DNA of 64,000 nucleotides from a virus: IMG/VR virus record IMGVR_UViG_3300045988_171964; one strand, 5' to 3'. Of this stretch, positions 1 to 64,000 are shown piece by piece. A program made the position numbers and the translations under genes. The notes beneath the pieces were generated by a model. It saw nothing but the letters and a program-made list of their open reading frames with translations, made no database searches and was not told where the DNA came from. Numbering within the stretch: position 1 is the first letter of the stretch; the number at the start of each line of letters is the position of its first letter.

Positions 1-6
1 AGCAAC

Positions 7-519
7 ATGGTTCGTCAGGCGCTCGGAATCAACTTCGAGAACTTCCTGCAGAAAACGGAACCTCTCTACATCATTCCTCGCATCGCTTCCTGCTATGCCG
101 TGGAAGAGGATAAAGAGAAGCTGATGGGCATCGTCTATAAGGAATGGCTCAAGGACGTAGTAGAAAAAGCCTGGGTGAAACCGCTCAATGCCTACATCGA
201 AGAATACGGCGAGCGCATCGTGCTTTCTGCTATCTACTATCTCATCGACAACGGTCTGTGGGAAGTATACGAAGGTCGCCTTGCACTCGACGCACAGGAA
301 GATAATTACTACGATAAGTTGGGAGATATGCCTTCCGCTATCGAATTTGTGCAGGAACAGCAAGCTGAGGAAAAGAGGGCAGAAGAAAAGAAAGCTGCAG
401 AGGAAGCCGCCACAAAGAAAGAAGCCGCCCAACAGCAAGCCTCTGCCTCGTCACGTCCCTCTCTCGTCCCCGTTCCCAGCGATTCAATCGCTGGTCTCAA
501 GAAAAATCATTTAAAGTAA
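7..519 (+). CDS. hypothetical protein (may be 5'-truncated by window edge)
   Basis: Frame is open from nt 1. C-terminal half is E/K/A-rich. The last codons read in frame through hairpin repeat H1 (PVPSDSIAG). Confidence 0.45.
   Translation: MVRQALGINFENFLQKTEPLYIIPRIASCYAVEEDKEKLMGIVYKEWLKDVVEKAWVKPLNAYIEEYGERIVLSAIYYLIDNGLWEVYEGRLALDAQEDNYYDKLGDMPSAIEFVQEQQAEEKRAEEKKAAEEAATKKEAAQQQASASSRPSLVPVPSDSIAGLKKNHLK
470..496 (+). repeat. hairpin repeat H1
   Basis: CCGTTCCCAGCGATTCAATCGCTGGTC. The stem is CCAGCGAT/ATCGCTGG. Lies inside ORF 7..519. Confidence 0.85.
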
Positions 520-526
520 TAGCACT

Positions 527-1090
527 ATGCACATATTTAAATTAAAAGAAGGCACCAAGTCCTATGATTGGGTAAAGGACGTGATAGATAAGGAGCGAAA
601 GCAAAACGCAGAGTATTGCGATCGCATCCGCAAGGCGATACCCTTCCAGTTAACCCGAGTCATTGCCTCTTATGTAAACTCCACCTTTTCCCGAAAGTTG
701 GAAATCTACGAGTTTGTTGTTACTCCCGAGGAGTACGAAACATTGGATAAGGAAGTCTGGAACAGGACTTATAGTGATGATAATCAGTTCTGGGTAGCTC
801 CTAACCTGAATAATGAAGAGGGTAGGGCTATAAAGGAAGTGATGTCTTCATATCCTCCAGTTACTACTCACTATGATATTCTGAAGAAGTTAGGGCTGCG
901 TGCCCTCATTGCTTGCAGACCTTTCCGTCCTACCAATCTTACCACCCATGAGGGTAAGTATTATTTCGTCCTTACCGATGATTTGGTTATCAAGGATAAT
1001 GACAATAACGATGATTTGGAATTGATAACCGAGGAGGATGCCAAGCACCTCACCGGTTTCAAAGATGAGCGGGTAGATTATAGCAAATAG
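527..1090 (+). CDS. paralog family A protein, copy 1 of 3 (unknown function)
   Basis: Aligns by eye with 2637..3194 and 5765..6313. Shared features: N-terminal KxGTKxYxxxK, central LDKxxW, PNxxxxxGxA, SY. Starts 7 nt after the upstream stop. Confidence 0.6.
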   Translation: MHIFKLKEGTKSYDWVKDVIDKERKQNAEYCDRIRKAIPFQLTRVIASYVNSTFSRKLEIYEFVVTPEEYETLDKEVWNRTYSDDNQFWVAPNLNNEEGRAIKEVMSSYPPVTTHYDILKKLGLRALIACRPFRPTNLTTHEGKYYFVLTDDLVIKDNDNNDDLELITEEDAKHLTGFKDERVDYSK

Positions 1091-1093
1091 CGC

Positions 1094-1324
1094 ATGACAA
1101 ACAAAGACTTTTTTGATGTGTATCGCGGGAAGCCAGCCCTTTATAAGGGAAAAGATATTGGCGCATACGTAGCAGGGTATGTCGGTGAGAAGTATATCAT
1201 CTTAGGATTTCACGATTATACAGGCTGCATCCTGAGATTTACGGCAAGAGTCAATAAAACACTCGATGTAGTATACACCTCATACCGATTTGCTAAATTG
1301 AAGTATGTAGAGGTAGTAAGTTAA
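1094..1324 (+). CDS. hypothetical protein
   Basis: ORF in a tightly packed co-directional block. The TAGCGCATG junction links it to the upstream gene. Confidence 0.5.
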   Translation: MTNKDFFDVYRGKPALYKGKDIGAYVAGYVGEKYIILGFHDYTGCILRFTARVNKTLDVVYTSYRFAKLKYVEVVS

Positions 1325-1338
1325 AAAGAAATAGTAGT

Positions 1339-1566
1339 ATGAAGATAAAAATTTTTTCACTTTATTTCCCCAGATTCTTTTATGGGGATGTGGACCCTCA
1401 ATCGAGCCTTGCGTATAGAAAAAGGTACTTCATCATGTACAAAAAGCATTGGTGGCAAAGATATAAATACTTTAATGATTATTTCGGCCGCCCCATGAAG
1501 TTTGACAGCCAAAAGGAAGCCGAAGAATTTCTTGAAAGAAATGGTATAGAATATAAAGGTAAATAG
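1339..1566 (+). CDS. hypothetical protein
   Basis: ORF in a tightly packed co-directional block. No motif recognised. Confidence 0.45.
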   Translation: MKIKIFSLYFPRFFYGDVDPQSSLAYRKRYFIMYKKHWWQRYKYFNDYFGRPMKFDSQKEAEEFLERNGIEYKGK

Positions 1567-1568
1567 CT

Positions 1569-2003
1569 ATGGCAGAAAAGAAAATATTAACCATTCATCT
1601 TACTGATGAGTGGTACCAGAAGATAGCTAGCGGAGAGAAGACAGAGGAGTATCGGGAATGCTCTTTATACTGGACGATTCGTTTATTTAGAAAGGATATA
1701 CCGAATAGACCAGACTTGATAGCTGGTGTAGCCAAATATCATCGTGCTTCCGATAGAGGCCTTTTCGTGCAAGGTTATCTCACCGGAGGTCTCAAACATA
1801 CTTCGGACAGTCCGGAAGATAGAACTTACCGCAAGGAGGTATTAGAGCCTTTCACACACGTTCATTTTCTCCTCGGTTACCCGAAAGATAACCAACCGTA
1901 TATCGAGAAGGAAATCGACGAGATAACTGTAGATAAACCGAAGAATGGCATGTGCCCTGATGCGTGGTTAAAAAAGAATATGTTCGTAATCAGATTCAAA
2001 TAG
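1569..2003 (+). CDS. ASCH-domain-like protein
   Basis: The N-terminus ILTIHLTDEWYQKIASGEKTEEYRE resembles the ASCH fold signature (beta strand, then xxxGxKTxExR). Size is about 140 aa. Confidence 0.45.
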   Translation: MAEKKILTIHLTDEWYQKIASGEKTEEYRECSLYWTIRLFRKDIPNRPDLIAGVAKYHRASDRGLFVQGYLTGGLKHTSDSPEDRTYRKEVLEPFTHVHFLLGYPKDNQPYIEKEIDEITVDKPKNGMCPDAWLKKNMFVIRFK

Positions 2004-2006
2004 CTT

Positions 2007-2144
2007 ATGGCAAAGAAAGAAAAGAAATGTTGCGGTAACTGCTACTGGTTCGACAATGAGGATGCCTATGGCCAGGGCTGGTGCATTGATTCGCAAGGCG
2101 AAACGTCATGTGATTTGGTTTGTAATAATCATTTAAATAGATAA
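2007..2144 (+). CDS. small Cys-rich protein (45 aa, below ORF-track cutoff)
   Basis: Hand translation: MAKKEKKCCGNCYWFDNEDAYGQGWCIDSQGETSCDLVCNNHLNR. Paralog of the next ORF. Abuts the neighbouring genes. Confidence 0.5.
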   Translation: MAKKEKKCCGNCYWFDNEDAYGQGWCIDSQGETSCDLVCNNHLNR

Positions 2145-2148
2145 GCGT

Positions 2149-2286
2149 ATGCCCGATGAAGTAGATCAGTTCTGCGGTAACTGTTTTTGGTACAGTGTCG
2201 ACGATGACCATCGTGCCTCTGCATGGTGTGTTAAACATAATGACAAAACATCATGTTTTAATGTTTGTAAAGATCATAAATTTTAA
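2149..2286 (+). CDS. small Cys-rich protein, tandem paralog (45 aa)
   Basis: Hand translation: MPDEVDQFCGNCFWYSVDDDHRASAWCVKHNDKTSCFNVCKDHKF. Same CGNC(Y/F)W...WC...SC...C spacing as 2007..2144. The junction is TAAGCGTATG. Confidence 0.5.
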   Translation: MPDEVDQFCGNCFWYSVDDDHRASAWCVKHNDKTSCFNVCKDHKF

Positions 2287-2303
2287 TTAGTGTATAGAAA
2301 CAA

Positions 2304-2429
2304 ATGTTATATATTGGTTATCCTCAGAGTATTTATAAGTGTCCGGAGCCTATAGAGATGATGATTTCTACTCCTAAAGACTTCGGGCAGTATATACAGA
2401 ATAAACGTAATAGGAGAAGAAAGAAATGA
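2304..2429 (+). CDS. possible small basic protein (41 aa)
   Basis: Hand translation: MLYIGYPQSIYKCPEPIEMMISTPKDFGQYIQNKRNRRRKK. ATGA stop-start overlap with the next ORF. Confidence 0.3.
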   Translation: MLYIGYPQSIYKCPEPIEMMISTPKDFGQYIQNKRNRRRKK

Positions 2430-2683
2430 CGTTAGAGTTATCGACGGAGGAAAAGATCATCGTAACCATGCTTTGGGTATTTGCGATATTCTTCCTGGTG
2501 TTGGTTTCCGGAATATTTGAAGGTGGGCATGAGCCTATAAAGCCGCCGAATATCCCGCCACCGCCGCCTCCATCTCGCCCTCATCCTCTGCTATTCCGTC
2601 GCAGATTAAGAGTAAGAACTAAAAAACGAAGAAGATATGTTGTACGAAGCAAAACAAGGAACAAAGACTTACGAATACATTAA
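2426..2683 (+). CDS. possible small membrane protein with Pro-rich and basic tail
   Basis: One hydrophobic helix (IIVTMLWVFAIFFLVLVSGIF), a PPPPPP run and an Arg/Lys tail. Overlaps the next gene by 47 nt. Confidence 0.35.
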   Translation: MTLELSTEEKIIVTMLWVFAIFFLVLVSGIFEGGHEPIKPPNIPPPPPPSRPHPLLFRRRLRVRTKKRRRYVVRSKTRNKDLRIH

Positions 2684-3194
2684 GGGTATTGTCGAAGCTG
2701 AATTGCAAGAACGTGTAAACTACAAGAAGCGAATAGTGGAAGCTATCGGTTCTGATTTCGATAAAGATATACACGTTGAGGAAAATTGGTTTCTCACTCG
2801 CCGATTTAGAATCGAGAAGATACTGGTAACGCTAGAGCAACGGGCTAAATTAGATAAGAGAGCCTGGGTGAAAATTCTTACTCATCGTTTTCCGAGCGGC
2901 GTTTATCATTACTTGATTCCCAACCAAAAGACAGAGCAGGGTAGGGCTGTTCAGCAGGTGCTTGACTCGTATAACCCTGTAGCAGGTTTCAATGATATAA
3001 GAATAGGTTTGAACCTCACAGAGCCAGTGAATAGACCGATTTGGCCGTTTAAACTCTATTTTTTCAGAAGCCGCGTCTTCTTCTATGTGGATGAGCCAAG
3101 CATGAGGTTTAGAGAAAAAGATGAAACTTTGAAAGAAATTTCCTGGCATCAGTTCCATCTTGATTTCTATGATGAATTAAATGAAATGAGATAA
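2637..3194 (+). CDS. paralog family A protein, copy 2 of 3
   Basis: The N-terminus MLYEAKQGTKTYEYIKGIVEAE is nearly identical to that of 5765..6313. Confidence 0.6.
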   Translation: MLYEAKQGTKTYEYIKGIVEAELQERVNYKKRIVEAIGSDFDKDIHVEENWFLTRRFRIEKILVTLEQRAKLDKRAWVKILTHRFPSGVYHYLIPNQKTEQGRAVQQVLDSYNPVAGFNDIRIGLNLTEPVNRPIWPFKLYFFRSRVFFYVDEPSMRFREKDETLKEISWHQFHLDFYDELNEMR

Positions 3195-3216
3195 ACAAAT
3201 AAAAACATTAAAGATT

Positions 3217-3480
3217 ATGGCATGTAATTGTATTAGCAGAGTTGAGAAAATGGTTAAGGAGAAGACCAACGAGAGTGGTTGCCTTGATACAAGTATCGGT
3301 ATTCCATCGGGCATTGCGATGGTGAATGTTTATGGTTTATTCCATAAACAGAAGAAAGATGGCTCTTTCTGCGAAAAGTGGAACCAGGTAAACATCCTAC
3401 CCGAGTATTGCCCTTTCTGTGGCAAGAAGTATGTGGAGGATAAGAAAGAAGATGTTCAACAGAAAGAAACTGAGAAGTAG
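3217..3480 (+). CDS. hypothetical protein, possible zinc-ribbon
   Basis: CxC near the N-terminus and CPFC near the C-terminus. The leader is of the TTAAAGATTATGGCA type. Confidence 0.45.
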   Translation: MACNCISRVEKMVKEKTNESGCLDTSIGIPSGIAMVNVYGLFHKQKKDGSFCEKWNQVNILPEYCPFCGKKYVEDKKEDVQQKETEK

Positions 3481-3483
3481 CGT

Positions 3484-4101
3484 ATGATAAGATATTATGA
3501 AGATGAAGAGAATGCGGATCATTCCTTTATTCATCTGATGTTAAATACAGATTGTGATAATCATTGCATTTTGTGCTGTAATGACCAATATGATTTAAGT
3601 TCTGTTCCGGTTGTAACGGTTGAGGAACTTAACAACGCAAAAACCGTGTTGCTGACAGGTGGTGAACCTTTCAAAATTCCATACTTTGCAGATTTCGTGC
3701 AAAATCTGCGCGGCCAGTATAAAAACATAGAAAACCTTTATGTTTATACTTCGGGATATTCTATGTACCACAACGTAGAACAATGGAACAAAAATGAGGT
3801 TTATACCGATATAGATGGCGTAAACATCTCACCTAAAGGAACCAATCGTGAGCGTTGGGCTATACAAGGCATGTTGGGAAAGAATGCACTGGATGTTTTC
3901 TTTCATATATTTGCCTCCATGAAAAGCTGCAGGCTTATCTTAATGGACCGTAAGGAGGAAAATGACGAGCTTCTTTCTACATTGAATCTCCAACAATTCA
4001 TAGATCTTGGGGTTCGTTTCGATGTAGAGTATCGTGATTGGCAGAACGAGTTCCAGCCTAATGGAGGGGTGTGGAGAAGATTACCTATATTGTTAAATTA
4101 A
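3484..4101 (+). CDS. radical SAM domain protein
   Basis: CDNHCILC is a CxxxCxxC cluster near the N-terminus, followed by LLTGGEPF (GGEP SAM-binding motif). Length is 205 aa. Confidence 0.6.
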   Translation: MIRYYEDEENADHSFIHLMLNTDCDNHCILCCNDQYDLSSVPVVTVEELNNAKTVLLTGGEPFKIPYFADFVQNLRGQYKNIENLYVYTSGYSMYHNVEQWNKNEVYTDIDGVNISPKGTNRERWAIQGMLGKNALDVFFHIFASMKSCRLILMDRKEENDELLSTLNLQQFIDLGVRFDVEYRDWQNEFQPNGGVWRRLPILLN

Positions 4102-4112
4102 AAAAATAGCGT

Positions 4113-4598
4113 ATGGATTTGAAAGATATTAAGTTTAGGGCAAAGCGCAAGGATACGTTGGATTGGGTGTATGGCCTCCCTGCTCCTGGCAATGCTTATC
4201 CTGGTGCATCTTGCATTCTGACATTTGAATCGCGTAAGGATTTACCTAAAAATGCGGTTTTCCTTGGGTGCGGCTTTATCCCGGTATTAAGTTATACCAT
4301 TTGCCAATATACGGGGATGAAAGATATGTATGGTGCAGAGATTTGGGAGCATGATTTACTTAAAGACGAAAAAACGTCTGGTATATACGAGGTGGTTTAC
4401 TTTAATGGTACATTCGTCTTTCTGAACGAAAGTGATATTTTTCAACCGGAAGGCTACCCCTGCTACAAGAAAGTGGACCATAATGTAATTCGTGATATGT
4501 TTGTTGTCGGGTCAGCCCTTGATGGAGATAGTAGCCGCGATATTCAGGAACTTTGTTCTCGTCTTGCCTCCCGTGGTTTTATCGCAGTTCAAAAGTAA
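4113..4598 (+). CDS. YopX-like protein
   Basis: The IKFRAKRKDTLDWVYG start and overall size resemble the YopX family. The call is weak. Confidence 0.4.
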   Translation: MDLKDIKFRAKRKDTLDWVYGLPAPGNAYPGASCILTFESRKDLPKNAVFLGCGFIPVLSYTICQYTGMKDMYGAEIWEHDLLKDEKTSGIYEVVYFNGTFVFLNESDIFQPEGYPCYKKVDHNVIRDMFVVGSALDGDSSRDIQELCSRLASRGFIAVQK

Positions 4599-4617
4599 TA
4601 ATCAAAAAACAAAGAAA

Positions 4618-5376
4618 ATGAAAGTATTGAGATTTTTGAAACGGGTGGGTATCGTTGCGATACCAATTCTTGCCGTGATTATGGTAACACTGGTCTTTTA
4701 TGGTATATTGACGTTAGCTTCTAATACAGTTCATCTTGGCAAGCTATATCTAGAACTGTTCTTATCTGATAAGATGTTAGCTGCGTATTGGATTTTTGCG
4801 AGTATAGCCGTTTCCTTTATGATATACCCTAGTCTGATTAATTGGACGAAAGCGAAAATCCGTCAAATGGATGCAGAGGAATCCAAAGCTGATGAGCAGA
4901 AAGGCAACAAGAGTGAACATGCCAGTAATGTCAAAGTCTACTCTTTTGTCCAACTTTCACATCAGCTGCAAGATTGGTACAACGTTCGCAGATATTTAAT
5001 GACTGAAAACCTGGAGACTGAAGTTTACGGCACCTTGCATCTTGATATACCAAAACAACATGCGAAGGAAAGTGATCCGTTCTGGAAAGATTGCGATGCC
5101 TTCATTTGGGCGGTCTTTGTAGATGATTGTGCAAGGAAGGCTGGTGTCGCTCGAAAAATGATGCGAGAAGCCGAGGTAGTGTGTGTTATGGAAAGATGTC
5201 TTACTGTCGGATTGCGTTGGGACGACCGCGAAAGCGAACCTTGGGTGTTAGACTGGTACACGCGCAGTGGGTATAAGGAAAAAAGAGTGGAAGAGGATGG
5301 TCACGCTCATTTCCTTGTTAAAGACTTGAGCGATAAATATAACTTGCGTTCATCTTCTAAGCGATTTTTTCGATAA
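4618..5376 (+). CDS. membrane-anchored GNAT-like acetyltransferase
   Basis: The internal ATG at 4618 follows the upstream stop (4598). The N-terminus has two or more hydrophobic helices. The C-terminus AVFVDDCARKAGVARKMMREAE...WYTRSGY looks like GNAT motif A. Confidence 0.45.
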   Translation: MKVLRFLKRVGIVAIPILAVIMVTLVFYGILTLASNTVHLGKLYLELFLSDKMLAAYWIFASIAVSFMIYPSLINWTKAKIRQMDAEESKADEQKGNKSEHASNVKVYSFVQLSHQLQDWYNVRRYLMTENLETEVYGTLHLDIPKQHAKESDPFWKDCDAFIWAVFVDDCARKAGVARKMMREAEVVCVMERCLTVGLRWDDRESEPWVLDWYTRSGYKEKRVEEDGHAHFLVKDLSDKYNLRSSSKRFFR

Positions 5377-5428
5377 TGCAAAAAAGATTAGTTGATAGTT
5401 ATTAAAACAAATAAAAATATTAAAGATT

Positions 5429-5734
5429 ATGGCAGAAAAAACAAAGCAGCAGAATGCAGAGAATGACTCAGAAGAAGAGGAGCTTGGCAAGCAGATTTTG
5501 CAGCTCAACCTTTCCTATCACGAGATGAAGGATGACAAGTTTACCGTCAAGGTAACTTGCGAGAAGGATGGCAAGGAGTCTGACCTAAACATCCTCACCG
5601 ATGATGATTCCATCGGTATGGTATATCAGGGAATGAAAATCGCCATGGGTACCGTGGCCCGCTTCTACCTGATGAGCCTTTTGAATAAAGGCACAATCAC
5701 TCAGGAGGAGTATGATAAAATGGTGAGTAAATAA
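5429..5734 (+). CDS. acidic hypothetical protein
   Basis: ORF with a TTAAAGATTATGGCA-type leader. The N-terminus is Glu/Asp-rich. Confidence 0.5.
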   Translation: MAEKTKQQNAENDSEEEELGKQILQLNLSYHEMKDDKFTVKVTCEKDGKESDLNILTDDDSIGMVYQGMKIAMGTVARFYLMSLLNKGTITQEEYDKMVSK

Positions 5735-5764
5735 TACATGTTTTTAGAAACAAAAAAATAGCGT

Positions 5765-6313
5765 ATGTTATACGAAGCTAAACAAGGATCAAAAGCTTGT
5801 GAATACATTAAGGGTATTCTCGAGGCCGAAGAAAAAGAATACCAATCCTACATGAAAAGAGTGGAAGAAGCCGTCGGCTTTGAGTTCGAGAAGTATCAAG
5901 GCTATCAGCCTAACCGCAGTCTGCTGCGAGAGTACGAGATAACCGCCATCTGGTTGCCGACTGCGCAATATGAAAAGCTGGATAAGAAGTTATGGCGAGA
6001 GGTAAATAGCCAGTTGTTTGGTGATGGCCGTTACGTTTGCGTAGCGCCTAACAAGCGATACAAGCAGGGTAAGGCTATCGCCGCCGTACTTGCCTCCTAT
6101 AAAGCTGTAACCAATCATTTCAAGATATTGAAGGAGTTGGGCATAGGGGGTTCTCAAGGTAACTCTATCTCCATCACTCAGCTTCTCCGCTGCAAAGACC
6201 GTATTTTCGCCTTCTTCGATGATGGCATTCGAGCCGAGAAGTGCAACTCTGATTTCACAGAAATCACGATTAGTGAATATGAGGATCTTATTAATAGTAG
6301 CAAAGAAGGATGA
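5765..6313 (+). CDS. paralog family A protein, copy 3 of 3
   Basis: MLYEAKQGSKACEYIKGILEAE start. Preceded by AAAAAAATAGCGTATG. Confidence 0.6.
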   Translation: MLYEAKQGSKACEYIKGILEAEEKEYQSYMKRVEEAVGFEFEKYQGYQPNRSLLREYEITAIWLPTAQYEKLDKKLWREVNSQLFGDGRYVCVAPNKRYKQGKAIAAVLASYKAVTNHFKILKELGIGGSQGNSISITQLLRCKDRIFAFFDDGIRAEKCNSDFTEITISEYEDLINSSKEG

Positions 6314-6317
6314 TCGT

Positions 6318-6776
6318 ATGAAGATAAATATGAATCAGGTGAAGGAGAGGATAGCAGGCTTTATCTTTGACCTTATCATAGAATCGGGCAGTAAGTCTAA
6401 ATTCTTCCGTAAGTACACCAACCATCGTTTCCGTAAGCAGTACGAACGATGGGGGGGAAATGCCGCTTATAGAATATACAAACGCAATAACGATTTGGAA
6501 AAAGAGATAAGTGAGCTGCGTGAAGAGATTAATACTTTGAAGCGTAGACTTCGGGGGGCTTATAATAAGATAAAAGTCGTAGCTACAGAGTACCCTAAGA
6601 ACATCCCGTGTCCTCACGGAGAAAAAGATGAGATAAACCAAGACCTTATCAGAACAGATTCCTTAGAATGCTGGGGCTGCCCAGGTTTCGTATGTAGAAT
6701 ACCTGAAAATGGTACCATCATCTGTTGGAATAAAAACTTTGAACAGAGTGAAGATTTAGAAAATAAACAAAAATAG
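6318..6776 (+). CDS. hypothetical coiled-coil / Cys-containing protein
   Basis: The ATG at 6318 lies 5 nt after the upstream stop (TGATCGTATG). Contains a heptad-like stretch and a CPHG...CWGCPGFVC segment. Also contains G7 (6451-6457) and G6 tracts. Confidence 0.5.
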   Translation: MKINMNQVKERIAGFIFDLIIESGSKSKFFRKYTNHRFRKQYERWGGNAAYRIYKRNNDLEKEISELREEINTLKRRLRGAYNKIKVVATEYPKNIPCPHGEKDEINQDLIRTDSLECWGCPGFVCRIPENGTIICWNKNFEQSEDLENKQK

Positions 6777-6779
6777 CGT

Positions 6780-7574
6780 ATGGAAACAGAAGAATATGTA
6801 AGCATCATCAAGAATATGCTAAAGTTTAGCAATATGGTGGAATGCGTTTTTCCCGACCAATATAAGTTTGTCTGTCATCTGCATAATATTCAGGAGCGTG
6901 AAGCGATGGATATGTACGGTGATCTGCGTAAGATAGCTTCGGGCCAGTATTGGAGTATCAAAGATAAGAAGGACGGGTATCTTTATTCCATGATAAACAT
7001 GGCGTTGGAAGCTAGCAAGATTCAAGTCTTCAACTCTCTCATCAAAGATACCGCAGCCATTGGCGAGGATAGAAAGCCAAATATCCTTGCGTTCTTTAAA
7101 AGAGGCGATGAGCGTTTTTCGCAGGAGTTTGATTTGCAATGGCAGGTTGCATATCTTGATATAGCCGAAATGATAAAGAACGGCTATACGCTAACGGCTA
7201 CCGCCCGCCAGGTAGATAATGTTGATGCCAAAGATTACGTAGGCGAGAATAATGGCAAGAAATCATATATTCCTATTTACGATGGTGATGTAATGCTTTG
7301 CTATGTAAGAAATCCGAAATGGTGGAGTTCTGATTGTAAGAATAGCGGTCTGTACCTATGCAAGGATGGTGTTTACTATCGTCTCATCTATACCCCAGGT
7401 AAAGGTTATATCAGACACGGTGAACCTGATACTGACGAAGCCTTCGAGTTGGATATCGAAGAGAATGCTTTCAGCAGCTATGTGATGACTCTCAGCCAGA
7501 AGTGGTATAAGCTTGGTAATATCCACGCTGGTATCGGATTCTTGATTGAAAAGCCAGAAGATAAAAAAGAATAG
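6780..7574 (+). CDS. hypothetical protein
   Basis: 264-aa ORF with a TAGCGTATG junction. Confidence 0.55.
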   Translation: METEEYVSIIKNMLKFSNMVECVFPDQYKFVCHLHNIQEREAMDMYGDLRKIASGQYWSIKDKKDGYLYSMINMALEASKIQVFNSLIKDTAAIGEDRKPNILAFFKRGDERFSQEFDLQWQVAYLDIAEMIKNGYTLTATARQVDNVDAKDYVGENNGKKSYIPIYDGDVMLCYVRNPKWWSSDCKNSGLYLCKDGVYYRLIYTPGKGYIRHGEPDTDEAFELDIEENAFSSYVMTLSQKWYKLGNIHAGIGFLIEKPEDKKE

Positions 7575-7577
7575 CGT

Positions 7578-7907
7578 ATGACAAAGCAAGAATTGTTATC
7601 TACCCCTGCCTTTAAAAATGCAAGGGATGATGCTTTTATCTATTTCGTCGGCAAGCTCCACAGTATCTACCGAGCGCGAACCGTTTACTTTACAGCTCCA
7701 AAACGTGAATTTCAGACGAATGACAGGCTTCGTCTCGGTCTATTCGGACCGCCGATAACCAAAGGTAGATTAATGGCTAACCTGTCATTTCGCCACACCA
7801 TGCCCCATAAGACAATCTGCGTTATGTTTCCCGATTATTGGTACGATTTGGGAGACTGCAACGTAGAGATAGATAGTAATGGCGATATTGTGATAACAGA
7901 AAAATAA
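7578..7907 (+). CDS. hypothetical protein
   Basis: 109-aa ORF with a TAGCGTATG junction. Confidence 0.5.
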   Translation: MTKQELLSTPAFKNARDDAFIYFVGKLHSIYRARTVYFTAPKREFQTNDRLRLGLFGPPITKGRLMANLSFRHTMPHKTICVMFPDYWYDLGDCNVEIDSNGDIVITEK

Positions 7908-7917
7908 AAAGTAGCGT

Positions 7918-8907
7918 ATGAAAACAGAAACGAAAGAAACTCCTGTAAAGGGAGCATTGATTTACCAGCCGCAGGGCGCGGCTGGTGAATATGCCAAGTG
8001 GGCAATCAATTTATACCATGGTTGCTCTAACGGCTGCACATATTGTTATAACCGCAGAGGAGTATTGAGCCATGTCTTCGGCGATAAGCCGGAACTGGCA
8101 GCACCTATCATCAGGCAGCGCGATAAGTTGCTCAATGAATATCTGAAGAAAAACAATATGACTGCACATGATGCTATCAAGAAAGGTATTGTGAACCATG
8201 AAGGTCTTATGGCTGCCCTTGATCTTATTTCGAGGGATTTAGAGAAGATAGGAATAGATAAAATACGTCAAGATGGCGGTATCTTCTTCTCTTTCACTTG
8301 CGACCCATTCGATATAGAGGCAGATATGTTTATCCTGCAGCAGGTGGTTTTACATTTGCTATTTGATCGTATTCCGGTTACGATATTAACAAAAAACGTA
8401 AATTGGATGCAGATGGGTTTGTGGAAGAGTACACTTCGAGACCTTTCAACAGATTATAAAGATATAGCCCGCCACCTTACCATCGGTTTCACTATCACCG
8501 GCAAAGATAAGTTGGAGCCTGGTGCTCCTTCTACCGAGGAACGTATCGAAGCTTTGCGTGAGCTGCACGACAAATATGTGGTTAAGAATTTTGTATCTCT
8601 AGAGCCGATAACAAGTATTCATACTGCATCGGAAGTAATCAAGAAAACATACAAGATTACGGACGAGATACGCATCGGTGCTCAATCTCCTATCAAGAAA
8701 GATAGATATGATCCCAACGAGTTTGTCGGTTTTATTGTTGCGGTTAAAACCCTGGCACGCGGTCTTGATTGCCGTTTTATGGTAAAGGACAGCATGTATA
8801 AGCAGGCAGAAACTTTTGAAGGTGCTTATCGAGATTTGTGTGTCAGAAATCTTGATGAAATAAAAAAGATTTATGAATCAAAACAAAAAGAAAATGATGA
8901 AAAGTAA
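7918..8907 (+). CDS. radical SAM protein (SplB / DNA-photolyase-like class)
   Basis: LYHGCSNGCTYCYN is a CxxxCxYCY cluster, as seen in the spore-photoproduct-lyase-like radical SAM group. Length is 329 aa. Confidence 0.55.
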   Translation: MKTETKETPVKGALIYQPQGAAGEYAKWAINLYHGCSNGCTYCYNRRGVLSHVFGDKPELAAPIIRQRDKLLNEYLKKNNMTAHDAIKKGIVNHEGLMAALDLISRDLEKIGIDKIRQDGGIFFSFTCDPFDIEADMFILQQVVLHLLFDRIPVTILTKNVNWMQMGLWKSTLRDLSTDYKDIARHLTIGFTITGKDKLEPGAPSTEERIEALRELHDKYVVKNFVSLEPITSIHTASEVIKKTYKITDEIRIGAQSPIKKDRYDPNEFVGFIVAVKTLARGLDCRFMVKDSMYKQAETFEGAYRDLCVRNLDEIKKIYESKQKENDEK

Positions 8908-9559
8908 ATTGAAGTATTACGCCCAGGTTGTCGGTGTTAACCTGTTGGCGATTTTGGTACCCATCCTTGCTGTTGTCCTTATTTACGCTCTCGGCAAGCT
9001 GAAGAATATCTATACCCATCCTTGCATCCTATCGCAGGAGATATACGATTGCTGTCTGGAGGCAGTCATCGTTGTAATGGCTGGCTTCTTTGTTGGTTTC
9101 TGGCTTCTTTCTTGGGCTGATAATTGGAGAAAGTCATGGCTCACTGGCCTAAGAATTAAAAATGAGTTCGATGAATTAGGAATACGTGTTGTCGTAAAGA
9201 AAATTTATCCTAACGAGGAGAGGACGGAGCAGAAGAATATACCTACGTCTGATGATTCCGAGTTTGAGGATATTTCCGGATTGACAGTTAAGGAGATTTA
9301 TCATCTTTATCAAGGTCGGGAAGTTCTGATTACGACAGGCATTCAGGCGAAAAAAGGAGGAAGATATTGCGGCCGTCTTGCTGGTTATGACAATGAAGGT
9401 TCTATCCTTTATATAGGCTTTCCTTCGTGCTACGTAGGTCCTTACTCTTTGGATGATATAAATGCTATGCGTGATACAAATCCCGAAGTCAGCTATGTAG
9501 AGCCAGGATATAAAAACTACGGTTGCTATATTCCTAGACTTATCCGCATTTATAAATAA
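8873..9559 (+). CDS. membrane protein (start uncertain, 8873 or 8894)
   Basis: Two hydrophobic helices near the N-terminus. Overlaps the upstream gene end. Confidence 0.45.
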   Translation: MNQNKKKMMKSKLKYYAQVVGVNLLAILVPILAVVLIYALGKLKNIYTHPCILSQEIYDCCLEAVIVVMAGFFVGFWLLSWADNWRKSWLTGLRIKNEFDELGIRVVVKKIYPNEERTEQKNIPTSDDSEFEDISGLTVKEIYHLYQGREVLITTGIQAKKGGRYCGRLAGYDNEGSILYIGFPSCYVGPYSLDDINAMRDTNPEVSYVEPGYKNYGCYIPRLIRIYK

Positions 9560-9568
9560 AAAATAGTT

Positions 9569-10150
9569 ATGAAGAAGAATTATTTGTTTGATGTTGATGG
9601 CTTGCTGCAGGTGCTGCAAGCCATCAAGGATGGGAATCCCGTGGAGTATCGCCCATTGGAGGAACCTAATTGGCGAGATTTCAACCCAGAGGAATATGAT
9701 ATTGATACGGAAAACTGTAAGTATCGTGTCAAGCCTTGTGAATATAGTGAATACGTGGAAGATGTTAATGTACCTCCTGCGCTTATGCAGGAAGGTGTGA
9801 TTTATTTCCTGAAAAGCAAAGACCATCGGAGTACTAAACAGAGTTTTGCTTGCGTAAAGGCTAACCTTTGGCATATAGATAAAAAGATATTGCTTCATTT
9901 CTTTTGGAGTGAAGACGGTGATTCAAAAAAGCTTTATGTTAGCGATCCGGATAGAAGAATTAGCCGTAGCGAGAAAACAGATAATTTTGCTAATGAAATT
10001 ATTCCTGATATAAATCTTTGCGATCCTGATAAAGCCGAAATTTATGTAGCTTCCATATCACAAGTCAAGATGTTGAAGTCAAGACTTCGAGATGTGGGTT
10101 ATGAATTAAAGGACGGACAAATGAAAAAGATAGATGGGAACAAAGAGTAA
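9569..10150 (+). CDS. hypothetical protein
   Basis: 193-aa ORF preceded by AAAAAATAGTTATG. Confidence 0.5.
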   Translation: MKKNYLFDVDGLLQVLQAIKDGNPVEYRPLEEPNWRDFNPEEYDIDTENCKYRVKPCEYSEYVEDVNVPPALMQEGVIYFLKSKDHRSTKQSFACVKANLWHIDKKILLHFFWSEDGDSKKLYVSDPDRRISRSEKTDNFANEIIPDINLCDPDKAEIYVASISQVKMLKSRLRDVGYELKDGQMKKIDGNKE

Positions 10151-10730
10151 ACAAGCACCGCTCCTTACTAAGGAGCAGGTATCAGAGCAGCTTCTTCAGC
10201 AGCATTTGCGCGGCTGGAAATCGAACCATAAGTTTATCGTAGAAAACCTTTATGTGTTCGACTGGGAGAGTGATATGCTCATCAAGACCCGAAGCGGATA
10301 TTGGTATGAGGTGGAATGCAAAATATCCCTTGCTGATTTCAAGAACGATTTCACCCATAAGCGGCAGAAGCATGAATTGCTGAAGAATGGAGATGAGAAA
10401 CGTCGCCGCCCGAATTTCTTTTATTATTGCGTACCATGGTACCTTAGTGCGAAAGTATATCCTCTCCTTCCTGATTATGCCGGGCTGATTGTACTTAAAG
10501 TGGATGGTAAACTGAATGAGATAAAACAGGCTCACTGCCTGCATCTGCATAAGTATACCGATGAGGAACTGAAGCTATGCGATAAGTTTTATTATGCCTA
10601 CCGCAACTGGAAAAAGTGTGTAGAGCGTAATCAGCCTACCGCAGAAATCAAGCGCCTGAAGGATGAGATTGCTTTCCTCAAGGCAGAATATAAGGCAGTA
10701 GCCGGGTGCGATATTAAAGACGCATTTTAA
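10134..10730 (+). CDS. PD-(D/E)XK nuclease-like protein
   Basis: DWESDMLIKTRSGYWYEVECKIS fits a D...ExK nuclease core. The call is weak. Confidence 0.4.
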   Translation: MGTKSKQAPLLTKEQVSEQLLQQHLRGWKSNHKFIVENLYVFDWESDMLIKTRSGYWYEVECKISLADFKNDFTHKRQKHELLKNGDEKRRRPNFFYYCVPWYLSAKVYPLLPDYAGLIVLKVDGKLNEIKQAHCLHLHKYTDEELKLCDKFYYAYRNWKKCVERNQPTAEIKRLKDEIAFLKAEYKAVAGCDIKDAF

Positions 10731-10751
10731 TGATTAAAAGATTTATAGATT

Positions 10752-11405
10752 ATGGAAAAGATTGAATTTACAAAGGAACAGATAGAGAAGATAGCTGAAG
10801 GCATCAGCGTCATCTGCTTCCGTTCTAACTCGAAGGCAAAAAAGTTTTTGCTTATGGAATATCCGAAGGTTAAAGACGTGCTCAGTAACTCCTGTATCTG
10901 GGATGAGCCTGCATATAATGAGGAACACCCCCAGGAAGTAAAAAGTGTGCTGCCTAGTTTTGAGGCAGTGCATACTTTCGGATCGTCGGCTTTATTCAAA
11001 CCCACTCTTGCTGAGATTATCCAGGCTTGCCCTATCAACCTTCTTGGAAACTTTAACGCTGTCACCATTCATTATAATGGTTTTATAGAGGACGCTTCCA
11101 AGCATAAGAGTATCGTGACTCCTTATGTGATTTGTGAGAAGAAGAAGCCATTCGTTCCTTTTTTCAGCGATAAAGAGGAGAAGAAGTTGCATCCTTCACA
11201 ATTAAAGATAGGCGACCTTGTAGGCACTATCATTGACGAGTTCTGCCAGGTAAGCATTGATACTATCCAGCCTGATACCCGCAACCTTCAGACCTTATTT
11301 GAGGGTCCACTGAATGAAGTTCCCGAGAAGTACCTGGATAAACATTTCCGTCCGATAGAGATTATCAAGGACTACGAAGATGAGATACATTTAATCATTA
11401 ACTAA
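10752..11405 (+). CDS. hypothetical protein
   Basis: 217-aa ORF with an AAAGATTTATAGATTATGG leader. Confidence 0.5.
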   Translation: MEKIEFTKEQIEKIAEGISVICFRSNSKAKKFLLMEYPKVKDVLSNSCIWDEPAYNEEHPQEVKSVLPSFEAVHTFGSSALFKPTLAEIIQACPINLLGNFNAVTIHYNGFIEDASKHKSIVTPYVICEKKKPFVPFFSDKEEKKLHPSQLKIGDLVGTIIDEFCQVSIDTIQPDTRNLQTLFEGPLNEVPEKYLDKHFRPIEIIKDYEDEIHLIIN

Positions 11406-11413
11406 GCTTTATC

Positions 11414-12010
11414 ATGTTTGAGATATACGTTAAAATGAAGAAAAGGAAGTGCTGGAAACTCGCTATAGAGGTTCCCAATGCTTGGGGTGGAATGCCTCAC
11501 CTCTGGATGTATCTGGAAAAGAAATACCTTCCATCTTACGTACCGGTAGGAGCTGATGGAAAACCGCTGGATTTGGAATGGGTGAAGGAAGCACAGGCAA
11601 AAGGTGAATATGCAAGCCGCTGGATCTATGCTTCATCCAGAAAGGAGATCGAGGATCTACAGAAAGATTTCCGCTTAACTTATGAGGAAATGATGGTGTT
11701 CAGATCTACCTTTGATTTCGCAAAGGTTCTAGGCGAAGATATACCAGTTTATCTTGATTGTTTAAAGGTTGTCGCTGATGAGTGTGGAGGTATCTATCCA
11801 CAACAATACAAGGAACTGAGTGACTTTATTAAGGTCCACAGCATAGATGATATTGAGGCGATCGCTTTCAACCAGACTAGCGTAAACTGCGCCTATGATT
11901 TCTTTGGCAACAGATACAATGAGCCAGCAGATAACTTCTGGGACTGCATGTGTCCAAAGGATTTTTATGACAACCTCAGAAAAGATTGTGATACTAAAGA
12001 CGAATTTTAA
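11414..12010 (+). CDS. hypothetical protein
   Basis: 198-aa ORF in a packed co-directional block. Confidence 0.5.
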   Translation: MFEIYVKMKKRKCWKLAIEVPNAWGGMPHLWMYLEKKYLPSYVPVGADGKPLDLEWVKEAQAKGEYASRWIYASSRKEIEDLQKDFRLTYEEMMVFRSTFDFAKVLGEDIPVYLDCLKVVADECGGIYPQQYKELSDFIKVHSIDDIEAIAFNQTSVNCAYDFFGNRYNEPADNFWDCMCPKDFYDNLRKDCDTKDEF

Positions 12011-12021
12011 ATAATAAGATT

Positions 12022-12573
12022 ATGAGTTTATACACAAAAGAAGAAAAGAAAAAATCCCTTTGGCATCCTATTACCGATGAGGATTTCACTATTGACTTCA
12101 GTAAGCCGTTTATTGTTTGTTGCGATGATGCTTCTCTCTTCATCGTGGAAGATTTTGCAGATATGTTTAACTATCTGGATGAAGATCGATTCTACGATGT
12201 CAAGGCGCAAACCTTGTCTGAAGAAGGCAAGGAGGAATTTCGAGAAGACTATTGTGGATATATGTATCTCGACGAGGATTTTTACCATGCGATAGATTGG
12301 GCGAAGGGCAAGTATATCGAGGACGTGAAAGGCGATCGAGAGAGACCTGACTTGTTCGTAATGTACGAATCGGGTCCAAAGGTGTTTGACCATTTCGATT
12401 TCGGTCAGAGCGGTACTCTGGTATACGACGGGACACCGTTACTGCGCAGAGAGTTCGCTGCAAGATACCCCGAATTATACCACGTAGAGTATATCGTTAA
12501 TCTGAACAGGGTTTCAGAAACCCAGCTCAGTGCTTTGTTCAGAGCGCCTCTCGATGAGTCTCTTAGCAAGTGA
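12022..12573 (+). CDS. hypothetical acidic protein
   Basis: 183-aa ORF in a packed co-directional block. Confidence 0.5.
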   Translation: MSLYTKEEKKKSLWHPITDEDFTIDFSKPFIVCCDDASLFIVEDFADMFNYLDEDRFYDVKAQTLSEEGKEEFREDYCGYMYLDEDFYHAIDWAKGKYIEDVKGDRERPDLFVMYESGPKVFDHFDFGQSGTLVYDGTPLLRREFAARYPELYHVEYIVNLNRVSETQLSALFRAPLDESLSK

Positions 12574-12602
12574 CTTTAAGGATTTATAAAAAAGAATATA
12601 TT

Positions 12603-12968
12603 ATGATACAGATTCAAGATTGGGAGTCATCCAAAAAGATTGTTGTCGTGGATGAAAATCATCACGGCACCGTACAGGTGGAGGTACCGAAGCCTGGACC
12701 TTATAAAGACGAGTATTATCAGTATGCCGATTGCGCTATCTACAACCTTTGGGTAGATGAGAAGTACCGCAAGCAGGGAACGGCTCGCCTCCTGATGGAG
12801 ACCGCAGAGCGGGAAGCTAAGAAACTGGGCTGCAAGTCGGCACAGCTGGAATGGGATGATAAAGGCAGTAAGCTTTTCGTTCTCGAATGGTATAAACGCC
12901 TTGGCTATCGTGTAATGGCAAGGAATGAAAACGATCGTCTGCTGCTGGTGAAGAAACTTCAATGTTGA
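12603..12968 (+). CDS. GNAT family N-acetyltransferase
   Basis: IYNLWVDEKYRKQGTARLLMETAEREAKKLG matches the motif A Q/RxxGxG/A pattern. WYKRLGY lies near the C-terminus. ATG 12603 is preferred over GTG 12570. The stop codon lies inside the left arm of P1. Confidence 0.65.
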   Translation: MIQIQDWESSKKIVVVDENHHGTVQVEVPKPGPYKDEYYQYADCAIYNLWVDEKYRKQGTARLLMETAEREAKKLGCKSAQLEWDDKGSKLFVLEWYKRLGYRVMARNENDRLLLVKKLQC

Positions 12969-13051
12969 GTGTTGAATGTTGAGTGTTGATTTAGTCTAGC
13001 GCCCTTGAGCCCGTCAGGCAATTCAACATTCAACACTCAACATTCAACATT
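12960..13051 (+). repeat. heptamer-built long palindrome P1 (complete)
   Basis: Two 30-nt arms built from TGTTGA(A/G) heptamers, inverted around the 32-nt spacer TTTAGTCTAGCGCCCTTGAGCCCGTCAGGCAA. Confidence 0.9.
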
Positions 13052-13060
13052 AAAAAGGTT

Positions 13061-13097
13061 TTTGTCCCAGACATAAAAACCTTTTTTCTTACCTTTG
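13061..13097 (+). promoter_or_regulatory. phage promoter a (TTTGTCCC-N21-TACCTTTG)
   Basis: Upstream TTTG and a TAnnTTTG -7 box separated by exactly 25 nt. 29 nt upstream of ATG 13126. Confidence 0.6.
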
Positions 13098-13125
13098 CAA
13101 ACAGAAAATAAGATTTATAGAGAAT

Positions 13126-13587
13126 ATGACAGAAAAGGAACAATACGAACTCCTTTTGGAGTTGAAAGACCTTGCAGAATGGATGCAAAATAGCGCACCT
13201 GGTTTTGATGTAGAGGAGTATAGATCGCTCGAAGAGCAGATAAAGAGTCTGAATCAGGAATCGGGTGATTTCTATGAGGTCATTATTGAAATCCATTTTA
13301 ATAATGGCAGATACATCACTCTCCACAATCAAGCCTTTGAGACTTTGGTGCAGGATTCATATATAGGCGATGAGATTGATGCTACGTCGAAGGATACGGT
13401 GATAGGAGTTACATACATAGACTCAGAGACAGACTATACGCAGATGGTGATTCCTATCAGTTCCATCTGCTACATTTCTGCCTACACCCAAGAAATCAAG
13501 TGGCAGGAGCGATGGGATGCACTGAGCAAAGATAAGAAAGATGACTACATTGCAGCCTTCGATGAACAGTACGAAAATCGCCATTAA
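13126..13587 (+). CDS. hypothetical protein
   Basis: 153-aa ORF, 29 nt downstream of promoter a. Confidence 0.5.
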   Translation: MTEKEQYELLLELKDLAEWMQNSAPGFDVEEYRSLEEQIKSLNQESGDFYEVIIEIHFNNGRYITLHNQAFETLVQDSYIGDEIDATSKDTVIGVTYIDSETDYTQMVIPISSICYISAYTQEIKWQERWDALSKDKKDDYIAAFDEQYENRH

Positions 13588-13603
13588 GGTAAATAGAATT
13601 TTT

Positions 13604-13700
13604 ATTCTTCTAATGTTTTGTCAGATATATTTTATAAGTTAAACGATTATTTTTTACTTATCGAAAATCGCTTAGTTTCCTTCGTTGTGAAACGCGGGGT
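13604..13700 (+). ncRNA. candidate small RNA / repeat unit A
   Basis: The conserved ATTCTTCTAATGTTTT box (13604-13619) and the conserved hairpin TTCCTTCGTTGTGAAACGCGGG (13677-13698, GTGA tetraloop) both recur in unit B. Confidence 0.25.
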
Positions 13701-13741
13701 TCTAATTTCTTCATTAATTCTAATGTGTGTGTAAAGAATAG

Positions 13742-13860
13742 ATTCTTCTAATGTTTTATCACAATATGCTAAACGTATTTAGTTACAATTATTTTATTCA
13801 AAATTATGAGTTGTTAAAGTTTATCTTGGTTCCTTCGTTGTGAAACGCGGGAGCTTTTTA
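13742..13860 (+). ncRNA. candidate small RNA / repeat unit B
   Basis: The same box at 13742-13757 and the same hairpin at 13830-13851, followed by a T5 run. Confidence 0.25.
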
Positions 13861-13910
13861 TTCTTCGTTAATTAGTTCTCATATTTGAACTTAGTTTATG
13901 GTTATAGTAA

Positions 13911-13943
13911 GAGGGGCGGCTGTCGCGTTGACATCCGCCCCTC
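13911..13943. terminator. GC-rich hairpin between convergent operons
   Basis: GAGGGGCGG...CCGCCCCTC, a 9-bp stem plus inner TGTC/GACA pairs. Lies between the plus-strand early block and the terL 3' end. Confidence 0.55.
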
Positions 13944-13948
13944 ATTCC

Positions 13949-13982
13949 TAATTCAACATTCAACATTCAGCATTCAACATTT
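13949..13982. repeat. P2, single arm
   Basis: TAATTCAACATTCAACATTCAGCATTCAACATTT, directly after the terL stop. Confidence 0.75.
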
Positions 13983-13984
13983 AG

Positions 13985-15988
13985 TTAAACGTTTCTTCCG
14001 TCCGGCAGTACGAACCAGCCGATATTACCTCGCCAGAATTTGCAGCCCAGATATAGCGAGTCGAAGGCATCGGTGAAGTCTGTTCTCTGCTGCAACGGCA
14101 GGTTGTCTTCCGTTTCCGGCTTCTTCTCCTGGCTCTTATCCTTTCGGAATCCCTGATAACCGATGCTTACCTCACAAAGTTGCAGGGCAATAATCAGGTC
14201 GGGGTTGTTAGGCTGATTGATACGAATAGCAGGATATTCTATGCCGGCAAGACCATTATTGATGATACGGTGCTTCACCTCATGCTTTTCCGGCACACCC
14301 ATATCTATTGCCGTAACATTCCAGCCATTGCGCTCCAACTCCTTAATCACTGCCTGGTAGAATCGCTCATCGGTCAAGGCATACGATGCACCTTGCTTTG
14401 CGGTAGCATCATAGTAGTAAACCACATCTCTGTTCACGGCTCTCTTCGGAGCATAGTAATGCGAGAAATCATCTACCAACTCTCTCAGCTTGCGCTCGTT
14501 CTTCACGTAGAAACTCTTGATAACATTCACTGCCTCTACTCCGTCACGCTGATATACCTGACCTACCACCAGGGTATTGATATTGGCGTTATAGTCAAAT
14601 GCGAGATAAAGAGGAAGGTCGTTTATGCAGTCGCTATCCATACGGCAGTCGTTTCTCTCGGACAGCTCTTTTAAGTCGGGCTGATAACTCTCTGATGTAA
14701 TCTTCTTGCCGCCGATGATGCCCGTAGCCTTTTTTGTTTCCCACTTCGCCACTGAGAGCGGATCTATCTCGTTGTCGGGGATATAACCGTGTACCCTATC
14801 TATATCCAGGTTAGAGTAAAAACCGTCATTTGATTTCTTGATTTTGATGTTCAATATTGAAACGGCGAAGGTATAGGCAGGGAGATCTCGCTTTAACTGC
14901 CTGATGTAATCCTCACCGAGAATGTCCACATTCTCGAGAGTAGATGCCCTGCGTACTACGAAAGCTGAACGCCTCAATTCTCTCAGATATTTATCTTGGA
15001 ATTTCTTAGAACGTAAAAACATCTGCATCTCGAAATCCTCTTCTGGTGTAATCAGATATTCGTAATCATAGATGAGTTCGGCATCTTCTGCAGTAACCAG
15101 TTTGTAGTTTACCGCCATATCTACCATGTTTTTGGTAAGATGATTTCCGTGTTTAGGTAGAATACGAAACATGCCCTCATGCTTCAGCATTTTCAATGCT
15201 ATTGCACGAATCATCGTTCTTACTTCCGCAGGAACCACATGGGGTGTGTGTCTTGATTTTTGGGCATTATAGAGCAGGTCATTGTAAAAGATAACTTTAT
15301 TGGCATATTCTTCCAACTGCTCCTGCACCCATCGGTAGGTTTTACCTTTAAAAATTCCGTTCTCTATCACTAGGTCTAACTTCTCATCTTCTCTTTCCAG
15401 CCAACTGCCTTTTGCGGTCAGAGCAGCATCGGAAACGAAAAGCCTACCTCTATAGTAAGGGTTATATTCAGAAAACTCTATATTGCCTAATGGATGAGTC
15501 TGTCCTGATAGAGAAGGCATAAACTCCTCGTCGATTTTCTTTTTGTTTGCAAATCTACCTTCATCCAAAATGGCGTGTGAAAACGTATAAGAGTTTGCTG
15601 ATGCAGTTTGTGCAAGGGATATGGAAGCCCATTGTGCGCCGTTGGCGAACCATATAATATTATCATAATTTTTTGGCTTAAAAATGGCAGGGCGGGCATG
15701 TTTCGGTGGCCTTCCCCATCCCATGTGAATACCTATTGTGAAGCCAAACATTCGTTCCATGGCTGCCATGGTACCAGGAATAGTTTTAGAAAATGCTTGC
15801 TGTCTTGAAATAGCAAGCCAAGCTCCCAACATGCCGGGCATAGAGTTTGATACCGCCCATACGCGTGGCGCTACCAATCCGTCTGTTTTACCGGTACGTC
15901 GTCCAGCTATGACGATTTCGTCTTTTGCCCCCATATAAAAGAGTTCCTGCTGGAATCTGTTTAAATATATCTGATGTGGTTGCTGCAT
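13985..15988 (-). CDS. terL: terminase large subunit
   Basis: Walker A AGRRTGKT near the N-terminus and Walker B-like AILDEGRF. 667 aa, with a C-terminal nuclease-sized domain. Confidence 0.8.
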   Translation of the reverse strand: MQQPHQIYLNRFQQELFYMGAKDEIVIAGRRTGKTDGLVAPRVWAVSNSMPGMLGAWLAISRQQAFSKTIPGTMAAMERMFGFTIGIHMGWGRPPKHARPAIFKPKNYDNIIWFANGAQWASISLAQTASANSYTFSHAILDEGRFANKKKIDEEFMPSLSGQTHPLGNIEFSEYNPYYRGRLFVSDAALTAKGSWLEREDEKLDLVIENGIFKGKTYRWVQEQLEEYANKVIFYNDLLYNAQKSRHTPHVVPAEVRTMIRAIALKMLKHEGMFRILPKHGNHLTKNMVDMAVNYKLVTAEDAELIYDYEYLITPEEDFEMQMFLRSKKFQDKYLRELRRSAFVVRRASTLENVDILGEDYIRQLKRDLPAYTFAVSILNIKIKKSNDGFYSNLDIDRVHGYIPDNEIDPLSVAKWETKKATGIIGGKKITSESYQPDLKELSERNDCRMDSDCINDLPLYLAFDYNANINTLVVGQVYQRDGVEAVNVIKSFYVKNERKLRELVDDFSHYYAPKRAVNRDVVYYYDATAKQGASYALTDERFYQAVIKELERNGWNVTAIDMGVPEKHEVKHRIINNGLAGIEYPAIRINQPNNPDLIIALQLCEVSIGYQGFRKDKSQEKKPETEDNLPLQQRTDFTDAFDSLYLGCKFWRGNIGWFVLPDGRNV

Positions 15989-16094
15989 AAAAATGAAAAT
16001 GTTATCCTGAATGTATGTTTTTTAGCCGCATCCTTGCGTCCGTTAGGCGTTCCTGCGGATTTAAAATCCGTAGATAAGTCAGTTTTTTACAATC

Positions 16095-16376
16095 TTAGAG
16101 CAATTTTGCTGGCTGGCAATCATCGATTAACTTGCGTGTCTCTTTGGCACACTCAGCCACGCATCTCTCGACTGCCTCGGTGATGTCTTGAATTTGATCC
16201 TCACGCATATTGCCGTATTTATCGCAAGTGTCGTTTATTATTTTGTAGAGAACCTGATTTTGTAAAGCCTCCATATAATCTACGTACTCCTTGCAAGTAT
16301 TGCGCCGAGGTGCTTGCACCCATTTAAGAAAGCCCTGCTTCCAGTCTTTCCATGTTTTGATTTTTATTACTATCAT
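16095..16376 (-). CDS. hypothetical protein
   Basis: 93-aa ORF in the minus-strand operon. Confidence 0.45.
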   Translation of the reverse strand: MIVIKIKTWKDWKQGFLKWVQAPRRNTCKEYVDYMEALQNQVLYKIINDTCDKYGNMREDQIQDITEAVERCVAECAKETRKLIDDCQPAKLL

Positions 16377-16382
16377 TGTTGC

Positions 16383-16706
16383 TTACATTTTAAATTGTCG
16401 TTTCAAAAACTGGTTGCTCTTTATGAGTTCTATCATTTCTTCTTCTGAGTGTACTCCTCCCCAGAAGAGTTCGGTATGGTCTCCGACTCTATCTTCATCT
16501 ACAGAGAAAGGTACACCGTAGTTGGTGTAGGTTTCACCATGGTGTTGAACCAGGTGGCGACCTGGGTTTTTCCGGATGTTTTCTATCCAGACTTCATTAT
16601 CACACTCGCACCATTTATTATACTCCTCTCCTGTCAGTGTCATATCAATACCGATAGGGTAGTGTCCGGAGCATCCATTGGTTCCGAAATAAATAATCTT
16701 TGCCAT
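16383..16706 (-). CDS. hypothetical protein
   Basis: 107-aa ORF in the minus-strand operon. Confidence 0.45.
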   Translation of the reverse strand: MAKIIYFGTNGCSGHYPIGIDMTLTGEEYNKWCECDNEVWIENIRKNPGRHLVQHHGETYTNYGVPFSVDEDRVGDHTELFWGGVHSEEEMIELIKSNQFLKRQFKM

Positions 16707-16718
16707 AATTTCGCAGAT

Positions 16719-17489
16719 TTAAAATAGACTAGGCTGCATCATTTCTAATTTGATGCGCTTACAAGCCTTGTCGTAATATTCTTTGTTTAATTCAAATCCG
16801 ATGAAGTTTCTCTTTTCTCTGATGCAGGCGATTGCGGTAGTGCCGCTGCCCATGCAATTATCGAGAACGCACCCCCCCACATTGGTATAAGTACATATAA
16901 GATACTGGATAAGGGCGACTGGCTTTTGCGTAGGGTGGAAGGTATCGGCAGAATGTTCTTTATCAAAGCAGATAATGCTCTTTGGGAATTTTTCATCTGA
17001 TACGATAGTAGGCACTTCTTTATGGTCGCCATAACAACCTCGCTTCAAACTATGAGAGCCATCTCCCCTTCGATGATTCCTTTGATGTGGCGCACATTTT
17101 ACCATTTGAGGATTGTAGACAGGTTGTTTTCGATAAAATACTGCAATATCCTCATGTGAGCGCAGAGGCATCTTGTTGGCATTCAGAAAGCCTGTTACCC
17201 GCTGCTTGCTCCAAATAAGATTATATTTCCAGAGTTTCGACTGCGACATCATAAGCTGTGCGGTAAACATGCCCTGGCAGAAAAGAATAATGGCTGCATT
17301 TGGTTTGGTTATGCGCAGATATTCTTTCCATAATGGCTCAAGCGGGATAATGCTATCCCAGCCACCGCCTTCACTCTGTTTGTTGAGAACGCCATAAGGC
17401 AAATCGCAGATAATGCAATCCACGCTTGCGTCCGGAATCTTTTTCATTCCTACCAGACAATCCTCATTATATATCTTATTTAATTCCAT
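16719..17489 (-). CDS. beta-class N6-adenine / N4-cytosine DNA methyltransferase
   Basis: DLPYG (motif IV) near the N-terminus and NCMGSGTTAIA (motif I) near the C-terminus. The start is set at MELNKIYNEDC, parallel to the neighbouring paralog. Contains a C7 tract at 16872-16878. Confidence 0.75.
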   Translation of the reverse strand: MELNKIYNEDCLVGMKKIPDASVDCIICDLPYGVLNKQSEGGGWDSIIPLEPLWKEYLRITKPNAAIILFCQGMFTAQLMMSQSKLWKYNLIWSKQRVTGFLNANKMPLRSHEDIAVFYRKQPVYNPQMVKCAPHQRNHRRGDGSHSLKRGCYGDHKEVPTIVSDEKFPKSIICFDKEHSADTFHPTQKPVALIQYLICTYTNVGGCVLDNCMGSGTTAIACIREKRNFIGFELNKEYYDKACKRIKLEMMQPSLF

Positions 17490-17503
17490 TATAATTATAT
17501 GTT

Positions 17504-18202
17504 TTAGAATAGGCTCGGCTGCATCATTTCTAACTGAATGCGCTTGCAAGCCTTGTCGTAATATTCTTTATTCAGTTCAAAGCCGATGAAGTTCCGCTTT
17601 TCCTTGATGCAGGCGATAGCGGTAGTACCGCTGCCCATAAAAGGATCGAGGACGGTATCACCTTTCAGACTCGAATTGATGATATGTTTTTGAAAGAATG
17701 GTGTTGGCTTTATGGTTGGATGATTCCAAAGATTTTTCTCTGAAGTGTTGAGTGGAGTAATGAAATACGTTCCTTTGGTACTCGTATCACCATAAATACG
17801 AACTCCTTTTTCTCGGAAGAACAAACAATACTCAGTATCAGTAATATATTTATTGCCGCACGCAGGTATCGGGTTTGTCTTGTGCCAAGTAATCAGATTC
17901 CAGTTACAGCCTTTCTCTTTTACAAAGTAATCAAGATATAGAGGAATCTGTTTTTGGCTACACCAAAGATAGATATTTATCTTTTTCATAACCCTGCAGC
18001 ATTCATCTAAAATCTTTAAATCGAATCCGCTCTTTATCTCATCCAGCTCTTTTACATAGCCTTTATCGTCATGGGCGTAAATACCCCCCCCAGAATTGTC
18101 TATAATATAAGGAGGATCACTAACTATTAAGTCGATAGCCTTGGAAGGAATCTTTTTCATTCCTGCCAGGCAATCCTCATTATAAATCTTATTTAATTCC
18201 AT
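17504..18202 (-). CDS. beta-class N6-adenine / N4-cytosine DNA methyltransferase
   Basis: SDPPY (motif IV) followed by DPFMGSGTTAIA (motif I). Contains a C8 tract at 18084-18091. Confidence 0.8.
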   Translation of the reverse strand: MELNKIYNEDCLAGMKKIPSKAIDLIVSDPPYIIDNSGGGIYAHDDKGYVKELDEIKSGFDLKILDECCRVMKKINIYLWCSQKQIPLYLDYFVKEKGCNWNLITWHKTNPIPACGNKYITDTEYCLFFREKGVRIYGDTSTKGTYFITPLNTSEKNLWNHPTIKPTPFFQKHIINSSLKGDTVLDPFMGSGTTAIACIKEKRNFIGFELNKEYYDKACKRIQLEMMQPSLF

Positions 18203-18229
18203 TCTCTATAAACTATTAACTGTAAACTA

Positions 18230-18463
18230 TTAACTCTTTACTCTCCCCACATGCCATTTCTGGCAAGTCTTGCATTGGTACGCCACATACCCTTGCGCCT
18301 TCAGCTCCGGTCTTTGGTTCAGAAACTCCCAGGCAGCATCCTCTGTTTCGTATGCCACCTTCGCCTTCCAGGTATGCTGTTTTCGGGTGTAATGTTCGGG
18401 GTCCGGTGTAAAGGGAGGAACCTTATTGTGATAATGATGATCACCTTTGCGCTTACTCATCAT
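18230..18463 (-). CDS. small zinc-ribbon-like protein
   Basis: The start MMSKRKG overlaps the stop of the upstream gene by 11 nt. C-terminal YQCKTCQKWHVG. The longer upstream extension (to 18643) is rejected. Confidence 0.4.
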   Translation of the reverse strand: MMSKRKGDHHYHNKVPPFTPDPEHYTRKQHTWKAKVAYETEDAAWEFLNQRPELKAQGYVAYQCKTCQKWHVGRVKS

Positions 18464-19265
18464 CGCCTCCTTCCTTTTCGGTATCACCTTCCTCTTCCGG
18501 AATATCCATTTCGGCTTCCTTCTTCTCAGCATGTTCATCCAGCACCTCTTCCATATACTCCATATAGTCAGGTACCTTTTCATTATGCTCCTGCAGACTT
18601 TCCTCCTCGGCAATATCCTGCATATCCTTAGCAGTAAGACCATACTTGCGAGCCATTTTTTTCTTGTACTCGTCAGTATAGTTCACCCTATCACGCTTCA
18701 CGATGCTTACATCCTGCGTGATGGCAATGCGGCTCATATCCGGCATTTCCTCGGTAGCATCCTTCTCTTCTAGGAAGTTGCCATAAACGGTAGCCAATGC
18801 CTGCATACCCTTATCCACCGCACGGTCGTTGTTCTGCTGCTTGCCCGTACGGATAAGCCACTCAGCAGAATTGAGATACATCGCCTTGTGACGAGGGCTT
18901 TCATCGGTCATAAAAAAGCGAATAATGTGGTTGCAGACCGCCACATCGTTTGTCAGCTCGGTAATGGTACGGGGTTTGATATTTCCTTCGTCGTCAATAT
19001 CAATATGCAGCGCCATCACCATTTCCTGCGCCTCCCTGTTGCCCTGTCCTGCCTGTTTCATAAACAGCGCGTAGTCGCGTCTTGCTATGTTGCGGCAGGT
19101 AGTCTTGGGGTCTATATCGTTGTTTTGTACCCAGCGCTTGTAGAACTCGTAGCAGAGCTGCATCCTATACTTCTGTTCCAGTTTTGGAAACATCGTGTCG
19201 ATACTCAGTCCATTTGATAGCCATTTGTCTATACGTTGCAGGGTATTCTGCGTAAGTTGACTCAT
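18453..19265 (-). CDS. hypothetical protein with acidic tail (small terminase possible but unsupported)
   Basis: 270-aa ORF in the terminase operon. No motif recognised. Confidence 0.45.
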   Translation of the reverse strand: MSQLTQNTLQRIDKWLSNGLSIDTMFPKLEQKYRMQLCYEFYKRWVQNNDIDPKTTCRNIARRDYALFMKQAGQGNREAQEMVMALHIDIDDEGNIKPRTITELTNDVAVCNHIIRFFMTDESPRHKAMYLNSAEWLIRTGKQQNNDRAVDKGMQALATVYGNFLEEKDATEEMPDMSRIAITQDVSIVKRDRVNYTDEYKKKMARKYGLTAKDMQDIAEEESLQEHNEKVPDYMEYMEEVLDEHAEKKEAEMDIPEEEGDTEKEGGDDE

Positions 19266-19370
19266 CTCTTATTAATGTTTAATGTTTAATGTTAACCTGG
19301 TGGGGCATCGAAAACCGAAATTCGTGCTATTCGTGTCATTCGTGTTCAAACTCCCCGAACCCCCGAAACG

Positions 19371-20223
19371 CTATATGGTAAGGTCGATACCAAACTGACC
19401 TTCCAGGAACTTCTTGTAATCGGGCTTACCGAATAGCGGTCCGTTCACCTTATTCCACTCCTTATTATTAGAATAGAACACATCACGTGTGAACCATTCA
19501 TATACGCTATCGTAGCGTTTCAGCGCCGTGCAGTTAGGATGCGTATTTAAGTACTTCTGTCCGGCACGCAGATAAGCCTTCGCTATGCGGGGATGCTTCT
19601 GAAACTCGATAAGGCGCTTGCGTCTGGAAGCCAGAGGACAGCACATGCAGCCGAGTCTTCGAGTAACGTTGATTTGCCCCCCCCGTATCATAGTAGAGTG
19701 GAGCCAGCTTCAAGTCTCTATCAAGAATGAAATCCCTTACGTCTTCATCAGTCCACTCTAAGATAGGGTAAATCTGCTCCACATGGTTCTCTTCTTTCTT
19801 TGCACCAAAATATCGGCACTCGGTAGGCTCGTTATATCTTTCTTTTCTCGCTCTGCTTTCCGCTTTGCGCACACCGATAATGGTTTTATCGAGTACCTTA
19901 TACTCTTTCAGAGCCTCACAGCAGAAACGGGAGAAGCGAGAAGGAAATCCCTTCTTGGCGATAAGCTGAAAGAAATTCTCTTTAGGTCTGAGAATTTCCA
20001 CGCCCATCTCCTTCACGTGGGCGATAGTGCCAGGTGGGTCGATGGTGGTGTTCTTGTATATCGCCCTGTATCTGATACCGGCTTCCTTTGCAAGTTGAAG
20101 GATCACGTCGCTATCTTTGCCGCCCGAATAAGCCAGTTCTATCTCTCCATCGTACCTTTTCTGTACGCTTTGCAGGAGTCGGATAGACTGATCTATCTTT
20201 TTCTGTAATTGCTCGTTTATCAT
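19371..20223 (-). pseudogene. PAPS reductase / adenine-nucleotide-alpha-hydrolase-like gene, split by a +1/-2 frame break in a G8 tract
   Basis: The N-terminal ORF has the PP-loop-like AYSGGKDSDV. The C-terminal ORF has RRLGCMCCPL, as in the C-terminal Cys cluster of this family. The two frames meet in the C8 run at 19677-19684, and a 7-nt run would fuse them. Confidence 0.7.
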
Positions 20224-20254
20224 TTTGCGCCTTTTTAATTTCTTTATTTGCCCA

Positions 20255-20290
20255 CAAAATTACGAAATCGCCCCTAAATGATTGGGACAA
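20255..20290 (-). promoter_or_regulatory. phage promoter b' (minus strand)
   Basis: On the minus strand: TTGTCCC, 25 nt, TAATTTTG. Drives the PAPS-reductase/terminase operon. Confidence 0.55.
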
Positions 20291-20330
20291 CCCCCGAACC
20301 CCCTTATCTCGAAATAACACCCCTCTCGCC

Positions 20331-20357
20331 CCGTCCCCAGCGATTCCATCGCAGGTC
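20331..20357 (+). repeat. hairpin repeat H2
   Basis: CCGTCCCCAGCGATTCCATCGCAGGTC. Promoter b begins 12 nt downstream of its stem. Confidence 0.8.
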
Positions 20358-20367
20358 CCTCAATCCT

Positions 20368-20404
20368 TTTGTCCCCATCTCTCAATAAAAAACCGATACC
20401 TTTG
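20368..20404 (+). promoter_or_regulatory. phage promoter b
   Basis: TTTGTCCCC, 25-nt gap, TACCTTTG. 45 nt upstream of ATG 20449. Confidence 0.6.
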
Positions 20405-20448
20405 TATCGTATTAAAAAACATAGGATAACATTAAAAAGAAAAAAGAA

Positions 20449-21054
20449 ATGCAAAGTTTAATTCCAACCCTTACCAGGTTTCTTGCAGCCATCATCGGCT
20501 TGGTGTGGTGCACACTGGAACCATCCCTTAACTACATCGCCGTATGCTTCTTCGCCCTTGTCTGCGACTGCTACACGGCATGGCGCTGCAACTGTCGCAT
20601 CTATTCCCGCTATCGGGAGGCTATCAAGAAAGACCCTCGATGCAAAATCGACGGCAAACTGAAATCTAAGAAAATGGCAAAGATGGTGAAGGATTTCTCC
20701 GTCCTCATCCTTGCGATATTCTTGGCCACGATGGTAGATACCGTCATACTCGATTTCCAAAACCCTCTCCATCTTGCTAACTATCTCGCTGCCATCTATT
20801 GTGGCGTGCAACTCGTGAGCATCCTCGAAAACGAGAGTACCTGCAATGGTGCACCCTGGGCAAGAGTGATGCAGAAGATTGTGGCCGATAAAACCGAAAG
20901 GCACTTTAATGTAAAGCTGAAAGACTTGATGAAGGAAGCAACAGAAGAAGAGGGCAACAAGGAAGAGGCTACTCCGGAAGAGGATAAGAAGAAAGAAGAT
21001 GATAATGACGACTGGATTCCGCAGAAACCTGCAGACCCAGTAATGGGCATGTAA
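20449..21054 (+). CDS. holin-like membrane protein (Phage_holin_4-like)
   Basis: 3-4 hydrophobic helices. VQLVSILENES resembles the conserved SIlEN motif of that holin family. Acidic C-terminal tail. Confidence 0.5.
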   Translation: MQSLIPTLTRFLAAIIGLVWCTLEPSLNYIAVCFFALVCDCYTAWRCNCRIYSRYREAIKKDPRCKIDGKLKSKKMAKMVKDFSVLILAIFLATMVDTVILDFQNPLHLANYLAAIYCGVQLVSILENESTCNGAPWARVMQKIVADKTERHFNVKLKDLMKEATEEEGNKEEATPEEDKKKEDDNDDWIPQKPADPVMGM

Positions 21055-21118
21055 TGTGCCAATATCTCTTAATTTCCGTACGCTATCAGTTAATAATGTG
21101 TTAAAATCTCTTTGAATT

Positions 21119-21721
21119 ATGACAATATCAAATGTTTTGGAACACTGGGCAACCATCTACAAGCCCTTGTCTCATAACCCGACAAGCAAGAAGCTGGAGG
21201 ATCAGAGTTTCTTCCGCATTCGTGATATTGATGAGGAAAATATCTTTTCCCGAAACGCCAATATCATCCACTCTCCCTGTATGCTCTATCGTGTCGTTAA
21301 CTCCGGAGAACTGAAATCGGATAAGCAAGCCCTGATTACTTATCAGGTCTGTTTCCTTACCCGACTGAAAGATTCCTCTGCTACATTGGGCAGATATGAT
21401 GGCAGCAAATTGCAGGCTGCATCGGATGATCTGATGGAGTATTGCGAAGACCTTGCCTCTTATCTCACTCAGCTTCGCCGCACGGGTATCTGTCCTATCA
21501 CGGGCAGAAACTTCAAGACGGAAGAGCCTAAGCTGGGCATAGAGTTATCATCCGTCGATATAGAGAGTTTTGCCTATGGTGTAAACCCTCTTTTTCGTGG
21601 ACCGAGCTGGCTCCTTGCTGATTGTTATTGGCAGACTATCCGTCCGCTCTATAACTTCCAATGCGGAAAGGAGCAGAAATATATCATTCCTGCATCAACA
21701 GAAGACGGAAAGGAGGGATAA
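21119..21721 (+). CDS. hypothetical structural-module protein
   Basis: 200-aa ORF upstream of the tape measure. Confidence 0.45.
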   Translation: MTISNVLEHWATIYKPLSHNPTSKKLEDQSFFRIRDIDEENIFSRNANIIHSPCMLYRVVNSGELKSDKQALITYQVCFLTRLKDSSATLGRYDGSKLQAASDDLMEYCEDLASYLTQLRRTGICPITGRNFKTEEPKLGIELSSVDIESFAYGVNPLFRGPSWLLADCYWQTIRPLYNFQCGKEQKYIIPASTEDGKEG

Positions 21722-21724
21722 GCC

Positions 21725-22279
21725 ATGCCTATCAGAACCCAACCTATCAAGTCGCCTTTTGCACCCTTAAAAGAGGTGGCAGGTGTATATCTGAAGCAAG
21801 CTCTTCTTGATATAGAAGTTAACTTCAATACCCAGAAGATTTATCCGGTAGAAGTATATCGTGGCTACGAGAAGGTGAACAAATATCGCGAGGAACACGG
21901 CATGTGGTACTCTACGGGTGAAGGTAAGAAATCCTTTGAGGGTACGGTATATCAGGCTGATGAAAAGACGGGTAATCTGATGGTAGGAATCCGTTATAAC
22001 GACTATCTCCGCTATGTGGATATTGGTGTAGGTTTGACGGGTGATCCTCGTGACCCTGCAGCCCATATCACTGCCGATAAGGTGGACCGCTCGAAGAAAG
22101 CTAAGTTTAAAACACGATATATCGGCAAGTGGGATAGAAGGGCAGGTAAATCTCATCGTCCTGCCATCATGCGCACGGTGAGAAGACTGAAAACGAGATA
22201 CGAAAACCATCTTGCAGATTACTATGGCTACCAGGGCTTGTTGCAGATAATGAACGCCCTGGAGGGCAAAGATGAGTAA
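21725..22279 (+). CDS. hypothetical structural-module protein
   Basis: 184-aa ORF immediately upstream of the tape measure. Confidence 0.45.
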   Translation: MPIRTQPIKSPFAPLKEVAGVYLKQALLDIEVNFNTQKIYPVEVYRGYEKVNKYREEHGMWYSTGEGKKSFEGTVYQADEKTGNLMVGIRYNDYLRYVDIGVGLTGDPRDPAAHITADKVDRSKKAKFKTRYIGKWDRRAGKSHRPAIMRTVRRLKTRYENHLADYYGYQGLLQIMNALEGKDE

Positions 22280-22314
22280 CTTTATAAGTATTCATATTTA
22301 AAAACAGAAACAAA

Positions 22315-25300
22315 ATGGCAAAGAATAAAACAGAGGCTATCATCACGCTCAATGGCCAGCAGCCGCTCCAGGTACTGAAGCAGTTGCAGGAGGCAGCAGC
22401 GGGTATATCCGAGCAGATAGATGCGGCTCAGGCGAAGCTGAAAAACCTGAAGCCGAACACTGACCCATATAAAGCCCTCGATGCGACCATCAAGGATCTG
22501 AAGAAGCAGTACGATTTGCTGGCTTCTGCACAGATTAAGGATATTTCTGCCAATGAGCGTTTGCAGAGCGTAGTGGACCAGCTCAGTAATACTTCACTTC
22601 GCAACCTGCGCCGTGCATTGGGCGACGGCAAGCGTCAGCTTGAAGGCTTGTCAGAGGCAGAACTGGATCAGGCAAACGCTATCCGCTCAATGATGAAGGA
22701 AGTAGGCGACCAGGTGCGCTTGCTCGAAGGGAAGTATGTAAAGATTGAAAAAGGACTGAAGAATATAAGCATTCAGTCTGACCAATGGCTGAGTAAGGCC
22801 ATAACGCAGCAGAGAGACCTTGTGGCTTCACTCGAAAAGACAGATGCCAGCTATCTCAAGAATCACGCCACATTGAAGCAGTTGGAGAGAGAGGAGGATA
22901 GACGTAATGGCAAGCTGACTACACCGGAGGCTATGACTGTGGTGCAAGACCGAACATCTACTGCCTCCGAACTTCGCCGCGCCAAGACATCAATCACTCA
23001 GGCGAGGGATAATGTAGATACATCTGATACTGCTCAGATAAAAGCCTATAATGAAGCCCTTGCTAAGATTGAGGAACGCCTTGATGCCGTATCGGGGAAA
23101 GCCCAGAAAACAGCCATCGGTTGGCAGAAAATGCGCCAGGTATTATCTAACCCTGGCAAGGCTTCGGGCGAGGACATTAAGCAAACCATGGACGCTATTC
23201 AGCAGAAAATACAGCAACTCCCTGCTGGAAGTAAGGCTGTATCAGATTTGCGCAGACAATACGCCCAGTTGGAACAAACTATGAAAGGTACCCGCCTCTC
23301 GCAAGCGCAGCTCAATGATATTGTCGCCCGCAGTAAGACCGGCAAGGCAAATATCAATGAGCTGAGACAGGCTTATAAGCAACTTGAGGAGGAACTGAAT
23401 CAGTTAAACACCAAAAGCAAGGAATTTAACGAGAAGCAGAAGGAACTGAAGGATTTAAAGAAGAATATCGACAATGCTACTGGAGCCATAAGCCAGCAAA
23501 GTAAATCCTGGCAGACGGCATTAAAGAACCTGACCGCATACGTAGGTCTCTTTCAGGTCTTCAATGCTATCAAAGATACAGTTACTTCTGCTATCAAGAA
23601 AAACTTTGAATATTCTTCGTCTTTGACGGATATTCGCAAGGTGTCCGGACTCACGATGCAGGATGTCAATAAACTGTCTGAGGAATTGGCTAAGATTGAT
23701 ACTCGTACTTCTGTTGATGGCTTGGCCCAACTTGCCTATCAGGGTGCAAAACTTGGTATGGGTAAGTATGGCGTGGAAGGTATGAAACAGTTCGTAGCTG
23801 CTGCCGACCAGATCAATGTAGCCATTGGTGAGGAAATGGGCGAGGAAGCGCTGCCGGCTCTTTCTAAAATGGTGGAGACGATGGGTCTTATCCCGAAGAT
23901 GGGTATCGAAAAAGCGATGCTTGCTACGGGTTCGGCTATGTTCAAACTGTCTTCTACCTCTACCTCTACATCTACCAATATAGTGGAGTTCGCCAAGCGA
24001 TTAACCGGTGTGAGCCGTACTGCAGGTATCACTACCGACCAGTTGTTGGCTCTCGGTTCTGCATCTGATTCCCTCTTCCTGATGCCGGAGGTGAGTGCCA
24101 CGGCGATGTCTAAGTTCATCGTAGCTTTGCAGAAGAACCATAACCTTATCGAGAAGGATTTGGGCATTCCGGATGGTACCATCAAAAGAATGTATGCAGC
24201 AGGCAACGCAATGGATGCCATCGTGATGGTACTTGAAAAGATGCGAGACAAGGGTAATATGAATGCCCTTGGCGGCATCTTCAAAGACCTTGGTTCTAAT
24301 GGTCAGCGACTCGTTACCGCCATGGTAACTATGTCTAAGAACGTAGATGTACTGAAGGATCATCTCTACGAGTCTAAGGAGGCATTCGAGGAGGCAACTG
24401 CTGTAACCAGCGAGTACACGATGCAGCAGCAGTCTGCCGCAGGTATATTGGATAGAGCCAATAACCTTTGGGAGAAGGCTTTTATCAATCCAGATGGTGT
24501 GGAAAGTGTAAAGTCTATGGCGCAGGCTTGGTACGATATGTCGCAGATGATCTTGCAAAGCCCGATATTCAAGAATACACTTCAGGCAGCCATGTGGAGT
24601 GTGATTACTGCTTGCAAGGTATTTGTAACTCTCCTTCCTCTCATCGCTAACTATGTTGCTGCTCTAGGTATCTATAAAGCCGTTTCGTTTCTTTGGGAAT
24701 TAGGTAAGGCGATAAAAGCTGCGGCAGCTGCGCAAACGTTGTTTAATTCAGCAGCCAAGGTAAATCCTTATGTAGCTATTGCAAGTGCGATTGTCACCGC
24801 CGTAGGTGTGGTATGGTCTTTTGTGGAAGCGGATAGAGAAGCTGCTGCTGCGGAGGCAGAGGCAGCACGCAAAGCTAATGCCTGGAAAGATAAGTTGAAA
24901 GAAGCGCAGTCTCAAACTGATACGCTTACCCGAAAACTCCATTCTTATAAAACTACACTCGAAGCCCTGAACGTATCGCAGAATGCCCGAAATACGCAGA
25001 TAGCCCGATTTAATCGTGATTTTCGCCAGTATATCTCTAAGTTGGGTATCGAAATCAAGAGCGTGAGCGATTTGAAGAAGCATTATTCGGAGTTAGCACA
25101 GGAAATTCAGCGTGCTACCTATTATCGCCTTCGTGAGGAAGCCAAGCAGAGCGTAATGCCTTCCTATCAGATGGATCGTCTGAATGCGGCTAACCGTATC
25201 AAGAAGGAACTTAATAATCTCGGCTTGTTTGCAGGCGGTTTTACCCAAAAGAACGTGATGGATATGTTCAATAAGGGTGCAGGTGCAGGTTGGATATGGC

Positions 25301-28300
25301 AGAAGATTATCGAGGCAAACACAAAAGATGCCAAGCAGGGTAGTTTCCGTTTCAATATGAAAACAGGAAACTATACTTATACTGATAATAGCGGTAAAAC
25401 CGTCAAGGGTAATCCTACAGGCTATAAAGGTCTGTTATCTTCACTCGTTCATTTCCAGAACGCAACCAAGCGCGAAACAAGTAAGGATAAGGAAATCAAT
25501 GATTACTTCAATCAGGTAGTTAATCTTGATGGCTATACTCCTTGGGTAGAAGATGAACCTGGTACGCTTGAAAATGAAGCACCCGATAATGATGCCATCC
25601 GTGCTGCGAAGCAGGAGGCACGCGATCAGCAGCGTTCCTGGCGTGAGGAGTTGAAGCAGAAGCAGGATGAAGCAAACGCTATCATGGATAACGTGCGCAA
25701 CTTCTATGAGCGACAAATCAACGAAAAACTGTCACAGGCAGTAAGCCTCGGTATGGATAAGACGGAGCAGGATTTGTTCGTAGAGCCAGTGAAGAAGCGT
25801 ATGGATGAAGCCCTTTCGCAGGTGCGCCTTGCTATCGCTGGTCAGGCTAACACCTGGGAGGACTTCAAAAAGACGATGGATAATGATCTTATCGAGAAGA
25901 CCGATGAGACCGGAGTTAATCTTTCCAAGAACCTCCTCACCTCCATTACGCAGAATAATATCGCAGCCCTGCGCACGAAGATGGCTCAGTTGGGTAATAG
26001 TCTGAACCGTCCGATGAACTCCATCACGGCTGAAATATTTGCCAAGGCTACCAAGAACCAGCAGGATCGTGTAAAGCTGGAAGCGCAGCAGGCAGAAGCC
26101 CGTAGAAAGGTGGCTCAGGAGCATAACTACATGGGTGCCGTGCAGCAGAATATGTATGACGATTTCAACCAAATGGGCTATGCTACCCCAACCGATTTTG
26201 AAGCGCAGGACAAGGAAGCCTTTGACAGACGCAAGGCACACATCATTTCCATGTACGAGCAAGCAAGAAAGCAAATCGCCAACCTTTATACAGTTGATGT
26301 CAGCAATAAAGAAGGTAGGGGATTGCTGATGCAGGTACTCTTTGGCGATGATCCTTATGCGCTGGGTGCCCGCATTCAGAGTGTATTGGGCGACAATGCG
26401 GAAGACTGGAGGGTGTTCTATAACAAACTTATTCAGTATTCTGATGAATATACTGAGGCTCAGAAGAAGACCTACGACCAGGCAAAAAAGATTGCCGAGC
26501 AGATGTGGAAGGTCAACCAGCGCAATCTTGCCAACCAGGAAACCCTTCGCAAGATGCAGCAGGAAAGCGCCCTCTTCGGTAAGCGAACCAATATGTGGTC
26601 GAATCTTGGTCTCGGCGATCTTACCGCCGACCCAGAGGTGGAGCTGATGAAGATGAAGATGCAGATGGCGGAAGATTATTATGCTTTCGTTTTCAAAAAT
26701 TCGAGAAATCAGCAACTTATCGATGAAGCTGACAAGGCTCGTCAGGAGGCAGAACTTGCCTATGTCAACCAAATGGCTACGGCGATGAAGAACCGCCTCT
26801 CACAGATGCAGCAGCTTGTGCAGCCTATCGAGACCTTCGGTGCAGAAGTAGGCAAGGCATTTGCTGAAATGCGCAATGATGTAAGCAGCGCACAGGAAGC
26901 TATCAAGAACGCTCTGAAGTCTATGCTCGAATCGTGGGGTAATATGGCGCTCAACGATGTGAATACGCAGATGTGGAAGGCTATCAATGATGCAGGTGCC
27001 AAGCGAGCCAAGAAGAAAGCGCAGCCTGGTATCGATGCAGCAAGAGCCAACGCTAACGCCAATGCCGTGAAGGAAGACTTCTCTCATCTCGGCACAAAGG
27101 CGAACCCGATGTATGTGCGACTGGTAGATGAGGGAGCATCTTATCTTACTCAACAGCCGCAGTCTAACTTCGAGAATATGACTCCTCAGCAGCCGGCTCT
27201 CGGTTGGAATCCTGACGGCTCGCCTATCAATCCTAACAGTCCGGCTATTGTGCCTCCATACGCGCCCCCTGCAACCCCCGAGCAGGCGAATAAGCAAGCA
27301 GAGGGCAATGGTGCTCCTCATGCGTGGGCACATCGCAATCGAGACAATGCCAATGCGTTTTACCAGGATGCCGCAACGCAAACGGGTGCGGCAGCAGCCG
27401 ATGCTATCGCAGGTGGCGGTTCCTGGTCCGATGTCGCAGCCGGTATCGGCGGTTCTTTCATCGGTGGCGTAATGAATACCGAGTTCAAGACTGGCGGCGG
27501 CAAATCAAAGGAGGATAAGGAGAAAGCCGAGCAGTTGAAGAAGGAGAAGAAACACCAGAAGGAACTGAGCAAGGAGGTAAAGAAGGGCAATAAGGAACGT
27601 GAGAAGGTTACCACGCAGGGTGTCAAGAACATCACAGACGTAACTGATGCCGGAAACAAGGAGCAGACCGAGGGTACAAAGATAGCTTTGAATACAGGTA
27701 TGGCTATGACGGAAACGGCGCTCACTACCAACCTTGCGAAAACGCAAGCCAATAACGAAGCTGTTATCGAGTCGGATGCTGACCGCACGCGAGCAGGAAT
27801 GACCTTCTCTATCGCTGGTGCCATCGGTAAGTGCTTCGACTTCCTAGGTCCTATCGCGGGTCCTATTGCTGCTGCTGGTGTGATGGCTACCCTGATGGGC
27901 TTGCTCCAGTGGGCACTCAATTCAGCCTTCAGCGGCGGCAAAAAGAAGAGTAATACCAATACTACCAATACCAAGCTTGTTACTGGTATGCTTACCTATG
28001 ATTCCGGAAACGTTCAAGACTTGAAGCCATTTGTGGCTGATAATGGCGAGGTGTATTGGGCGAAGGAGGATGACGGCAAGCAGATGCAGGGCGTGAAGAT
28101 GCTTACATCTCCAACCGCCACCACCGTTAATGGTCAGCCGTCTCTCGTAGCCGAGAAAGGACCGGAAATCGTGATTGGCCGTGAAACCACTCATGCCATG
28201 ATGATGAATAACCCTGCCCTGCTGAAGGCGCTGGTCAATTACGACAGCAACTATTCGGGAGGAAACTCAGCAAGAAGGGCATTTGATAGCGGCAACGTGG

Positions 28301-28533
28301 GTGATGTTCTTGCAGCAGGCACGCAAGCAGGCAATGGTAATCTTTCGTCTGGCGCGTCAGCGGCAGGCGACCTGATTGCAGCCAGCGCAGCAAGCAATGC
28401 GGCGCTCCTGCAAGCTGTGAATGCGCTCATTCAGCGCCTCAATCAGCCTATCAACGCCCAGATTAACATGTATGGTCGTGACGGACTGCATGATAGCCTG
28501 AATAAGGCTAATCGGTTTATGAAGAATAAATAG
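22315..28533 (+). CDS. tail tape measure protein
   Basis: 2072 aa and highly alpha-helical with coiled-coil character. FEYSSSLTDIRKVSGLTMQDVNKLSEELAKIDTRTS resembles the TP901-type tape-measure core. Hydrophobic segments occur mid-protein and near the C-terminus. Confidence 0.85.
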   Translation: MAKNKTEAIITLNGQQPLQVLKQLQEAAAGISEQIDAAQAKLKNLKPNTDPYKALDATIKDLKKQYDLLASAQIKDISANERLQSVVDQLSNTSLRNLRRALGDGKRQLEGLSEAELDQANAIRSMMKEVGDQVRLLEGKYVKIEKGLKNISIQSDQWLSKAITQQRDLVASLEKTDASYLKNHATLKQLEREEDRRNGKLTTPEAMTVVQDRTSTASELRRAKTSITQARDNVDTSDTAQIKAYNEALAKIEERLDAVSGKAQKTAIGWQKMRQVLSNPGKASGEDIKQTMDAIQQKIQQLPAGSKAVSDLRRQYAQLEQTMKGTRLSQAQLNDIVARSKTGKANINELRQAYKQLEEELNQLNTKSKEFNEKQKELKDLKKNIDNATGAISQQSKSWQTALKNLTAYVGLFQVFNAIKDTVTSAIKKNFEYSSSLTDIRKVSGLTMQDVNKLSEELAKIDTRTSVDGLAQLAYQGAKLGMGKYGVEGMKQFVAAADQINVAIGEEMGEEALPALSKMVETMGLIPKMGIEKAMLATGSAMFKLSSTSTSTSTNIVEFAKRLTGVSRTAGITTDQLLALGSASDSLFLMPEVSATAMSKFIVALQKNHNLIEKDLGIPDGTIKRMYAAGNAMDAIVMVLEKMRDKGNMNALGGIFKDLGSNGQRLVTAMVTMSKNVDVLKDHLYESKEAFEEATAVTSEYTMQQQSAAGILDRANNLWEKAFINPDGVESVKSMAQAWYDMSQMILQSPIFKNTLQAAMWSVITACKVFVTLLPLIANYVAALGIYKAVSFLWELGKAIKAAAAAQTLFNSAAKVNPYVAIASAIVTAVGVVWSFVEADREAAAAEAEAARKANAWKDKLKEAQSQTDTLTRKLHSYKTTLEALNVSQNARNTQIARFNRDFRQYISKLGIEIKSVSDLKKHYSELAQEIQRATYYRLREEAKQSVMPSYQMDRLNAANRIKKELNNLGLFAGGFTQKNVMDMFNKGAGAGWIWQKIIEANTKDAKQGSFRFNMKTGNYTYTDNSGKTVKGNPTGYKGLLSSLVHFQNATKRETSKDKEINDYFNQVVNLDGYTPWVEDEPGTLENEAPDNDAIRAAKQEARDQQRSWREELKQKQDEANAIMDNVRNFYERQINEKLSQAVSLGMDKTEQDLFVEPVKKRMDEALSQVRLAIAGQANTWEDFKKTMDNDLIEKTDETGVNLSKNLLTSITQNNIAALRTKMAQLGNSLNRPMNSITAEIFAKATKNQQDRVKLEAQQAEARRKVAQEHNYMGAVQQNMYDDFNQMGYATPTDFEAQDKEAFDRRKAHIISMYEQARKQIANLYTVDVSNKEGRGLLMQVLFGDDPYALGARIQSVLGDNAEDWRVFYNKLIQYSDEYTEAQKKTYDQAKKIAEQMWKVNQRNLANQETLRKMQQESALFGKRTNMWSNLGLGDLTADPEVELMKMKMQMAEDYYAFVFKNSRNQQLIDEADKARQEAELAYVNQMATAMKNRLSQMQQLVQPIETFGAEVGKAFAEMRNDVSSAQEAIKNALKSMLESWGNMALNDVNTQMWKAINDAGAKRAKKKAQPGIDAARANANANAVKEDFSHLGTKANPMYVRLVDEGASYLTQQPQSNFENMTPQQPALGWNPDGSPINPNSPAIVPPYAPPATPEQANKQAEGNGAPHAWAHRNRDNANAFYQDAATQTGAAAADAIAGGGSWSDVAAGIGGSFIGGVMNTEFKTGGGKSKEDKEKAEQLKKEKKHQKELSKEVKKGNKEREKVTTQGVKNITDVTDAGNKEQTEGTKIALNTGMAMTETALTTNLAKTQANNEAVIESDADRTRAGMTFSIAGAIGKCFDFLGPIAGPIAAAGVMATLMGLLQWALNSAFSGGKKKSNTNTTNTKLVTGMLTYDSGNVQDLKPFVADNGEVYWAKEDDGKQMQGVKMLTSPTATTVNGQPSLVAEKGPEIVIGRETTHAMMMNNPALLKALVNYDSNYSGGNSARRAFDSGNVGDVLAAGTQAGNGNLSSGASAAGDLIAASAASNAALLQAVNALIQRLNQPINAQINMYGRDGLHDSLNKANRFMKNK

Positions 28534-28595
28534 AAGAAGGTTTTGTTGATTATTAGTTGTTAGTTTTTAAGTTTATTAGTTATTTGTTTTTCGAG

Positions 28596-28628
28596 GCTGT
28601 TTCGCTGTGAAGCGAGGCAGCTTTTTTT
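28596..28628 (+). terminator. intrinsic terminator after the tape measure gene
   Basis: An 11-12 bp stem (GCTGTTTCGCT / AGCGAGGCAGC) with a GTGA tetraloop, followed by T7. Confidence 0.8.
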
Positions 28629-28629
28629 A

Positions 28630-28671
28630 GTGTTGAACGTTGAGTGTTAAATGTTGAATTAGGCTATCGCC
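28630..28671 (+). repeat. P3, left arm plus half spacer, fused to H3
   Basis: GTGTTGAACGTTGAGTGTTAAATGTTGAATTAGGCTATCGCC. Confidence 0.75.
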
Positions 28672-28680
28672 TTTGGGTCT

Positions 28681-28707
28681 CCGTTCCCAGCGAATTTTTC
28701 GCTGGTC
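28681..28707 (+). repeat. hairpin repeat H3 (variant loop)
   Basis: CCGTTCCCAGCGAATTTTTCGCTGGTC. Fused to the P3 half element. Confidence 0.8.
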
Positions 28708-28784
28708 CCATTTTGTAATAAAGCTAATATTTTTCCGTACCAACGTTAACCCTTTGATTTAGTGGGCATTTTGGTCTCAAAAGC

Positions 28785-28803
28785 ATATCTTGGTCTCATT
28801 TTT
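28785..28803. repeat. 19-nt inverted repeat, left copy
   Basis: ATATCTTGGTCTCATTTTT, a perfect reverse complement of 29054-29072. Confidence 0.9.
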
Positions 28804-29053
28804 CGTCGGTTTTACTACCTATATATAAAATTTTCCGTGTATTTTTTCTTTTCCCTAAAATCAAAATCCCCTAACCTCAAACTAGGAGTTAGTAGCATTA
28901 ACGGCTATGCCGTAAACTTCAGACAATAAGGTAGTTATGGGGATATAGGGGAGTGGCAGCTAGCGAGAGAAATGCGTGATTTTCTACATATATTCTACAT
29001 ATTTCTGAAATATTTTGTATCTCCTGCGTACATCTGTTTATAGAAAATTATAT

Positions 29054-29072
29054 AAAAATGAGACCAAGATAT
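29054..29072. repeat. 19-nt inverted repeat, right copy
   Basis: AAAAATGAGACCAAGATAT. Confidence 0.9.
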
Positions 29073-29205
29073 AGTAAGTTGCTGAAAAATAAGCAGATAG
29101 TAAAAAATCAGTGTGGGCTAGCAGTGGGACAATGGTGTGGCAGCAGGGGGACAATATACGCCGTTTTAGCAATTAGGGGACTTTAACATTTCTGCTAATA
29201 AAATT

Positions 29206-29261
29206 AAAATGAGACCAGAATCGGCAAAATGGGACCAGATTTCGCTTCCTGGTCTCATTTT
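29206..29261. repeat. 13-nt inverted repeat pair with an internal third copy
   Basis: AAAATGAGACCAG (29206-29218) and CTGGTCTCATTTT (29249-29261). The variant AAAATGGGACCAG lies at 29226-29238. Confidence 0.85.
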
Positions 29262-29283
29262 TGAAAAAACAACCTTTGCGTCT

Positions 29284-29310
29284 CCGTTCCCAGCGATTCC
29301 ATCGTTGGTT
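29284..29310 (+). repeat. hairpin repeat H4
   Basis: CCGTTCCCAGCGATTCCATCGTTGGTT, followed by a C8 tract at 29311-29318. Confidence 0.8.
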
Positions 29311-29401
29311 CCCCCCCCTCTCAAACCTATATTAAATGTTAAAAATATAACTTATTTCAAATATAATATAGCTTACCTATACTTTATTCGATTTATTTTT
29401 G

Positions 29402-29409
29402 TATCTTTG
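29402..29409 (+). promoter_or_regulatory. -7 box upstream of the primase-like gene
   Basis: TATCTTTG, 34 nt upstream of ATG 29444. Confidence 0.4.
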
Positions 29410-29443
29410 CAGCGAAAAATGAACAATATAATATATGTAAGGT

Positions 29444-30571
29444 ATGTTTGAGGAGATATGTTCCATCTATCGGGATGCGAAAGATGCACTCGGAAGATAC
29501 GTCGATATGGAGACGGGCGAGTGCATCACGCAGATGTCTATCCGTGAGTTCTGTCTTACGGATAGATGGAAGCCGTATGTAGAGAAGCTGAGAGCCATGC
29601 GGCAGCAGTATGGTAGCAAGGCGAAGAAGATGCCGGAGTATATCGAAACCAAGAAGATGCTTCCAGGTGCCACACTGAGCGGTCTCTTCGCTACCTACGA
29701 GGACGATAGCCTTACCCATCCCGGCCAGCGTGTGATGGTTTCCAGAAGAGAAAGCCACCTTCAGCAGCATACCGGATGGCTGGCGATAGATATTGACCTT
29801 CAGGACAACGAGGGTATTGCCGATTTCGAGAATATCCGCAGGGTGTTGGCATTTCGCCCCGAAGTAGCCCTGCTGATGCGCTCCTGCTCCGGAACTGGAC
29901 TGTTTGGCTTGGTCCGTCTGGCTTATCCAGACCATCATAAAGAGCAGTTCAAGGCATTATTGCATGAATATGCTGCAATGGGTATCATGCTCGATGGCTC
30001 CTGCGGAAACATCGGACGCGTGCGCTTTGCCTCATGGGATGATCCTGCGCATATATATATTAATGAACGCGCGATTCCATATACCAAACTGCCCGATAAC
30101 GTACCTACACCAATGCCCGTGATGAACTATGCCAACACATATTTCAGTGGCAGCCATCCGACTGGTGTTGGCTATGGAGGCAGCTATCCGCATAGCGGAC
30201 AGGGCACCTACAGACGGGACACACCGGAAATCATCTATCGCAAAGCTTTGCGCCTTGTTGAGAAGATAGAGGCTCAAGGCATTGATATTTGTGCCGGAAA
30301 GGATGCTAATAGCGGTTATCTGGGTTGGGTGAAATGCGGCATGTCGCTTTACCATGTGGATAGAACGGCGGGTTATGACCTATGGAGAAGAGTTTCCCGC
30401 TTCCGTCCTGCTGACTCTACCTGCGGCCACAATGAAATGGATTTCCGCAAGCGATGGAACCAGTTCGCTAATTACAACAAGATTTCTGAGGCAACTTTCT
30501 TCGACTACTGCAAGCGGTCGGGCATCTTCCTCACCAGGGAAGACTGGAAAGAGATATATCAGAATACTTAG
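29444..30571 (+). CDS. primase / replication-initiation-like protein
   Basis: The acidic WLAIDIDLQD motif and the C-terminal GYLGWVKCGMSLYH...WRRVSRF segment are reminiscent of primase C-terminal (PriCT-like) domains. Sits next to an iteron-rich non-coding region. Confidence 0.35.
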   Translation: MFEEICSIYRDAKDALGRYVDMETGECITQMSIREFCLTDRWKPYVEKLRAMRQQYGSKAKKMPEYIETKKMLPGATLSGLFATYEDDSLTHPGQRVMVSRRESHLQQHTGWLAIDIDLQDNEGIADFENIRRVLAFRPEVALLMRSCSGTGLFGLVRLAYPDHHKEQFKALLHEYAAMGIMLDGSCGNIGRVRFASWDDPAHIYINERAIPYTKLPDNVPTPMPVMNYANTYFSGSHPTGVGYGGSYPHSGQGTYRRDTPEIIYRKALRLVEKIEAQGIDICAGKDANSGYLGWVKCGMSLYHVDRTAGYDLWRRVSRFRPADSTCGHNEMDFRKRWNQFANYNKISEATFFDYCKRSGIFLTREDWKEIYQNT

Positions 30572-30580
30572 AAAGCGCCT

Positions 30581-30607
30581 CCGTTCCCAGCGATTCTACC
30601 GCTGGTC
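30581..30607 (+). repeat. hairpin repeat H5
   Basis: CCGTTCCCAGCGATTCTACCGCTGGTC, 10 nt after the stop of 29444..30571. Confidence 0.8.
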
Positions 30608-30651
30608 CACAAGCAAGGAAAAATATTTTAATACATAAAAGATTAAAGATT

Positions 30652-30933
30652 ATGGCAAAAAGAAAAGTAAAAATCCCGAAGGGGTCATGGCTCGACCAGA
30701 ATGGTCAGCGATGGATGAAAGTAGTGTTCGATGTAATGTCCGGTTTCGGGGGGGGTGAAAAGTTCATCCGTCAGATCAATTTGGAATTCACCTGCAACTT
30801 CGATTTTGGACTGAAAAGATATATAGTTAATATGGGTGATTATGGTAATCTGCGAAACGTTGTTTTGCAGAAATACCCATCGCTGGCGAGATATGGAGAT
30901 TTTCACTTGGCGATGACTACTCATAAAATATAA
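30652..30933 (+). CDS. hypothetical protein
   Basis: 93-aa ORF with a TTAAAGATTATGGCA leader. Contains a G8 tract at 30748-30755. Confidence 0.45.
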   Translation: MAKRKVKIPKGSWLDQNGQRWMKVVFDVMSGFGGGEKFIRQINLEFTCNFDFGLKRYIVNMGDYGNLRNVVLQKYPSLARYGDFHLAMTTHKI

Positions 30934-30943
30934 AGATAAGATT

Positions 30944-31444
30944 ATGAAATTGATAACGATTATTGGTCCCTCTGGGGCTGGCAAGGACACGGTAGCAAAA
31001 ATGCTGTCTGATATTCTGGGATATGATGTGCTCTGTTCCTACACCACCCGTCCGATGCGGGAAGGTGAAGTTGACGGCAAGGAGCATCATTTTGTCAAGG
31101 AATGCAACGTTCCCAAAAGCGAAATGCTTGCTTATACCCGATACGGAAACTATGAGTATTGGACGGAGAAGAAACAGGTAGATGGTGCCGCCATTTACGT
31201 CATCGACGAGAAAGGACTGATGGAGCTGATGGAGCGCTGTCCGAAAGCCAAGATCATCACCGTCTATGTTTCGGCAAAGCCGGAAACTTTGAAGAAGCGT
31301 GGTATCTCTGAGGAACGTACCGACAGAGACCAGTATCGTGTTCAGATTGATTTCAACAGCTATGATTATGTGATACCAAACAACCGAACGATGCTTCATC
31401 TTTGGGACTACGTTGCGTTCGTAGCCAAGAAGATAAAAGAGTAG
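30944..31444 (+). CDS. guanylate kinase-like nucleoside monophosphate kinase
   Basis: P-loop GPSGAGKDT followed by SYTTRPMREGEVDGKEHHFV, the guanylate kinase signature TTRxxRxGExxGxxYxF. Confidence 0.75.
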   Translation: MKLITIIGPSGAGKDTVAKMLSDILGYDVLCSYTTRPMREGEVDGKEHHFVKECNVPKSEMLAYTRYGNYEYWTEKKQVDGAAIYVIDEKGLMELMERCPKAKIITVYVSAKPETLKKRGISEERTDRDQYRVQIDFNSYDYVIPNNRTMLHLWDYVAFVAKKIKE

Positions 31445-31679
31445 GATTTTTGCATTGCCAACTTTACTGTAAAGTAAGTTCAAAGTGAACATCCTGTACC
31501 GTTTCAGTACAGACTGAGTATAGACTGGGCACAAATAAAATAATGGCAAAAATAACTACCCATTCACCCATCGCTGGTATATCAGGCAAGCTGCATAAGA
31601 TAGGTAACATCTTTGCCTTTGTCTCCAATCGGTATGGCGTGATAGATTTTTAATATATAAACATCAAATAAGAAACAAT

Positions 31680-32576
31680 ATGAAAATGATAATTCCTGGT
31701 GTTGAGTGGTGGCCTCAGAAGACCGGCACTCAACAGGTTGCACGAGTAGGAAGAATCTGCTACAAGAGCAAAGCCAAACAGCCTGATGAGAAACTTTCTG
31801 AAGAAAAGAAAGAGGAGTTTCGGGAAGTACAGGCTGCAAAGTTGGTTAACCATTTCTGGAAGAGCGGTCATCGCTCTATGCTCCGTCATGGTACCATCTA
31901 TTTCTTCGTCAAGAATGACAACAAGCTGCCGAGGTCTCTCTGGTCTCTCCTCGTGGCTTCACCTTACATCAATTATGCGGTGAAGGATAAGAAGGTATGG
32001 ATCAGCAGCAACATGCAGTTCCTTGCCGAGCATGACGAAATCCTCGACATCCTCGACTCATACGATGTGAAGGAAGATGAGTTCATCGAGAAGGCGCTGA
32101 AGTATGATTGCAAAAAGGCTCTCTATCTCCTCCGCATGACCATGGTTGTTACCACGCAAATCAGTACCAGCCGTGAGCTGAACCGCACATCGCCTAATAG
32201 CATCAGCGAACAGAGCACTCGCTATGTGAACCTGGAGAAGAAAGGTGGCGTACAGATTGCCCGTCCGCACTGGTTGCATGAAGGAACCCGCTGGCAGAAG
32301 TTCCTCTATCTTGCCGGATGCAAGATAGCTGACTGGCTCTATCGCCGTTTGCTGAAATCGGGCATGAAGCCGCAGGATGCCCGCGGCATTCTTCCTCTCG
32401 ATACCTATACGGTGGTAGCTTATACCTATACCCTCAAGGAGTGGAAACATATCCTGGACCTCCGCTTCCATGAAAGTACCGGCAAGGCGCATCCTAACGC
32501 CAAGGAAATAGGCTATCTGATTCATCGCATCATTACCGAGAGAATGATGGAATATGATAAGGACTTCGAGATTTAA
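31680..32576 (+). CDS. thyX: ThyX-like flavin-dependent thymidylate synthase (divergent motif)
   Basis: SGHRSMLRHGTIYF and SRELNRTSPNSISEQSTRYV resemble the ThyX blocks, but the canonical RHR is NRT here. Confidence 0.55.
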   Translation: MKMIIPGVEWWPQKTGTQQVARVGRICYKSKAKQPDEKLSEEKKEEFREVQAAKLVNHFWKSGHRSMLRHGTIYFFVKNDNKLPRSLWSLLVASPYINYAVKDKKVWISSNMQFLAEHDEILDILDSYDVKEDEFIEKALKYDCKKALYLLRMTMVVTTQISTSRELNRTSPNSISEQSTRYVNLEKKGGVQIARPHWLHEGTRWQKFLYLAGCKIADWLYRRLLKSGMKPQDARGILPLDTYTVVAYTYTLKEWKHILDLRFHESTGKAHPNAKEIGYLIHRIITERMMEYDKDFEI

Positions 32577-32669
32577 AGGTAAAATCACTACTCGCTATCT
32601 CTAACGCTCATTATGGTAAATAGAGTATTTTGCCAATTAATGCTTGGCAATAAAAAGCAAAAAATAGCA

Positions 32670-33644
32670 ATGGGAAATAAAAACAAGAAAAAACAACAGC
32701 AGCAACACCAGATGGAGGCTATGGCAAGGCGGGATGCTAAAATCCGTCAGCTCCCTACCATCTACACCTTCAACTTCAAGGATGTGCCATCTGAAGTATA
32801 CGCCAAAACCCTGGAGGCAATCTTCTCTGATCCTCAGTTTGCCGATGCCGTGCGCAACCGCAACGAACTGGTACGTGCTGCCAACCGCATACCGCAGGGC
32901 GCACCTCAGATGGCACCCCTCATCAAGGCTATCCAGGAAAAAGATGCAAAGTTGGCCAATGCCATCTATGCCCTGCTTGTGCAGGTAAATCTGCACAGTG
33001 AGATAACTTACGATTTCCTCAGTTTCGGTCATCTGTCACGCTACTACGTAGACTACAGCCAGCCGGGTATGCAGGAAAAGGTAGACCATCTGAACATTAA
33101 TCTTGATAAGATCACGTTCCTCTCCGAAATGCTCGAAAACCTTCTTACCCAGGTGAAGGGCGATATGCTGGAAATCTTCAAAGGTGCCAGCGAGTTCCAG
33201 CAGTTTGATGGTGTAATGGCGAGCCTCCGTCAGTTGAGCGGTTTCTTCGATTTCGCCCGCAAGAAAGACGAGAAATCGAAAGATTACGCCCTCTACTATG
33301 AGTATGCCGACAGCATCAATAACTATATGGATAAGCGTATGCAGACCTATTCGCAGAAGTACCGCAAGCTGCATCCTACCCTTCCTGGTTTCACTCAGGA
33401 ACAGATGGTAGAGGCCATCAATCTCTTCTTCGGTGAGAAAGATAAGTTCAATGAGAGCTTCATCGCCAAGACGGAATCAGGTGGCCGCTATATCGACGGC
33501 ATGAAACTCATCCCTAATCTCAACGAGGAGCAGACTGCCAAGCTCGATAAACTGGTACCGCGCCCGAAGGAAGGAAACAGCATGCAGAAATACTTCCTCT
33601 ACATCACCGATGCCATCATGTTAAATTACCACCTTCGGCGGTAA
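32670..33644 (+). CDS. hypothetical protein
   Basis: ATG 32670 is preceded by AAAATAGCAATG. 324 aa. Confidence 0.5.
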   Translation: MGNKNKKKQQQQHQMEAMARRDAKIRQLPTIYTFNFKDVPSEVYAKTLEAIFSDPQFADAVRNRNELVRAANRIPQGAPQMAPLIKAIQEKDAKLANAIYALLVQVNLHSEITYDFLSFGHLSRYYVDYSQPGMQEKVDHLNINLDKITFLSEMLENLLTQVKGDMLEIFKGASEFQQFDGVMASLRQLSGFFDFARKKDEKSKDYALYYEYADSINNYMDKRMQTYSQKYRKLHPTLPGFTQEQMVEAINLFFGEKDKFNESFIAKTESGGRYIDGMKLIPNLNEEQTAKLDKLVPRPKEGNSMQKYFLYITDAIMLNYHLRR

Positions 33645-33738
33645 TTTTGAGTGTTGAATGTTGAGTTACCTCACGGACTCAAGGGCGCTAGCCTAATTCA
33701 ACATTCAACACTCAACATTCATCAAACCATTCAACATT
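33645..33738 (-). repeat. P4 (complete, spacer inverted relative to P1/P6/P8)
   Basis: The arms flank the spacer ACCTCACGGACTCAAGGGCGCTAGCCTAA, which is the reverse complement of the P6 spacer. Confidence 0.85.
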
Positions 33739-33745
33739 GTTTAAA

Positions 33746-34477
33746 ATGCCAAATATCTATCTTCGTCTCCCCATCTCCCGCTGCCAGTTCTTCCGGCACC
33801 GCGACCCTAAGTTCACCCTGGCCAAGGATGAGCCGGTGGTGTTCAGCAACTACTCACATGAGCAGTTCATTATGCGCAATTCGCTTATCAGCGCCCCTGC
33901 GAAAAGCAGCTGTATCGACCTCGGCTGTTTCTCGCAGCAGCAGTGGTGCAATATGCTGTCGGGCAAGCACCCTGCAGGAGGCAAGGTAGTGATGCGCCGT
34001 GATGCCGGAAGCTGGCTCACTTTCCAGGAGGTGCAGCAGCTCAATGGTCGCCTTACCGATGGTAAGGGCGCACATGATGATTACCTCTGCATCAGACTGC
34101 CCCGCGAAGTAGAGATTGTCGATACCGTTTATCCCGTAAAGCCTACCTTTACGCTTGATACCCATGGTATCCGTGCCCTGGTAGTCTCGCTCAACAACGA
34201 TTTTAAGCGCAGTCTGGTAGAATGGGCACTATCCACCTTCGACTTCTGCACCTCCAAAGGCAGGGTTATCGCCCGCTCCCATAATGCCATGCTGGAGCGG
34301 TACTTAATGCGATACGGCATAGAAGCCAGCGAGGAAGAGAAAGACGTGTTGCGCCGCATTATCGGCAGGTGGTTCCGCACGGAGCACTGTTTCTTTAAGA
34401 GCTATTCCTGCGTGGATATGCAGTATAAAGATAGCCGTGATAAGCCTAACCGCATCGACGAAGTGCAGTGGCTATGA
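33746..34477 (+). CDS. hypothetical protein
   Basis: The first ATG in the ORF lies just after palindrome P4. 243 aa. Confidence 0.5.
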   Translation: MPNIYLRLPISRCQFFRHRDPKFTLAKDEPVVFSNYSHEQFIMRNSLISAPAKSSCIDLGCFSQQQWCNMLSGKHPAGGKVVMRRDAGSWLTFQEVQQLNGRLTDGKGAHDDYLCIRLPREVEIVDTVYPVKPTFTLDTHGIRALVVSLNNDFKRSLVEWALSTFDFCTSKGRVIARSHNAMLERYLMRYGIEASEEEKDVLRRIIGRWFRTEHCFFKSYSCVDMQYKDSRDKPNRIDEVQWL

Positions 34478-34551
34478 TTTTACACCTTATATAATAGATG
34501 TTAATTCATATCTAAACAAAAGTTAAATAATAGTTAAATCAAGGAAAAGTT

Positions 34552-35040
34552 ATGAAATTACCTGATAGTTGCAGAGAGTTATTTCTTGACGGAGTAACCG
34601 ATGCTTATTTTTATGCTGTACGGGAAAGCTCCGTTCCTATTCCCTTCAGCATACCGATGATATTGCAGATAACCGGCTGCCACTTTGCCGGCGAAGCACT
34701 CCATGTTGCCCTCAGCGAAGGTGACAATTACATCATATCCGATAGCATCACCGCCAAGCAGACTTCTTCAGAGGGTGGCAATGGTACCGTCTTCAAGTTC
34801 GAGATTACAGCCAATATTAGTGACGGAAAGGCGAATATACCCGAAATCATCAAAAAAATGCACGGAAAGGACTATTATATAGTCTTGCGTAAGCAGGATG
34901 ACACGATTTATCTCTGCCATACGCTGTCTGGTACCTTCAGTATCACTGATTCCGTGACTGCTCAGAAAGATGCTGAGACCCGTAGCATTACGGCTATCTG
35001 TCAGGCGATGTCGGAGTTTATTCCGATAACGATTGCTTAA
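34552..35040 (+). CDS. hypothetical protein
   Basis: 162-aa ORF followed by an intrinsic terminator. Confidence 0.5.
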   Translation: MKLPDSCRELFLDGVTDAYFYAVRESSVPIPFSIPMILQITGCHFAGEALHVALSEGDNYIISDSITAKQTSSEGGNGTVFKFEITANISDGKANIPEIIKKMHGKDYYIVLRKQDDTIYLCHTLSGTFSITDSVTAQKDAETRSITAICQAMSEFIPITIA

Positions 35041-35125
35041 TCAATCATAAATTTATAGTACTTAATTATCTTCTAGTTTTAGTAAACATATATTTCATAG
35101 TATCGAAATTTTATATTAATTTTAG

Positions 35126-35157
35126 CCCTGCTGTCCGTGAGGATCGCAGGGTTTTTT
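35126..35157 (+). terminator. intrinsic terminator after 34552..35040
   Basis: CCCTGC...GCAGGG stem followed by T6. Confidence 0.6.
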
Positions 35158-35166
35158 GTTTTATCC

Positions 35167-35206
35167 GCTAGGCTAATTCAACATTCAACACTCAACATTC
35201 AACATT
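35167..35206. repeat. P5, spacer fragment plus one arm
   Basis: GCTAGGCTAATTCAACATTCAACACTCAACATTCAACATT, abutting promoter c. Confidence 0.75.
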
Positions 35207-35209
35207 TTT

Positions 35210-35246
35210 TTTGTCCCTATCTGTCCACGTTTTCCCATTACCTTTG
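35210..35246 (+). promoter_or_regulatory. phage promoter c
   Basis: TTTGTCCC, 25-nt gap, TACCTTTG. Upstream of the protease gene. Confidence 0.6.
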
Positions 35247-35349
35247 CCGTCAGAAAATATATAAGAGTCTTCTTTTGCAATCAAGGTAAGGAGATTTGTA
35301 TTCAGGATAACGATAACATACATTTATTTTTAAAAATTTATTACCCACA

Positions 35350-36981
35350 ATGAAAGGTCTATACGAAATTCTGACCGAAAAGAAGTGGATGGTGAACCCC
35401 GATTTTGTGCATGGCATTCGCAAATCGATTGAGCAGAACCTAAATACTCATACAGTGTTTACCAAACCGGAAAAGACTTGTGGATTCGTCACTGCAGAGG
35501 ATGAAAAAGGCAACACCTACTATCCGGAGGAATATCAGATTTCTGAGGATGGCAAGCAGGTGAAGGGTAACTATCAGCTCGACTATCCGGAAGAGGATGA
35601 GCGGGCGCAGAACTTCCCGTTCGTTTCGGTTCTCACTGTAGATGGTCCTATCACCCGGAATGGTGGATATTGCTCTTATGGTTCTATCGACCATCGTGAT
35701 ATGATGATGCGTGCAGCTGACCATCCGCTTTGTCGAGGTCATCTTTTTATCATTAATACTCCTGGCGGTTCGGCTTGGGCTAAGAACGATTACGCACTTG
35801 CCATCGACTATGCCCACTCCAAGGGTCAGAAGGTTATTGCTCTGGTAGATGGTATGTGTGCCAGTGCAGGTATGTATCTCGCTTCTCTTTGCGATGAGCG
35901 ATATTACCTGAATCCGAAAGACCAGGTTGGTTGCATCGGCGTGATGGCTGCATTCTATACTTTGGCTAATGGCTCAAAGGATAAATACACGGATGAGACT
36001 TATCACGAGGAGTATGACCCAGAGTCATTCGACAAGAATAAGGCTTACCGCGACATCGCCAACAAGAACGATAACAAGGAACTCGTAAAAGAGCTTGCCG
36101 AGTTGGGTGTGGAGTTCAGAGCTGATGTAAAGAAAGCCTGTCCTAACGCTATTGAGGATGTTCACCTGAAAGGTAAGGTCTTCAATGCTGAAGACGTGAA
36201 GGGAATCCTTATGGACGACCAGAGTACCTTTATGGTTTGCGTTCAGCGTTGTTTCGCTCTCTACAACGGCACAGCCGAGCCTATCAAACGAGAGGCTTCT
36301 ATCCAAAAGCCGGAACCGGAAGACAACGAGCCGGAGCAGGCATCAGCATCCACTGCACAAGAGAATCATCAACATACAAACACCAAAAATCAAATCAATA
36401 TGGCAAATTATCCAAAGATCAACGCCGCTTGCGGTATGCAGGCTGGTCAGCAGATTGAGGTAAAGGAGGAAGGCGCATTTATGAATGCCCCATTGCTCGA
36501 TACCCTCGAAGCTCATCTTACATCGCAGGAGCAGGCTGTGGCTGATGCCAAGCAGAAAGCCACCACAGTAGAGCAGAGTCTTGCTGACCTTCAGGCAAAG
36601 CACGACGCACTCGCTGAGACCATCGCCCAGAAGGACGAGGAAATCAAGAACCTGAAAGAGGCAAAGGCTAAGGCAGATGAGGACATCAAGGCCCTCAACG
36701 ATGCCAAGGCAAAGGCTGATGAGGAGAAGGCAAAGGTAGATGAGGAGTTGAAGACCGCCCAGGCTTCACTCGCTACTGCCCAGCAGACCATCGCCGACAA
36801 AGATGCTCAGATTGCTGAGTTGAACGAGAACCCAGGTGAGGAGCCAGCACAGGGTGCTGCACCTCAGAACAACGGTGAAGGTGCAAAGGCTCAGAATCTC
36901 CGTGAGTTCGACCCATCGAAGTACAAAACCAATGCTGAGCGCAAGGCAGCTTACGAGCGCTTTATGCGTGGCGAGGAGTAA
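35350..36981 (+). CDS. S49/ClpP-family prohead protease fused to coiled-coil scaffold-like C-terminus
   Basis: INTPGGSA, DGMCASAGMYLAS and VGCIGV match the SppA/S49 blocks. The C-terminal 200 aa are an A/K/E/D-rich coiled coil (AKAKADEDIKALNDAKAKADEEKAK). Confidence 0.75.
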   Translation: MKGLYEILTEKKWMVNPDFVHGIRKSIEQNLNTHTVFTKPEKTCGFVTAEDEKGNTYYPEEYQISEDGKQVKGNYQLDYPEEDERAQNFPFVSVLTVDGPITRNGGYCSYGSIDHRDMMMRAADHPLCRGHLFIINTPGGSAWAKNDYALAIDYAHSKGQKVIALVDGMCASAGMYLASLCDERYYLNPKDQVGCIGVMAAFYTLANGSKDKYTDETYHEEYDPESFDKNKAYRDIANKNDNKELVKELAELGVEFRADVKKACPNAIEDVHLKGKVFNAEDVKGILMDDQSTFMVCVQRCFALYNGTAEPIKREASIQKPEPEDNEPEQASASTAQENHQHTNTKNQINMANYPKINAACGMQAGQQIEVKEEGAFMNAPLLDTLEAHLTSQEQAVADAKQKATTVEQSLADLQAKHDALAETIAQKDEEIKNLKEAKAKADEDIKALNDAKAKADEEKAKVDEELKTAQASLATAQQTIADKDAQIAELNENPGEEPAQGAAPQNNGEGAKAQNLREFDPSKYKTNAERKAAYERFMRGEE

Positions 36982-37057
36982 GCCCTTCATCATCAGGATA
37001 ACACTAAGTATTCAGGTTAAAACATTCTTATTCATTTTTTAATTAGTAATTGAAATT

Positions 37058-38359
37058 ATGGTAACACTTCCTAAAGATTTTATTGGCACTACTGCCTTGC
37101 AGCATGTAGCCGAGCAGGTAACTAAGGAAATCCTTATGGGTCCAGGTTACACCGATGCAGAGGAGATGGACCGCTTGGCTATCGACATCGTTTCTGGTGT
37201 TCAGTACAAGCGTACTATCCACATTCTGCTCCGTAAGGGCGGTACTACCCGCCGTAAGGACGTTCACACTAAGGTGAACAGCGAGGTAGGTTTCTTGAAG
37301 GAGCGCACAATTACAGTGAAACTCGCTTGGGACCATTATACAGATAACATCGACAAGTACTGCGAGACAGTATTTGGTACAGACGCACAGGGTCAGTACC
37401 CTCTCGCTACCGAGGCTGCTACTGCTATCCTCGCCAACTATGCCGACAACTTGACCGCTTGCTTGTGGAATGGTGACATCGCTCTTGATAAGGGTGATGA
37501 GAGCACACCAGCTTCAGAGCAGGCTATGGCTCTCTATGATGGTTTCCATACCTGTATCAAGCACGACATCGAGGACGGTCTTATCAGCGAGGCTAACGGC
37601 AACTTGATTCATTGTGAGTCAATTGACAAGCCTTCTAGCAACGAGGACTCTACTCCTTACGATAACTTCTTGGATTGGCACCTGAAGTGGGATGCCCGTC
37701 TGCGCAAGCAGAACGTTCTCGTTTACATGAGCGAGTTGACAGCTCAGTACATCGCTGCAGGTTACGCTAACAAGTTCCACGGCAACTTCAAGGTTGAGTA
37801 CGAGAACGGCGGTAACTTCAAGCTTCCAGGTCTTTCTCGTGTAACTCTCTGCCCTATCGCAGATTTCGGTGAGGGTGATCGTATGTACGTTACCATCCCT
37901 AAGAACTTCGTTTACGCAGTTGACTCTGAGGGTAACAAGACTTACGTAGGCGTTAAGGTAGGCACTGACGACGATATGCGCGACATCCAGTTCCAGATTC
38001 AGTCAATCCAGGGTGCAGGTGTCCGCAATCCGTTCAAGTACGCCTTTGCGATGTCAGATGGTGACCTTGCAGCTGCCGAGTATGTAGCTGGTGACTATAC
38101 CAACTCTAACCTCGTAGTAACAACCGCAATGGAGGATGCTTCTACGGTTACAGATGGTAAGGTAAAGGTAAACGGCGCAGCTTATACTGCCCCAGTAGCT
38201 ACAACCGCTAACCAGGTTATCACCTTGGAGGCAGAGGACGGCACAACCGATACCTTCTCTTACTGGAGCTTCGGCAACAAGAAGATTACGGATAAGAAGA
38301 TTCAGCTTGCTGCCACCGGCACAAGCATGGGTGTCACCGCCTTCTTCAAGAAGGGTTAG
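37058..38359 (+). CDS. major capsid protein candidate
   Basis: 433-aa ORF directly after the protease/scaffold and followed by hairpin H6. No motif check was possible. Confidence 0.55.
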   Translation: MVTLPKDFIGTTALQHVAEQVTKEILMGPGYTDAEEMDRLAIDIVSGVQYKRTIHILLRKGGTTRRKDVHTKVNSEVGFLKERTITVKLAWDHYTDNIDKYCETVFGTDAQGQYPLATEAATAILANYADNLTACLWNGDIALDKGDESTPASEQAMALYDGFHTCIKHDIEDGLISEANGNLIHCESIDKPSSNEDSTPYDNFLDWHLKWDARLRKQNVLVYMSELTAQYIAAGYANKFHGNFKVEYENGGNFKLPGLSRVTLCPIADFGEGDRMYVTIPKNFVYAVDSEGNKTYVGVKVGTDDDMRDIQFQIQSIQGAGVRNPFKYAFAMSDGDLAAAEYVAGDYTNSNLVVTTAMEDASTVTDGKVKVNGAAYTAPVATTANQVITLEAEDGTTDTFSYWSFGNKKITDKKIQLAATGTSMGVTAFFKKG

Positions 38360-38372
38360 CCCTCTCCTGCCC

Positions 38373-38399
38373 CCGTCCCCAGTGATTCCATCGCTGGTC
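38373..38399 (+). repeat. hairpin repeat H6
   Basis: CCGTCCCCAGTGATTCCATCGCTGGTC, 14 nt after the stop of the capsid candidate. Confidence 0.8.
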
Positions 38400-38504
38400 C
38401 AACCGGGAAAAGGCAGTCCTCTATAAATCCTCGGCGGCGGTCGCCTGACCTGGCGGAATATGGCTTCCGCCGCCATTTCGTTTAATCATTAAAAAGATAC
38501 AATT

Positions 38505-39083
38505 ATGATAGAAACTGTAACATGCCCAGAGATCAAGGATATTCTCTCCGAGAACGAATGTTTGGAGAACTACGGCGGTCTTGGCGTAAACGTATATGTC
38601 TTTATCAAGAGTGACCTTGCTGCTCCTCTTGCGCCAGAGGCAGGTAAGAATTCTTATGCAGCGTTGACGGCTGCATCCTTCAAGAAGGGTAAGGGTCTTT
38701 TCAAGTTCGAGTGTCAGGATGGCGGTCAGGGTCATACCTGGGAAAACTTGGGCTACAGAAAGGGCTTTAAGCAGACTTTGGACTACATTCTTGAGAGCGT
38801 AAATTCTGCTTCTGCGTATGTGGCTCGTGCTCTCAATAACCTCAAGTGTGGTTACATCATCGAGGATGGTGATAAATCAATCATCATTTACGACAAGCAG
38901 CACGATTTCAAGTACGACTCCGGTAATATTAAGGGAGACACGGGCAAAAAACCAGAGGATGATCGTACAGTGACACTGAGCGGTTCCCTCAGTCCGACCA
39001 TGTATGGCCGCTATGAGATTGCCACACCAGAAGGTGGCTGGGATTCTCTCTGCAACGGTGTAGGCACATCGGGGGAAGTGTAA
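38505..39083 (+). CDS. hypothetical head-module protein
   Basis: 192-aa ORF after the capsid candidate. A G5 run lies just before the stop, and the -1 frame stays open to 39196. Confidence 0.5.
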   Translation: MIETVTCPEIKDILSENECLENYGGLGVNVYVFIKSDLAAPLAPEAGKNSYAALTAASFKKGKGLFKFECQDGGQGHTWENLGYRKGFKQTLDYILESVNSASAYVARALNNLKCGYIIEDGDKSIIIYDKQHDFKYDSGNIKGDTGKKPEDDRTVTLSGSLSPTMYGRYEIATPEGGWDSLCNGVGTSGEV

Positions 39084-39244
39084 GCGGAACTGACAAGAGC
39101 GATACCAATTCCGCTTCACAGCAGTCATCTAAGCGGAGCAAGCAGGTATCATCTATCAATGATGAAACCTCTACGCCCGGCGAAAACGATGAATAATCGC
39201 TCCCCTATCCAATGATTTCCATTGGCAATTTACTCTATAAATCA

Positions 39245-39296
39245 AAGCCTCGGTATTAATCCTTAGTAAAATAAGGCAAGATACCGGGGCTTTTTG
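39245..39296 (+). terminator. intrinsic terminator before the LysR moron
   Basis: AAGCCTCGGTAT...ATACCGGGGCTT stem followed by T5. Confidence 0.6.
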
Positions 39297-39390
39297 CATT
39301 TAAAACTGCACATATCTTTCAGTTTTTAATATCTTATCCCATAATTAGATTTTTTTATGCAAAATGCGTTTACGCATAGAATATTTTTCT

Positions 39391-39398
39391 TATTTTTG
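39391..39398 (+). promoter_or_regulatory. -7 box upstream of the LysR gene
   Basis: TATTTTTG matches the Bacteroidota TAnnTTTG consensus. The TTTGTCCCC upstream element is absent. Confidence 0.4.
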
Positions 39399-39446
39399 CA
39401 GCATAAAATTTTAATATATATAATGTATTTTAAAGAGTAAGAGCTT

Positions 39447-40352
39447 ATGGAACTAAGACATTTACGTTCGTTTGCGTATGTGGCAGAGACGCTTTCTTTC
39501 AGCATCGCCGCCACCCGATGCTTTGTCACCCAATCCGCCATCAGTCAGCACATCAAGGCTCTGGAGGATGAACTGGGATGCAAGCTACTGATACGCACAT
39601 CGCACAGCATCATGCTCACCGAGAACGGAGAGGCACTTCTGCCACGTGCCAAGGAAATACTGAAGTTGGCGGAAGACTGCAAGGAGCATATCAATGCACT
39701 CAACAACTGCATGACCGGAGAACTGCGCATCGGTGTAGGTTCCTTTATCGCACCCTATATCCGTGTGGCTGCACTTATATTCATGGAGCGATACCCTAAC
39801 GTAAGAGTGAATGCCGAATTTTCCAAGGCAACGAGCCTGAACCGCCTGTTGCGAGACCACATGCTGGATCTCGCTTTTACGATGAACGAAGCCTATACCA
39901 ACGAGGGCATCGATAGCCAGCCTTGCATCCCATTCAGTCTTTGTGCCATCATGAGAAACACACACCCTCTTGCCAGGAAAGATAAGGTAACATACTATGA
40001 CCTGCTGAAGCACGGCATCATCATGCCCGATGTAGGCGAACGTGTTTTCAACACTTTTCAGCAATATTTGCAGAACGATCTCACCAAATTAAGCGTAAAG
40101 TGTATCGTCAGTGACCCAGACGAAGACCTTGCCATCATAGAAGATACTCACCTGGTTACTTTTATGCCGAAGCTGTATCTGAAGAACCACCCTACCCTTA
40201 TAGCTCGTCCTATCCATGGCATAGGAGAAGAACTGATGAGCAATGCCCACTGTATGAAGGATGTACCTATGAAGCGTTCTGCACAACTCTTCCTCGACAT
40301 TATCAGGGACGAAGCCATCCCGTATATCAAGGCTTTGGAAGAAACTATGTAG
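39447..40352 (+). CDS. LysR-family transcriptional regulator
   Basis: N-terminal wHTH LRHLRSFAYVAETLSFSIAATRCFVTQSAISQHIKALEDELGCKLLIRT, followed by a roughly 200-aa substrate-binding-sized domain. Confidence 0.9.
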   Translation: MELRHLRSFAYVAETLSFSIAATRCFVTQSAISQHIKALEDELGCKLLIRTSHSIMLTENGEALLPRAKEILKLAEDCKEHINALNNCMTGELRIGVGSFIAPYIRVAALIFMERYPNVRVNAEFSKATSLNRLLRDHMLDLAFTMNEAYTNEGIDSQPCIPFSLCAIMRNTHPLARKDKVTYYDLLKHGIIMPDVGERVFNTFQQYLQNDLTKLSVKCIVSDPDEDLAIIEDTHLVTFMPKLYLKNHPTLIARPIHGIGEELMSNAHCMKDVPMKRSAQLFLDIIRDEAIPYIKALEETM

Positions 40353-40402
40353 TTTAGTACCAAAGTACATTTGTACTTATGTACTTCTGCACGTTTGTAC
40401 TT
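40353..40402 (+). repeat. six tandem 8-mers (wwGTACwT)
   Basis: GTAC or GCAC at 40357, 40365, 40373, 40381, 40389 and 40397, an exact 8-nt period. Starts 1 nt after the LysR stop. Confidence 0.8.
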
Positions 40403-40491
40403 TTTCTTATCTGTCTATTAGTGTTCCTGCTTCATGATTTATCCGCAAGAACATCTAATGAAAATCACTTTTCTGTTTACTTCATTCATGT

Positions 40492-40499
40492 TACCTTTG
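40492..40499 (+). promoter_or_regulatory. -7 box upstream of 40541
   Basis: TACCTTTG. The TTTGTCCCC element is absent. Confidence 0.4.
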
Positions 40500-40540
40500 C
40501 ATACGATTCCGATATTGGAAGAATTTAAACACAAAAAACT

Positions 40541-41053
40541 ATGCAGGTAAAAACGAATGATGGCAACTATGATGTTGCCAGCAAGGGATTGGGTAATACC
40601 GCCCTTGGACTTGGTATCGCAGGTTTGGCTACCAGTTTGCTGGGTGGCGGTGCATCCTTGTTTAACCTCGGTAGAGGTAACAATGGCATGACTGCCAATC
40701 CGAGTGATCCGGATGCACGCTTTGTAACCAAGAGTGAGACCAACCTTATTCAGGAGAACTCTACATTGAAGACGGAACTTGCTATCCAGAAGAGTGAGAA
40801 CTATACCGACAAGAAGATGATAGATGTTACTCAGTATCTTGACGGTAAGATTCGTCAGCTCGAAAACAAGGTAGATGCCAACAAGGATGCACAGCAGGCG
40901 GTCAACGCACAGCAGATGGCATATAATGCCGCTGCCAACGCCAACATCGACGTGCTGAAATCGCAGGTGGCTTCACTCACGAGTGTTACCAAGCTGATGA
41001 TTCCATCGGGCAATGTTTGTCAGATGGGATGCGGATGCGCTTGTAATCAGTAA
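40541..41053 (+). CDS. membrane-associated coiled-coil protein with Cys-rich C-terminus
   Basis: Gly-rich hydrophobic segment ALGLGIAGLATSLLGGGASLF, then a coiled-coil region. Ends in CQMGCGCACNQ. Confidence 0.45.
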   Translation: MQVKTNDGNYDVASKGLGNTALGLGIAGLATSLLGGGASLFNLGRGNNGMTANPSDPDARFVTKSETNLIQENSTLKTELAIQKSENYTDKKMIDVTQYLDGKIRQLENKVDANKDAQQAVNAQQMAYNAAANANIDVLKSQVASLTSVTKLMIPSGNVCQMGCGCACNQ

Positions 41054-41083
41054 CCGTATTTTCGGATAAAAGGAAGAAACGAT

Positions 41084-41506
41084 ATGGATTACAAGAACTC
41101 GCAAATCCTGGCAGCGGTGGTGTCCGAATGGGCACGCCCTGCCATCTCTCAGATAGCGGCTGGCAATCTGATGCACTTGCCTATGCTCCAGTCTCTCCAG
41201 GCTACCATCGGCAGCATGGGACTGGTGAGTGGCAACTATTCTCTGCAAGCCGATATAGAACCGATGATTCAGCCTGTGGTCAATGCGCTTGTCACTCCGA
41301 TGCTCGCCAAGTATTTCGGGAACATTCCCGAAGAGAGCATTCCGCAGATGGCGCACGATGTGGTAGAGCAGCTTCGCTACAAAGGACCGCTCTCTATCCT
41401 GGAGGGTGTGATAACCTTTGACGAGGAAGATCTTGACGAACTCGCCGACCTTCTTCAGAAGAACCTTCCGGTAGAGAAGACCCAGGGCTATCAGGTGAAA
41501 CATTAA
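41084..41506 (+). CDS. hypothetical protein
   Basis: 140-aa ORF. Confidence 0.45.
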   Translation: MDYKNSQILAAVVSEWARPAISQIAAGNLMHLPMLQSLQATIGSMGLVSGNYSLQADIEPMIQPVVNALVTPMLAKYFGNIPEESIPQMAHDVVEQLRYKGPLSILEGVITFDEEDLDELADLLQKNLPVEKTQGYQVKH

Positions 41507-41547
41507 TGCGGCGGTGAAGTCGTCGCTCTATTAAAACAGAAAAGACT

Positions 41548-41970
41548 ATGAATAAAAGAACAATTCCAGCCTGCATCATGGCTACGCTTGCAGTAGGTGC
41601 AACCGCCACTGCTCCCTATTATGATGTAAATATCACGCAGCAGCTCTGTGCTCCTTCATGCGTGGACGAGACTCCGGTTTTCAACCCTCAGTTCTCTGTA
41701 AAGAGTATTGACAACGTGGGTACTTCGCAATATCTCATAACCATTCACGTAGAGGGTGTTATCAGTTACGTGCCTTGCAACTGTGGCTCCTGCTGCACCC
41801 GCTCGCAGGTAGTAAGTCAGGATTTCACCATTCCTGTTTTCTCTGCTACGGCAATCACGAACGTTACCACATCTCTTGGCAGCGTGAAAAACCGTCTTGT
41901 CAAGGTAGCCTGCTGCTCCTGCAGCAAGACTTTCGTGTGCGATGCTCCGTTAACACTCACCATCGCATGA
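41548..41970 (+). CDS. secreted Cys-rich protein
   Basis: Signal-peptide-like N-terminus MNKRTIPACIMATLAVGATATA and about 12 Cys, including CNCGSCC and CCSCS. Confidence 0.45.
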   Translation: MNKRTIPACIMATLAVGATATAPYYDVNITQQLCAPSCVDETPVFNPQFSVKSIDNVGTSQYLITIHVEGVISYVPCNCGSCCTRSQVVSQDFTIPVFSATAITNVTTSLGSVKNRLVKVACCSCSKTFVCDAPLTLTIA

Positions 41971-42002
41971 CTATCCACCAACAAAAGGAAAGGTAAGAGA
42001 CG

Positions 42003-42503
42003 ATGAAGTATATTCAGTTAATAGATCAGGCCCGCGCTCACGGCGTGGCTACCGAGAAGAAGATGATGGAGGCGATGGAGCAGTTGAGCTGCGACCTCGC
42101 CTCCCTGGAGGAAACAAATCCGGAATTGTACTGGTGCATCCTCCGTCACCAGCACGCAGTGTTCTATGATCGTCATTACAGCGAGAAAATGGCCAACCAT
42201 GATGTCTGCCATCTTGTGTATAGCAAGAAAGGCGAGAATGGCGAATTGGTAGGAACCGGGGCACACTGGACCAAATCGCAGATAGTGAATGCCACCAAGG
42301 GCATGAAGTTCCATGATAAGGTGAACGATTGGGATAAGTATGTTGCCTTCAATGCCATGTACGCTGACCTGTGCAGCGATATGACAGAAGATGAAATCAT
42401 CAAGGCAGCTTATCTCTTCTACTTCCAGGATGCAGACTGGCAACCCGAAGAAGACGATTGTACCAAGATATGGGATTATATGTCTGCTCACGCTATGATG
42501 TAG
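42003..42503 (+). CDS. hypothetical protein
   Basis: 166-aa ORF. Confidence 0.45.
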   Translation: MKYIQLIDQARAHGVATEKKMMEAMEQLSCDLASLEETNPELYWCILRHQHAVFYDRHYSEKMANHDVCHLVYSKKGENGELVGTGAHWTKSQIVNATKGMKFHDKVNDWDKYVAFNAMYADLCSDMTEDEIIKAAYLFYFQDADWQPEEDDCTKIWDYMSAHAMM

Positions 42504-42623
42504 TTTGTTTTGAAATAGGTGATATGGATTTCGCACTAGCGAGTGCAAGTATTTAAAGTAAAAAGATTGGGATAACATTTTTTGAAGCCTCTTTGCGCCT
42601 ACAAAAGCCGCAGGGAGGCTTTC

Positions 42624-42660
42624 TTTGTCCCCATCATCTTTTTAGCATTTGCTATCTTTG
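42624..42660 (+). promoter_or_regulatory. phage promoter d
   Basis: TTTGTCCCC, 25-nt gap, TATCTTTG. Upstream of the endolysin gene. Confidence 0.6.
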
Positions 42661-42697
42661 CCATCAGAAGAAATAAAAACGATAAAACAGAAAAGAT

Positions 42698-43252
42698 ATG
42701 GCAAAGATTCAACCTCTTGCAGATTTCATCCTCTCCTTCGAGGGAGGTTACGTCAACCACCCCAATGACAAGGGCGGTCCTACCAACATGGGCGTAACAT
42801 TGAAAACCTGGCAAACCCAAGGTTACGACAAGAACAACGATGGCCGCATAGACGCAAAGGACGTGAAGCTTATCACCAAAGCCGATGCTATCTCCATCCT
42901 TCGCCGCTGTTACTGGAACCGATGGAAAGCCGATGACATCAAAGACCAAAGCATCGCCAACATCCTGGTAGATTGGGTCTGGTCTAGCGGCACACCAGGC
43001 GTAACCCTCGTGCAAGCCATGCTTGGCGTAAGAGCCGATGGTATCGTGGGCAACAAAACCCTCAAGGCGCTCAACGCCCAGTCCCCTAAGCAGTTCTTCG
43101 ACCGCATCAAGGCTCGCCGCAAGCAATATATAGCCGGCATCATCGCCAAGCACCCTAGCCAGCAAGTCTTCGAGGCAGGTTGGCTCCGTCGCCTCAATGC
43201 GATCAATTACGGCAGTCTCATCGCCAATGGCGGCAAGAAAATAAGTTTTTAA
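42698..43252 (+). CDS. endolysin, GH108-type lysozyme with PG-binding-like C-terminus
   Basis: FILSFEGGYVNHPNDKGGPTNMGVT matches the GH108 EGGY...D.GG.T..G signature. 38 nt downstream of promoter d. Confidence 0.85.
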   Translation: MAKIQPLADFILSFEGGYVNHPNDKGGPTNMGVTLKTWQTQGYDKNNDGRIDAKDVKLITKADAISILRRCYWNRWKADDIKDQSIANILVDWVWSSGTPGVTLVQAMLGVRADGIVGNKTLKALNAQSPKQFFDRIKARRKQYIAGIIAKHPSQQVFEAGWLRRLNAINYGSLIANGGKKISF

Positions 43253-43273
43253 CAAATAAATAAAGTAAAAAAA

Positions 43274-43888
43274 ATGGCTTCTTACAATGGAAATGTTGAC
43301 CTTTTGTCTCTGAATGGAGCAAAGGTCTTAGTAGGTATCGATGAGAAGAATGTAAAGCGTCCTTATGTTTGCATTCCTCTGGATGTAAACGAAATTCGAA
43401 TAGAGACATATCAAAAAGATAATGTTAACAGACAGGTGGCTAAGTTGAGAGTTCACATCGAACCTTTTAAAGATTCGTACAAGAATAAGATTCGACAGAG
43501 TAATATCGAGCGTGGCGACACCGACAAAAGTGTGCCTACCCACGAAATGCAAATATCATTCTCCACCGAGTACGTCAAGGCAGTAGCCAAAGCATTCCCG
43601 AAACTCGTAGAACAGGTAAAGGAGTATAGTAAGGAGAAAGACCCTGACATCGTAAATCAGGATTTCAACGACGAGAACTCTCACCTCTTCAAGGCAATCC
43701 GTACTCGCATGAATAAGCGCATCGCCAGCCTCTATCAGCCACAGACCGCTACCCAGCAGCAGACGTACCCACAGCAAGCCTACGGAGCCGCTGGCAACGC
43801 TACCGCCTATGTACCGCCAGCAGATGGAGGCAATGATTACTCTTCAATGCCAGGTTACGATGATCCGAACAGCGACCTGCCATTCTAA
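43274..43888 (+). CDS. possible ssDNA-binding protein
   Basis: A Q/P/G/Y-rich linker and the C-terminal tip DDPNSDLPF resemble the SSB acidic tail (DDDIPF). An N-terminal OB fold could not be verified. Confidence 0.35.
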   Translation: MASYNGNVDLLSLNGAKVLVGIDEKNVKRPYVCIPLDVNEIRIETYQKDNVNRQVAKLRVHIEPFKDSYKNKIRQSNIERGDTDKSVPTHEMQISFSTEYVKAVAKAFPKLVEQVKEYSKEKDPDIVNQDFNDENSHLFKAIRTRMNKRIASLYQPQTATQQQTYPQQAYGAAGNATAYVPPADGGNDYSSMPGYDDPNSDLPF

Positions 43889-43895
43889 AGGTTTT

Positions 43896-43990
43896 ATTGA
43901 ATGTTGAATGTTGAGTGTTGAATGTTGATTTAGGCTAGCGCCCTTGAGTCCGTGAGGCAACTCAACATTCAACATTCAACAATCAACATT
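43896..43990 (+). repeat. P6 (complete)
   Basis: The arms flank the spacer TTTAGGCTAGCGCCCTTGAGTCCGTGAGGCAA. Confidence 0.9.
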
Positions 43991-44003
43991 AAATTTAACG
44001 CTT

Positions 44004-45104
44004 ATGCAAGAACAAATAAATCTTACAATTCCGAAGGGTTGGAACCAATGTACTCCCTCCCAGTTGGAAGCCCTCGCTGCCATCATGCAGGAGCAGATAG
44101 CCAAAGTAGACCGCTATCACCCCTTCGATATGCAGAAGGTGAAGATAGCCGTCTTCTTCCTTTTTGCGGGGATAAGCATCAATGCCTATCCCGACCCTCG
44201 TCTGCCCCTCAATGAGCAACATTACCTGGTAAGCATAGAGCCGCAGAAGAAGAGCCTCCTGAAGAAGCTACTCTCCCTCTGCGCCCCCGTCCCCAGCGAT
44301 TCTATCGCTGGTCACCCCCAGAGTAGCCATTTCCCCCTCTACCTCTGGCAGCTCAACTATTGGCTCTCCCCGAAAGCCAAGACCGATAATAAGACCTCCC
44401 CTGAGTATATCGCTCAGGGCGCAGGTCTTCTCGATTGGCTGGATGCAGATAGCGGTAATTTTCTCACCCGCTTTCCCTATCCGATTATCGGACAGAAAGC
44501 CAAGTGGTATCGTCGTGCAAAAGCCTTTCGTGGTCCGAACCCAGACCTCGATGGTTTCTCCTGGCAGCAATACCGTTTTGCCAGTGATATGATGCAGACC
44601 TACACCAAGTTAAGCAATAACCTGGTAAAGATGAAGCAGATGAATAAGTTCACCGAGGAGCAACTCCAGACGCAAGCTCAGAGTGTCGCAAGTGCAAGAA
44701 ACATGTTCCTTGCTACCATCTTTAACACCACCACCCAGTACGTCGATCCGACAACAGGCATCACGAAATACGATTTTCATTATGAGTCCAAGCAGTTCAC
44801 CGAGAACGCAGGTTATTTCGTCAAATATCCGGAAGCCAACTGGCAGGTGATATTATTCTGGTGGAGTGGCATCATGCACACCCTAGCCCATCGCTATCCT
44901 CACGTATTTAAGGTGCAGAAGGTAGATAATAAAAAGCCGCAAACCCCGATGGAAATCTACACCGCCACCACCGCCACGATGCAGAAGTATGCTGGCCTAA
45001 CGGAAGATCAGGTCAATACTCAGTCCTATTCCCTCGTTCTCGAACACCTCGAAAGGTTGTCGAAAGAGAATGAGGAAATGGAAAAAATGAGGAGAAACAA
45101 ATGA
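44004..45104 (+). CDS. hypothetical protein; hairpin repeat H7 lies in frame
   Basis: 366-aa ORF. Codons APVPSDSIAG are encoded by H7. ATGA overlap with mini-ORF C1. Confidence 0.5.
   Translation: MQEQINLTIPKGWNQCTPSQLEALAAIMQEQIAKVDRYHPFDMQKVKIAVFFLFAGISINAYPDPRLPLNEQHYLVSIEPQKKSLLKKLLSLCAPVPSDSIAGHPQSSHFPLYLWQLNYWLSPKAKTDNKTSPEYIAQGAGLLDWLDADSGNFLTRFPYPIIGQKAKWYRRAKAFRGPNPDLDGFSWQQYRFASDMMQTYTKLSNNLVKMKQMNKFTEEQLQTQAQSVASARNMFLATIFNTTTQYVDPTTGITKYDFHYESKQFTENAGYFVKYPEANWQVILFWWSGIMHTLAHRYPHVFKVQKVDNKKPQTPMEIYTATTATMQKYAGLTEDQVNTQSYSLVLEHLERLSKENEEMEKMRRNK
44287..44313 (+). repeat. hairpin repeat H7
   Basis: CCGTCCCCAGCGATTCTATCGCTGGTC inside ORF 44004..45104, in the same reading frame as H1. 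Confidence 0.85.
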
Positions 45105-45232
45105 TAGATGTAAAGGCATCTGTACACCCTTTGAGTCATAAACAGAAATGGAAGAAATGGGCGGGGCTTTCTCCTGCACTCAGAGCCACCGATTACAAAT
45201 GCCCACACTGCATAAGGATAGAGTATGAATAA
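45101..45232 (+). CDS. m5C-MTase TRD-like mini-ORF C1 (43 aa)
   Basis: Hand translation: MIDVKASVHPLSHKQKWKKWAGLSPALRATDYKCPHCIRIEYE. It has an xSPxLxA TRD-type block and ends in the TATGAATAA junction. Confidence 0.45.
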   Translation: MIDVKASVHPLSHKQKWKKWAGLSPALRATDYKCPHCIRIEYE

Positions 45233-45356
45233 CCATCGTTTTTATCAATATCCACGAGGCGAGAATAAGGGCGGTATTCTAAATACGGATCTCTGCCCTA
45301 CCATTACCATCAATGCGTGGGAGTCGAACGTTTTTCTGATAAAGAAATATGAATAA
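45225..45356 (+). CDS. m5C-MTase TRD-like mini-ORF C2 (43 aa)
   Basis: Hand translation: MNNHRFYQYPRGENKGGILNTDLCPTITINAWESNVFLIKKYE. Ends in the TATGAATAA junction. Confidence 0.45.
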   Translation: MNNHRFYQYPRGENKGGILNTDLCPTITINAWESNVFLIKKYE

Positions 45357-45675
45357 TAACACCCAACCTCAATACAAGCGAGGAACGATTATCAAGAACG
45401 GAAAGAGATATGGCTTTTATCCTGATGGTTCTCTCTATCGGATATACTCCACCTCCGACCGTCCGTTTCTTGAAATCGTGGATATAGAAGGTAAGACCTT
45501 CCTACGCATTCGTCAGGCAACAGAGCAAGGTTATACCGATTGTCCTGCACCAGGTGCAGCCGATTTAAGCTACCCCTCTTCTGCCCTAAGACGTAGCCGC
45601 ACCGTTGGAGGGGGTAAATTGGTAAATGCACTCACGGCTGCCAGTAGCAATCCGTTTGTGTTTGTAGAATTATAA
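45349..45675 (+). CDS. m5C-MTase TRD-like ORF C3 (108 aa)
   Basis: IRQATEQGYTDCPAPGAADLSYPSSALRRSRTVGGGKLVNALTAASS resembles the ATxxGY...PxSxxRRGRVG...TLT type of TRD. Confidence 0.55.
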   Translation: MNNNTQPQYKRGTIIKNGKRYGFYPDGSLYRIYSTSDRPFLEIVDIEGKTFLRIRQATEQGYTDCPAPGAADLSYPSSALRRSRTVGGGKLVNALTAASSNPFVFVEL

Positions 45676-45704
45676 ACAAAAAAAGATTTATAGAGCAAAA
45701 CAAA

Positions 45705-47006
45705 ATGATAACAAAGTTTAATTTCAAGGATAAGACTATTAAGTCTTATGCCATCCGAAAGCTGACACCCTTCGAGTGTTTCCGACTGATGGGTGTTCGT
45801 GATAACGTGATACAAACCATGCAGAGTACCAATGCCCAGGCAGCCGAACGCATCGCCAACTACAAGGGCAAGGGCAAACCTGAAGATATGGCAGTATCAG
45901 CCAGTCAGCAATACAAGCAGGCAGGTAACTCCATCGTGGTAGATGTGCTCGCAGCCATCTATCAGCAACTCTGGTATCCGAAAGAGCCAAAGCGTGAGGC
46001 ACAGACCTCATTCTTTGCCGATTTCTTCCCAGAAGACCAACTCCCTACCTATCCAGTAGATAAGAACCATGGTGAGAAACTTATCCTCACCACCTTTTCC
46101 GGTTACGACTCGCAGTTGATGGCAGCCGATGTTCTCGCCCAGCAGCACCCTGATTTCCGCTGGACGTGCGTAGGCTGGAGCGATATAGATAAGTATGCCT
46201 GTCAGATGCACAACCTCATCTTTCCGCAGTTTGCTGACAAAGCCTTGGGCGATATAACCAAAATCGACTGGCAACAGGTAAAGAATAATGTGGGGGGGCA
46301 AGAAATCGACCTTTTTACCTATTCTTCACCTTGTCAGGATATATCGCAAGCCGGCAAGCAGATGGGGTTGAAGGAAGGTTCCGATACCCGCTCGGCATTA
46401 TTGTGGCGAGTAGCCGATGCCGTGGAAGTGTTGCGCCCGAAGTATCTGCTTCAGGAGAACGTGGCAGCCCTGGTAAGCGAGAAGTTTCTGCCCGATTTTC
46501 AGAAGTGGCTTGATAAGCTCTCATCTCTCGGTTACGTAAGCCGATGGGCAAGACTCAATGCCAAAGACTATGGTGTTCCGCAGAACCGCGACCGAGTTTT
46601 CTGCCTCTCAATGAGAAAAGATGTAGCCTTCGATTACCAGTTTCCCGACCCTATTCCGCTGAAGAGAAAGTTGGAAGATGTGTTGCAGGAGGAAGTAGAT
46701 ACAAGGTTCTTCTTGAAAGATGAAGCCGTCAGCAAGTTCCTCCAGGCAAACGATAAAGACACCTGCGTCTTCCATCAGTTCGATATAGAGCCGAGCCACG
46801 AGAACGCCATGGCATTGAAAGCCATCCTCACCCTTTATCTGGAAGAGACGCATCTTTGGCATTGCACTCCCCAAGAACTGCAGGAACAGCTTTCTTCCGC
46901 TCACGAGGACATCATTATGCCGCTGTTCAATGACTGGAAAGAGAACGGCAAGTTCGCAAATCCTAAGTTGGAAAGTATGTATCATCATTTTTTGGAGAAG
47001 AAATGA
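45705..47006 (+). CDS. DNA (cytosine-5)-methyltransferase core, circularly permuted (IX-X-I...VIII)
   Basis: Motif order: IX IRKLTPFECFRLMG, X YKQAGNSIVVDVL, I TTFSGYDSQ, IV SSPCQDISQAG, VI LLQENV, VIII GVPQNRDRVF. Contains a G7 tract at 46292-46298. Confidence 0.85.
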   Translation: MITKFNFKDKTIKSYAIRKLTPFECFRLMGVRDNVIQTMQSTNAQAAERIANYKGKGKPEDMAVSASQQYKQAGNSIVVDVLAAIYQQLWYPKEPKREAQTSFFADFFPEDQLPTYPVDKNHGEKLILTTFSGYDSQLMAADVLAQQHPDFRWTCVGWSDIDKYACQMHNLIFPQFADKALGDITKIDWQQVKNNVGGQEIDLFTYSSPCQDISQAGKQMGLKEGSDTRSALLWRVADAVEVLRPKYLLQENVAALVSEKFLPDFQKWLDKLSSLGYVSRWARLNAKDYGVPQNRDRVFCLSMRKDVAFDYQFPDPIPLKRKLEDVLQEEVDTRFFLKDEAVSKFLQANDKDTCVFHQFDIEPSHENAMALKAILTLYLEETHLWHCTPQELQEQLSSAHEDIIMPLFNDWKENGKFANPKLESMYHHFLEKK

Positions 47007-47194
47007 GCAAGAAAAAGATTCGCAATAAGATACCGAAATGCACTCAGTGCTCTGCATCTCTTAATTTCGTTGGTAATGAAGAGTATGGAGATAATGGTTA
47101 TAAGTATCTTTATCATTGTCCGAACTGCAGTGCAGACTTAGAGGTTTTTGAACCTTTGGAAGAAGATAAACCCCAATATCCATTTTGGCAATGA
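47003..47194 (+). CDS. small zinc-ribbon protein
   Basis: CTQC...CPNC four-Cys ribbon. ATGA overlaps at both ends. Confidence 0.5.
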   Translation: MSKKKIRNKIPKCTQCSASLNFVGNEEYGDNGYKYLYHCPNCSADLEVFEPLEEDKPQYPFWQ

Positions 47195-47340
47195 TAAAGG
47201 TAAGTTCTTTAAACCCGGACCCTATCTATCTTGTAGTAAGCAGATGTTTGAAATCACAGTATCAGCGAAACTCGATAGTAAACTTTCTGAAGGCTACAGG
47301 CGGTAGGGCTGCAACGGCTGTAATAGTAAGATATGATTAA
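47191..47340 (+). CDS. TRD-like mini-ORF C4 (49 aa)
   Basis: Hand translation: MIKVSSLNPDPIYLVVSRCLKSQYQRNSIVNFLKATGGRAATAVIVRYD. Ends in the TATGATTAA junction. Confidence 0.45.
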   Translation: MIKVSSLNPDPIYLVVSRCLKSQYQRNSIVNFLKATGGRAATAVIVRYD

Positions 47341-47506
47341 AGGTTTATTTTCATTAAGCATACATCATAAAATGCCGATAAACGTAGATAACGATTGCTT
47401 TCACTGTCCGGTCTGCACTCATTATCATAAGCTGGCATTATCCGATATTCTTCCTGGTTTAAAACGTAGGTGTAATCGTGAGGGTGCTGTAATTGTAGAA
47501 ATATAG
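47333..47506 (+). CDS. mini-ORF C5 (57 aa), Cys4-containing
   Basis: Hand translation: MIKGLFSLSIHHKMPINVDNDCFHCPVCTHYHKLALSDILPGLKRRCNREGAVIVEI. TRD likeness is weak. Confidence 0.35.
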   Translation: MIKGLFSLSIHHKMPINVDNDCFHCPVCTHYHKLALSDILPGLKRRCNREGAVIVEI

Positions 47507-47510
47507 AACT

Positions 47511-47660
47511 ATGAATAGTAATCGCCCTATCATCCTCGGCTCGTATAGCCCATCTCAAAACGGCATAATCGTGCATCCTAAAGGTATTGCCCTATGCCTT
47601 TGTGGAGGGGGCAAAGGGCACGACGTAGATAAACCGAAAATATTATTAGAGTATGAATAA
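47511..47660 (+). CDS. TRD-like mini-ORF C6 (49 aa)
   Basis: Hand translation: MNSNRPIILGSYSPSQNGIIVHPKGIALCLCGGGKGHDVDKPKILLEYE. Confidence 0.45.
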   Translation: MNSNRPIILGSYSPSQNGIIVHPKGIALCLCGGGKGHDVDKPKILLEYE

Positions 47661-47754
47661 GGTTATAATAGATAAAGGCAGCATTCCTCCTTCTGAAGAG
47701 AAAGAGGATGATCCTAATGATATGCCACCCCTCGTATTGATAGAATATGATTAA
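47653..47754 (+). CDS. mini-ORF C7 (33 aa), acidic
   Basis: Hand translation: MNKVIIDKGSIPPSEEKEDDPNDMPPLVLIEYD. It shares only the C-terminal xxLIEYD end with the other cassettes. Confidence 0.3.
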   Translation: MNKVIIDKGSIPPSEEKEDDPNDMPPLVLIEYD

Positions 47755-47923
47755 GATATTAGCCATTCACGAGGCGAGAACAGAGCACGCAAAGGAAGTA
47801 CGCAAGCAGACTGGCACCAACGATTATCGGGATAAAGCCATCTTCTTTCGTGACAGCTTCCTGATGCAGTGCATCGGTACCTTCCACACGAAGGATAATC
47901 TCCTTGCCTTCAGATATGAATAA
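47747..47923 (+). CDS. TRD-like mini-ORF C8 (58 aa)
   Basis: Hand translation: MIKILAIHEARTEHAKEVRKQTGTNDYRDKAIFFRDSFLMQCIGTFHTKDNLLAFRYE. Same type as C10. Confidence 0.45.
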   Translation: MIKILAIHEARTEHAKEVRKQTGTNDYRDKAIFFRDSFLMQCIGTFHTKDNLLAFRYE

Positions 47924-47932
47924 AGAAAAGTT

Positions 47933-48097
47933 ATGAAAGAAATACATCCGATAGTAGTAGGCTTGCTGAATATGCCTCCGTTTGATAAGCGTTTTCAGCT
48001 GGCAAAACGAGTGTATGCAGTAAAAGGCATAGCCCCTGCTTGTAATACATGTGGAGGGGGTGGACTTCAGCCCAAAATATTTGTGGAATATGATTAG
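47933..48097 (+). CDS. TRD-like mini-ORF C9 (54 aa)
   Basis: Hand translation: MKEIHPIVVGLLNMPPFDKRFQLAKRVYAVKGIAPACNTCGGGGLQPKIFVEYD. Preceded by the 6-codon linker ORF 47916..47936. Confidence 0.45.
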   Translation: MKEIHPIVVGLLNMPPFDKRFQLAKRVYAVKGIAPACNTCGGGGLQPKIFVEYD

Positions 48098-48272
48098 GCA
48101 AGCCATCATTACTCACTATCGAACCGAGGAAGCGAAGGCATATCGCAAGATACACGGCGACAGAGGCGGTTGCCGTTATAAGGATAAATACCATCGTCCA
48201 AGCCCATCACCCTGGAGTAACTGCATTTCCACCGTAACAAAAGATAATCTTTTATGGCAGCAATACGAATAA
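48090..48272 (+). CDS. TRD-like mini-ORF C10 (60 aa)
   Basis: MIRQAIITHYRTEEAKAYRKIHGDRGGCRYKDKYHRPSPSPWSNCISTVTKDNLLWQQYE (C-terminal part of track ORF 48051..48272). Confidence 0.45.
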   Translation: MIRQAIITHYRTEEAKAYRKIHGDRGGCRYKDKYHRPSPSPWSNCISTVTKDNLLWQQYE

Positions 48273-48412
48273 GAACCTGCGCAAGCAGAGGCAGAGCAGA
48301 TGGAGATTGGTATTCCAATCCTCACTCCCAAAGGTTAGAAATCGGGGGGGGTATCAGTAACGCCATCTCCTCCATCGCCAAGGATTTCATGATCATTATC
48401 AATTATGAATAA
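48254..48412 (+). CDS. TRD-like mini-ORF C11 (52 aa)
   Basis: Hand translation: MAAIRIRTCASRGRADGDWYSNPHSQRLEIGGGISNAISSIAKDFMIIINYE. The G8 tract at 48344-48351 encodes GGG. Confidence 0.45.
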   Translation: MAAIRIRTCASRGRADGDWYSNPHSQRLEIGGGISNAISSIAKDFMIIINYE

Positions 48413-48424
48413 AAAGAGGAGCCA

Positions 48425-48451
48425 CCGTTCCCAGCGATTCTATCGCTGGTC
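48425..48451 (+). repeat. hairpin repeat H8
   Basis: 27-mer identical to H10 and H11. Lies after the MTase array and 12 nt upstream of promoter e. Confidence 0.85.
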
Positions 48452-48461
48452 CCCTCCCCTC

Positions 48462-48498
48462 TTTGTCCCCACCAAAACCACAAAAACCCCTAACTTTA
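48462..48498 (+). promoter_or_regulatory. phage promoter e
   Basis: TTTGTCCCC, 25-nt gap, TAACTTTA (variant -7 box). Upstream of the portal candidate. Confidence 0.5.
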
Positions 48499-48592
48499 CA
48501 CTCAGAAATAGAGAAAAAAGCGGGCGCGCGTATATCGCCACCCTTCTCTCTTTCCATCACATTCAGGATAACATAAAAAAAGAAACGCAAAA

Positions 48593-50410
48593 ATGGCAAG
48601 CAAAAACAAAAACAGAGTAACCAACCTGCAGCAGCTCCTAAATCGTAGTGAGGAACTGAAAGATGCAGGCTATGTAGCCGTTCGCCCGGATGCCTTTACG
48701 CCGCTTAAAAATGGCGGCGGTAAAGTCTTTTCCTGGAACGACTACGTTCACGGCATGCTCCTAACCACAGCCGGTATGTCGGCAAGCGGTGGCGACACAG
48801 GCGGTTCTGCAGCACGTCAGCAAGTCTCCACTATCTTTGCATCGAGTGGCGGCGAGAACCTGGGTAAACCGAAGGACGTAGGTACCGAAGGCTTAGGCTT
48901 TATGGAATGGGGTATGGCCAACCGACTGCCAAATCTTATCTGGATGCTTTCCCGTATGTCGCCTTTTACAGCAGCAGGAGTAGATTACATCAAGAAGATA
49001 CTGGTAGGTCGCGGTCCCGCAGCCAAGTATCATTACACCCAGTACGTTGGCGGTAACATCACGGAGAAGTATATCCCCTACGAGAGCGCAGGAGTTCTTC
49101 TCCGAGGTCAGATAGCTGACCTCAAAGCCAAGGAAGAGGCAGCCGCCGAAGCCAAGCGCCAGAACGAGCAGCAGAACCAGAACGGGCAGTCTCAACAGGA
49201 GGAGTCTCCGTTCTCTGCGGTTCAATCGCAGGTCTTATCCACCGATGAAGAGGAAAGCGAGGAGATGAAATCCCTGAAAGAAGCACTCCACAAATGGGAA
49301 GAAACCAATGCCCAGCTTCGTGATTTCTTAGAAAACAACGACCTGATGCAGACCTTCCTCGATTTGGCAGGAGATATGGCTTTGATGTCACAATGCTTTG
49401 TAGAACTTCAGCTTAATCAGCGTTCCCTCGACGAGAACGGCAAAGCTGTTCCCACCGCTCAATGGACTCCGAAGGTGATCGGTCTGAAGCATCGCAGTAT
49501 CTTCACTACCCGACTGGAGCGCATGGACGAGAACTACCGCATCAACTATGCCTACGTCAGCAATCAGTGGCTCGACCCTACCCAATACGTCGGTGTGCAG
49601 AAAGAGGAAGACCGCAAGATAGCGGCTATCCCTTATCTCCCTACCCCATCAGCCGTGAAGGATTTGCAGCGCAAGATACGCGAGGCACGTCAGAAGAACG
49701 TAAGCCGCAAGAAACGCCCTACTCGCTTCATCATGTCGCCAAGAGATTTCGGCGGTCCATACTATGCCGATGCCCTTTGGCACTCCATCTTTGCCGGCAG
49801 CATTTTTGAGTATGCCTTCACCATCGTAGATGACCGCCTTACCCGAAAGCGCAACAGTAACATCATCGGTAGAGTTATCTATATCCATCAGGACTATATC
49901 AGCAGGCTCTATCAGCAGCAGGGTGAGAAGAAAAAGAAGACCCAGGGCGAGATTCAGAACGAAATCTTTACCTCTATCAATACCTGGCTCTCTAACCCCG
50001 ATAATGCTGGTCAGGCGCTCATTTCCTCTGCCTTCACGGGCAGCGATGGGAATGAGCACAAAGCTTGGGAAATCGTAGAAATCGAAACCAAGGCAAATGA
50101 TCAGGCGAATGCCGACAAAACCGAGTTGCAGGAAATAAGCAGCATCATCTTCTTTGCCATGGGACTTGATGCAAAGCTCATTGGTAATACCCCTGGCGAT
50201 ACGGCATCATCGGGCGGTACAGACCTGAGAGAGCGCTTCCTTGTCAAGCAAATCCAGTTTGCTCCTTTACAGCAGTTAATGATACGCCCGTTGGAAGTTT
50301 TGAGCCGATTCAACGATTGGGATGAGCACCTGGTATGGCAGATAGACCGAGAGGTATTGACCACCCTCGATAACTCGAAGACCGGAGTGGCGAAACAAGA
50401 GGCCTCTTAA
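48593..50410 (+). CDS. portal protein candidate
   Basis: 605 aa, first gene after promoter e and at the head of a structural operon. The call rests on size and position only. Confidence 0.35.
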   Translation: MASKNKNRVTNLQQLLNRSEELKDAGYVAVRPDAFTPLKNGGGKVFSWNDYVHGMLLTTAGMSASGGDTGGSAARQQVSTIFASSGGENLGKPKDVGTEGLGFMEWGMANRLPNLIWMLSRMSPFTAAGVDYIKKILVGRGPAAKYHYTQYVGGNITEKYIPYESAGVLLRGQIADLKAKEEAAAEAKRQNEQQNQNGQSQQEESPFSAVQSQVLSTDEEESEEMKSLKEALHKWEETNAQLRDFLENNDLMQTFLDLAGDMALMSQCFVELQLNQRSLDENGKAVPTAQWTPKVIGLKHRSIFTTRLERMDENYRINYAYVSNQWLDPTQYVGVQKEEDRKIAAIPYLPTPSAVKDLQRKIREARQKNVSRKKRPTRFIMSPRDFGGPYYADALWHSIFAGSIFEYAFTIVDDRLTRKRNSNIIGRVIYIHQDYISRLYQQQGEKKKKTQGEIQNEIFTSINTWLSNPDNAGQALISSAFTGSDGNEHKAWEIVEIETKANDQANADKTELQEISSIIFFAMGLDAKLIGNTPGDTASSGGTDLRERFLVKQIQFAPLQQLMIRPLEVLSRFNDWDEHLVWQIDREVLTTLDNSKTGVAKQEAS

Positions 50411-50452
50411 AGGTAAAAAAGTAAAAAAGTAAAAAGGTAAAAAATAAGAAAT

Positions 50453-51604
50453 ATGATACTCTCTACAAATCAAGAACTCCGGCTACAGATCCCGAGCAAT
50501 GCCGTGGACGATGTGGCCAACTTGCAAGGTATGCTTGATAATAGCGAGAAGGACTTTTTGAAACCTCGCTTAGGGGCATCACTCTATGACCGACTTTGCA
50601 AGTATTATGCAAGCATTGAGCCTTCTGATTTCTGTGATACAGTCATCAATGGCAATTATACTGATAATCCTTGGAGCGAACTTCTGGTTTATGCACAGCG
50701 CATGGTTGCAAATGATGCAATGGCGCAGAATGTAGAAAAACAGGTTCTCTCTATCAATGGCTCCGGTATTAACGTGGCTTCCAGCAGTGACTTTGCCGCG
50801 GCTACCAAAGACCAGATAGCACAGGGCAAAGGAAGTTTCCGAGAGACCGCCATGACTTCTCTTAATAATATGCTTTCCCTCTTAGAGGGATGGGCAAGGA
50901 AGGTGAATACTCCTATGCTTATCGAGGCAGCGGGCGATGGTACAGAAGGCAGTACTCCTTCTGATGGCAGCAATCAAGGTCCCTCATCAGAAGGAACGGA
51001 TAGCGGTAATGATACCGCAACCGAAGCCGAGACCAAACGGCATGAAGCAATAGAGGAAATTGTAACCCTGTGGCAGGAAAGTAAGTACTATTACTATCAT
51101 AAAAACTTGCTTTTCCCTACCTGTGAGTCCTTATATCCGTTTCTCGATATTCGCGATAACAGAGATAAGTTCATTCGCCTTATTCCCGATATGCGCTTTA
51201 TTCAGAGTGAATACCTGGAAGAAGCATTTGGCGAAGATTTCATCCCTCGCCTCTTACAGGCGAGCGAAGATGACAAGATGTTGGATAAGGCACGTCAGCT
51301 TGTAGCCGCCTATCTCAAGGAACGTACATCAGTTATCAGTTTTGATAAGCTGACCCGCTCTACGGCGCATAATGATGCCATTACCGTAAGGGAAAGCATT
51401 CATCGGTTACTGAAGAAAGAGGAAGCCGAGAAGCAAGCCAAACTCGATGCAGCCAAAGCGGAAAACGCATCAGAAGGCAGCACTCCTTCCTCATCTACGA
51501 GTAACGCCTCTAGCACTTCATCATCGGGCAGCAAGGATAGCAGCGAAGGCTACGAGAACAACCAAAAGGGTTCGCGTATCTTCGTAACGCCTATCCTGTG
51601 CTAA
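50453..51604 (+). CDS. hypothetical structural protein
   Basis: 383 aa with Ser/Thr/Gly-rich acidic stretches. Confidence 0.45.
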   Translation: MILSTNQELRLQIPSNAVDDVANLQGMLDNSEKDFLKPRLGASLYDRLCKYYASIEPSDFCDTVINGNYTDNPWSELLVYAQRMVANDAMAQNVEKQVLSINGSGINVASSSDFAAATKDQIAQGKGSFRETAMTSLNNMLSLLEGWARKVNTPMLIEAAGDGTEGSTPSDGSNQGPSSEGTDSGNDTATEAETKRHEAIEEIVTLWQESKYYYYHKNLLFPTCESLYPFLDIRDNRDKFIRLIPDMRFIQSEYLEEAFGEDFIPRLLQASEDDKMLDKARQLVAAYLKERTSVISFDKLTRSTAHNDAITVRESIHRLLKKEEAEKQAKLDAAKAENASEGSTPSSSTSNASSTSSSGSKDSSEGYENNQKGSRIFVTPILC

Positions 51605-51738
51605 AAAAGGCTTATTTTCGGTTTAATGTCGTATTAAGCGTCTTCAAAACCGCTTAATTTGACGTTTAATCGGGGATCAAGCCAAAAACAGGTAAAAAAT
51701 ATTCTTAATTTTCAAATAAACATCAGAAACAAGGATTT

Positions 51739-52851
51739 ATGGAAAATTTATCTTTACAGGAAATCATCAGCATCTTGGAGCCAGCTATCGGCGCAAGAAT
51801 GCTTACCCAGGAACAGAAGGATGCTTATGAGCAGGGATTGTCTCTCCTGGAAGGTGCAAGTAATGCACGCTCGTTTATCGAGAACTCTCGTAAGTTTAAA
51901 GACTACCATCGCCGTACCCGACAGATGATCGCCTATCTCAACAGCTACAACAACTCTCAAGCTAACGCTGCATCATCTGCTACCGACAAGCGACGTGTTG
52001 GCCGACCTACCAAGCAGGAACAGGCTGAGTATGCCGAACTTCAGAAAAAGAAAGCCATGGAAGAGGCGAAGCAGTCTCTCTTCCCTAGCCTGAAACCGGA
52101 CACCACCCTGCAGCCGCTTACCTATAATGGTATCGTAGCCAACCCTAACGGCGAAAGTATCGCTGCCACCATGCCCAACCTAATGCAGTTGCGTCCGTTC
52201 CTCTCTACCGCCCTGCAGGAGCAGGTGAACACCGTGCGTGACCTCCGCAGCGAGATGGCAAGCAAGGCAGAACAGGCTAAGACCAGGGCTGAAGCCAACG
52301 AGAAAGCCATCTCTCAAGGCAAAAGTGCCGTCTACACCGAGGATGAGATTGCCGAACTCGCCACAAGAGCCGTAGAAATCGAAAGCGATATTCTTCCGGA
52401 AATCTTCAAGGCTGTAGATAGAGAAATGGGCGAGTGTTATCTGCGACTGAGCGAGAAGACCGGAGACCCTGAATATATCGCCTATGTAAAGAAAACCTTT
52501 ACCGTGGACCCTCAGACCCTCCGTACCCAGTTTAAGCCATTCTACGAGAAGGCGCAATCCCGTGACCCTCGATTTGCCGAGCAGGTAGCCGAAAAGATTG
52601 CCAACGACCGTCCGGAAGTAAAGGCAGCACGCGATGCAGCCGCCAAGCACAAAGCAGAAGCCGATGCTCGCATCAAGTATATCCTTCGCAAGGATAAGCC
52701 ATCTACTCAGACGAGAGTGAAAGGCATCAAGGAGCGCATAGACCAACTTCGCCAGGATTTCTCTGACATCGTGACCGAAGAGGAGATTTCCGGCTATGAA
52801 GCTATTCTCACCAAAACTATAGAAGAAGCCAAAGAGGATCCCGAAGCATAA
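51739..52851 (+). CDS. hypothetical structural protein (helical, charged)
   Basis: 370 aa. Followed by H9 and promoter f. Confidence 0.45.
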   Translation: MENLSLQEIISILEPAIGARMLTQEQKDAYEQGLSLLEGASNARSFIENSRKFKDYHRRTRQMIAYLNSYNNSQANAASSATDKRRVGRPTKQEQAEYAELQKKKAMEEAKQSLFPSLKPDTTLQPLTYNGIVANPNGESIAATMPNLMQLRPFLSTALQEQVNTVRDLRSEMASKAEQAKTRAEANEKAISQGKSAVYTEDEIAELATRAVEIESDILPEIFKAVDREMGECYLRLSEKTGDPEYIAYVKKTFTVDPQTLRTQFKPFYEKAQSRDPRFAEQVAEKIANDRPEVKAARDAAAKHKAEADARIKYILRKDKPSTQTRVKGIKERIDQLRQDFSDIVTEEEISGYEAILTKTIEEAKEDPEA

Positions 52852-52865
52852 TTCCCCTCTCGCCC

Positions 52866-52892
52866 CCGTTCCCAGCGATTTCATCGCTGGGT
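52866..52892 (+). repeat. hairpin repeat H9
   Basis: CCGTTCCCAGCGATTTCATCGCTGGGT, lying between gene 51739..52851 and promoter f. Confidence 0.8.
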
Positions 52893-52899
52893 TCTTTTT

Positions 52900-52936
52900 T
52901 ATGTCCCCCCTAATAAGAAAAAACCTCCTATCTTTG
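52900..52936 (+). promoter_or_regulatory. phage promoter f
   Basis: TATGTCCCC (variant), 25-nt gap, TATCTTTG. Upstream of 52963. Confidence 0.5.
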
Positions 52937-52962
52937 CCCTATAAACAAAGAAGAAAAGCAAT

Positions 52963-53616
52963 ATGGCAAAGAATAAAGAAACCCCAGAACAGCGCACGCA
53001 GCGTTTCAAGACCCTTTGCGTCCATATCCTCGCCCAGAGCGGCAACTGCCAGGAATCGCAGCATGCCTTCAAAAGCACGCAGAGCATTCCCGATATGTGC
53101 GAGGCATGGCGCAAATACTGGCACGGCTTAATCACCGAGGTACCGCAGCAGGTAATCGATGCTTTCAAGGCGGTATATCCGGAATTTAAGGCTGATATAA
53201 ACCAGGGTGGTATCTTCTATAACGAGGATTCGCCCACCGGTACCGTCCTCGTAGGCGATACAGACGAGGAAATCCACCTCTACTCCTCCCGAAAGATATA
53301 CGTCTTAGGCAAGGCACACGTTATCCTCCATAATGCGGCTACCGCCCTCGTGATGAATGAAGGCTGCAAAGTAGAGCTATTGGATGGCAGCAAGGCAACC
53401 ATCAAGGCAGGTTACGGCATCGCCCGAAACTATGCCCACCTGGTAACTGGCAGCGAGGCAGAAAGCTACGACCAGAGTGTAGTCTTCATCACCGATGGCA
53501 CTCTTCACGACCATGGGCATCAGAAAATCAATGCTTTTGGTACGGCAACCATTGATACCTTCACCGATCGCCTCATAGATTTATACGATAACGCAAAAAT
53601 AGAAATCAGAAAATGA
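52963..53616 (+). CDS. hypothetical structural protein
   Basis: 217 aa. ATGA overlap with the next gene. Confidence 0.45.
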   Translation: MAKNKETPEQRTQRFKTLCVHILAQSGNCQESQHAFKSTQSIPDMCEAWRKYWHGLITEVPQQVIDAFKAVYPEFKADINQGGIFYNEDSPTGTVLVGDTDEEIHLYSSRKIYVLGKAHVILHNAATALVMNEGCKVELLDGSKATIKAGYGIARNYAHLVTGSEAESYDQSVVFITDGTLHDHGHQKINAFGTATIDTFTDRLIDLYDNAKIEIRK

Positions 53617-56462
53617 ACTCACATCTTACGATATTGATAAACGACAAGCCGGTAGCTTTGCCCGATGATTTCTCAATAGATATTGAGGATCAGAACCCAG
53701 TGTTCAACGATACGGAAATGTTCTCCTATCCTTTCTCTATTCCGCTGGACGGCAACCGATGGCTGGTAAAGAACATCGAAGATATTCATGCCGCCATGAA
53801 AGCCGTGAATATGGAGCACCTGCCTACTCGCATTCATGCCGACGGACTGCCATTCCGAAGCGGTACCTTGGTCATGCAGGACGATGAGGAAATAACCGAT
53901 TCACTCTCTATGAACATCGATGCCAGCACGCAGAGTTTCAGCGAGCTAATCAGCGACCTGCAATGCCGTGATATTCCTGTAAAGGACCAGATTATCATCG
54001 GTGAGAAAATCGGTAATGTGAGGGTGGATATAGAGAGCGACCCTGTGGTAAAGGTAAATGTTTTTGTTACCGGAGGTAAGCATAAGGATGATAAGACGGA
54101 AAACCACGAAATCAGAGCCGCCCACGTAAGCGTAAGCAAGGTTCTCGAACCGCAAGCACTCGGTTTCTCTTATCCTGCCAGTTGTAAGGAATATACAAGC
54201 ACATCTACCCAGCATTATAAAGGTGATGCGTATAAGCTCTCAGAGCGTTCCTATCCGCAGAACCATACAGTAAATGAGCCTACCATCGCAAATAACGGTA
54301 ACTATATAAACACCGCTGCTGCCTATGGCGAAACCGATGGCGCGGGCAGGGCAGCCGCTTACTGCAACGCCCGTATCTGTTACAAACATCATGGTCTTGA
54401 TGATGACAAGAAGACGGCGAGCGGTGTTATTAGTACGAAAGACTGTACCTGGACGAACGAAGACCTTTATCCTTATTGGGTATTGGATGCCAAACGTCCG
54501 CAGTCGGGTATCTGCTTCTATGTGCTTTATTTCCTCGATTGCCTCTTTGACTATCTGGGTGTAACTTTCGATAAGCGAGCCTTAATGCAGATAGAGGATT
54601 TGAAGCATCTCTGCTTCTTCACGACCGTATGCAGCTACGATACCGTCAGCTACCAGTATGACGAGGACGATCCTACAGGCGCAAAACAACCTAATCTTCA
54701 CCCTCATCATGGTACTTATTATCGAAAAAACGATGCCGACGTAATCGCCAAGAAGAAGAAAGCTGGTGAAATCAAGACGGGTTATTTCCAAAGCCAGGAG
54801 CATATCAATTCATGGCTGGAAAGCCGTGGATGCGGTGGAAAGATTAATATCGTGAAAGCTGAGAATAAGGATGTGCAGGAATTGACTCTTCGCACACCAG
54901 AAGGTACAACCGAGCATGTGCAGGTAGGCGAGGTTCGCGATGATGGCGGCAAGGTTACTAGTATCAGCATCGAGGCAAAAATCAGCAAGTTCAAGGTACA
55001 GGCAAACGTGCTTAATATGGTAGCCAACAGCGGCAATTTCCCTGATGAGAGCGTAAGCACCGTAATCTCATCTCTTGAAAGTGCCTTTGGTATCAAGTTC
55101 TCGTATGATTACGAGCAGAAGAAGGTAACAGCTTATCTTACCCGTGATGTGTTGCGCAAGAGCGGTAATGAGGCAAGAACGTTTCATGCCAACATCCACT
55201 CCATGGTCCCGATGACCGAGAAGATTACAGGTGTGCGTATGCGCTATTCTGCAGAGAGTGATGCAAAAGATCAGCGTCAGAATGTACTCGATAGCCGTAG
55301 AAACAAGAACATGGGTTATTCTACCGATTATGATTACATCGATTACCCTGCGCCAGATAGTGGCGATAACTCCACCGTCTATAATCTCGACTACATCGAT
55401 TTCTTCCATAATCTGAGTAGTGGAGATAAGCATTGTTATATCGACCGCAAGACTGGCAACGCTTATCGCGTAAAGGTGAATAGTGATGCACCCACGACAG
55501 CCGACTTGAAACCGGTACTCTTTGAGGTAGGTCAGTTTAAGGGTGTAGAATATGGAGATTGCAGCGATGAGAACGAAGATTTCATTCACGATATTTCGGT
55601 AGATTTTACTCCTGTTCCGTTCAATGATGTGAACTATTTCAAGGAGATAGAAGCTGCCTATGGCTCTCACGAGGCAATCGACTCCTACAACGGCAAGAAA
55701 TATGGTGTAACCATCGCCGATAGTCAGCCTATCCTCTGTGCTTATGTAGATGAGGATATGGAGCATGAGTTTGTGGAGCAGATTATCAATCAGACTATCT
55801 CTACTGCTTTCTGTGATTTCTACATGCAGCAGACACTATCACTCGTAGAAAGCTACGACCCGTCGAGCACCGATGATGGCAATTCTCCGTTGCAGGATGA
55901 TTCACGCTGGGGATATGCGGTTGCTTTGATGCGAGGTGGTGGTAGCGATGCTACCCGCCAGTCTTACGATTATAATTACGACCACTTCGGAACGTCCAAA
56001 TGGCGTACCGTATCTGGTAAGTATGCCCTGGCATGTGATTCACTGGATATGATGGGCAACGTGTTTGATTACAACGGTGTGCAGGAAGGTGTAGGCGATG
56101 GTGAACGTTTCTCGCTCAAGATACGAGCTTTCAAGGAACCATCGTGGTTAAGTGATCCGAAGTATCAAAATGTAGTACTTTGTGATAAAGATGAGGTAGA
56201 TAAAAATGGTAAGGTGGTTAAGAAGGTTCGCTCCCGTGGCCTCTTTGATACCTTCATTCTCCCATACGCCTATTTCCTCTTAAATAGAAAGAAGTTTATG
56301 GTAAGATGTACCACCACCGTAGCGCAGGTGGCCGATATACCTAACCACTGGCAGGAATGGTGGAATATAGGCGGTATGAAATGCCTTATCGACAAGGTAA
56401 ATACTACCATCGATGCCAAGACGGGCATGGGCGAAGTAGAGTTAACAGTGTACGCCCTCTAA
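53613..56462 (+). CDS. large virion/tail-associated protein
   Basis: 949 aa in the tail-fibre-proximal module. No motif recognised. Confidence 0.5.
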   Translation: MNSHLTILINDKPVALPDDFSIDIEDQNPVFNDTEMFSYPFSIPLDGNRWLVKNIEDIHAAMKAVNMEHLPTRIHADGLPFRSGTLVMQDDEEITDSLSMNIDASTQSFSELISDLQCRDIPVKDQIIIGEKIGNVRVDIESDPVVKVNVFVTGGKHKDDKTENHEIRAAHVSVSKVLEPQALGFSYPASCKEYTSTSTQHYKGDAYKLSERSYPQNHTVNEPTIANNGNYINTAAAYGETDGAGRAAAYCNARICYKHHGLDDDKKTASGVISTKDCTWTNEDLYPYWVLDAKRPQSGICFYVLYFLDCLFDYLGVTFDKRALMQIEDLKHLCFFTTVCSYDTVSYQYDEDDPTGAKQPNLHPHHGTYYRKNDADVIAKKKKAGEIKTGYFQSQEHINSWLESRGCGGKINIVKAENKDVQELTLRTPEGTTEHVQVGEVRDDGGKVTSISIEAKISKFKVQANVLNMVANSGNFPDESVSTVISSLESAFGIKFSYDYEQKKVTAYLTRDVLRKSGNEARTFHANIHSMVPMTEKITGVRMRYSAESDAKDQRQNVLDSRRNKNMGYSTDYDYIDYPAPDSGDNSTVYNLDYIDFFHNLSSGDKHCYIDRKTGNAYRVKVNSDAPTTADLKPVLFEVGQFKGVEYGDCSDENEDFIHDISVDFTPVPFNDVNYFKEIEAAYGSHEAIDSYNGKKYGVTIADSQPILCAYVDEDMEHEFVEQIINQTISTAFCDFYMQQTLSLVESYDPSSTDDGNSPLQDDSRWGYAVALMRGGGSDATRQSYDYNYDHFGTSKWRTVSGKYALACDSLDMMGNVFDYNGVQEGVGDGERFSLKIRAFKEPSWLSDPKYQNVVLCDKDEVDKNGKVVKKVRSRGLFDTFILPYAYFLLNRKKFMVRCTTTVAQVADIPNHWQEWWNIGGMKCLIDKVNTTIDAKTGMGEVELTVYAL

Positions 56463-56475
56463 CTCCCTCTCGCCC

Positions 56476-56502
56476 CCGTTCCCAGCGATTCTATCGCTGG
56501 TC
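56476..56502 (+). repeat. hairpin repeat H10
   Basis: CCGTTCCCAGCGATTCTATCGCTGGTC, immediately upstream of the KAS gene. Confidence 0.85.
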
Positions 56503-56534
56503 TCACAATAAGAAACATAAAAAATGAAATAAAA

Positions 56535-57743
56535 ATGGATAAAAAGATATTGATTACCGGAACCGGTATTCATTCTGCCCTAGGCAGAAGTACAAGAGAA
56601 GTAGCCATGAACCTCTATAAGGGTAAATGCGGATTGCATCACGACGAATGCCGCGATAAATACAATTCCGATTTATGTGGCAATGTACCTAGTTGGAAAG
56701 CAGAGTGTCTGGATATACTTACCCACGCGCAATACGAATGTATGCCTGCACATGGTTTTTATGTGCTCGATGCGGTATTCGAGGCGCTGAAGAAAGCAAA
56801 GGTCAGTAAGGAGTTTCTTGAAAACCATAATGTTTCACTTATCGTAAGTAACGACTCAGAATGTTATGAAAGCAAAGTTGTGGTCTCTCACGTAAAAAAG
56901 AACATCTCTAATCGTAGACTTCCGGTAACAACCCTATTCCGTTCACTTAATTCCACTATCAGCATGAACCTGGCCACTATCCTCGGCATTCATGGTTTAT
57001 CGCTCACCGTTAGCGCAGCCTGTGCAGGAGGTGGCCACGCCATCGGACTAGCAAAGATGTTGCTCGATAGCAAACAGACTGAAATGGTAATTGTGATTGG
57101 TGCGCAGGAATGCGGATCTCAATATTGCATGGAAGCTTTCGATGCCCTCGGTGTCTTCTCACCTGATAAAGTACAGCCGTTTGGTAAAGGCAGAAACGGA
57201 TTGGCACCATCTGGTGGCGCAGCCTGCATCATCCTCGAACCATCGGATAGTCTTCGATTGAAAGAAGAGAAGGTGCATTCATTCGCTTCCCTTTCCGGCT
57301 ATGGCTTCTCTACCAATGGAAAAGCTATCACTACCCCTGATAGTTATCAGGAAGAAGTATCTATGCTGAATGCTATCGAGAATGCAGGTTTGGATGAAGG
57401 CATGATAGACGTAGTACTTGCTCATGCTACCGGCACACCGATGGGCGATGAAGCCGAGGCAAAGGCAATAGAGAGGATCTTCCCTATCTGTCCGAACGTA
57501 GTAGCTACAAAAGGTATGACGGGTCACGAGTGTTGGATGGCAGGTGTATCGCAAGCCATACAAGCTACCATCATGCTTACATACGGTCGTCTGTTCCATG
57601 CAGCCACTACCGAGGAGAACGCCTTCCCGAAATTGAACCTGGTGATGCGCCCTAAGTATTATTCCCCTCATCATATCCTCTGTAATGCCTTTGGCTTTGG
57701 AGGTACAAACTCCTCATTCGTTATTTCGAATGTTGAATGTTGA
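56535..57743 (+). CDS. beta-ketoacyl-ACP synthase (KAS I/II, FabB/FabF-like)
   Basis: Cys-His-His triad contexts: SAACAGGGHAIG, HATGTPMGDEAE, KGMTGHECWMAG. 402 aa. The stop lies inside the left arm of P7. Confidence 0.8.
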   Translation: MDKKILITGTGIHSALGRSTREVAMNLYKGKCGLHHDECRDKYNSDLCGNVPSWKAECLDILTHAQYECMPAHGFYVLDAVFEALKKAKVSKEFLENHNVSLIVSNDSECYESKVVVSHVKKNISNRRLPVTTLFRSLNSTISMNLATILGIHGLSLTVSAACAGGGHAIGLAKMLLDSKQTEMVIVIGAQECGSQYCMEAFDALGVFSPDKVQPFGKGRNGLAPSGGAACIILEPSDSLRLKEEKVHSFASLSGYGFSTNGKAITTPDSYQEEVSMLNAIENAGLDEGMIDVVLAHATGTPMGDEAEAKAIERIFPICPNVVATKGMTGHECWMAGVSQAIQATIMLTYGRLFHAATTEENAFPKLNLVMRPKYYSPHHILCNAFGFGGTNSSFVISNVEC

Positions 57744-57764
57744 GTGTTGATTTAGGCTAGTGCC
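57728..57764 (+). repeat. P7 left arm plus half spacer
   Basis: GAATGTTGAATGTTGAGTGTTGATTTAGGCTAGTGCC, containing the KAS stop codon. Confidence 0.8.
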
Positions 57765-57773
57765 TTCGCGCCT

Positions 57774-57800
57774 CCGTTCCCAGCGATTCTATCGCTGGTC
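57774..57800 (+). repeat. hairpin repeat H11
   Basis: Identical 27-mer, immediately downstream of the KAS gene. Confidence 0.85.
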
Positions 57801-57826
57801 AGTTACTAATAAAAAGCAAAAAAAAT

Positions 57827-58099
57827 ATGAAAAAAGAAGAAATAACCTCTCGCATTATCACCATCGTGAACAGCCTGAAAACATCATGGGTAAAGCACGA
57901 AGTAACACCTGCATCTAACCTTCGTGACGAGGTAGAACTGGAGTCTCTTGATTTCCTCGATATGATCCAGCAGGTGGAAATGATGTTCCATATCAAGATT
58001 ACCCCGGAAGAGGCGAAAGATTGCAAGCTCGTTTCCGATGTAATTGCGCTCGCCGAGCGCAAAGTCAACATTCAACATTCAACACTCAACACTAAATAA
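57827..58099 (+). CDS. acyl carrier protein
   Basis: About 80 residues of helical ACP pattern. LESLDFLDMIQQVEMMFHIKITPEEA carries the Ser of the DSL phosphopantetheine site. The last 10 codons are encoded by the right arm of P7. Confidence 0.7.
   Translation: MKKEEITSRIITIVNSLKTSWVKHEVTPASNLRDEVELESLDFLDMIQQVEMMFHIKITPEEAKDCKLVSDVIALAERKVNIQHSTLNTK
58065..58092 (+). repeat. P7 right arm, displaced about 300 nt from its left arm
   Basis: TCAACATTCAACATTCAACACTCAACAC, encoding the ACP C-terminus. Confidence 0.8.
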
Positions 58100-58101
58100 C
58101 T

Positions 58102-59157
58102 ATGGCACAGAAAATCAATCTCACATCTGGTTCTGTCTTTGCCGGAAACCCGATAACCTTTACCATCACCCCCTCCGTGGCTACGAATCCATCCTTCCAT
58201 CGGGTTATCGTAGAAGTGAACTTTGATGATGGTACGGGCAGTTACGAAACCAATAAGCTCACTATTCCTGTTACCACCGAGAGAAGTGATGTATCGCTCG
58301 ATATATCCTCTGCTCTCCGTATTACGCTGGATAGCTACAAGTATACTGCCATTCCATCCACCTACCCCGTGGTAAGCTGGTACATCAAAGCCTACGATGA
58401 GTATATGGATAACAACGGAGAGGTGCATACCGGTGTAGGCGAGGTCTATTATCCAGCTGATGGCTCGAAGAATAAAGGTGAAACCAACCTTCGCTGCATA
58501 GCCGGAGCCTTCAGCGATATAGAACGATTGAAATCGGGCGTAACGAAGGCTGTCACCCTTCTCTCCTGCAAACCGACTGATACCCCCGAAATAGCCGTTG
58601 TAGGCGCGAGCTTTGTTTATCCTGTCTCCTATAGCGCAGGGCAGAACTTAGCTACCAGCAGCTCACTGACCGCCCCTGTATCTAGGGAGCAGGAAATCAC
58701 GAAGGAAGGTGCGCAGAGCATTCAGGGGCACCCTATCTATGCTCTACCGTCCTCTGAAGCTGAAGACCGTACCACCTTCCGTTTCATTAACCGCTTCGGT
58801 TGTCTAGAGAGTATCAGCGTGCCGAAATCCTACTCTCAGAAGATGAATGTCGAGAGCACGCAATATACGAAAGCTATTCAGGAAACCTTCAATCAATTCT
58901 CCCGTGCCGCTATCAAGAAGCAGAATAATCGTGAAAGCTGGCTCTATCAGAGCGACCCGCTTACCAAGGCATGGCAGCAGTGGTATCTCCATGAGTTCCT
59001 GATGTCTGAGCACGTATGGCTGAAAGCCAATGATGCCTGGCTTCCTTGCACCATCAATCTCGAAGATGAAATAACCATCAAGGACGAAACCAACAAAAAT
59101 ATGTATTCCGTTTCCTTTACTGCAAAGCTAGGTATCAACGGCAACCCGCTTATTTAG
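58102..59157 (+). CDS. hypothetical tail-module protein
   Basis: 351 aa. Starts 2 nt after the ACP stop. Confidence 0.5.
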   Translation: MAQKINLTSGSVFAGNPITFTITPSVATNPSFHRVIVEVNFDDGTGSYETNKLTIPVTTERSDVSLDISSALRITLDSYKYTAIPSTYPVVSWYIKAYDEYMDNNGEVHTGVGEVYYPADGSKNKGETNLRCIAGAFSDIERLKSGVTKAVTLLSCKPTDTPEIAVVGASFVYPVSYSAGQNLATSSSLTAPVSREQEITKEGAQSIQGHPIYALPSSEAEDRTTFRFINRFGCLESISVPKSYSQKMNVESTQYTKAIQETFNQFSRAAIKKQNNRESWLYQSDPLTKAWQQWYLHEFLMSEHVWLKANDAWLPCTINLEDEITIKDETNKNMYSVSFTAKLGINGNPLI

Positions 59158-59285
59158 TGTTGAATGCTTTTATTAATGTTGAGTGTTGAATGTTGAATGT
59201 TGATTTAGGCTAGCGCCGTTGAGTCCGTTAGGCAATTCAACATTCAACATTCAACACTCAACATTTAAAAATCCCATTCAACATT
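59157..59285 (+). repeat. P8 (complete, extended arms)
   Basis: The arms flank the spacer TTTAGGCTAGCGCCGTTGAGTCCGTTAGGCAA. An extra arm unit lies at 59272-59285. Confidence 0.9.
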
Positions 59286-59286
59286 T

Positions 59287-59323
59287 TTTGTCCCCACTAA
59301 AAAAGCGAAAACCTTTATCTTTG
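59287..59323 (+). promoter_or_regulatory. phage promoter g
   Basis: TTTGTCCCC, 25-nt gap, TATCTTTG. Upstream of the tail fibre gene. Confidence 0.6.
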
Positions 59324-59355
59324 CCTTATAAATAAATAAAAATCCAAACAAAAAA

Positions 59356-62300
59356 ATGGCAACAGAAGCAAAAAATACAAATTATTGGATCTCGAGCACT
59401 GCGCTCTCTATCCAGCTAAATTCGATGGGAGAGCCTGACTACATCCAGTGTAGTGTAGTATCGGGCGCTTCGGTCCTCTGCTATATGAGCGATGTGCCAG
59501 GCTTGGGCTATGATGCCGGTCACAACTATCAGCGCTGGACGCTTGCTGCCTATCCTTCTATCTTCCCCGATAGCAAACGGAAGTATGTGTATATCGCCAT
59601 TCCACGACAGTCTACCACCGATAATAACCAGGCTACCGTCGTGTTCCCTGGTGAGAAGATAGATATATATGGTAAGACTATTCCATCTTCCGGAACTGAA
59701 GGTGTGCAGATAGGTAACGAGGCTTATTACTATATCTTTACAGGCGGTATCATATCTGCTGTAAAGACCGATGCCGACAATACCAGAAAGCGAGAATGGG
59801 AACAGCATTTTGATTGCGGTAAACTGGCTACCGACGAGGCGATAGCCAGCGGCGGTGAAGGCGAATGGTGGCGGTATAATTCCGTATCAGATACCATCAC
59901 CTTCCTCAAGGAGATTCTGAAGGCAAACTTTAATGAATTGTCGGCAAAGGTAGCTCGCGTAACCAGTCTTTTCCTGGGTGGGCATGAACTGAGGGGCGTT
60001 GCTGACAGTAACGGCACCCTGGAAATAAGCGATGATACCGTAGTTACCCCTCAGTATCTCGGTCAGTTTGGGGTGAAGCATTTCCTTGCCAAGGATAAGG
60101 ATGATACGGCCCATGGCACTATCACTTGGGAGAAGGTTCAGAAGTTCTTGCAGGGGTTGCATGTCGGTAACCGCAACAATGAGAACGGAGGTTCCTGGAC
60201 TCCCGATGCAGAAGGTCGTTCACACCTCATAACAGATTACTTGGAGGTAAGAATGAAGGCTATCTTCGAGGAGCTGGTCATCAATAAAACATCCACCATC
60301 GGTGGTAAGGAGATAATCTCTCCTGCTGGCGGTGTGGTGGCTCATAAGGTAGAAGAGGTTACTGTGACATATAATAATGTGTCACAGAAGGCTTATCGTT
60401 GCTACTTCCTCGCAGAGCAGGAAGGCGATTCTGTAGATAATGATTTCGCTGTTAACGATCAGGTGCGCTCGGAATCATTCAATGTACGCAAGGGCACTTA
60501 CCACAAAGTTGGCAATCACTTTTACTGGCGATTGGTAATCGGTCGTGATGAAGACCCTGTAGAGCTGGAAGGAAAGAAATATCATTATATCGACCTCTCT
60601 GATACCGATTGCGCTACGGCAAGCGATGTTCCTGCTAAAGGTGATGTGCTCAACCAGTGCGGTAATAGAACCGATGTAGAACGTCAGAACTGCCTTATCT
60701 TCTCGGCGGTAGATACCTATTCGCCATCCATCAGCCTCTATCACGGCATCAATAGCTATTCCTTTGCCAATAGGGAGTATGTGGAATATGGTGTGAATAA
60801 GCAGACTAACAGGGCTTTCTTCCATGTCTACGGAGATATGTACTTCGGAGACCGACCTACTAGTGCCAATAACTACGAGGGTGATTCCTATGTCAAGTTT
60901 GATAGCGAGACGAAGAAAGTAACCATCAAGGGAGACTTGGATATTAAGTCCACCTATGATGGCAAAACCTTGGATAAGTACATCACCGAGAAGAGCTTGG
61001 ATAAGAATGCCGTTGAGACCATTATCAATAAATCGCAGACGATTATCGACCTTCAAAACCAGATAGACGGAGCTATTGAGACTTGGTTCTATGACGGCGT
61101 TCCTACTTTGAAGAATGCTCCAGCCATCAGTTGGAAGACCGACAATGATAAGAAAACCCACTTGGGAGACCTCTACTATGACAACAAGACGGGCAAGGCA
61201 TACCGCTTTGCCAAGGATGGCTCTACCTATGAGTGGATTATCATCACAGATACGGAGCTGACCAAGGCACTCAAAGATTCAAGCCAAGCACTCAAAGATG
61301 CAGCCGCTGCGGATAAGAAGGCTAATGGAGCGCAAGCTACCGCCAACACCAAGAGACGCATCTTCGGCTCTCAGCCAGTTCCACCATACGATGTGAACGA
61401 TATGTGGGTGAACGCAACCTATCCGAACGATGGTAGCACTTACAAGAACGAAATCTTGAAGTGTTCCACCGCCAAGGCAGAAGGCGAAAAGTTCGATATT
61501 GCCGATTGGAAATTGGCTAGCAAGTATACCGATGACACGAAGGCAGAGGAAGCCAAGAAAGCTGCTGAGAAGGCGCAAGAAGAGATTAAGACGACACAGA
61601 GCAACTTGAACGCCCTCGGAACGACTGTTACCGAAAACAAAAAGACGTTCGACAGCTACGTCAAAGATGGCTACCTAGAGCCTTCTGAGATTGCTGCAAT
61701 GTCGCAGGATTCCAAGCGACTTGAAGATGCTTTCGCAGCTGCCGAGAAGTCGTACAATGAAGTGAAGGGAGCAGAGGTGTTAAAGAGTACAAAAGAACTC
61801 ACCGACCTTAATACTGCTTTCACTACTCTCTCTACTGCCAAGACGGAACTCGTTACGTATCTCTCAGATATATCTACAAATTACAATAAGGCTGATACTA
61901 CCGGCAAGGCTGCCATCGTATCTGCTGTCGGAACGAAGTTTACCAACTTCCAAAGCGCATATTCTGCCTTCTATGACAAGCTGGGTTTGGCAAACGCATA
62001 TATCACTAGCAAGATATATGGTGACTTGAAGCAGAATATCACAGACCTCGCAGGTTACAAGTATCTCAAGGATGCGCTCGGTCAGACTACATATGTTGAC
62101 GGTGGTCTTGTAATGACAACGCTCCTTGCGCTGAGAGACGGAGACGGAAACGTTCAGAGCGGTATCAACGGAGCAATAGACCCGAATAGAGGAAAGAAGA
62201 GTATCGCAACATGGTGGGGCGGTCAGATGGTGGATAAGGACTATAATAGCGGAAATCTTACCCCTGCAACCTCCCTCATCCGCTTCGATGGCTCGGGTTA

Positions 62301-64000
62301 TCTTGCCAATGGTGCTATCTGGTGGGATGTGAGCGGAAAGGTTCACGCAGACCCGACATCGTTTATCATCAGTGAGAAGAATCTTGGCGCATACCTCACC
62401 TTCTTCGAGCCGACTTGGAAGGAAGGAAGTGCAGGAACGAGCGTTGCTGACCTTGTGTCTTTGAAGCCAAACGCTCCATTCTCCAAACTTGGCGTATCGG
62501 GCGATGCTACATTCGAAGGCGCAATCTCCTTCCATGGCATTAAGCTCACGTATGATTCCAAAAACAAGGCTATCAAAATTGATGGCAATCTCTATACCAC
62601 AGGTGGTATCACGGCATACGGAGCAGGAGCATCTACCACGGGTGGTGGCGGCTTGAACGGCAGTGTGAAGAGTTATTCAAATGCCTTGAAGCTTACATCA
62701 GAATCGCTGTCTGAGATAGCTTCTGCCTACTCCATCAAGGCTCTTGATTCTCGTATCTCCAGCTTGGAAGGTGGTAGTGCTACTGCTATTTCTGTCAGCG
62801 GTAGCGGTAATGCGGTTACGTCTGTCACCAAGGATGGTACTACTATCAGCGTAGTTAAAGGTAGTACGTTCTTAACTAGTCATCAGTCACTTGATGGTTA
62901 CGTTAATGCAATATCTGTAAGTGGAAGTGGGAATGCTATCACGTCTGTATCTAAAAGCGGAAAGGGTATTACATTTACTAAAGGTGCTACATTTTTAACT
63001 TCTCACCAAAGTCTTGCTAACTATTATACCAAAAGTAGTGTAGATTCACTTCTTAGTGGTAAGTCGGCAACTAGTCATACACATAGTGTTAAGATTAACG
63101 GTGTTACTAAAACTATTGCAGCTACTGGTGGAACTGCTGTAGATTTAGGAACTTATCTTACTAGTCATCAATCTCTTAATGGGTATGCTACGCAATCTTG
63201 GGTTAAAAGTCAAGGTTATCTTACTACCCATCAAGATGTTAGTATTCTTAACATGGCTAATGATAGATATTATTATAAAGATAATTATGGTATAAATATG
63301 CGAAATTCTGATATTATTGGAGTTAATAGTATTTATACTAAAGATTTATCTGATGACCCTTCAGAAGCTATTCTATTTTGTAGAAGTAACGGTAACTATG
63401 ATGGTATTCGTGCAGCAAATGGAGTATTATATTTTAGCAATAATGTAGTTAGAACTACTAGAAAATATGATGCTGAATATGAAGTTTATCATAAAGGTAA
63501 TCTTACTAAACTTAGTCAACTTACTAATGACAAGAACTTTGTTACTGGTTCTGTAAGTGGTCAAACTATTACTATCAATGGTGTTTCTACTACTTGGCAA
63601 AATACTTGGAGAGGAATTACTGATAGTTATAGTGGAACTTCTACTGGTACTAGTCTTAGTCAAAAAGGTGCAAATAGTTTATATAATGCTTTGCATAATG
63701 GATATGCTAGCAGCGCAGGTAATGCAGATACTGTAGATGGTTATCATGCTAATGGTAGCAATGTTGCACCCTATGGGCATATACCTACTATAGAAAGCGA
63801 TGGAGTAATGGAAGTAGGTAAATATATTGACTTTCATAATGATAATAGCGGTAAACATGATTTTTCTACTAGATTACTAACTACTGGTAATTATGGAAAT
63901 TCAGTTAATCTTCCATCAGTAGGTGGTACATTAGCGTTAACTTCTGACAATGTAGCTTCTGCAACAAAACTTGCGGCAGCAAGAACGATATGGGGTCAAA
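59356..64000 (+). CDS. tail fibre / receptor-binding protein, 3' end beyond window
   Basis: The frame stays open from ATG 59356 to the window end; 62581-64000 was checked codon by codon. It has coiled-coil stretches, repeated FLTSHQSL blocks, an SHTHS His-x-His motif and NADTVDGYHA, all typical of fibre tips. Confidence 0.75.
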   Translation, partial: MATEAKNTNYWISSTALSIQLNSMGEPDYIQCSVVSGASVLCYMSDVPGLGYDAGHNYQRWTLAAYPSIFPDSKRKYVYIAIPRQSTTDNNQATVVFPGEKIDIYGKTIPSSGTEGVQIGNEAYYYIFTGGIISAVKTDADNTRKREWEQHFDCGKLATDEAIASGGEGEWWRYNSVSDTITFLKEILKANFNELSAKVARVTSLFLGGHELRGVADSNGTLEISDDTVVTPQYLGQFGVKHFLAKDKDDTAHGTITWEKVQKFLQGLHVGNRNNENGGSWTPDAEGRSHLITDYLEVRMKAIFEELVINKTSTIGGKEIISPAGGVVAHKVEEVTVTYNNVSQKAYRCYFLAEQEGDSVDNDFAVNDQVRSESFNVRKGTYHKVGNHFYWRLVIGRDEDPVELEGKKYHYIDLSDTDCATASDVPAKGDVLNQCGNRTDVERQNCLIFSAVDTYSPSISLYHGINSYSFANREYVEYGVNKQTNRAFFHVYGDMYFGDRPTSANNYEGDSYVKFDSETKKVTIKGDLDIKSTYDGKTLDKYITEKSLDKNAVETIINKSQTIIDLQNQIDGAIETWFYDGVPTLKNAPAISWKTDNDKKTHLGDLYYDNKTGKAYRFAKDGSTYEWIIITDTELTKALKDSSQALKDAAAADKKANGAQATANTKRRIFGSQPVPPYDVNDMWVNATYPNDGSTYKNEILKCSTAKAEGEKFDIADWKLASKYTDDTKAEEAKKAAEKAQEEIKTTQSNLNALGTTVTENKKTFDSYVKDGYLEPSEIAAMSQDSKRLEDAFAAAEKSYNEVKGAEVLKSTKELTDLNTAFTTLSTAKTELVTYLSDISTNYNKADTTGKAAIVSAVGTKFTNFQSAYSAFYDKLGLANAYITSKIYGDLKQNITDLAGYKYLKDALGQTTYVDGGLVMTTLLALRDGDGNVQSGINGAIDPNRGKKSIATWWGGQMVDKDYNSGNLTPATSLIRFDGSGYLANGAIWWDVSGKVHADPTSFIISEKNLGAYLTFFEPTWKEGSAGTSVADLVSLKPNAPFSKLGVSGDATFEGAISFHGIKLTYDSKNKAIKIDGNLYTTGGITAYGAGASTTGGGGLNGSVKSYSNALKLTSESLSEIASAYSIKALDSRISSLEGGSATAISVSGSGNAVTSVTKDGTTISVVKGSTFLTSHQSLDGYVNAISVSGSGNAITSVSKSGKGITFTKGATFLTSHQSLANYYTKSSVDSLLSGKSATSHTHSVKINGVTKTIAATGGTAVDLGTYLTSHQSLNGYATQSWVKSQGYLTTHQDVSILNMANDRYYYKDNYGINMRNSDIIGVNSIYTKDLSDDPSEAILFCRSNGNYDGIRAANGVLYFSNNVVRTTRKYDAEYEVYHKGNLTKLSQLTNDKNFVTGSVSGQTITINGVSTTWQNTWRGITDSYSGTSTGTSLSQKGANSLYNALHNGYASSAGNADTVDGYHANGSNVAPYGHIPTIESDGVMEVGKYIDFHNDNSGKHDFSTRLLTTGNYGNSVNLPSVGGTLALTSDNVASATKLAAARTIWGQ

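Follow-up and report, generated by a model that had tools for sequence, protein, structure and literature searches.

How a cytosine methyltransferase could find its targets when its own chain carries no target-recognition domain (TRD) is the question raised by one locus in a 64-kb window (the whole stretch of DNA analysed here). At positions 45101–48412 on the plus strand, ORF reading places a C5-methyltransferase core flanked by eleven separately terminated mini-ORFs of 33–108 aa (hereafter cassettes C1–C11); all genes of the array lie on this one strand and are linked by stop–start overlaps, as the original prediction of a plus-strand chain of overlapping or abutting ORFs had described. The source of the window is a gut phage.

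The catalytic core (45705..47006, plus strand, 433 aa) gives the sole PF00145 match (E 1.6e-50), and the catalytic motifs are indeed confined to it. The match falls in two stretches: core residues 13–58 align with M.MpeI 331–376 and residues 187–358 with M.MpeI 112–286 (4dkj), revealing a circularly permuted C5-cytosine methyltransferase, a permutation that the original prediction does not mention. The chain runs from an N-terminal β-hairpin through motifs IX and X, then motifs I–VIII, to a helical C-terminal domain of ~80 aa. All catalytic motifs are present and the TRD is absent, as judged from Pfam, the M.MpeI alignment and an AlphaFold model of P0001 (a protein near-identical to the window core, whose top structural matches are M.MpeI, M.HhaI and M.HaeIII). 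Because of the permutation, both chain ends sit at the usual TRD position, leaving an empty socket. The core keeps a constant length of 432–433 aa across ~100 close relatives, which argues that it is normally not fused.

The chain is built largely on one junction motif, TATGAWTAR, which encodes Tyr-Glu/Asp-stop and overlaps the next ATG; Y-E/D-stop terminates eight of the eleven cassettes. The motif occurs ten times in the window, on the plus strand every time, with nine occurrences inside 45224–48404 (~0.1 expected there); shuffling gave a baseline of 3.3 per whole window over both strands, with a count below ten in all 100 shuffles. Other junctions take other forms. The C1 ATG overlaps the stop of a 366-aa upstream ORF (ATGA), 29 nt separate the C3 end from the core start, and at the C10/C11 junction the Tyr codon is TAC and C11 starts at another ATG in another frame. 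Between C8 and C9, a six-codon micro-ORF read from the sequence (MNKEKL, 47916..47936, plus strand) starts at the C8 junction ATG and ends in a TGA overlapping the C9 ATG, so that the stop–start chain is unbroken. A 63-aa ORF (47003..47194, plus strand, CxxC...CxxC, with sub-threshold zinc-ribbon Pfam matches only) is coupled to the core via an ATGA overlap and occurs in 12 related loci; blastp against fused methyltransferases and family profiles found no TRD similarity in it. The last junction ATG opens a basic 71-aa ORF identified by ORF reading (48405..48620, plus strand), in which no TRD similarity was detected and which is probably a leader of, or part of, the 605-aa structural gene that follows; the counterparts of the two form a single 668-aa ORF in L001.

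The proposal that the mini-ORFs are TRD-like holds for most of them by blastp and family profiles, which detect no TRD similarity in C5 and C7. With the concatenated cassettes as query, all 26 database matches were PF00145 methyltransferases, and most of the inspected sequences among these have multiple TRDs arranged in tandem within a single polypeptide. C1, C2, C3, C9, C10 and C11 each align with a single TRD module, located between motifs VIII and IX, and the module boundaries agree; the alignment of C8 is weak; the matches of C1, C2, C3 and C8–C11 span the whole module, not merely the distal part that had been proposed. Profile comparison likewise bears out TRD similarity, at least 11 of the ~23 cassette families matching TRD modules at i-E <= 1e-3 and two further families near 7e-3; about half of the ~23 show no detectable TRD homology with these profiles. 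Neither PF00145, one of the models by which the mini-ORFs had been expected to be recognized, nor a PDB sequence search matches the cassettes; for PF00145 this is explained by a model that omits the variable TRD region.

Taken singly (all on the plus strand), the cassettes upstream of the core are TRD mini-genes C1 (45101..45232, 43 aa, family 3, motif SPALRATDYKCPH, ending IEYE-stop), which matches TRD modules of P0015, P0018 and P0019 (blastp E 1.3e-11; family HMM 1e-16), and C2 (45225..45356, 43 aa, family 5, motif QYPRGENKGG..CPTITINAWESN, ending KYE-stop), which matches P0013 at 1.8e-14 and P0002 at 2e-7 (blastp; HMM 5e-20), a new module beginning in P0002 right after the matched stretch. 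They are followed by C3 (45349..45675, 108 aa, family 6, ending VEL-stop; family dN/dS 0.107), in which residues 52–105 form the TRD module (IRQATEQGY..YPSSALRRSR..ALTA) and match P0003 at 7e-14 and P0004 at 3.5e-11 (blastp; HMM 5e-16), and for whose N-terminal 50 aa no match was found. Downstream of the core, the TRD mini-gene C4 (47191..47340, true ATG at 47191, 49 aa, family 38, SRCLKSQY...FLKATGG...AVIVRYD; 18 loci, dN/dS 0.18) weakly matches the first TRD of P0003, through its family HMM only (1e-3). C5 (47333..47506, 57 aa, family 45, with a Cys/His cluster, ending VIVEI-stop) matched no fused methyltransferase by blastp or family profiles and so shows no TRD similarity there; it is kept in 11 loci at 77–100% identity, with junction variants. 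The TRD mini-gene C6 (47511..47660, 49 aa, motif LGSYSPSQNG..GIALCLCGGGKG..PKILLEYE) matches the last 49 residues of P0001, a rare core–TRD fusion, at 94% identity by blastp; its family 4 is the most widespread (73 of 81 loci, dN/dS 0.13), and the only further match is a weak one of the family profile to a P0019 TRD (HMM 5e-4). C7 (47653..47754, 33 aa, acidic, family 28; 18 loci, dN/dS 0.17) retains only the cassette tail PPLVLIEYD, gave no TRD match with blastp or family profiles, and may be a TRD-less "blank plug". The TRD mini-gene C8 (47747..47923, 58 aa, RTEHAKEVRK...QCIGTFHTKDNLL, ending RYE-stop) weakly matches P0023 and P0024 (blastp, 4e-3), and clustering puts it in one family with the TRD mini-gene C10 (48090..48272, true ATG at 48090, 60 aa, RTEEAKAYRK...SNCISTVTKDNLL, ending QYE-stop), a pairing that the original prediction had seen. 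C10 matches P0002 at 5.9e-6, P0019 at 2e-5 and P0004 at 3e-5 (blastp), the subject residues right after the match being an "EP" linker. The TRD mini-gene C9 (47933..48097, 54 aa, RVYAVKGIAPACNTCGGGGLQPKIFVEYD) clustered with C8/C10 solely through frameshift-fused C9+C10 ORFs; the single group drawn earlier from C1, C2, C4, C6 and C9 dissolves into five different families. The last TRD mini-gene, C11 (48254..48412, 52 aa, family 2, motif SRGR...QRLEIGGGISNAISSIAKD, ending NYE-stop), matches P0002 at 3.4e-7 (blastp; HMM 5e-19).

Comparison with related genomes reveals 80 related gut phage contigs of ~100 kb with such arrays, comprising at least 23 cassette families with a median of 10 intact cassettes per contig, and a picture of conserved junctions and purifying selection, not of random decay. 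Among equal-length family members (pS 0.2–0.6 in most families), pooled cassette dN/dS is 0.17 in frame, whereas the two alternative frames give 1.41 and 1.55, from which we infer that the mini-ORFs are genes and not debris; individual families range from 0.11 to 0.32, and the core stands at 0.09. The next ATG overlaps by 8 nt in 53% of 841 near-full-length cassettes and by ATGA in 7%, and the final two residues are Y-D or Y-E in 55%; because this tail is retained in lineages with different overlaps, it is a feature of the protein. The stop–start junction itself persists as core identity falls from 97% to 38%. TRD-less permuted cores only 38–48% identical, with adjoining free TRD mini-genes, occur in several lineages (distant loci L160, L161, L162, L170/171, L174, L176, L178, L186 and L188, the last from the isolate Prevotella sp. 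MGM1).

A single cassette family may sit upstream or downstream of the core, and the intact cores of L033 and L042 have no cassette adjoining within 5 kb on each side (L042 has two ~4 kb downstream); this freedom of position fits action in trans. In other relatives, the enzyme and TRDs of these same families make up a single chain: P0169 has the order TRD-TRD-IX-X-I-VIII, P0195, P0341 and P0355 have a family-14-like TRD and a short linker before a core still starting with Met, and P0001 joins the core to a C6-type TRD.

Of the readings originally offered, free-standing specificity subunits are best supported, by in-frame purifying selection, conserved start codons, single families that occur both upstream and downstream of the core, and natural fusions elsewhere. 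We put at roughly two in three the probability that this is a multispecific C5-methyltransferase split into one core and separate TRD subunits, linked through translational coupling, that associate with it for broad anti-restriction methylation. Most of the small genes encode one complete TRD, and the one-strand chain of stop–start overlaps suggests that the cassettes are probably made in sequence from one transcript by termination–reinitiation. Each mini-protein would dock on the core, where the conserved tail at its C-terminus (two hydrophobic residues followed by Glu, Tyr and Glu/Asp) is the likely point of contact and would pair with motif IX and the core's N-terminal hairpin. Each such protein would steer methylation to its own short sequence; one core with ~10 TRDs could thereby methylate ~10 motifs in phage DNA and shield it from many host restriction enzymes. 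Depletion of GGCC (O/E 0.21), GATC (O/E 0.25), ATGCAT (0 observed, 18.6 expected) and GATATC (1 versus 36.5) in the phage points to such restriction pressure. Separate genes with a common 15–20-nt junction may also ease cassette gain, loss and exchange between related phages.

The mini-proteins might instead be made without being partners of the core, acting, for example, as decoys or inhibitors at host restriction sites or enzymes, or as methyltransferase regulators. Purifying selection tells that the proteins matter and not what they do, C7 lacks a TRD-like center and C5 has its Cys/His cluster, and in both AlphaFold runs on natural fusions the TRD stayed at pLDDT < 50 and was not docked on the core. 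We nevertheless regard this as unlikely: it would leave a TRD-less core with no sequence recognition, relatives join the same TRD families covalently to the same core type, and cassettes adjoin TRD-less cores in several independent lineages. Less likely still is that frameshifting, bypassing or read-through at the junctions yields TRD–TRD or TRD–core fusions, a recoding that the original prediction had also raised. The junction is highly conserved, the next frame is mostly +1, fused multi-TRD enzymes exist and rare frameshift fusions are known (P0001, and C9+C10 in L010 and L014). Yet the conserved element contains an ATG, and where C10 has TAC the chain switches to another ATG and frame; the geometry is variable (8-nt overlap, ATGA overlap, micro-ORF-bridged gap, 29-nt gap); no slippery heptamer is found at the junctions; forward translation cannot attach downstream cassettes N-terminal to motif IX; and frameshift fusions lose the upstream TRD tail.

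That the cassettes form a silent archive, from which recombination moves one into a core-fused expression site to switch specificity much as in pilin or hsdS systems, is quite improbable, despite a cassette content that varies among closely related phages and a 15–21-nt junction repeat common to cassettes. A regular in-frame expression site is found in none of ~100 close relatives, no recombinase domain appeared in the ORFs scanned with Pfam/PHROGs, inverted repeats do not exceed 17 nt, every cassette lies on one strand, and each maintains its own ATG and stop, unneeded in a silent copy. We give least credence to the array being the wreck of a once-fused multispecific methyltransferase gene. 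Some decay is ongoing, to judge from cassettes broken by frameshifts in some genomes (an estimated ~15% of instances) and a C1 family intact in 28 of 74 ORF pieces, and the same cluster at 90% identity also includes truncated cores of 172–214 aa, from contigs as long as ~104 kb; but 74% of family-matching ORF pieces are full length, and the retained junctions and the low in-frame against off-frame dN/dS reject ordered decay as a general explanation.

No C5-methyltransferase is known whose TRD is split off from motif VIII as well as from motif IX, and a literature search found no description of a TRD-less core with detached TRD mini-genes, in keeping with the earlier failure to match the array to any described system. 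Fused multispecific phage-type C5-methyltransferases carry their TRDs in one chain, whereas here most TRD modules are separate mini-ORFs; a TRD-less core amid TRD mini-genes suggests that one enzyme may take many plug-in specificity subunits.

Between 45101 and 48620 the plus strand is tiled by 14 ORFs and one six-codon micro-ORF, with stops and starts that overlap or nearly abut. The original prediction of mini-ORFs terminated individually around a single core is borne out: each of these cassettes (C1–C3 upstream of the methyltransferase core, C4–C11 downstream) has its own ATG and stop, frames change along the chain, and the same arrangement is found in 80 related contigs. Eight of the 11 cassettes end in Tyr-Glu/Asp-stop and carry the next ATG inside those codons (TATGAWTAR). 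The 64-kb window holds ten copies of this motif, all on the plus strand and nine of them between 45224 and 48404, against 3.3 per whole window (both strands) in shuffled sequence; none of 100 shuffles reached ten, and the expectation derived from them for the array stretch is ~0.1. The junction reads RRR-TAT-GAW-TAA with a conserved ATG and variable overlap geometry, and C4 and C10 truly begin at junction ATGs (47191 and 48090, respectively) rather than at the mechanically listed upstream TTG and GTG. Between C8 and C9, a micro-ORF encoding MNKEKL (47916–47936, plus strand) leaves the stop-start chain unbroken. The sole TATGAATAA outside the array (41547–41555) lies at the start of a 140-aa ORF (41548–41970), suggesting that the 8-nt stop-start overlap may also serve elsewhere in the genome.

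Several other accounts of this layout were rejected: stop-codon reassignment, as the frame changes from one ORF to the next and code 11 reads the window's other long ORFs normally; introns or inteins, because the cassettes abut or overlap; and recent tandem duplication, the only DNA repeated in the locus being the 15–21-nt junctions that cassettes share. An Rfam scan of the window matched no family, so the junctions are not explained by a known ribozyme or intron, and neither a slippery sequence nor matched take-off/landing codons were found at them. Promoter and terminator counts at 43–51 kb equalled those of shuffles (in a scan that does not cover Bacteroidetes promoters), with no plus-strand terminator inside the array.

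The chain has neighbors on both sides and one inserted member. A 366-aa ORF without Pfam or PHROG match (44004–45104) precedes C1 and ends in an ATGA overlap with its start, which couples the cassette chain to this ORF; it is found upstream of the array in the closest phage group only, and is absent there in more distant ones. A 63-aa zinc-ribbon ORF (47003–47194, CxxC...CxxC) forms an ATGA overlap with the core stop, is kept in 12 related loci and does not resemble a target-recognition domain (TRD); its best Pfam match, the CapR homology domain, falls below cut-off. A 71-aa ORF running from the last cassette junction (48405–48620) and a 605-aa ORF (48593–50410) are one 668-aa ORF in the related locus L001 (7698–9704), indicating that one of the two sequences, the window or L001, is frameshifted where this large structural gene begins; the gene gave no family match.

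Among the array ORFs, only that at 45705–47006 (433 aa) matches PF00145 (E = 1.6e-50). Its catalytic motifs are complete, comprising FSGYDSQ (I, FxGxG), SSPCQDIS (IV, PCQ with the catalytic Cys), QENV (VI, ENV) and QNRDR (VIII, QxRxR), and all ten motifs lie in this one chain; the core is not divided between two polypeptides. Motifs IX and X (IRKLTPFECFRLMG and AGNSIVVDV, residues about 17–82) come ahead of motif I, and the order of the core is therefore permuted; alignment to M.MpeI (4dkj) places residues 13–58 on positions 331–376 (motifs IX–X) and residues 187–358 on positions 112–286. No TRD is present within the chain, which starts 12 residues before motif IX (N-terminal sequence MITKFNFKDKTIKSYAIRKLTP, with C3 ending 29 nt upstream in another frame) and continues after motif VIII into a helical C-terminal domain; profiles of the cassette families likewise gave no match to the core. 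The AlphaFold model of P0001, a database protein 95% identical to the core, predicts an N-terminal β-hairpin (residues 2–6, 11–15) running into the motif IX helix, a normal large domain and a helical C-terminal domain, with M.MpeI, M.HhaI and M.HaeIII as best structural matches. Core length is 432–433 aa in ~100 close relatives in the protein database, and this constancy argues that the core is not normally fused to anything. Fragments of 172–220 aa (P0149–P0158), several on contigs up to ~103–105 kb, cluster with the intact core at 90% identity, such that the gene in some phages is seemingly interrupted or called from an internal start.

Concatenated cassettes searched against 5.8 billion proteins returned 26 matches, all 26 of them PF00145 enzymes and most of them multispecific methyltransferases with tandem TRDs (up to about eight, with ‘..L-x-E-P’ linkers; e.g. 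P0002, P0004 and P0008). In agreement with the proposal that the mini-ORFs are TRD-like, C1 (best blastp E 1e-11), C2 (2e-14), C3 (7e-14), C9 (7e-13), C10 (6e-6) and C11 (3e-7) each align to one module between motifs VIII and IX, with a weak match for C8 (4e-3), and the cassettes stop where the matched protein's linker or following module starts. C6 shares 94% identity with the last 49 residues of P0001; in this uncommon variant the core gene is frameshifted at its 3′ end and runs on into the cassette that follows. Family profiles built from the cassettes of 81 loci identified TRD homology for families 2, 3, 5, 6, 12, 0, 47, 4, 7, 11 and 38 (i-E 5e-20 to 1e-3) and weak matches for families 36 and 49 (i-E near 7e-3); C5, C7, the zinc-ribbon ORF, the terminal 71-aa ORF and about ten families had no TRD match in this profile search. 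Distinct TRD modules are matched by seven cassettes and, less firmly, by C4 and C6; a single core adjoins, which the matched cassettes would presumably serve. The expected similarity of individual mini-ORFs to PF00145 itself did not materialize, none giving a match; since that model excludes the variable region, this null result is not evidence against TRD identity, and the same reason makes expected the two merely marginal PHROG matches of the cassettes (to families of unknown function) and the empty PDB sequence search of all cassettes at E ≤ 10. AlphaFold2 gave pLDDT 70–95 for the cores but below 50 for the TRDs in two fusion proteins, P0001 (a C6 TRD joined to the core by frameshift) and P0195 (a TRD naturally fused to a permuted core).

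C7 (47653–47754) encodes a 33-aa acidic mini-protein (SEEKEDDPND) in which nothing but the shared cassette tail, PPLVLIEYD, is retained; purifying selection acts on it (dN/dS 0.17, 18 loci), and it might occupy the TRD socket without reading DNA.

The same core is found in 80 IMG/VR contigs (mostly 50–110 kb) at 67–97% identity, with the junction motif clustered around it in nearly all, and clustering of the small plus-strand ORFs of related contigs gives at least 23 cassette families. The window carries 11 full-length free cassettes, the median per phage being 10 and the maximum 15. Cassette order is partly conserved; presence/absence differences are frequent even where cores are 93–97% identical, and a single family can lie upstream of the core in one phage and downstream in another. 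Two loci, L033 and L042, have an intact core with no adjoining cassette within the 5 kb fetched per side (two cassettes lie ~4 kb downstream in L042), and blastn of the window's locus against INPHARED phages gave no match. Across 20 cassette families dN/dS is 0.11–0.32, compared with 0.09 for the core; pooled over 22 families with overlapping ends excluded, the ratio is 0.17 in frame versus 1.41 and 1.55 in the other two frames. Among 841 near-full-length cassettes, 53% are followed by an ATG with the 8-nt overlap, 7% show an ATGA overlap and 55% have a Tyr-Asp/Tyr-Glu end; a second cassette class ends in Val-Glu-Leu-stop with an ATGA overlap. The array is a real, conserved and selected feature.

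Further permuted cores came from a search of 1.84 billion representative proteins. The fused relative P0169 is ordered TRD-TRD-IX-X-I-VIII, and in P0195 and P0256 a family-14-like TRD is followed by a 9-residue linker and ‘MIAQIN..FDIRKL’, a core with its start Met still visible. P0190, P0200, P0219 and P0242 are TRD-less permuted cores with free TRD mini-genes adjoining them on their contigs (no relatives of P0190 and P0242 were found in IMG/VR). The mini-genes number two adjacent (ends WIEYI and LLIEY) and two more ~3 kb downstream in L160, five in a row in L162 (ends EVYEL, EVYAI, EVYEL, EIYYV and VIYEL, with short stop-start overlaps), and several upstream of the core in L161. Scanning a single genome for each GTDB species and then searching with profiles located the split form with cores 38–47% identical in L170/171, L174, L176, L177, L178, L185, L186 and L188, the last from contig NZ_BEWV01000204.1 of the isolate Prevotella sp. 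MGM1, where more than eight cassettes accompany the TRD-less permuted core; the same TRD families sit inside one 400–730-aa ORF in Prevotella sp. MGM2, Duncaniella muris, Enterococcus termitis and others. The Glu-Tyr-Glu/Asp tail is retained in lineages with differing stop-start overlaps (up to six residues follow it in the MGM1 contig), which makes it a feature of the protein, not explained by the ATG overlap alone.

Two of these loci hold additional features. In L188, a 118-aa ORF within the cassette array (3814–4170) appears by eye to be HNH homing endonuclease-like (..HRLVAMSF..HKDGNRSNNHYKNLVW) and apparently splits a family-4 TRD cassette, pieces of which lie on both sides. A sister clade of permuted cores (alignment A2 columns 115–235) bears an acidic insertion of ~100–250 aa between motifs IX and X; in L161 (783–2654), a C9-type TRD ORF (1030–1209, ..RRLYSPMGIAPTIYNYGAGGNLVPLMLIEY) lies in another frame inside this insertion. 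In many database entries of the sister clade the protein begins downstream of motif IX, a possible sign that the enzyme has been split once more.

The window is tailed-phage DNA. An ORF of 2072 aa has a match to PF10145, a family of phage minor-tail (tape-measure-type) proteins, and a second ORF to the head protease phrog_53; most other window ORFs tested had no family match, and the window contains no tRNAs. The core protein is very common in human-gut metagenomes. Near-identical copies named at NCBI are DAU84186.1 (‘MAG TPA: Cytosine specific methyltransferase [Caudoviricetes sp.]’) and one from a Prevotella sp. MAG, and some related contigs are binned with Oscillibacter and Clostridium; host assignment is weak. 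Over window positions 1–64000, the palindromes GGCC (O/E 0.21), GATC (0.25) and CGCG (0.39) are avoided, as are the six-mers ATGCAT (0 observed, 18.6 expected), GATATC (1 versus 36.5), CATATG (1 versus 14) and GGCGCC (0 versus 8.7); GCGC (0.96), ACGT (0.91) and TCGA (0.81) are not. The strong avoidance of GGCC, GATC, CGCG, ATGCAT and GATATC indicates heavy restriction pressure, which fits an anti-restriction role, and the non-avoided C-containing sites may be those protected by methylation.

We propose that a permuted multispecific enzyme has here released its TRDs as individual subunits, coupled in translation and docking on a core that lacks a TRD, a reading to which we give a probability of about two in three. 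With both ends of the chain brought to the TRD insertion site by permutation, one uninterrupted catalytic chain would be able to accept a free TRD. Every mini-ORF of the array would be translated separately, its product binding the core in trans and contributing one specificity per cassette, and the shared 15–21-nt junction would promote cassette exchange. The TRD-core fusions in relatives provide Rosetta-stone evidence that TRD and core work together. From sequence, a trans-acting mechanism is plausible; its fullest form, a ‘socket-and-plug’ methyltransferase in which one permuted core without a DNA-reading domain is programmed in trans by 7–15 interchangeable TRD mini-proteins of 33–108 aa sharing a C-terminal docking tail, we hold to be slightly better than an even bet.

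That the mini-proteins have some other function is unlikely, and is nonetheless the foremost of the alternatives. Recoding of the chain into fusions is more doubtful again: the ATG is conserved at the junctions, their geometry varies, a slippery site is lacking, and no cassette downstream of the core could be linked ahead of motif IX, on its N-terminal side. Specificity switching from a silent archive seems more improbable still, given that no regular in-frame expression site is seen in any of about 100 close relatives, that no recombinase domain was found in the flanking ORFs scanned, and that all cassettes occupy one strand with no sizeable inverted repeats (the longest is 17 nt at 82% complementarity). 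Cassette decay does occur, as a minority process: 74% of ORF pieces with a family match are full length, the C1 family is often frameshifted, and C9 and C10 are joined by a frameshift in L010 and L014. The array as a whole being a decay product is contradicted by the dN/dS analysis, and we consider it highly improbable.

If docking of detached TRDs on one core is correct, this would be the first C5-methyltransferase with detachable specificity subunits and the largest specificity set served by one catalytic chain, its cassettes being exchangeable genetic units shuffled among gut phages via a common junction sequence, with the specificity repertoire turning over cassette by cassette. TRD mini-proteins acting in trans would make the C5-methyltransferase recognition module truly autonomous. 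The way in which a single catalytic domain employs different TRDs has been an open question since the Bacillus phage enzymes were described, and we know of no structure of a multispecific C5-methyltransferase; a free TRD with a TRD-less core is a far simpler structural target than an eight-TRD chain. At least 23 small recognition modules fitting one core would form a natural kit, attractive for programmable methylation, and multi-motif methylation would be paired with strong restriction-site avoidance in some abundant human-gut phages of ~100 kb, whose hosts are probably Prevotella or other Bacteroidales. Some ten conserved genes per genome, of 33–60 aa, may be skipped by gene callers; no free cassettes surfaced in the cassette search of the protein database, where the word filter may have hidden them.

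Free-standing TRD genes are not described in the full-text literature searched (including the Proxi-RIMS-seq2 paper), most subscription journals lying outside its coverage, such that an earlier report is possible. A close likeness is to the multispecific C5-methyltransferases of Bacillus phages (M.SPRI, M.Phi3TI, M.Rho11sI, M.H2I) and the fused P0002, P0004 and P0008 (5–8 TRDs), where several TRDs work with a single core; they share with the array independent TRD modules of ~40–60 aa, homologous TRD families, matching module boundaries, a phage setting without a linked restriction enzyme, and presumed self-protection. In the fused enzymes, all TRDs lie in one polypeptide between motifs VIII and IX with ‘..L-x-E-P’ linkers, whereas the array has a separate start and stop for each TRD, a permuted TRD-less core and more modules (11; up to 15 per phage). 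Type I restriction-modification specificity subunits (HsdS), with their phase-variable cassette loci, are a functional analogy only, resting on a methyltransferase instructed by a distinct specificity polypeptide and on clusters of alternative specificity genes; fold and enzyme class (N6-adenine) are unrelated, HsdS switching uses inverted repeats and a recombinase whereas the array has no sizeable inverted repeats and its scanned flanking ORFs no recombinase domain, and HsdS loci use one specificity at a time, whereas the cassettes would be expressed together.

Natural circularly permuted C5-methyltransferases (M.BssHII, M.Alw26I, M2.Eco31I, M.Esp3I, M2.BsaI) are ordered TRD-IX-X-I-VIII (PMC5944983). 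The core resembles them in placing IX–X before I–VIII, with the permutation point and new N-terminus in the variable region, and P0169 and P0195 have exactly their fused order; they carry an N-terminal TRD in the chain, whereas the window core begins after the TRD, at a short hairpin before motif IX. Split C5-methyltransferases of the M.AquI type derive activity from separate polypeptides cut beside the TRD, M.EcoHK31I alpha/beta being one case. Others are the natural M.AquI alpha/beta and engineered fragments of M.SssI, M.MpeI and M.BspRI; in published work, fragments of C5-methyltransferases divided beside the TRD show efficient complementation, and permuted forms are active too (PMC5944983). 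P0015, P0018 and P0019 resemble the AquI beta subunit, with a TRD array and IX–X in the absence of I–VIII. In M.AquI-type splits the motifs are shared between two chains and the TRD is held covalently on IX–X; the array differs because no catalytic motif is separated, only the TRD being detached, and in many alternative copies.

Follow-up and report, generated by a model that had tools for sequence, protein, structure and literature searches.

Target-recognition minigenes around a cytosine-5 methyltransferase core in a viral genome: a candidate split multispecific enzyme

What do the very small genes crowded around one end-of-gene motif in this viral genome encode, and why do they share that motif? 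The window, the whole 64 kb stretch of DNA that we analysed, belongs to an uncultivated phage of about 100 kb that probably infects Bacteroidota. A preliminary description had treated the small genes as cassettes bounded by the 9-mer TATGAWTAR, and had offered coupled translation, +1 recoding or recombination as the function of that motif. The main point, not recognised there, is that most of these cassettes are methyltransferase target-recognition modules.

A stop-start junction between tiny genes

The window holds 10 exact copies of TATGAWTAR, all on the + strand, and 9 of the 10 lie inside 45224-48412. Dinucleotide-preserving shuffles gave a mean of 3.28 copies over both strands (sd 1.59, largest 8) and none of 100 reached 10. 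A frame check at each of the eight sites listed earlier (45224, 45348, 47332, 47652, 47746, 47915, 48089 and 48404) bore out that every one is an exact ORF end with its embedded ATG in the +1 frame; the upstream frames ending at these TAR triplets are open for 34-59 codons. All eight are present, and a ninth, at 47510, had been overlooked. This copy, TATGAATAG, lies three codons past the in-frame TAG that ends the upstream ORF (…VIVEI-stop-NYE-stop), and its ATG is the start of the next cassette. The rule that the next frame is always +1 holds at the strict 9-mers and fails at the degenerate junction at 48264, TACGAATAA, because the next ORF there begins in another frame, from the ATG at 48254. 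The ATG within the 47915 junction leads into no more than a 6-codon ORF, MNKEKL (47916..47936, + strand), whose TGA overlaps the real next start at 47933 as ATGA. Downstream of the 48404 junction there is no credible gene, and the tenth copy, at 41547, ends no ORF; a 140-aa ORF simply starts from it. The ATGA overlaps described at 45101, 47003 and 47191 are all present. In all, the stop-start junction delimits about eleven tiny genes.

These mini-ORFs are under purifying selection, with dN/dS of 0.02-0.41 in the annotated frames and near or above 1, in most cases, in the other two. Such values, together with start codons and intact frames, indicate that the cassettes are expressed genes and not silent copies.

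A permuted core and its flanking modules

Between the minigenes lies a 433-aa ORF (45705..47006, + strand) that matches PF00145 in two stretches (E = 1.6e-50). It is the catalytic core of a circularly permuted C5 DNA methyltransferase, with motif order IX-X-linker-I…VIII: motifs IX-X occupy residues 13-80, followed by a low-confidence linker, motifs I-VIII at residues 120-300 and a helical C-terminal extension. Aligned to M.MpeI, residues 13-58 correspond to chain positions 331-376 and residues 187-358 to 112-286, that is, motifs IX-X at the N-terminus and the catalytic-motif region through VIII in the middle. Foldseek returned M.MpeI, M.HhaI and M.HaeIII as best matches, and the AF2 model of a near-identical relative, P0001, is confident over the core, has low confidence at linker residues 99-105 and includes the helical C-terminal extension. 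No target-recognition domain (TRD) is recognisable in the 433-aa core. Its homologues run to thousands, and nearly all full-length matches among the 120 listed are 431-445 aa, without a fused TRD. P0001, found in four contigs, is a natural variant in which a 1-nt insertion fuses the core to a module of the D3 type; the TRD part of this fusion has pLDDT <50 in AF2, too low to show how it docks.

Three mini-ORFs (U1-U3) flank the core upstream and nine (Z and D1-D8) downstream, all on the + strand. Judged by sequence, at least 8 of the 12 are homologues of the TRDs that stand in tandem in SPR-like multispecific methyltransferases, where fused modules of ~40-60 aa each lie between motifs VIII and IX. 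A database search with the concatenated mini-ORF products gave 23 matches, 23 of them PF00145 proteins. In P0002 the counterparts are consecutive, in the order U2 (296-328), D8 (331-375), D7 (416-472), U1 (483-520) and U3 (520-576). The phage stop codons coincide exactly with inter-TRD boundaries of the fused enzymes, which at these positions, marked by a slash, read …FLVEP/V…, …MVLEP/Q… and …LLVEP/T….

The array is preceded by a + strand gene (44004..45104, 366 aa as longest ORF) that has no Pfam or PHROG match and is joined to U1 by the ATGA at 45101; its true start is possibly further downstream, since a copy of the hairpin repeat described below lies inside it at 44292. U1 (45101..45232; 43 aa, ending …SPALRATDYKCPHCIRIEYE; dN/dS 0.32) has BLASTP matches of 46-63% identity in 14 full-length C5 methyltransferases, all within the variable region. 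U2 (45225..45356; 43 aa, ending …CPTITINAWESNVFLIKKYE; dN/dS 0.40) matches P0013 as well as P0002, between motifs VIII and IX. The TRD of U3 (45349..45675; 108 aa, ending …FVFVEL; dN/dS 0.10) forms its C-terminal half, residues ~49-105, and aligns also to P0004 306-359. An exhaustive search with U3 returned 200 clusters, of which many are small proteins standing alone: 96 of the top 150 clusters are proteins of ≤130 aa with a Met start, and some end in a Φ…Y-E/D tail like that of the minigenes, some of these "stand-alone" proteins being fragmentary or chimeric gene calls.

Downstream of the core, Z (47003..47194; 63 aa, CxxC…CxxC; dN/dS 0.41) is a zinc-ribbon-like mini-protein with ATGA overlaps on both sides. 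Its zinc-ribbon Pfam matches are weak, under curated cut-offs; it matches no methyltransferase, shows no relation to any other cassette family and is no homologue of TRDs. D1 (47191..47340; 49 aa, ending …VIVRYD; dN/dS 0.13) is a probable TRD minigene that has no direct match to the fused enzymes and is related by hhalign to D2 (probability 85%) and U1 (45%). The Cys-rich D2 (47333..47506; 57 aa; dN/dS 0.07) stops at TAG 47504-47506, followed in frame by AAC TAT GAA TAG, a vestigial NYE-stop junction. D3 (47511..47660; 49 aa, ending …ILLEYE; dN/dS 0.14) shares 94% identity with the last 49 residues of P0001, and D6 belongs to the same family as D3. D4 (47653..47754; 33 aa, ending …PPLVLIEYD; dN/dS 0.21), an acidic mini-protein present in 14 loci, carries the common C-terminal tail only. 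TRD identity is not demonstrable for Z and D4 and, less so, for D1 and D2. D5 (47747..47923; 58 aa, ARTEHAKEVRK…TFHTKDNLLAFRYE; dN/dS 0.02) is of the D7 family, and D6 (47933..48097; 54 aa, ending …APACNTCGGGGLQPKIFVEYD; dN/dS 0.15) aligns to P0014 and is 39-67% identical to variable regions of 15 methyltransferases. D7 (48090..48272; 60 aa, RTEEAKAYRK…NCISTVTKDNLLWQQYE; dN/dS 0.09) ends with the 48264 variant, from which the embedded ATG is absent. D8 (48254..48412; 52 aa, ending …QRLEIGGGISNAISSIAKDFMIIINYE; dN/dS 0.07) aligns to P0004 258-301 in addition to P0002. A G8 tract within D8 (48343-48350) is polymorphic among relatives. Directly after this last cassette stands the hairpin repeat CCAGCGAT-TCT-ATCGCTGG (48421..48457, + strand), a probable mark of where the transcription unit ends; the window has 10 copies on the + strand and 0 on the - strand, 7 of them just past gene ends.

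The junction in related loci

At least 137 contigs of related viral stretches have the same arrangement. A count of the strict 9-mer over 80 related loci and the window segment gave 379 copies on the gene strand, 346 of them adjoining the methyltransferase core, and 4 copies on the opposite strand of the 80 loci; these cross-locus counts are not phylogenetically independent. Conservation around the 9-mer extends over 9-12 nt only. It is codon-periodic upstream, where T dominates second codon positions, and in the related loci nothing is conserved downstream. At Tyr-Glu/Asp-stop ends, whose spellings in the junction census include TATGAATAA, TATGATTAA, TATGATTGA and TATGACTAA, the Tyr codon is TAT in ~90% of cases, versus 64% in long ORFs. 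Junctions without the embedded ATG keep an aromatic residue (TAC 35, TTT 26) and have another ATG close by, and the ATG is retained despite a changed last residue in TATGCTTAA (18 cases). Cassettes ending …EL use TTATGA, and ATGA is found at other cassette ends. The same D3-type module begins MNS after TATGAATAG and MIC after the ATGA of the core (L006, L008, L011). On these sequence patterns the 9-mer is dual-coded, specifying for one module a conserved aromatic-acidic C-terminal tail with its stop, and for the following module the start codon. Of the functions proposed earlier, termination-reinitiation coupling fits this anatomy and is most likely the role of the embedded ATG.

A candidate split enzyme and its alternatives

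Multispecific C5 methyltransferases of Bacillus phages were reportedly described by Trautner et al. in 1996 and Wilke et al. in 1988. M.SPRI, M.phi3TI, M.rho11sI and M.H2I, from temperate phages of Bacillus, carry multiple TRDs in one polypeptide (PMC12707154). Like these SPR-type enzymes, the window's system is phage-encoded, has several ~40-60 aa TRD modules serving one catalytic core, shares module sequence and boundaries, and has the same presumed purpose, protection against many restriction systems. It differs in giving every module an ORF of its own, complete with start and stop, in having modules on both sides of a permuted, TRD-less core, and in holding up to ~11 modules, which turn over cassette by cassette between close relatives. 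Circularly permuted C5 methyltransferases such as M.BssHII, M.Alw26I, M2.Eco31I, M.Esp3I and M2.BsaI ("Type H"; PMC5944983) also place motifs IX-X ahead of I-VIII, a topology with room for TRDs ahead of motif IX, behind motif VIII or at both places; the window core differs in beginning ~12 residues before motif IX without a recognisable TRD. Natural two-subunit C5 methyltransferases (M.AquI, M.EcoHK31I) and engineered, mutually complementing fragments of M.SssI, M.MpeI and M.HhaI (PMC3404938, PMC5944983) show that such an enzyme can be put together from polypeptides translated apart, the split lying within the variable region or beside it. Those enzymes come in a fixed two pieces with the conserved motifs divided between subunits, whereas here all ten motifs are in one chain and only the specificity module is detached, in many alternatives. 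When M.SssI was split by engineering in the distal part of its variable region, complementation was poor (PMC3404938); a chain break placed between TRD and motif IX would therefore not obviously be tolerated. By analogy, Type I HsdS is also a separate specificity subunit with stop-start translational coupling: in EcoKI, hsdM and hsdS overlap in this way, and removal of the frameshift fuses M to S (PMC3510504), comparable to the core-module fusion of P0001. Type I enzymes are nevertheless an unrelated, N6-adenine class, with coiled-coil S subunits bearing two TRDs and without tandem arrays of ~50-aa modules, and phase-variable hsdS relies on inverted repeats and a recombinase, whereas the array has no inverted repeats and the ORFs scanned gave no recombinase domain. 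Our literature search found no published description of the present arrangement.

With TRD minigenes around a core that has no recognisable TRD, the phage probably makes a mix-and-match enzyme. We consider it reasonably probable that the region is one operon encoding a split multispecific cytosine-5 DNA methyltransferase, with free TRD subunits that assemble in trans. A polycistronic mRNA would give each module as a small protein of its own; with every start codon set within the final codons of the module before it (T-ATG-AW-TAR, or ATGA), the terminating ribosome would re-initiate on the next. The probable host lineage makes little use of Shine-Dalgarno sites, which suits such coupling. Free modules would dock singly onto the core and rebuild a small DNA-recognition domain, probably via their conserved C-terminus, a hydrophobic strand with an aromatic-acidic tail (Φ-Φ-Φ-E-Tyr-Glu/Asp-COOH), the docked tail sitting beside the core's N-terminal β-hairpin and motif IX. 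The outcome would be a population of holoenzymes with many specificities, methylating the phage genome against many host restriction systems. The 9-mer would not itself be a signal, being the overlap of its two coding constraints. Because all modules share the short junction, any illegitimate exchange there would give a working array, which would explain the rapid turnover of cassettes.

Programmed +1 frameshifting, or out-of-frame decoding at a slow stop, at each TATGAWTAR would instead yield one multi-TRD polypeptide, a classical multispecific enzyme of a kind that occurs in nature. The constant +1 relation at strict 9-mers and the stop codon that would occupy the A site speak for this recoding, as the preliminary description had proposed, yet the P-site codon cannot re-pair (GAA to AAU, GAU to AUU), no conserved stimulator lies upstream or downstream, and the ATG is selectively kept, though frameshifting would not need one. 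Other boundaries are ATGA, a 19-nt overlap in another frame (48254-48272), short gaps or the 6-codon relay ORF; core and first cassette meet in another frame relation (ATGA, or 11 nt of overlap), and the T-run preceding their join is not conserved. Ten serial shifts would have negligible yield, and their product would still be detached from the catalytic core; we regard this reading as very improbable. We give almost no credence to the mini-ORFs being frameshift debris of a continuous multispecific gene, alike at their junctions through common descent only. The homology to fused modules speaks for this reading, as do poly-G tracts that vary and occasional stops in frame (D2 at 47504; D7 in L081), but purifying selection is strong in the frame of each minigene, the start codon inside the junction is conserved, one junction bounds at least 15 unrelated module families in loci whose cores are only 70% identical, and core sequences without a TRD number in the thousands.

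Between close relatives, including phages with cores ≥93% identical, the differences are of whole cassettes, and homology breakpoints fall within ~20 nt of junctions. This supports the junction as a recombination boundary in an evolutionary sense only. A store from which programmed recombination at the 9-mer moves single modules beside the core, phase-variable like hsdS shufflons or pilin cassettes, could draw on these differences, on module families found on both sides of the core and on the variant with a module fused to it. It seems quite unlikely to us: the cassettes appear expressed, all lie on one strand, the array has no inverted repeats and direct repeats of ≤21 nt only, the ORFs scanned contain no recombinase domain, the short codon-periodic conservation is a protein-level pattern and not a DNA site, and P0001 owes its fusion to a 1-nt insertion and not to recombination. 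We also think it unlikely, if less so, that the mini-proteins are translated but act independently of the methyltransferase, for example by decoying or inhibiting the host's restriction or modification enzymes or by binding DNA, with the core active alone or with one partner only. The helical extension is conserved and, from the model, might be a recognition module that escaped identification, in which case the core would suffice by itself; D4 is acidic without TRD features, and Z is zinc-ribbon-like. Against independent action, we know of no activity of a TRD alone, and the modules are homologous to bona fide TRDs, always adjoin a core without a recognisable TRD, and flank that permuted core where a TRD would attach, before motif IX or after motif VIII.

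The stop-start junction and the cassettes it bounds

The stop-start 9-mer TATGAWTAR has ten matches in the 64-kb window, all on the + strand and nine of them within 45224-48412; over 100 dinucleotide-preserving shuffles of the window the mean was 3.3 on both strands together, and no shuffle reached 10. The array comprises mini-ORFs U1-U3 upstream, and Z and D1-D8 downstream, of a larger core ORF at 45705-47006. The preliminary description placed the 9-mer at eight cassette boundaries, with the next ORF always starting in the +1 frame. Site by site, all eight positions (45224, 45348, 47332, 47652, 47746, 47915, 48089 and 48404) are in-frame Tyr-Glu/Asp-stop ends of ORFs, with frames open for 34-59 codons and the embedded ATG in the +1 frame, and the ATGA overlaps reported at 45101, 47003 and 47191 are real. 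A ninth copy was overlooked, at 47510, three codons past an in-frame TAG (…VIVEI-stop-NYE-stop), and what follows a junction is less uniform than claimed: at 47915 the ATG opens only a six-codon ORF, which leads to the next cassette through an ATGA overlap; at 48404 no credible gene lies downstream; and the cassette that follows the TACGAATAA variant (48264) begins 10 nt before it, in another frame.

Boundaries in the array comprise eight 8-nt overlaps (ATGAWTAR), four ATGA overlaps and, elsewhere, gaps of 4-29 nt, all on one strand. Starts overlap or lie within a few nucleotides of the upstream stop, as is expected of translational coupling. The junction by itself is ordinary translational-coupling anatomy; the interest lies in the system that it delimits.

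Two copies of the 9-mer merit separate mention. D2 ends …VIVEI-TAG (47504) and is followed in frame by AAC TAT GAA TAG to 47518, a vestigial junction that several close relatives share. The only TATGAATAA outside the array, at 41547-41555, is not an ORF end, as its upstream frame is open for just six codons; its ATG opens a 140-aa ORF (MNK…) without assigned function, and many close relatives carry a 9-mer at the equivalent site. Paralogy between the two 140-aa ORFs flanking this copy was considered, and they are unrelated.

Searches of the whole window and of related genomes bore out the concentration of the 9-mer in the cassette array beside the core. In 80 fetched loci and the window segment the gene strand holds 379 copies of the strict 9-mer, 346 of them directly upstream or downstream of the core; the opposite strand of the 80 loci holds four. 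Across these loci the stop and start codons bounding every module are conserved. A census of cassette ends made without assuming the motif generalises it to TAT-GAN-TRR. The commonest ending is TATGAATAA (Tyr-Glu-stop, n=107), followed by three that encode Tyr-Asp-stop, TATGATTAA (n=63), TATGATTGA (n=42) and TATGACTAA (n=39), all four with an embedded ATG. Endings without the ATG keep the aromatic residue (TACGAATAA, Tyr-Glu-stop, n=35; TTTGAATAA, Phe-Glu-stop, n=26), and those with a changed last residue keep the ATG (TATGCTTAA, Tyr-Ala-stop, n=18). Because the aromatic residue outlasts loss of the ATG, and the ATG outlasts a change of the last residue, both the protein tail and the start codon are under selection. 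Junction tyrosine codons are about 90% TAT, compared with 64% in the long ORFs of the window, in counts that are phylogenetically non-independent. Modules ending …EL-stop use TTATGA, which is an ATGA overlap.

The cassettes themselves are under protein-level constraint. Among orthologous cassettes of related loci, dN/dS is 0.02-0.41 in the annotated frames, and 0.15 or less for most; in the two alternative frames the same DNA mostly gives values close to 1 or higher. By this measure of sequence divergence the minigenes are real genes. The sequence preceding the 9-mer is conserved with codon periodicity, T falling at second codon positions -11, -8 and -5, which points to constraint on a hydrophobic strand of the protein; we found no conservation downstream of the 9-mer.

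At least 15 sizeable families can be distinguished among the cassette peptides; most peptides end in Tyr-Glu/Asp irrespective of family, and some families are present on both sides of the core. Arrays differ among phages with cores at least 93% identical, with homology breakpoints within about 20 nt of a junction and cassettes of about 100-330 nt, most near 150. The junction was also proposed as a recombination boundary, and in the evolutionary sense these differences and breakpoints agree: junction-bounded cassettes have been exchanged over evolutionary time. The preceding junction sets the first two or three codons of a module, as the D3-type module starts MNS after a TATGAATAG junction and MIC directly after the ATGA of the core.

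A permuted methyltransferase and its probable recognition modules

The 433-aa core is a C5 DNA methyltransferase (PF00145, E = 1.6e-50; 172.8 bits against a cut-off of 22). Read in translation and positioned in its near-identical relative P0001, it carries the family motifs I (FxGxG), IV (PCQ), VI (ENV), VIII (QxRxR), IX (RxLTxxE) and X (GNS/A), all in a single chain. Because residues 13-58 align with motifs IX-X at the C-terminus of M.MpeI, and residues 187-358 with the M.MpeI region bearing the catalytic motifs through VIII, we conclude that the core is circularly permuted (IX-X-I…VIII); in P0001 motif IX is at 18, X at 74, I at 131 and VIII at 293, with X before I. The core departs from the canonical C5 layout, in which a variable region with the target-recognition domain (TRD) lies between motifs VIII and IX of the same chain. 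No TRD is recognisable in the core polypeptide, where motif VIII is followed only by a conserved segment and a helical extension. The ORF begins 12 residues ahead of the motif IX match, and U3, in another frame, stops 29 nt upstream of the core ATG.

In the AlphaFold model of a near-identical relative, the methyltransferase core is predicted with confidence; the model also shows an N-terminal β-hairpin running into motif IX, a low-confidence linker (residues 99-105) at the presumed join of the old termini, and a helical C-terminal extension; the best Foldseek matches of the core model are M.MpeI, M.HhaI and M.HaeIII (E = 2e-15 to 5e-13). IMG/VR contigs, many of them near 100 kb in length, hold at least 137 relatives of the permuted core, and its homologues in the protein collection number in the thousands. 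Of the 120 matches listed, almost every full-length one measures 431-445 aa and so lacks a fused TRD.

The missing domain has its counterparts in the mini-ORFs. When the concatenated mini-ORF products were compared with a large protein collection, all 23 significant matches were PF00145 methyltransferases, and the modules map, often consecutively, between motifs VIII and IX of enzymes of 500-730 aa; a PDB sequence search or tblastn against phages with a single 60-aa module gave no useful match. These long fused enzymes resemble the multispecific methyltransferases of Bacillus phages, judged by the M.SPRI sequence. P0002, a fused multi-TRD enzyme (motif VIII at 161, IX at 628), carries in succession the matches to U2 (296-328), D8 (331-375), D7 (416-472), U1 (483-520) and U3 (520-576). 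Modules of the fused enzymes end Φ-Φ-Φ-Glu-Pro, where Φ is a hydrophobic residue, and run straight into the next (FLVEP/V, MVLEP/Q, FILEP/S, LLVEP/T); the phage mini-ORFs stop at exactly that boundary (…FLIKKYE, …ILLEYE and …IFVEYD, each followed by a stop).

Eight of the 12 mini-ORFs are demonstrable TRD homologues, representing at least five distinct families: direct matches to fused enzymes are seen for U1, U2, U3, D6, D7 and D8; D3 groups with D6 and shares 94% identity with the module fused in P0001; and D5 groups with D7. D1 and D2 are probable TRDs, judged from profile comparison (hhalign D1-D2 85%, D1-U1 45%). An exhaustive search with U3 gave 200 clusters, and 96 of the best 150 are Met-initiated and of at most 130 aa; some of these small matches are clearly fragmentary or chimeric calls, and others seem complete, with a similar hydrophobic aromatic-acidic tail. 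Free-standing modules thus extend beyond this phage clade.

P0001, found on four contigs, is a natural fusion of the core to a D3-type module, produced by the insertion of one A at 22 codons before the ATGA overlap; its existence indicates that the topology IX-X-I…VIII-TRD is at least tolerated. In its AlphaFold model the core is confident, and the fused TRD, owing to its shallow alignment, has a pLDDT below 50. At loci L072 and L076 the core ORFs are of 460 and 463 aa and extend into G-run sequence (…TSNSGGVSSTPFKLV); each may be another natural fusion of core and module, or an assembly with a frameshift.

Poly-G tracts also lie within the genes. For the core tract (46293-46299), 22 loci have G7 and one has G8; the D8 tract (48343-48350) is G8 in the window, and either an uninterrupted G7 or G9, or interrupted, in relatives. 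A change of length in either tract would shift the frame, so that the variation may reflect either phase variation of one specificity module by strand slippage or assembly error in homopolymers. As in D2, an in-frame TAG sits within an otherwise conserved cassette in locus L081 (3464-3472), where the D7 copy reads ATG ATT TAG.

Proposed exchangeable specificity subunits and other readings

A core without a recognisable TRD, TRD homologues under selection flanking it on both sides, stop-start overlaps throughout, and core and module genes all on one strand together suggest a split enzyme. The modules would be translated as separate small proteins from one mRNA, reinitiation at each overlapping start codon driving the next, and would complete the small domain of the core in trans, one at a time, yielding a mixture of holoenzymes with differing specificities. 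Each module is predicted to pack on core residues 1-30, which span the β-hairpin and the motif IX helix. In its full form, to which we give an even chance, this reading has one universal permuted C5 chassis non-covalently taking any of dozens of TRD peptides of about 45 aa through their common C-terminal Φ-Φ-Φ-Glu-Tyr-Glu/Asp tail, each an exchangeable specificity subunit, so that one phage shows at least eight specificities at once and gains new ones by cassette insertion at a standard 9-nt junction.

Trans completion is made plausible by two-subunit C5 enzymes, EcoKI coupling and the P0001 fusion. Two C5 methyltransferases found in nature, M.AquI and M.EcoHK31I, consist of two subunits, and fragments engineered from M.SssI, M.MpeI and M.HhaI reassemble (PMC3404938, PMC5944983); distal variable-region splits complemented poorly in M.SssI (PMC3404938), which counts against such assembly. 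In EcoKI, hsdM and hsdS are stop-start coupled, as methylase and specificity subunit, and the two become fused when the frameshift between them is removed (PMC3510504). Each known system nevertheless differs from the arrangement proposed. The heteromeric enzymes use separate polypeptides, as would this one, but divide their conserved motifs, either as I-VIII and IX-X or by detaching motif IX alone (PMC3404938), whereas here all motifs lie in the 433-aa chain; Type H permuted enzymes such as M.BssHII share the motif order but keep the TRD attached (PMC5944983). In SPR-type multispecific enzymes several different TRD modules serve one catalytic core, as here, but contiguously in one polypeptide rather than as separate ORFs; the multispecific Bacillus-phage enzymes have the same modules and purpose in a single chain. 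We found no description of free-standing TRD arrays in the full-text literature, a coverage outside which most subscription journals fall.

Could the modules instead be joined during translation? The preliminary description raised low-level +1 recoding, on the grounds that each junction sets a stop codon beside a +1 ATG, and this is unlikely. A prfB-like site pairs a slow or stop codon with a P-site codon able to re-pair, and the P-site codons here, GAA and GAT, have no +1 re-pairing; the ATG is conserved and would be unneeded for frameshifting; other boundaries and the core junction show differing frame relations; no upstream stimulator is seen, the upstream conservation being codon-periodic only; and a poly-TRD polypeptide would in any case remain separate from the core. 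Nor could readthrough join the modules, because the frame changes at every junction. Stop-codon reassignment or suppression was rejected, as TAG acts as a stop at the 48089 junction and the window has no tRNA genes, suppressor tRNAs included. Relatives also disagree, at about the level expected by chance, on whether the last upstream cassette and the core share a frame, and in-frame readthrough between these two was rejected. A -1 frameshift at the T6 run before the core stop (CAT TTT TTG in the window), which would fuse the core to the first cassette, was likewise rejected: the run is unconserved even in close relatives, and in the group at 70% identity the 3' end of the core is wholly different.

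A shufflon-type DNA switch of the hsdS kind is not supported, as the array has no inverted repeats, its direct repeats do not exceed 21 nt, no recombinase domain appears among the ORFs scanned, and the cassettes are all on the + strand. The selection analysis and the wide conservation of the mini-ORFs rule out pseudogene debris. The mini-proteins might also act independently of the methyltransferase, which we hold to be improbable overall, though less so for D4 and Z. Z is a zinc-ribbon-like protein unrelated to the TRD modules. D4 (47653-47754) is a strongly acidic protein of 33 aa (…SEEKEDDPNDMPP…) with the common C-terminal tail, LVLIEYD, and no TRD-like body; present in 14 loci with a dN/dS of 0.21, it may fill the putative docking site as a blank or in a regulatory role.

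If the modules do work in trans as exchangeable specificity subunits, the enzyme would be the first of the C5 methyltransferases whose specificity subunits are detachable and come as an array. The way in which Bacillus phages counter restriction, “one enzyme, many TRDs”, would then extend to a large metagenomic phage group, human gut samples included, the fast-evolving hotspot in these genomes would be explained, and the set of m5C motifs of each phage is predicted to be readable from its cassette list. Such modules would also offer a natural definition of a minimal TRD, of about 40-60 aa with defined ends, and, as a natural plug-in system for programming cytosine methylation, a chassis-plus-peptide design. 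For annotation, chains of 30-60-aa ORFs beside a “truncated” Dcm-like gene should not be dismissed as noise or pseudogenes.

Genomic neighbourhood and host

Directly after the last cassette lies a strand-specific hairpin repeat, CCCAGCGATTCTATCGCTGGTC, with an 8-bp stem and a TCT loop. At up to three mismatches the window has 10 copies on the + strand (475, 20336, 28686, 29289, 30586, 38378, 44292, 48430, 56481 and 57779) and none on the - strand; seven of the 10 fall just 3' of ORF ends in the ORF list. Of the fetched loci, the 24 closest retain the repeat and the others lack it. The element probably acts as a terminator or as RNA-processing punctuation, and such repeats likely bound the transcription unit of the array.

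The phage probably infects a bacterium of the Bacteroidota. A portal-like ORF (48593-50410) is 27.6% identical to the portal of a Polaribacter phage and 23.1% identical to an unannotated phage record from human faeces, and the window also encodes a BT4734-like primase domain, ThyX and an S49 peptidase domain; no GenBank phage matched the region by megablast, and PHROGs gave nothing informative on the neighbouring genes. Assignment from cellular genome bins was rejected: related contigs sit in metagenome bins labelled inconsistently as Prevotella (two), Oscillibacter, Clostridium and Anaerobutyricum, probably through mis-binning of phage contigs.

In this otherwise phage-looking genome, 39447-40352 encodes a full-length LysR-family transcriptional regulator (HTH_1 and LysR_substrate). 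The intergenic stretch 43886-44004, upstream of the ORF at 44004, contains an imperfect 46-nt inverted repeat, 83% complementary, with tandem TGTTGAA heptamers, and may be a regulatory or origin-like element.

Follow-up and report, generated by a model that had tools for sequence, protein, structure and literature searches.

We found that a common human-gut phage, with a genome of ~104 kb, encodes a predicted beta-ketoacyl-ACP synthase of KAS I/II type (KAS) together with its own acyl carrier protein (ACP), close to a tail or fibre gene. We give an even chance to the reading that the two form a NodFE-like, host-dependent accessory (moron or auxiliary-metabolic) module, in which a ketosynthase (KS) would work with a dedicated ACP. 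Both open reading frames that a first-pass annotation had described, 56535..57743 (402 aa) and 57827..58099 (90 aa), are there in the window, that is, in the whole 64,000-nucleotide stretch that was analysed. The locus comprises the following features:

52871..52891 (+): H-type hairpin followed by a T-run, terminator-like, at the upstream end of the putative transcription unit
52923..52945 (+): promoter-like motif ACCTCCTATCTTTGCCCTATAAA, containing a Bacteroidota-type TAnnTTTG; putative function
52963..53616 (+): p217, 217-aa gene with no assigned function, always upstream of p949 in relatives
53613..56462 (+): p949, 949-aa gene, presumed virion or tail, adjoining the cassette on its left
56476..56502 (+): H repeat copy, hairpin CCAGCGAT-TCT-ATCGCTGG, absent at this site in most relatives
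56535..57743 (+): KAS, beta-ketoacyl-ACP synthase of KAS I/II type, 402 aa, of a divergent 'TGHECWM' clade
57728..57753 (+): left arm of a P-type heptad palindrome, in which the final codons of KAS and its stop lie
57774..57800 (+): H repeat copy in the KAS-ACP spacer, present in 7 of the 56 related loci examined
57827..58099 (+): ACP, a 90-aa acyl carrier protein whose LESLDF contains the phosphopantetheine-site Ser
58062..58096 (+): right P-type arm of this palindrome, encoding the C-terminal tail of ACP
58102..59157 (+): p351, 351-aa gene, adjoining the cassette on its right
59167..59266 (+): P hairpin in full, with a stem of ~29 bp (-52.6 kcal/mol), where the transcription unit probably has its 3' boundary
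59310..59332 (+): promoter-like motif, second copy, before the tail-fibre gene
59356..64000 (+): giant tail or fibre gene, strongly strain-variable, of which the window contains the 5' part

The N- and C-terminal ketoacyl-synthase domains span KAS over its full length (PF00109, E 1.4e-25, residues 3-237; PF02801, E 1.5e-18, residues 251-353; each passing the gathering score), and the top solved structure for it is 4xox_A, a 3-oxoacyl-ACP synthase (E 2.7e-40, residues 3-398). The top NCBIfam models are FabB, with 168.6 bits for a cut-off of 630, and FabF, with 167.3 bits for a cut-off of 493.75. Because these scores fall under the equivalog cut-offs, we conclude from the profile matches that KAS is a KAS I/II-type enzyme but the orthologue of neither FabB nor FabF, with whose E. 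coli representatives it shares 24-28% identity; PHROGs v4 holds no family matching it. Numbered by alignment to E. coli FabB, residues Cys163, His298, Thr300, Thr302, Asp306, Glu309, Lys328 and His333 are invariant in all 55 distinct phage KAS variants. The same is true of Gly391-Phe392-Gly393-Gly394, the GFGG loop in which F392 is the Phe gatekeeper. The annotation had read KAS as an elongating ketosynthase with intact Cys-His-His contexts, and this stands, since the catalytic residues are neither displaced nor substituted. With its Cys-His-His and Lys centre intact, KAS is predicted to be a catalytically competent, homodimer-type ketosynthase, and its dN/dS of 0.04-0.18 indicates purifying selection. 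Compared with the FabB/FabF and AcpP system, the phage KS has the same fold, the same Cys-His-His-Lys set, the Phe gatekeeper and the GFGG loop, but its scores amount to only roughly one quarter to one third of the equivalog cut-offs, and it comes with its own ACP, which carries ES(L/I)D. The ACP-docking residues of FabB (K63, R66 and R124) are not conserved in the phage KAS variants, so that pairing with host components is uncertain.

ACP scores 25 bits against PF00550 (cut-off 20.8) and matches PHROG 5934 'acyl carrier protein' (E 1.8e-8; category 'moron, auxiliary metabolic gene and host takeover'), a family of phage ACPs whose description does not include pairing with a KS. All NCBIfam ACP models score it under their cut-offs. 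The Ser of LESLDF, which had been proposed as the phosphopantetheine site, indeed aligns to AcpP Ser36 of E. coli, where helix II begins, lies within the (D/E)S(L/I)D motif and is invariant in all 34 phage ACPs. The motif of the phage proteins is ES(L/I)D instead of DSL; recognition of the phage ACP by host AcpS is therefore an assumption. The dN/dS of ACP is 0.11-0.24. The P arm supplies the codons of its C-terminal tail (NIQHSTLNTK), which differs among strains.

The annotation had noted that no acyltransferase, reductase, dehydratase or PPTase accompanies the pair. This holds well beyond the window: no PPTase, FabD, KR, DH, ER or TE was found in ~96 of the ~104 kb of the genome, the sole acyltransferase-type exception being a 121-aa GNAT at 12603-12968, 44 kb from the cassette. 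For this survey the genome was extended downstream from the 101-aa gene; the 425-aa gene, used as a query, led to unrelated phages. A second KS-family gene (chain-length factor) is missing from the window and from a further ~30 kb examined, leaving one KS only, and the part of the genome examined likewise has no gene for a cyclase or a KAS III/DarB-like partner. Since KS and ACP are encoded without other lipid enzymes, we infer that the module depends on enzymes of the host, which it probably borrows.

A comparable arrangement exists in rhizobia, where NodE is the KS partner of NodF and the pair borrows the housekeeping fatty-acid synthesis (FAS) for an unusual acyl chain. As in the phage, two genes encode a KAS I/II-type synthase beside its own ACP and leave the other steps to enzymes encoded elsewhere, no other FAS genes having been found on the phage replicon (~96 kb examined); the ACP-then-KS gene order of NodF/NodE also occurs in related ~100-kb phages. 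NodF is a specialised ACP for polyunsaturated acyl chains (PMC9542644). In contrast to NodF/NodE, the enzymes that the phage module would borrow belong to another organism, and the phage has no NodA-like transferase. On this model, the holo form of the phage ACP would be made by host PPTase and loaded with malonate by host FabD. The phage KS would take an acyl primer on its Cys and, by decarboxylating condensation with malonyl-ACP, produce a beta-ketoacyl chain on the phage ACP, which could then be processed further by host type II enzymes, either FabG and FabZ or a flexirubin/aryl-polyene-like pathway. Malonyl-CoA would thus be diverted to a phage-controlled acyl pool that the orthogonal carrier would separate from bulk lipid synthesis. 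In the part of the genome examined, the phage encodes no enzyme that would off-load the acyl-ACP, which speaks against this model.

An exhaustive search placed the nearest stand-alone KSs at 35-44% identity to KAS, with the motifs LIVSNDS, AACAGGGHA, PSGGAA and TGHECWM in common. These KSs sit in other phage contigs as lone ACP-KS or KS-ACP pairs, and once as KR-KS-ACP; the very closest, at 39-44% identity, belong to different phage lineages, where they occupy replication or terminase regions. The pairs lie between TMP and primase/ThyX, by dNMP kinase/exonuclease/terminase, or by KR/glucosaminidase (lysis). In a neighbour-joining tree, 84.5% of bootstraps join the present clade to other KSs of ~100-kb phages; the FabB clade has 100% bootstrap and all phage KSs fall outside it, and the node that joins phage KSs with those of Bacteroidota clusters has a weak bootstrap of 14%. 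Next in line come the top cellular relatives (34-40% identity), which are all from Bacteroidota, with the KS directly followed by an ACP. Among such pairs, those of B. fragilis (locus L141) and Flavobacterium (locus L116) share TGHECWM, AACAGGGHA and PSGGAA with the phage KS, and the KR-KS-ACP order is common to Flavobacterium and phage contig L198. The clusters of these relatives are flexirubin/aryl-polyene-like, with an aromatic amino-acid lyase, KR, DH, an LpxL-type acyltransferase, a KAS III-like gene, MMPL and LolA; the phage, by comparison, lacks the lyase, KR, DH, acyltransferase, MMPL and LolA. A classification of the KS as 'aryl-polyene type' was rejected: ApeO/ApeR of E. coli CFT073 branch outside the clade of phage and Bacteroidota KSs, and since they are only 21% identical to the phage KS, the link to polyene chemistry is drawn solely from the gene neighbourhoods of the relatives.

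The order p217-p949-KAS-ACP-p351 is fixed in ~55 related ~100-kb human-gut contigs of IMG/VR and recurs in many independent ENA and Logan assemblies. A search for presence/absence polymorphism in related phages, which the annotation had suggested, was positive: in the seven contigs of a sister clade, p949 and p351 are ~25 nt apart and the cassette is cleanly absent. Six of these contigs, recovered again, had no KS at the alternative TMP-primase site, and no ACP or KS remnants, as a sign of translocation, were found in the TMP-primase spacer. KS identity among relatives ranges from 58 to 99%, in step with the divergence of neighbouring genes, and the GC content and composition of the cassette are those of the rest of the genome, which marks it as an old resident. 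Given the fixed locus in ~55 contigs and the clean absence in the sister clade, KAS-ACP is, by these comparisons, an accessory insertion of long standing that has been under selection; it did not arise as a chimera of the assembly. The idea that host contamination or misassembly created the cassette can in practice be set aside, refuted by the same comparative data: independent assemblies repeat the gene order, phage genes lie on both sides and the composition fits. Nucleotide and protein searches of INPHARED for a cultured relative yielded nothing but short fragments, or fab genes of host origin in contaminated records. Flandersviridae were considered and rejected as a family for this phage: the paper on them mentions no KS or ACP, and PolA, which defines Flandersviridae, was not seen here.

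The annotation had located the pair in a tail module, a placement that is borne out in part. The giant downstream gene, which is 2105 aa long in an identical relative, matches phrog_21973 'tail protein' (E 8e-40). The 949-aa gene, called structural by the annotation, and p351 gave no family match in Pfam, PHROG (for which divergent orthologues were scanned too) or PDB sequence searches; a homologue search with p949 returned near-identical sequences only, and its AF2 model, from an 11-sequence MSA at 93-98% identity, has a pLDDT of 27.7, too low to be of use. The shared motif ACCTnnTATCTTTGCCnTATAAA occurs at two sites only in the window, before p217 (52923) and before the fibre gene (59310). 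No promoter-like motif was found directly before KAS or ACP, in agreement with the earlier statement that the pair has no promoter of its own. The motifs at 52923 and 59310, together with the full P hairpin at 59167-59266, suggest that p217-p949-KAS-ACP-p351 is a single transcription unit, probably co-transcribed with tail genes. A sigma-70 promoter and terminator scan showed no enrichment, the sigma-70 model being ill-suited to a Bacteroidota host, and the only Rfam matches in 56300-59400 were spurious ones between the P element and miRNA hairpins.

This setting bears on a function that the annotation had listed as a candidate, acylation of a virion or tail protein, in which acyl-ACP would give its acyl chain to a tail or tail-tip protein, making it easier to interact with the membrane or the cell surface. 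The cassette is flanked by genes that adjoin the tail fibre, probably shares their transcription unit and keeps its position clade-wide. There is also a precedent for a dedicated ACP in protein acylation: IacP, an ACP associated with the SPI-1 T3SS, is reportedly used for acylation of the Salmonella translocon (PMC5279801). IacP resembles the phage ACP, by analogy only, in being a dedicated ACP within the locus of a host-penetrating nanomachine; it differs in having no cognate KS, and in the phage neither an acyltransferase nor an acylated target is identifiable. The remote GNAT being the only acyltransferase-type gene, none lies in or near the module; moreover, the nearest KS+ACP pairs of other phages are outside tail modules and the sister clade lives without the pair while keeping the same p949 and p351. 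Tail lipidation is thus weakened and, in our view, distinctly unlikely. Slightly better placed, though still unlikely, is a booster of host fatty-acid synthesis, an extra FabB/FabF and AcpP that would raise the supply of membrane phospholipid during infection. The family-level likeness to FabB/FabF, the complete set of catalytic residues and the lack of specialised tailoring genes would fit it, but KAS scores far below the FabB/FabF equivalog cut-offs, lies outside the fully supported FabB clade at low identity to both E. coli enzymes and has not kept the docking residues of FabB. Besides, the KS is always accompanied by its own divergent ACP and not by AcpP, and its cellular relatives belong to secondary-lipid clusters, not to fab operons.

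A further reading, which makes the pair self-contained, takes the KS homodimer and ACP to condense malonyl units iteratively into a short polyketide, a pyrone- or resorcinol-like signal or toxin. Type II PKSs are built around a KS and its dedicated ACP, relatives are located in pigment clusters and one phage lineage has added a KR; yet the phage lacks genes for a chain-length factor, a cyclase, a thioesterase and a KAS III/DarB-like partner, and NCBIfam polyketide models score no better than those of FabB/FabF, which makes this proposal improbable. The last reading is a non-catalytic decoy, which would bind or sequester host proteins of FAS or proteins that interact with ACP, so as to shut off the host or counter its defence. 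Bacterial ACPs do have many binding partners and no downstream enzymes are encoded here; nevertheless, the catalytic residues and the ACP Ser are strictly kept down to 58% identity under strong purifying selection, and PADLOC gave no match, so that we hold a decoy to be very improbable.

The NodFE-like reading can be widened into a claim that we put forward tentatively and regard as rather unlikely in its full extent. A phage-specific KS+ACP lineage, common to several groups of Bacteroidota-type gut phages, both ~100-kb and jumbo, would draw on host FAS to build a dedicated acyl or polyenoyl product on a carrier encoded by the virus, for envelope remodelling or, in the present clade, for modifying a co-expressed tail component; it would be the viral counterpart of NodFE-type specialised lipid synthesis. 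The condensing enzyme is the step that sets flux and chain length. To our knowledge, phage lipid auxiliary genes are few and mostly single enzymes, and we found no description of such a phage KS+ACP pair in the literature searched. Here a condensing enzyme and its own carrier occur in a very common human-gut phage and recur in several other phage lineages, a recurrence that speaks for a selected acyl product, directed by the virus, in hosts of Bacteroidota type. If identified, this product could reveal a new route by which gut phages act on the envelope of their host, on oxidative-stress lipids or on their own virions, and the pair could serve as a compact orthogonal KS/ACP system for engineering.

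As for the origin of the cassette, the annotation had seen a repeat-mediated cargo insertion; the sister clade without the cassette argues for the cargo insertion, and the repeats do not argue for their part in it. As reported, the H repeat occurs in identical 27-nt copies at 56476 and 57774, but H is no cassette-specific bracket: there are 11 copies in the window against ~0 expected, all on the + strand and all intergenic, and a third identical copy stands at 48425. P is likewise a genome-wide hairpin family, of ~100 nt. At the borders both elements are strain-variable and co-occur with the cassette in only a minority of the relatives that bear it. H is upstream of KAS in one of 15 sampled relatives, and in ~30 of 56, including the most divergent clades, KAS and ACP are separated by a few nucleotides without a repeat. 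Because of this variability and the many repeat-free KAS-ACP junctions, the repeats are, as judged from the junctions compared, later than the cassette: they came into or around a pre-existing KAS-ACP and did not insert it. Striking flanking repeats, then, do not show how a cassette arrived. The 3' end of ACP has at least four alternative junction types among strains. In the present phage the ends of both genes are encoded by repeat arms, as had been noted, the stop codons of KAS and ACP being placed in P arms. These arms (57728-57753 and 58062-58087) are 88% complementary and predicted to pair around the ACP gene (z = -5.4).

The two open reading frames which the first-pass annotation had read as a ketoacyl-ACP synthase and an acyl carrier protein were confirmed as such by their domains, their invariant catalytic residues and the carrier serine. 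They lie in the following order with their neighbours.

52963-53616, p217, 217-aa gene
53613-56462, p949, 949-aa gene
56535-57743, + strand, ketosynthase (KAS or KS)
57827-58099, + strand, ACP
58102-59157, p351, 351-aa gene
59356 onwards, fibre gene

The 402-aa KAS product contains both ketoacyl-synthase domains, and its top solved-structure match is the FabB-like synthase 4xox_A (E 2.7e-40). Among NCBIfam models it scores highest against FabB and FabF, yet at ∼168 bits it falls far below their cut-offs of 630 and 494, respectively; KAS is thus of the KAS I/II type but orthologous to neither. When 55 distinct variants from related contigs were aligned with E. coli FabB, Cys163, His298, Lys328, His333, Thr300, Thr302, Asp306 and Glu309 were invariant, as was the Gly-Phe392-Gly-Gly loop (E. 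coli FabB reference); pairwise dN/dS was 0.04-0.18. The 90-aa ACP exceeds the PF00550 threshold and matches PHROG 5934, the serine of its LESLDF motif aligns with AcpP Ser36 and is unchanged in 34 phage ACPs, and its dN/dS is 0.11-0.24.

The order p217-p949-KAS-ACP-p351 is constant in ∼55 IMG/VR contigs, with KS identities of 58% to 99%, and recurs in independent ENA assemblies; an artefactual origin of the pair is excluded. We looked for presence/absence polymorphism, as the first-pass annotation had advised, and found it: a sister clade, represented by seven contigs (p949 ∼46% and p351 ∼51% identical), has p351 starting ∼25 nt after the p949 stop, with no gene between. The KAS-ACP pair is therefore accessory, a block that was inserted between two genes which are themselves conserved. 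No KS or ACP was found beside the primase in the six of these seven contigs that were recovered again. Since divergence of the pair runs parallel to that of the neighbouring genes and its GC content (0.43-0.46) is close to that of the genome (0.45), the insertion must be old. KS alleles are also shuffled relative to their flanks among related loci L001-L040, p949 at 98% identity occurring with KAS at 86-90% (in L022, p949 98%, KAS 90%, ACP 98%) and p949 at 75% with KAS at 96% (L011), a pattern indicating that co-circulating strains frequently exchange gene-sized segments by homologous recombination. Given this shuffling, the variable intergenic elements may mark recombination boundaries.

Two families of such elements, H and P, occur in the window.

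470, 20331, 28681, 29284, 30581, 38373, 44287, 48425, 52866, 56476 and 57774, + strand, H copies
12960-13060, P-type hairpin
33650-33730, P-type hairpin
43899-43990, P-type hairpin
59167-59266, P-type hairpin
near 13953, 28650 and 35178, P half copies

H is a 27-nt element (CCGTTCCCAGCGATTCTATCGCTGGTC) forming an 8-bp hairpin; all 11 copies are intergenic and three are identical. The motif CCCTCTCGCC often precedes H copies, and a T-run follows one of them. P elements are ∼100-nt intergenic hairpins (-42 to -53 kcal/mol); their ∼29-bp stems consist of heptads in tandem, which in the window read GAATGTTGA/GTGTTGA. At the same junctions relatives carry other heptad families, TTTATAG/CTATAAA and AAAGGTA/TACCTTT (seen at the ACP-p351 junction in contigs L001/L003 and L021/L028/L036), and the loop core GGCTAGCGCC is common to the window P and at least the TTTATAG/CTATAAA family. 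These hairpins are gained, lost and swapped from strain to strain and could be terminators or mobile palindromes. The split P element described around ACP is real in the window strain, and its arms are predicted to pair (z = -5.4). Among 56 relatives, however, the window-type P-arm and H spacer between KAS and ACP occurs in only 7; in ∼30, including all the most divergent clades, the spacer is only a few nt ('TAGTTATG'), and others have a different heptad family there. H lies upstream of KAS in only 1 of 15 sampled relatives, the 3′ side of ACP shows at least four junction types, and the P right arm is found in genomes without the left arm. The split P is thus a strain-level feature overlaid on a pre-existing operon, and the proposal of a repeat-bounded insertion did not hold, since the H and P elements at the borders vary by strain and H has 11 copies in the window.

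The pair had also been thought to lack a promoter of its own and to be expressed with its neighbours in a tail module. A motif scan revealed no Bacteroidota-type -7 motif ahead of KAS, ACP or p351, and a 23-nt promoter-like motif, ACCTnnTATCTTTGCCnTATAAA, has only two copies in 64 kb.

52923-52945, ACCTnnTATCTTTGCCnTATAAA copy 1, ahead of p217, just past an H hairpin and T-run
59310-59332, ACCTnnTATCTTTGCCnTATAAA copy 2, ahead of the fibre gene, just past a complete P hairpin

This placement fits a single putative transcription unit from p217 to p351, in agreement, at the level of motifs, with the expected co-expression. The tail-module setting is plausible: the giant fibre gene downstream matches a PHROG tail protein, but p949 and p351 gained no annotation from family, PHROG or PDB-sequence searches.

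The source genome is that of an uncultivated tailed phage from human gut metagenomes, ∼104 kb as derived from window-gene positions in one ENA contig. The window encodes a 2072-aa tape-measure protein, an S49 protease, a GH108 lysin, a holin, methylases, a BT4734-type primase and the following.

12603-12968, GNAT, 121 aa
30944-31444, guanylate kinase
31680-32576, ThyX
39447-40352, full LysR-type regulator (HTH_1 + LysR_substrate)

The phage also encodes a PAPS reductase and two radical-SAM proteins. A non-coding stretch of ∼900 nt (28534-29443) separates the tape-measure and primase genes; of the 10 TGGTCTCA/TGAGACCA octamers in the window (∼1.8 expected for the whole window), 5 lie here, and the stretch may be an origin or regulatory region. 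Its position is occupied by an ACP-KS pair in related ∼100-kb phages. A census of partner enzymes, combining Pfam on 63 window ORFs with precomputed annotations of 10 kb upstream and 29 ORFs (∼20 kb) further downstream, bore out their reported absence: no PPTase, malonyl transferase, ketoreductase, dehydratase, enoyl reductase or thioesterase was found in about 96 of ∼104 kb, the only candidate being the GNAT, 44 kb from the pair.

When 1.8 billion representatives were searched exhaustively, stand-alone KS relatives of 35-44% identity were obtained, sharing the motifs LIVSNDS, AACAGGGHA, PSGGAA and TGHECWM. The closest of them also belong to phage-like contigs, where they fall into four settings: ACP-KS with the tape-measure gene on one side and primase/ThyX on the other, in ∼100-kb phages sharing this phage's replication genes; KR-KS-ACP adjoining a glucosaminidase; ACP-KS adjoining a protein of >1500 aa; and KS-ACP adjoining dNMP kinase, exonuclease and terminase on 160-175-kb contigs. 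In neighbour-joining (NJ) trees the window KS clade has 100% support and its union with the other ∼100-kb phage KSs 84.5%. The best cellular relatives (34-40% identity) are all from Bacteroidota, and their loci in B. fragilis (KS followed by ACP, two small ORFs, MMPL, FAD oxidoreductase, FabG and LolA) and Flavobacterium (in the order aromatic lyase, KR, KS, ACP, LpxL-type acyltransferase, KAS III-like) are flexirubin/aryl-polyene-like clusters; the node linking these KSs to those of phages is weak (14%, NJ). We did not class the phage KS among the APE synthases, because the characterised E. coli ApeO/ApeR are only 21% identical to it and fall outside the clade.

Selection maintains a lone KS with its private ACP in several phage lineages, at varying positions, and the best explanation is an auxiliary module directed at the host and resembling the rhizobial NodF/NodE pair, a reading to which we give about an even chance. 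Host enzymes would activate and load the phage ACP and carry out the reductive steps on the acyl chain, while the phage KS and ACP would determine the building of a separate chain, apart from bulk synthesis. That some relatives lie in polyene-pigment clusters, and that one phage variant carries a KR, offers a speculative hint of a β-hydroxy or polyenoyl product. Below the host-directed module we rank a simple FAS booster, which is unlikely, then acylation of a tail protein, somewhat more doubtful: the conserved position in the window's clade speaks for it, but the pairs of other phages sit outside tail positions and no transferase is present. Self-contained polyketide synthesis is more improbable again, and a decoy role very improbable. 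Phage ACPs form a known PHROG family, and bacteria have known specialised KS/ACP pairs; the literature searched seems to contain no description of a recurrent phage-specific KS+ACP lineage, and PHROGs v4 has no family for the KS.

Just past the window end, after the fibre gene, lies a 101-aa ORF (20714-21019 of the related contig L003). At least 230 IMG/VR stretches match it, and the best 80, drawn from many otherwise differing contigs, do so at 98-100% identity. The adjoining fibre gene is hypervariable; the 101-aa gene may encode a fibre chaperone, or it may belong to a fibre cassette that is exchanged horizontally. Contig L110, with an identical KAS, has a different fibre region and, ∼8 kb downstream of the pair, a reverse-transcriptase gene (19062-20543, weak RVT_1 match) that may belong to a diversity-generating retroelement.
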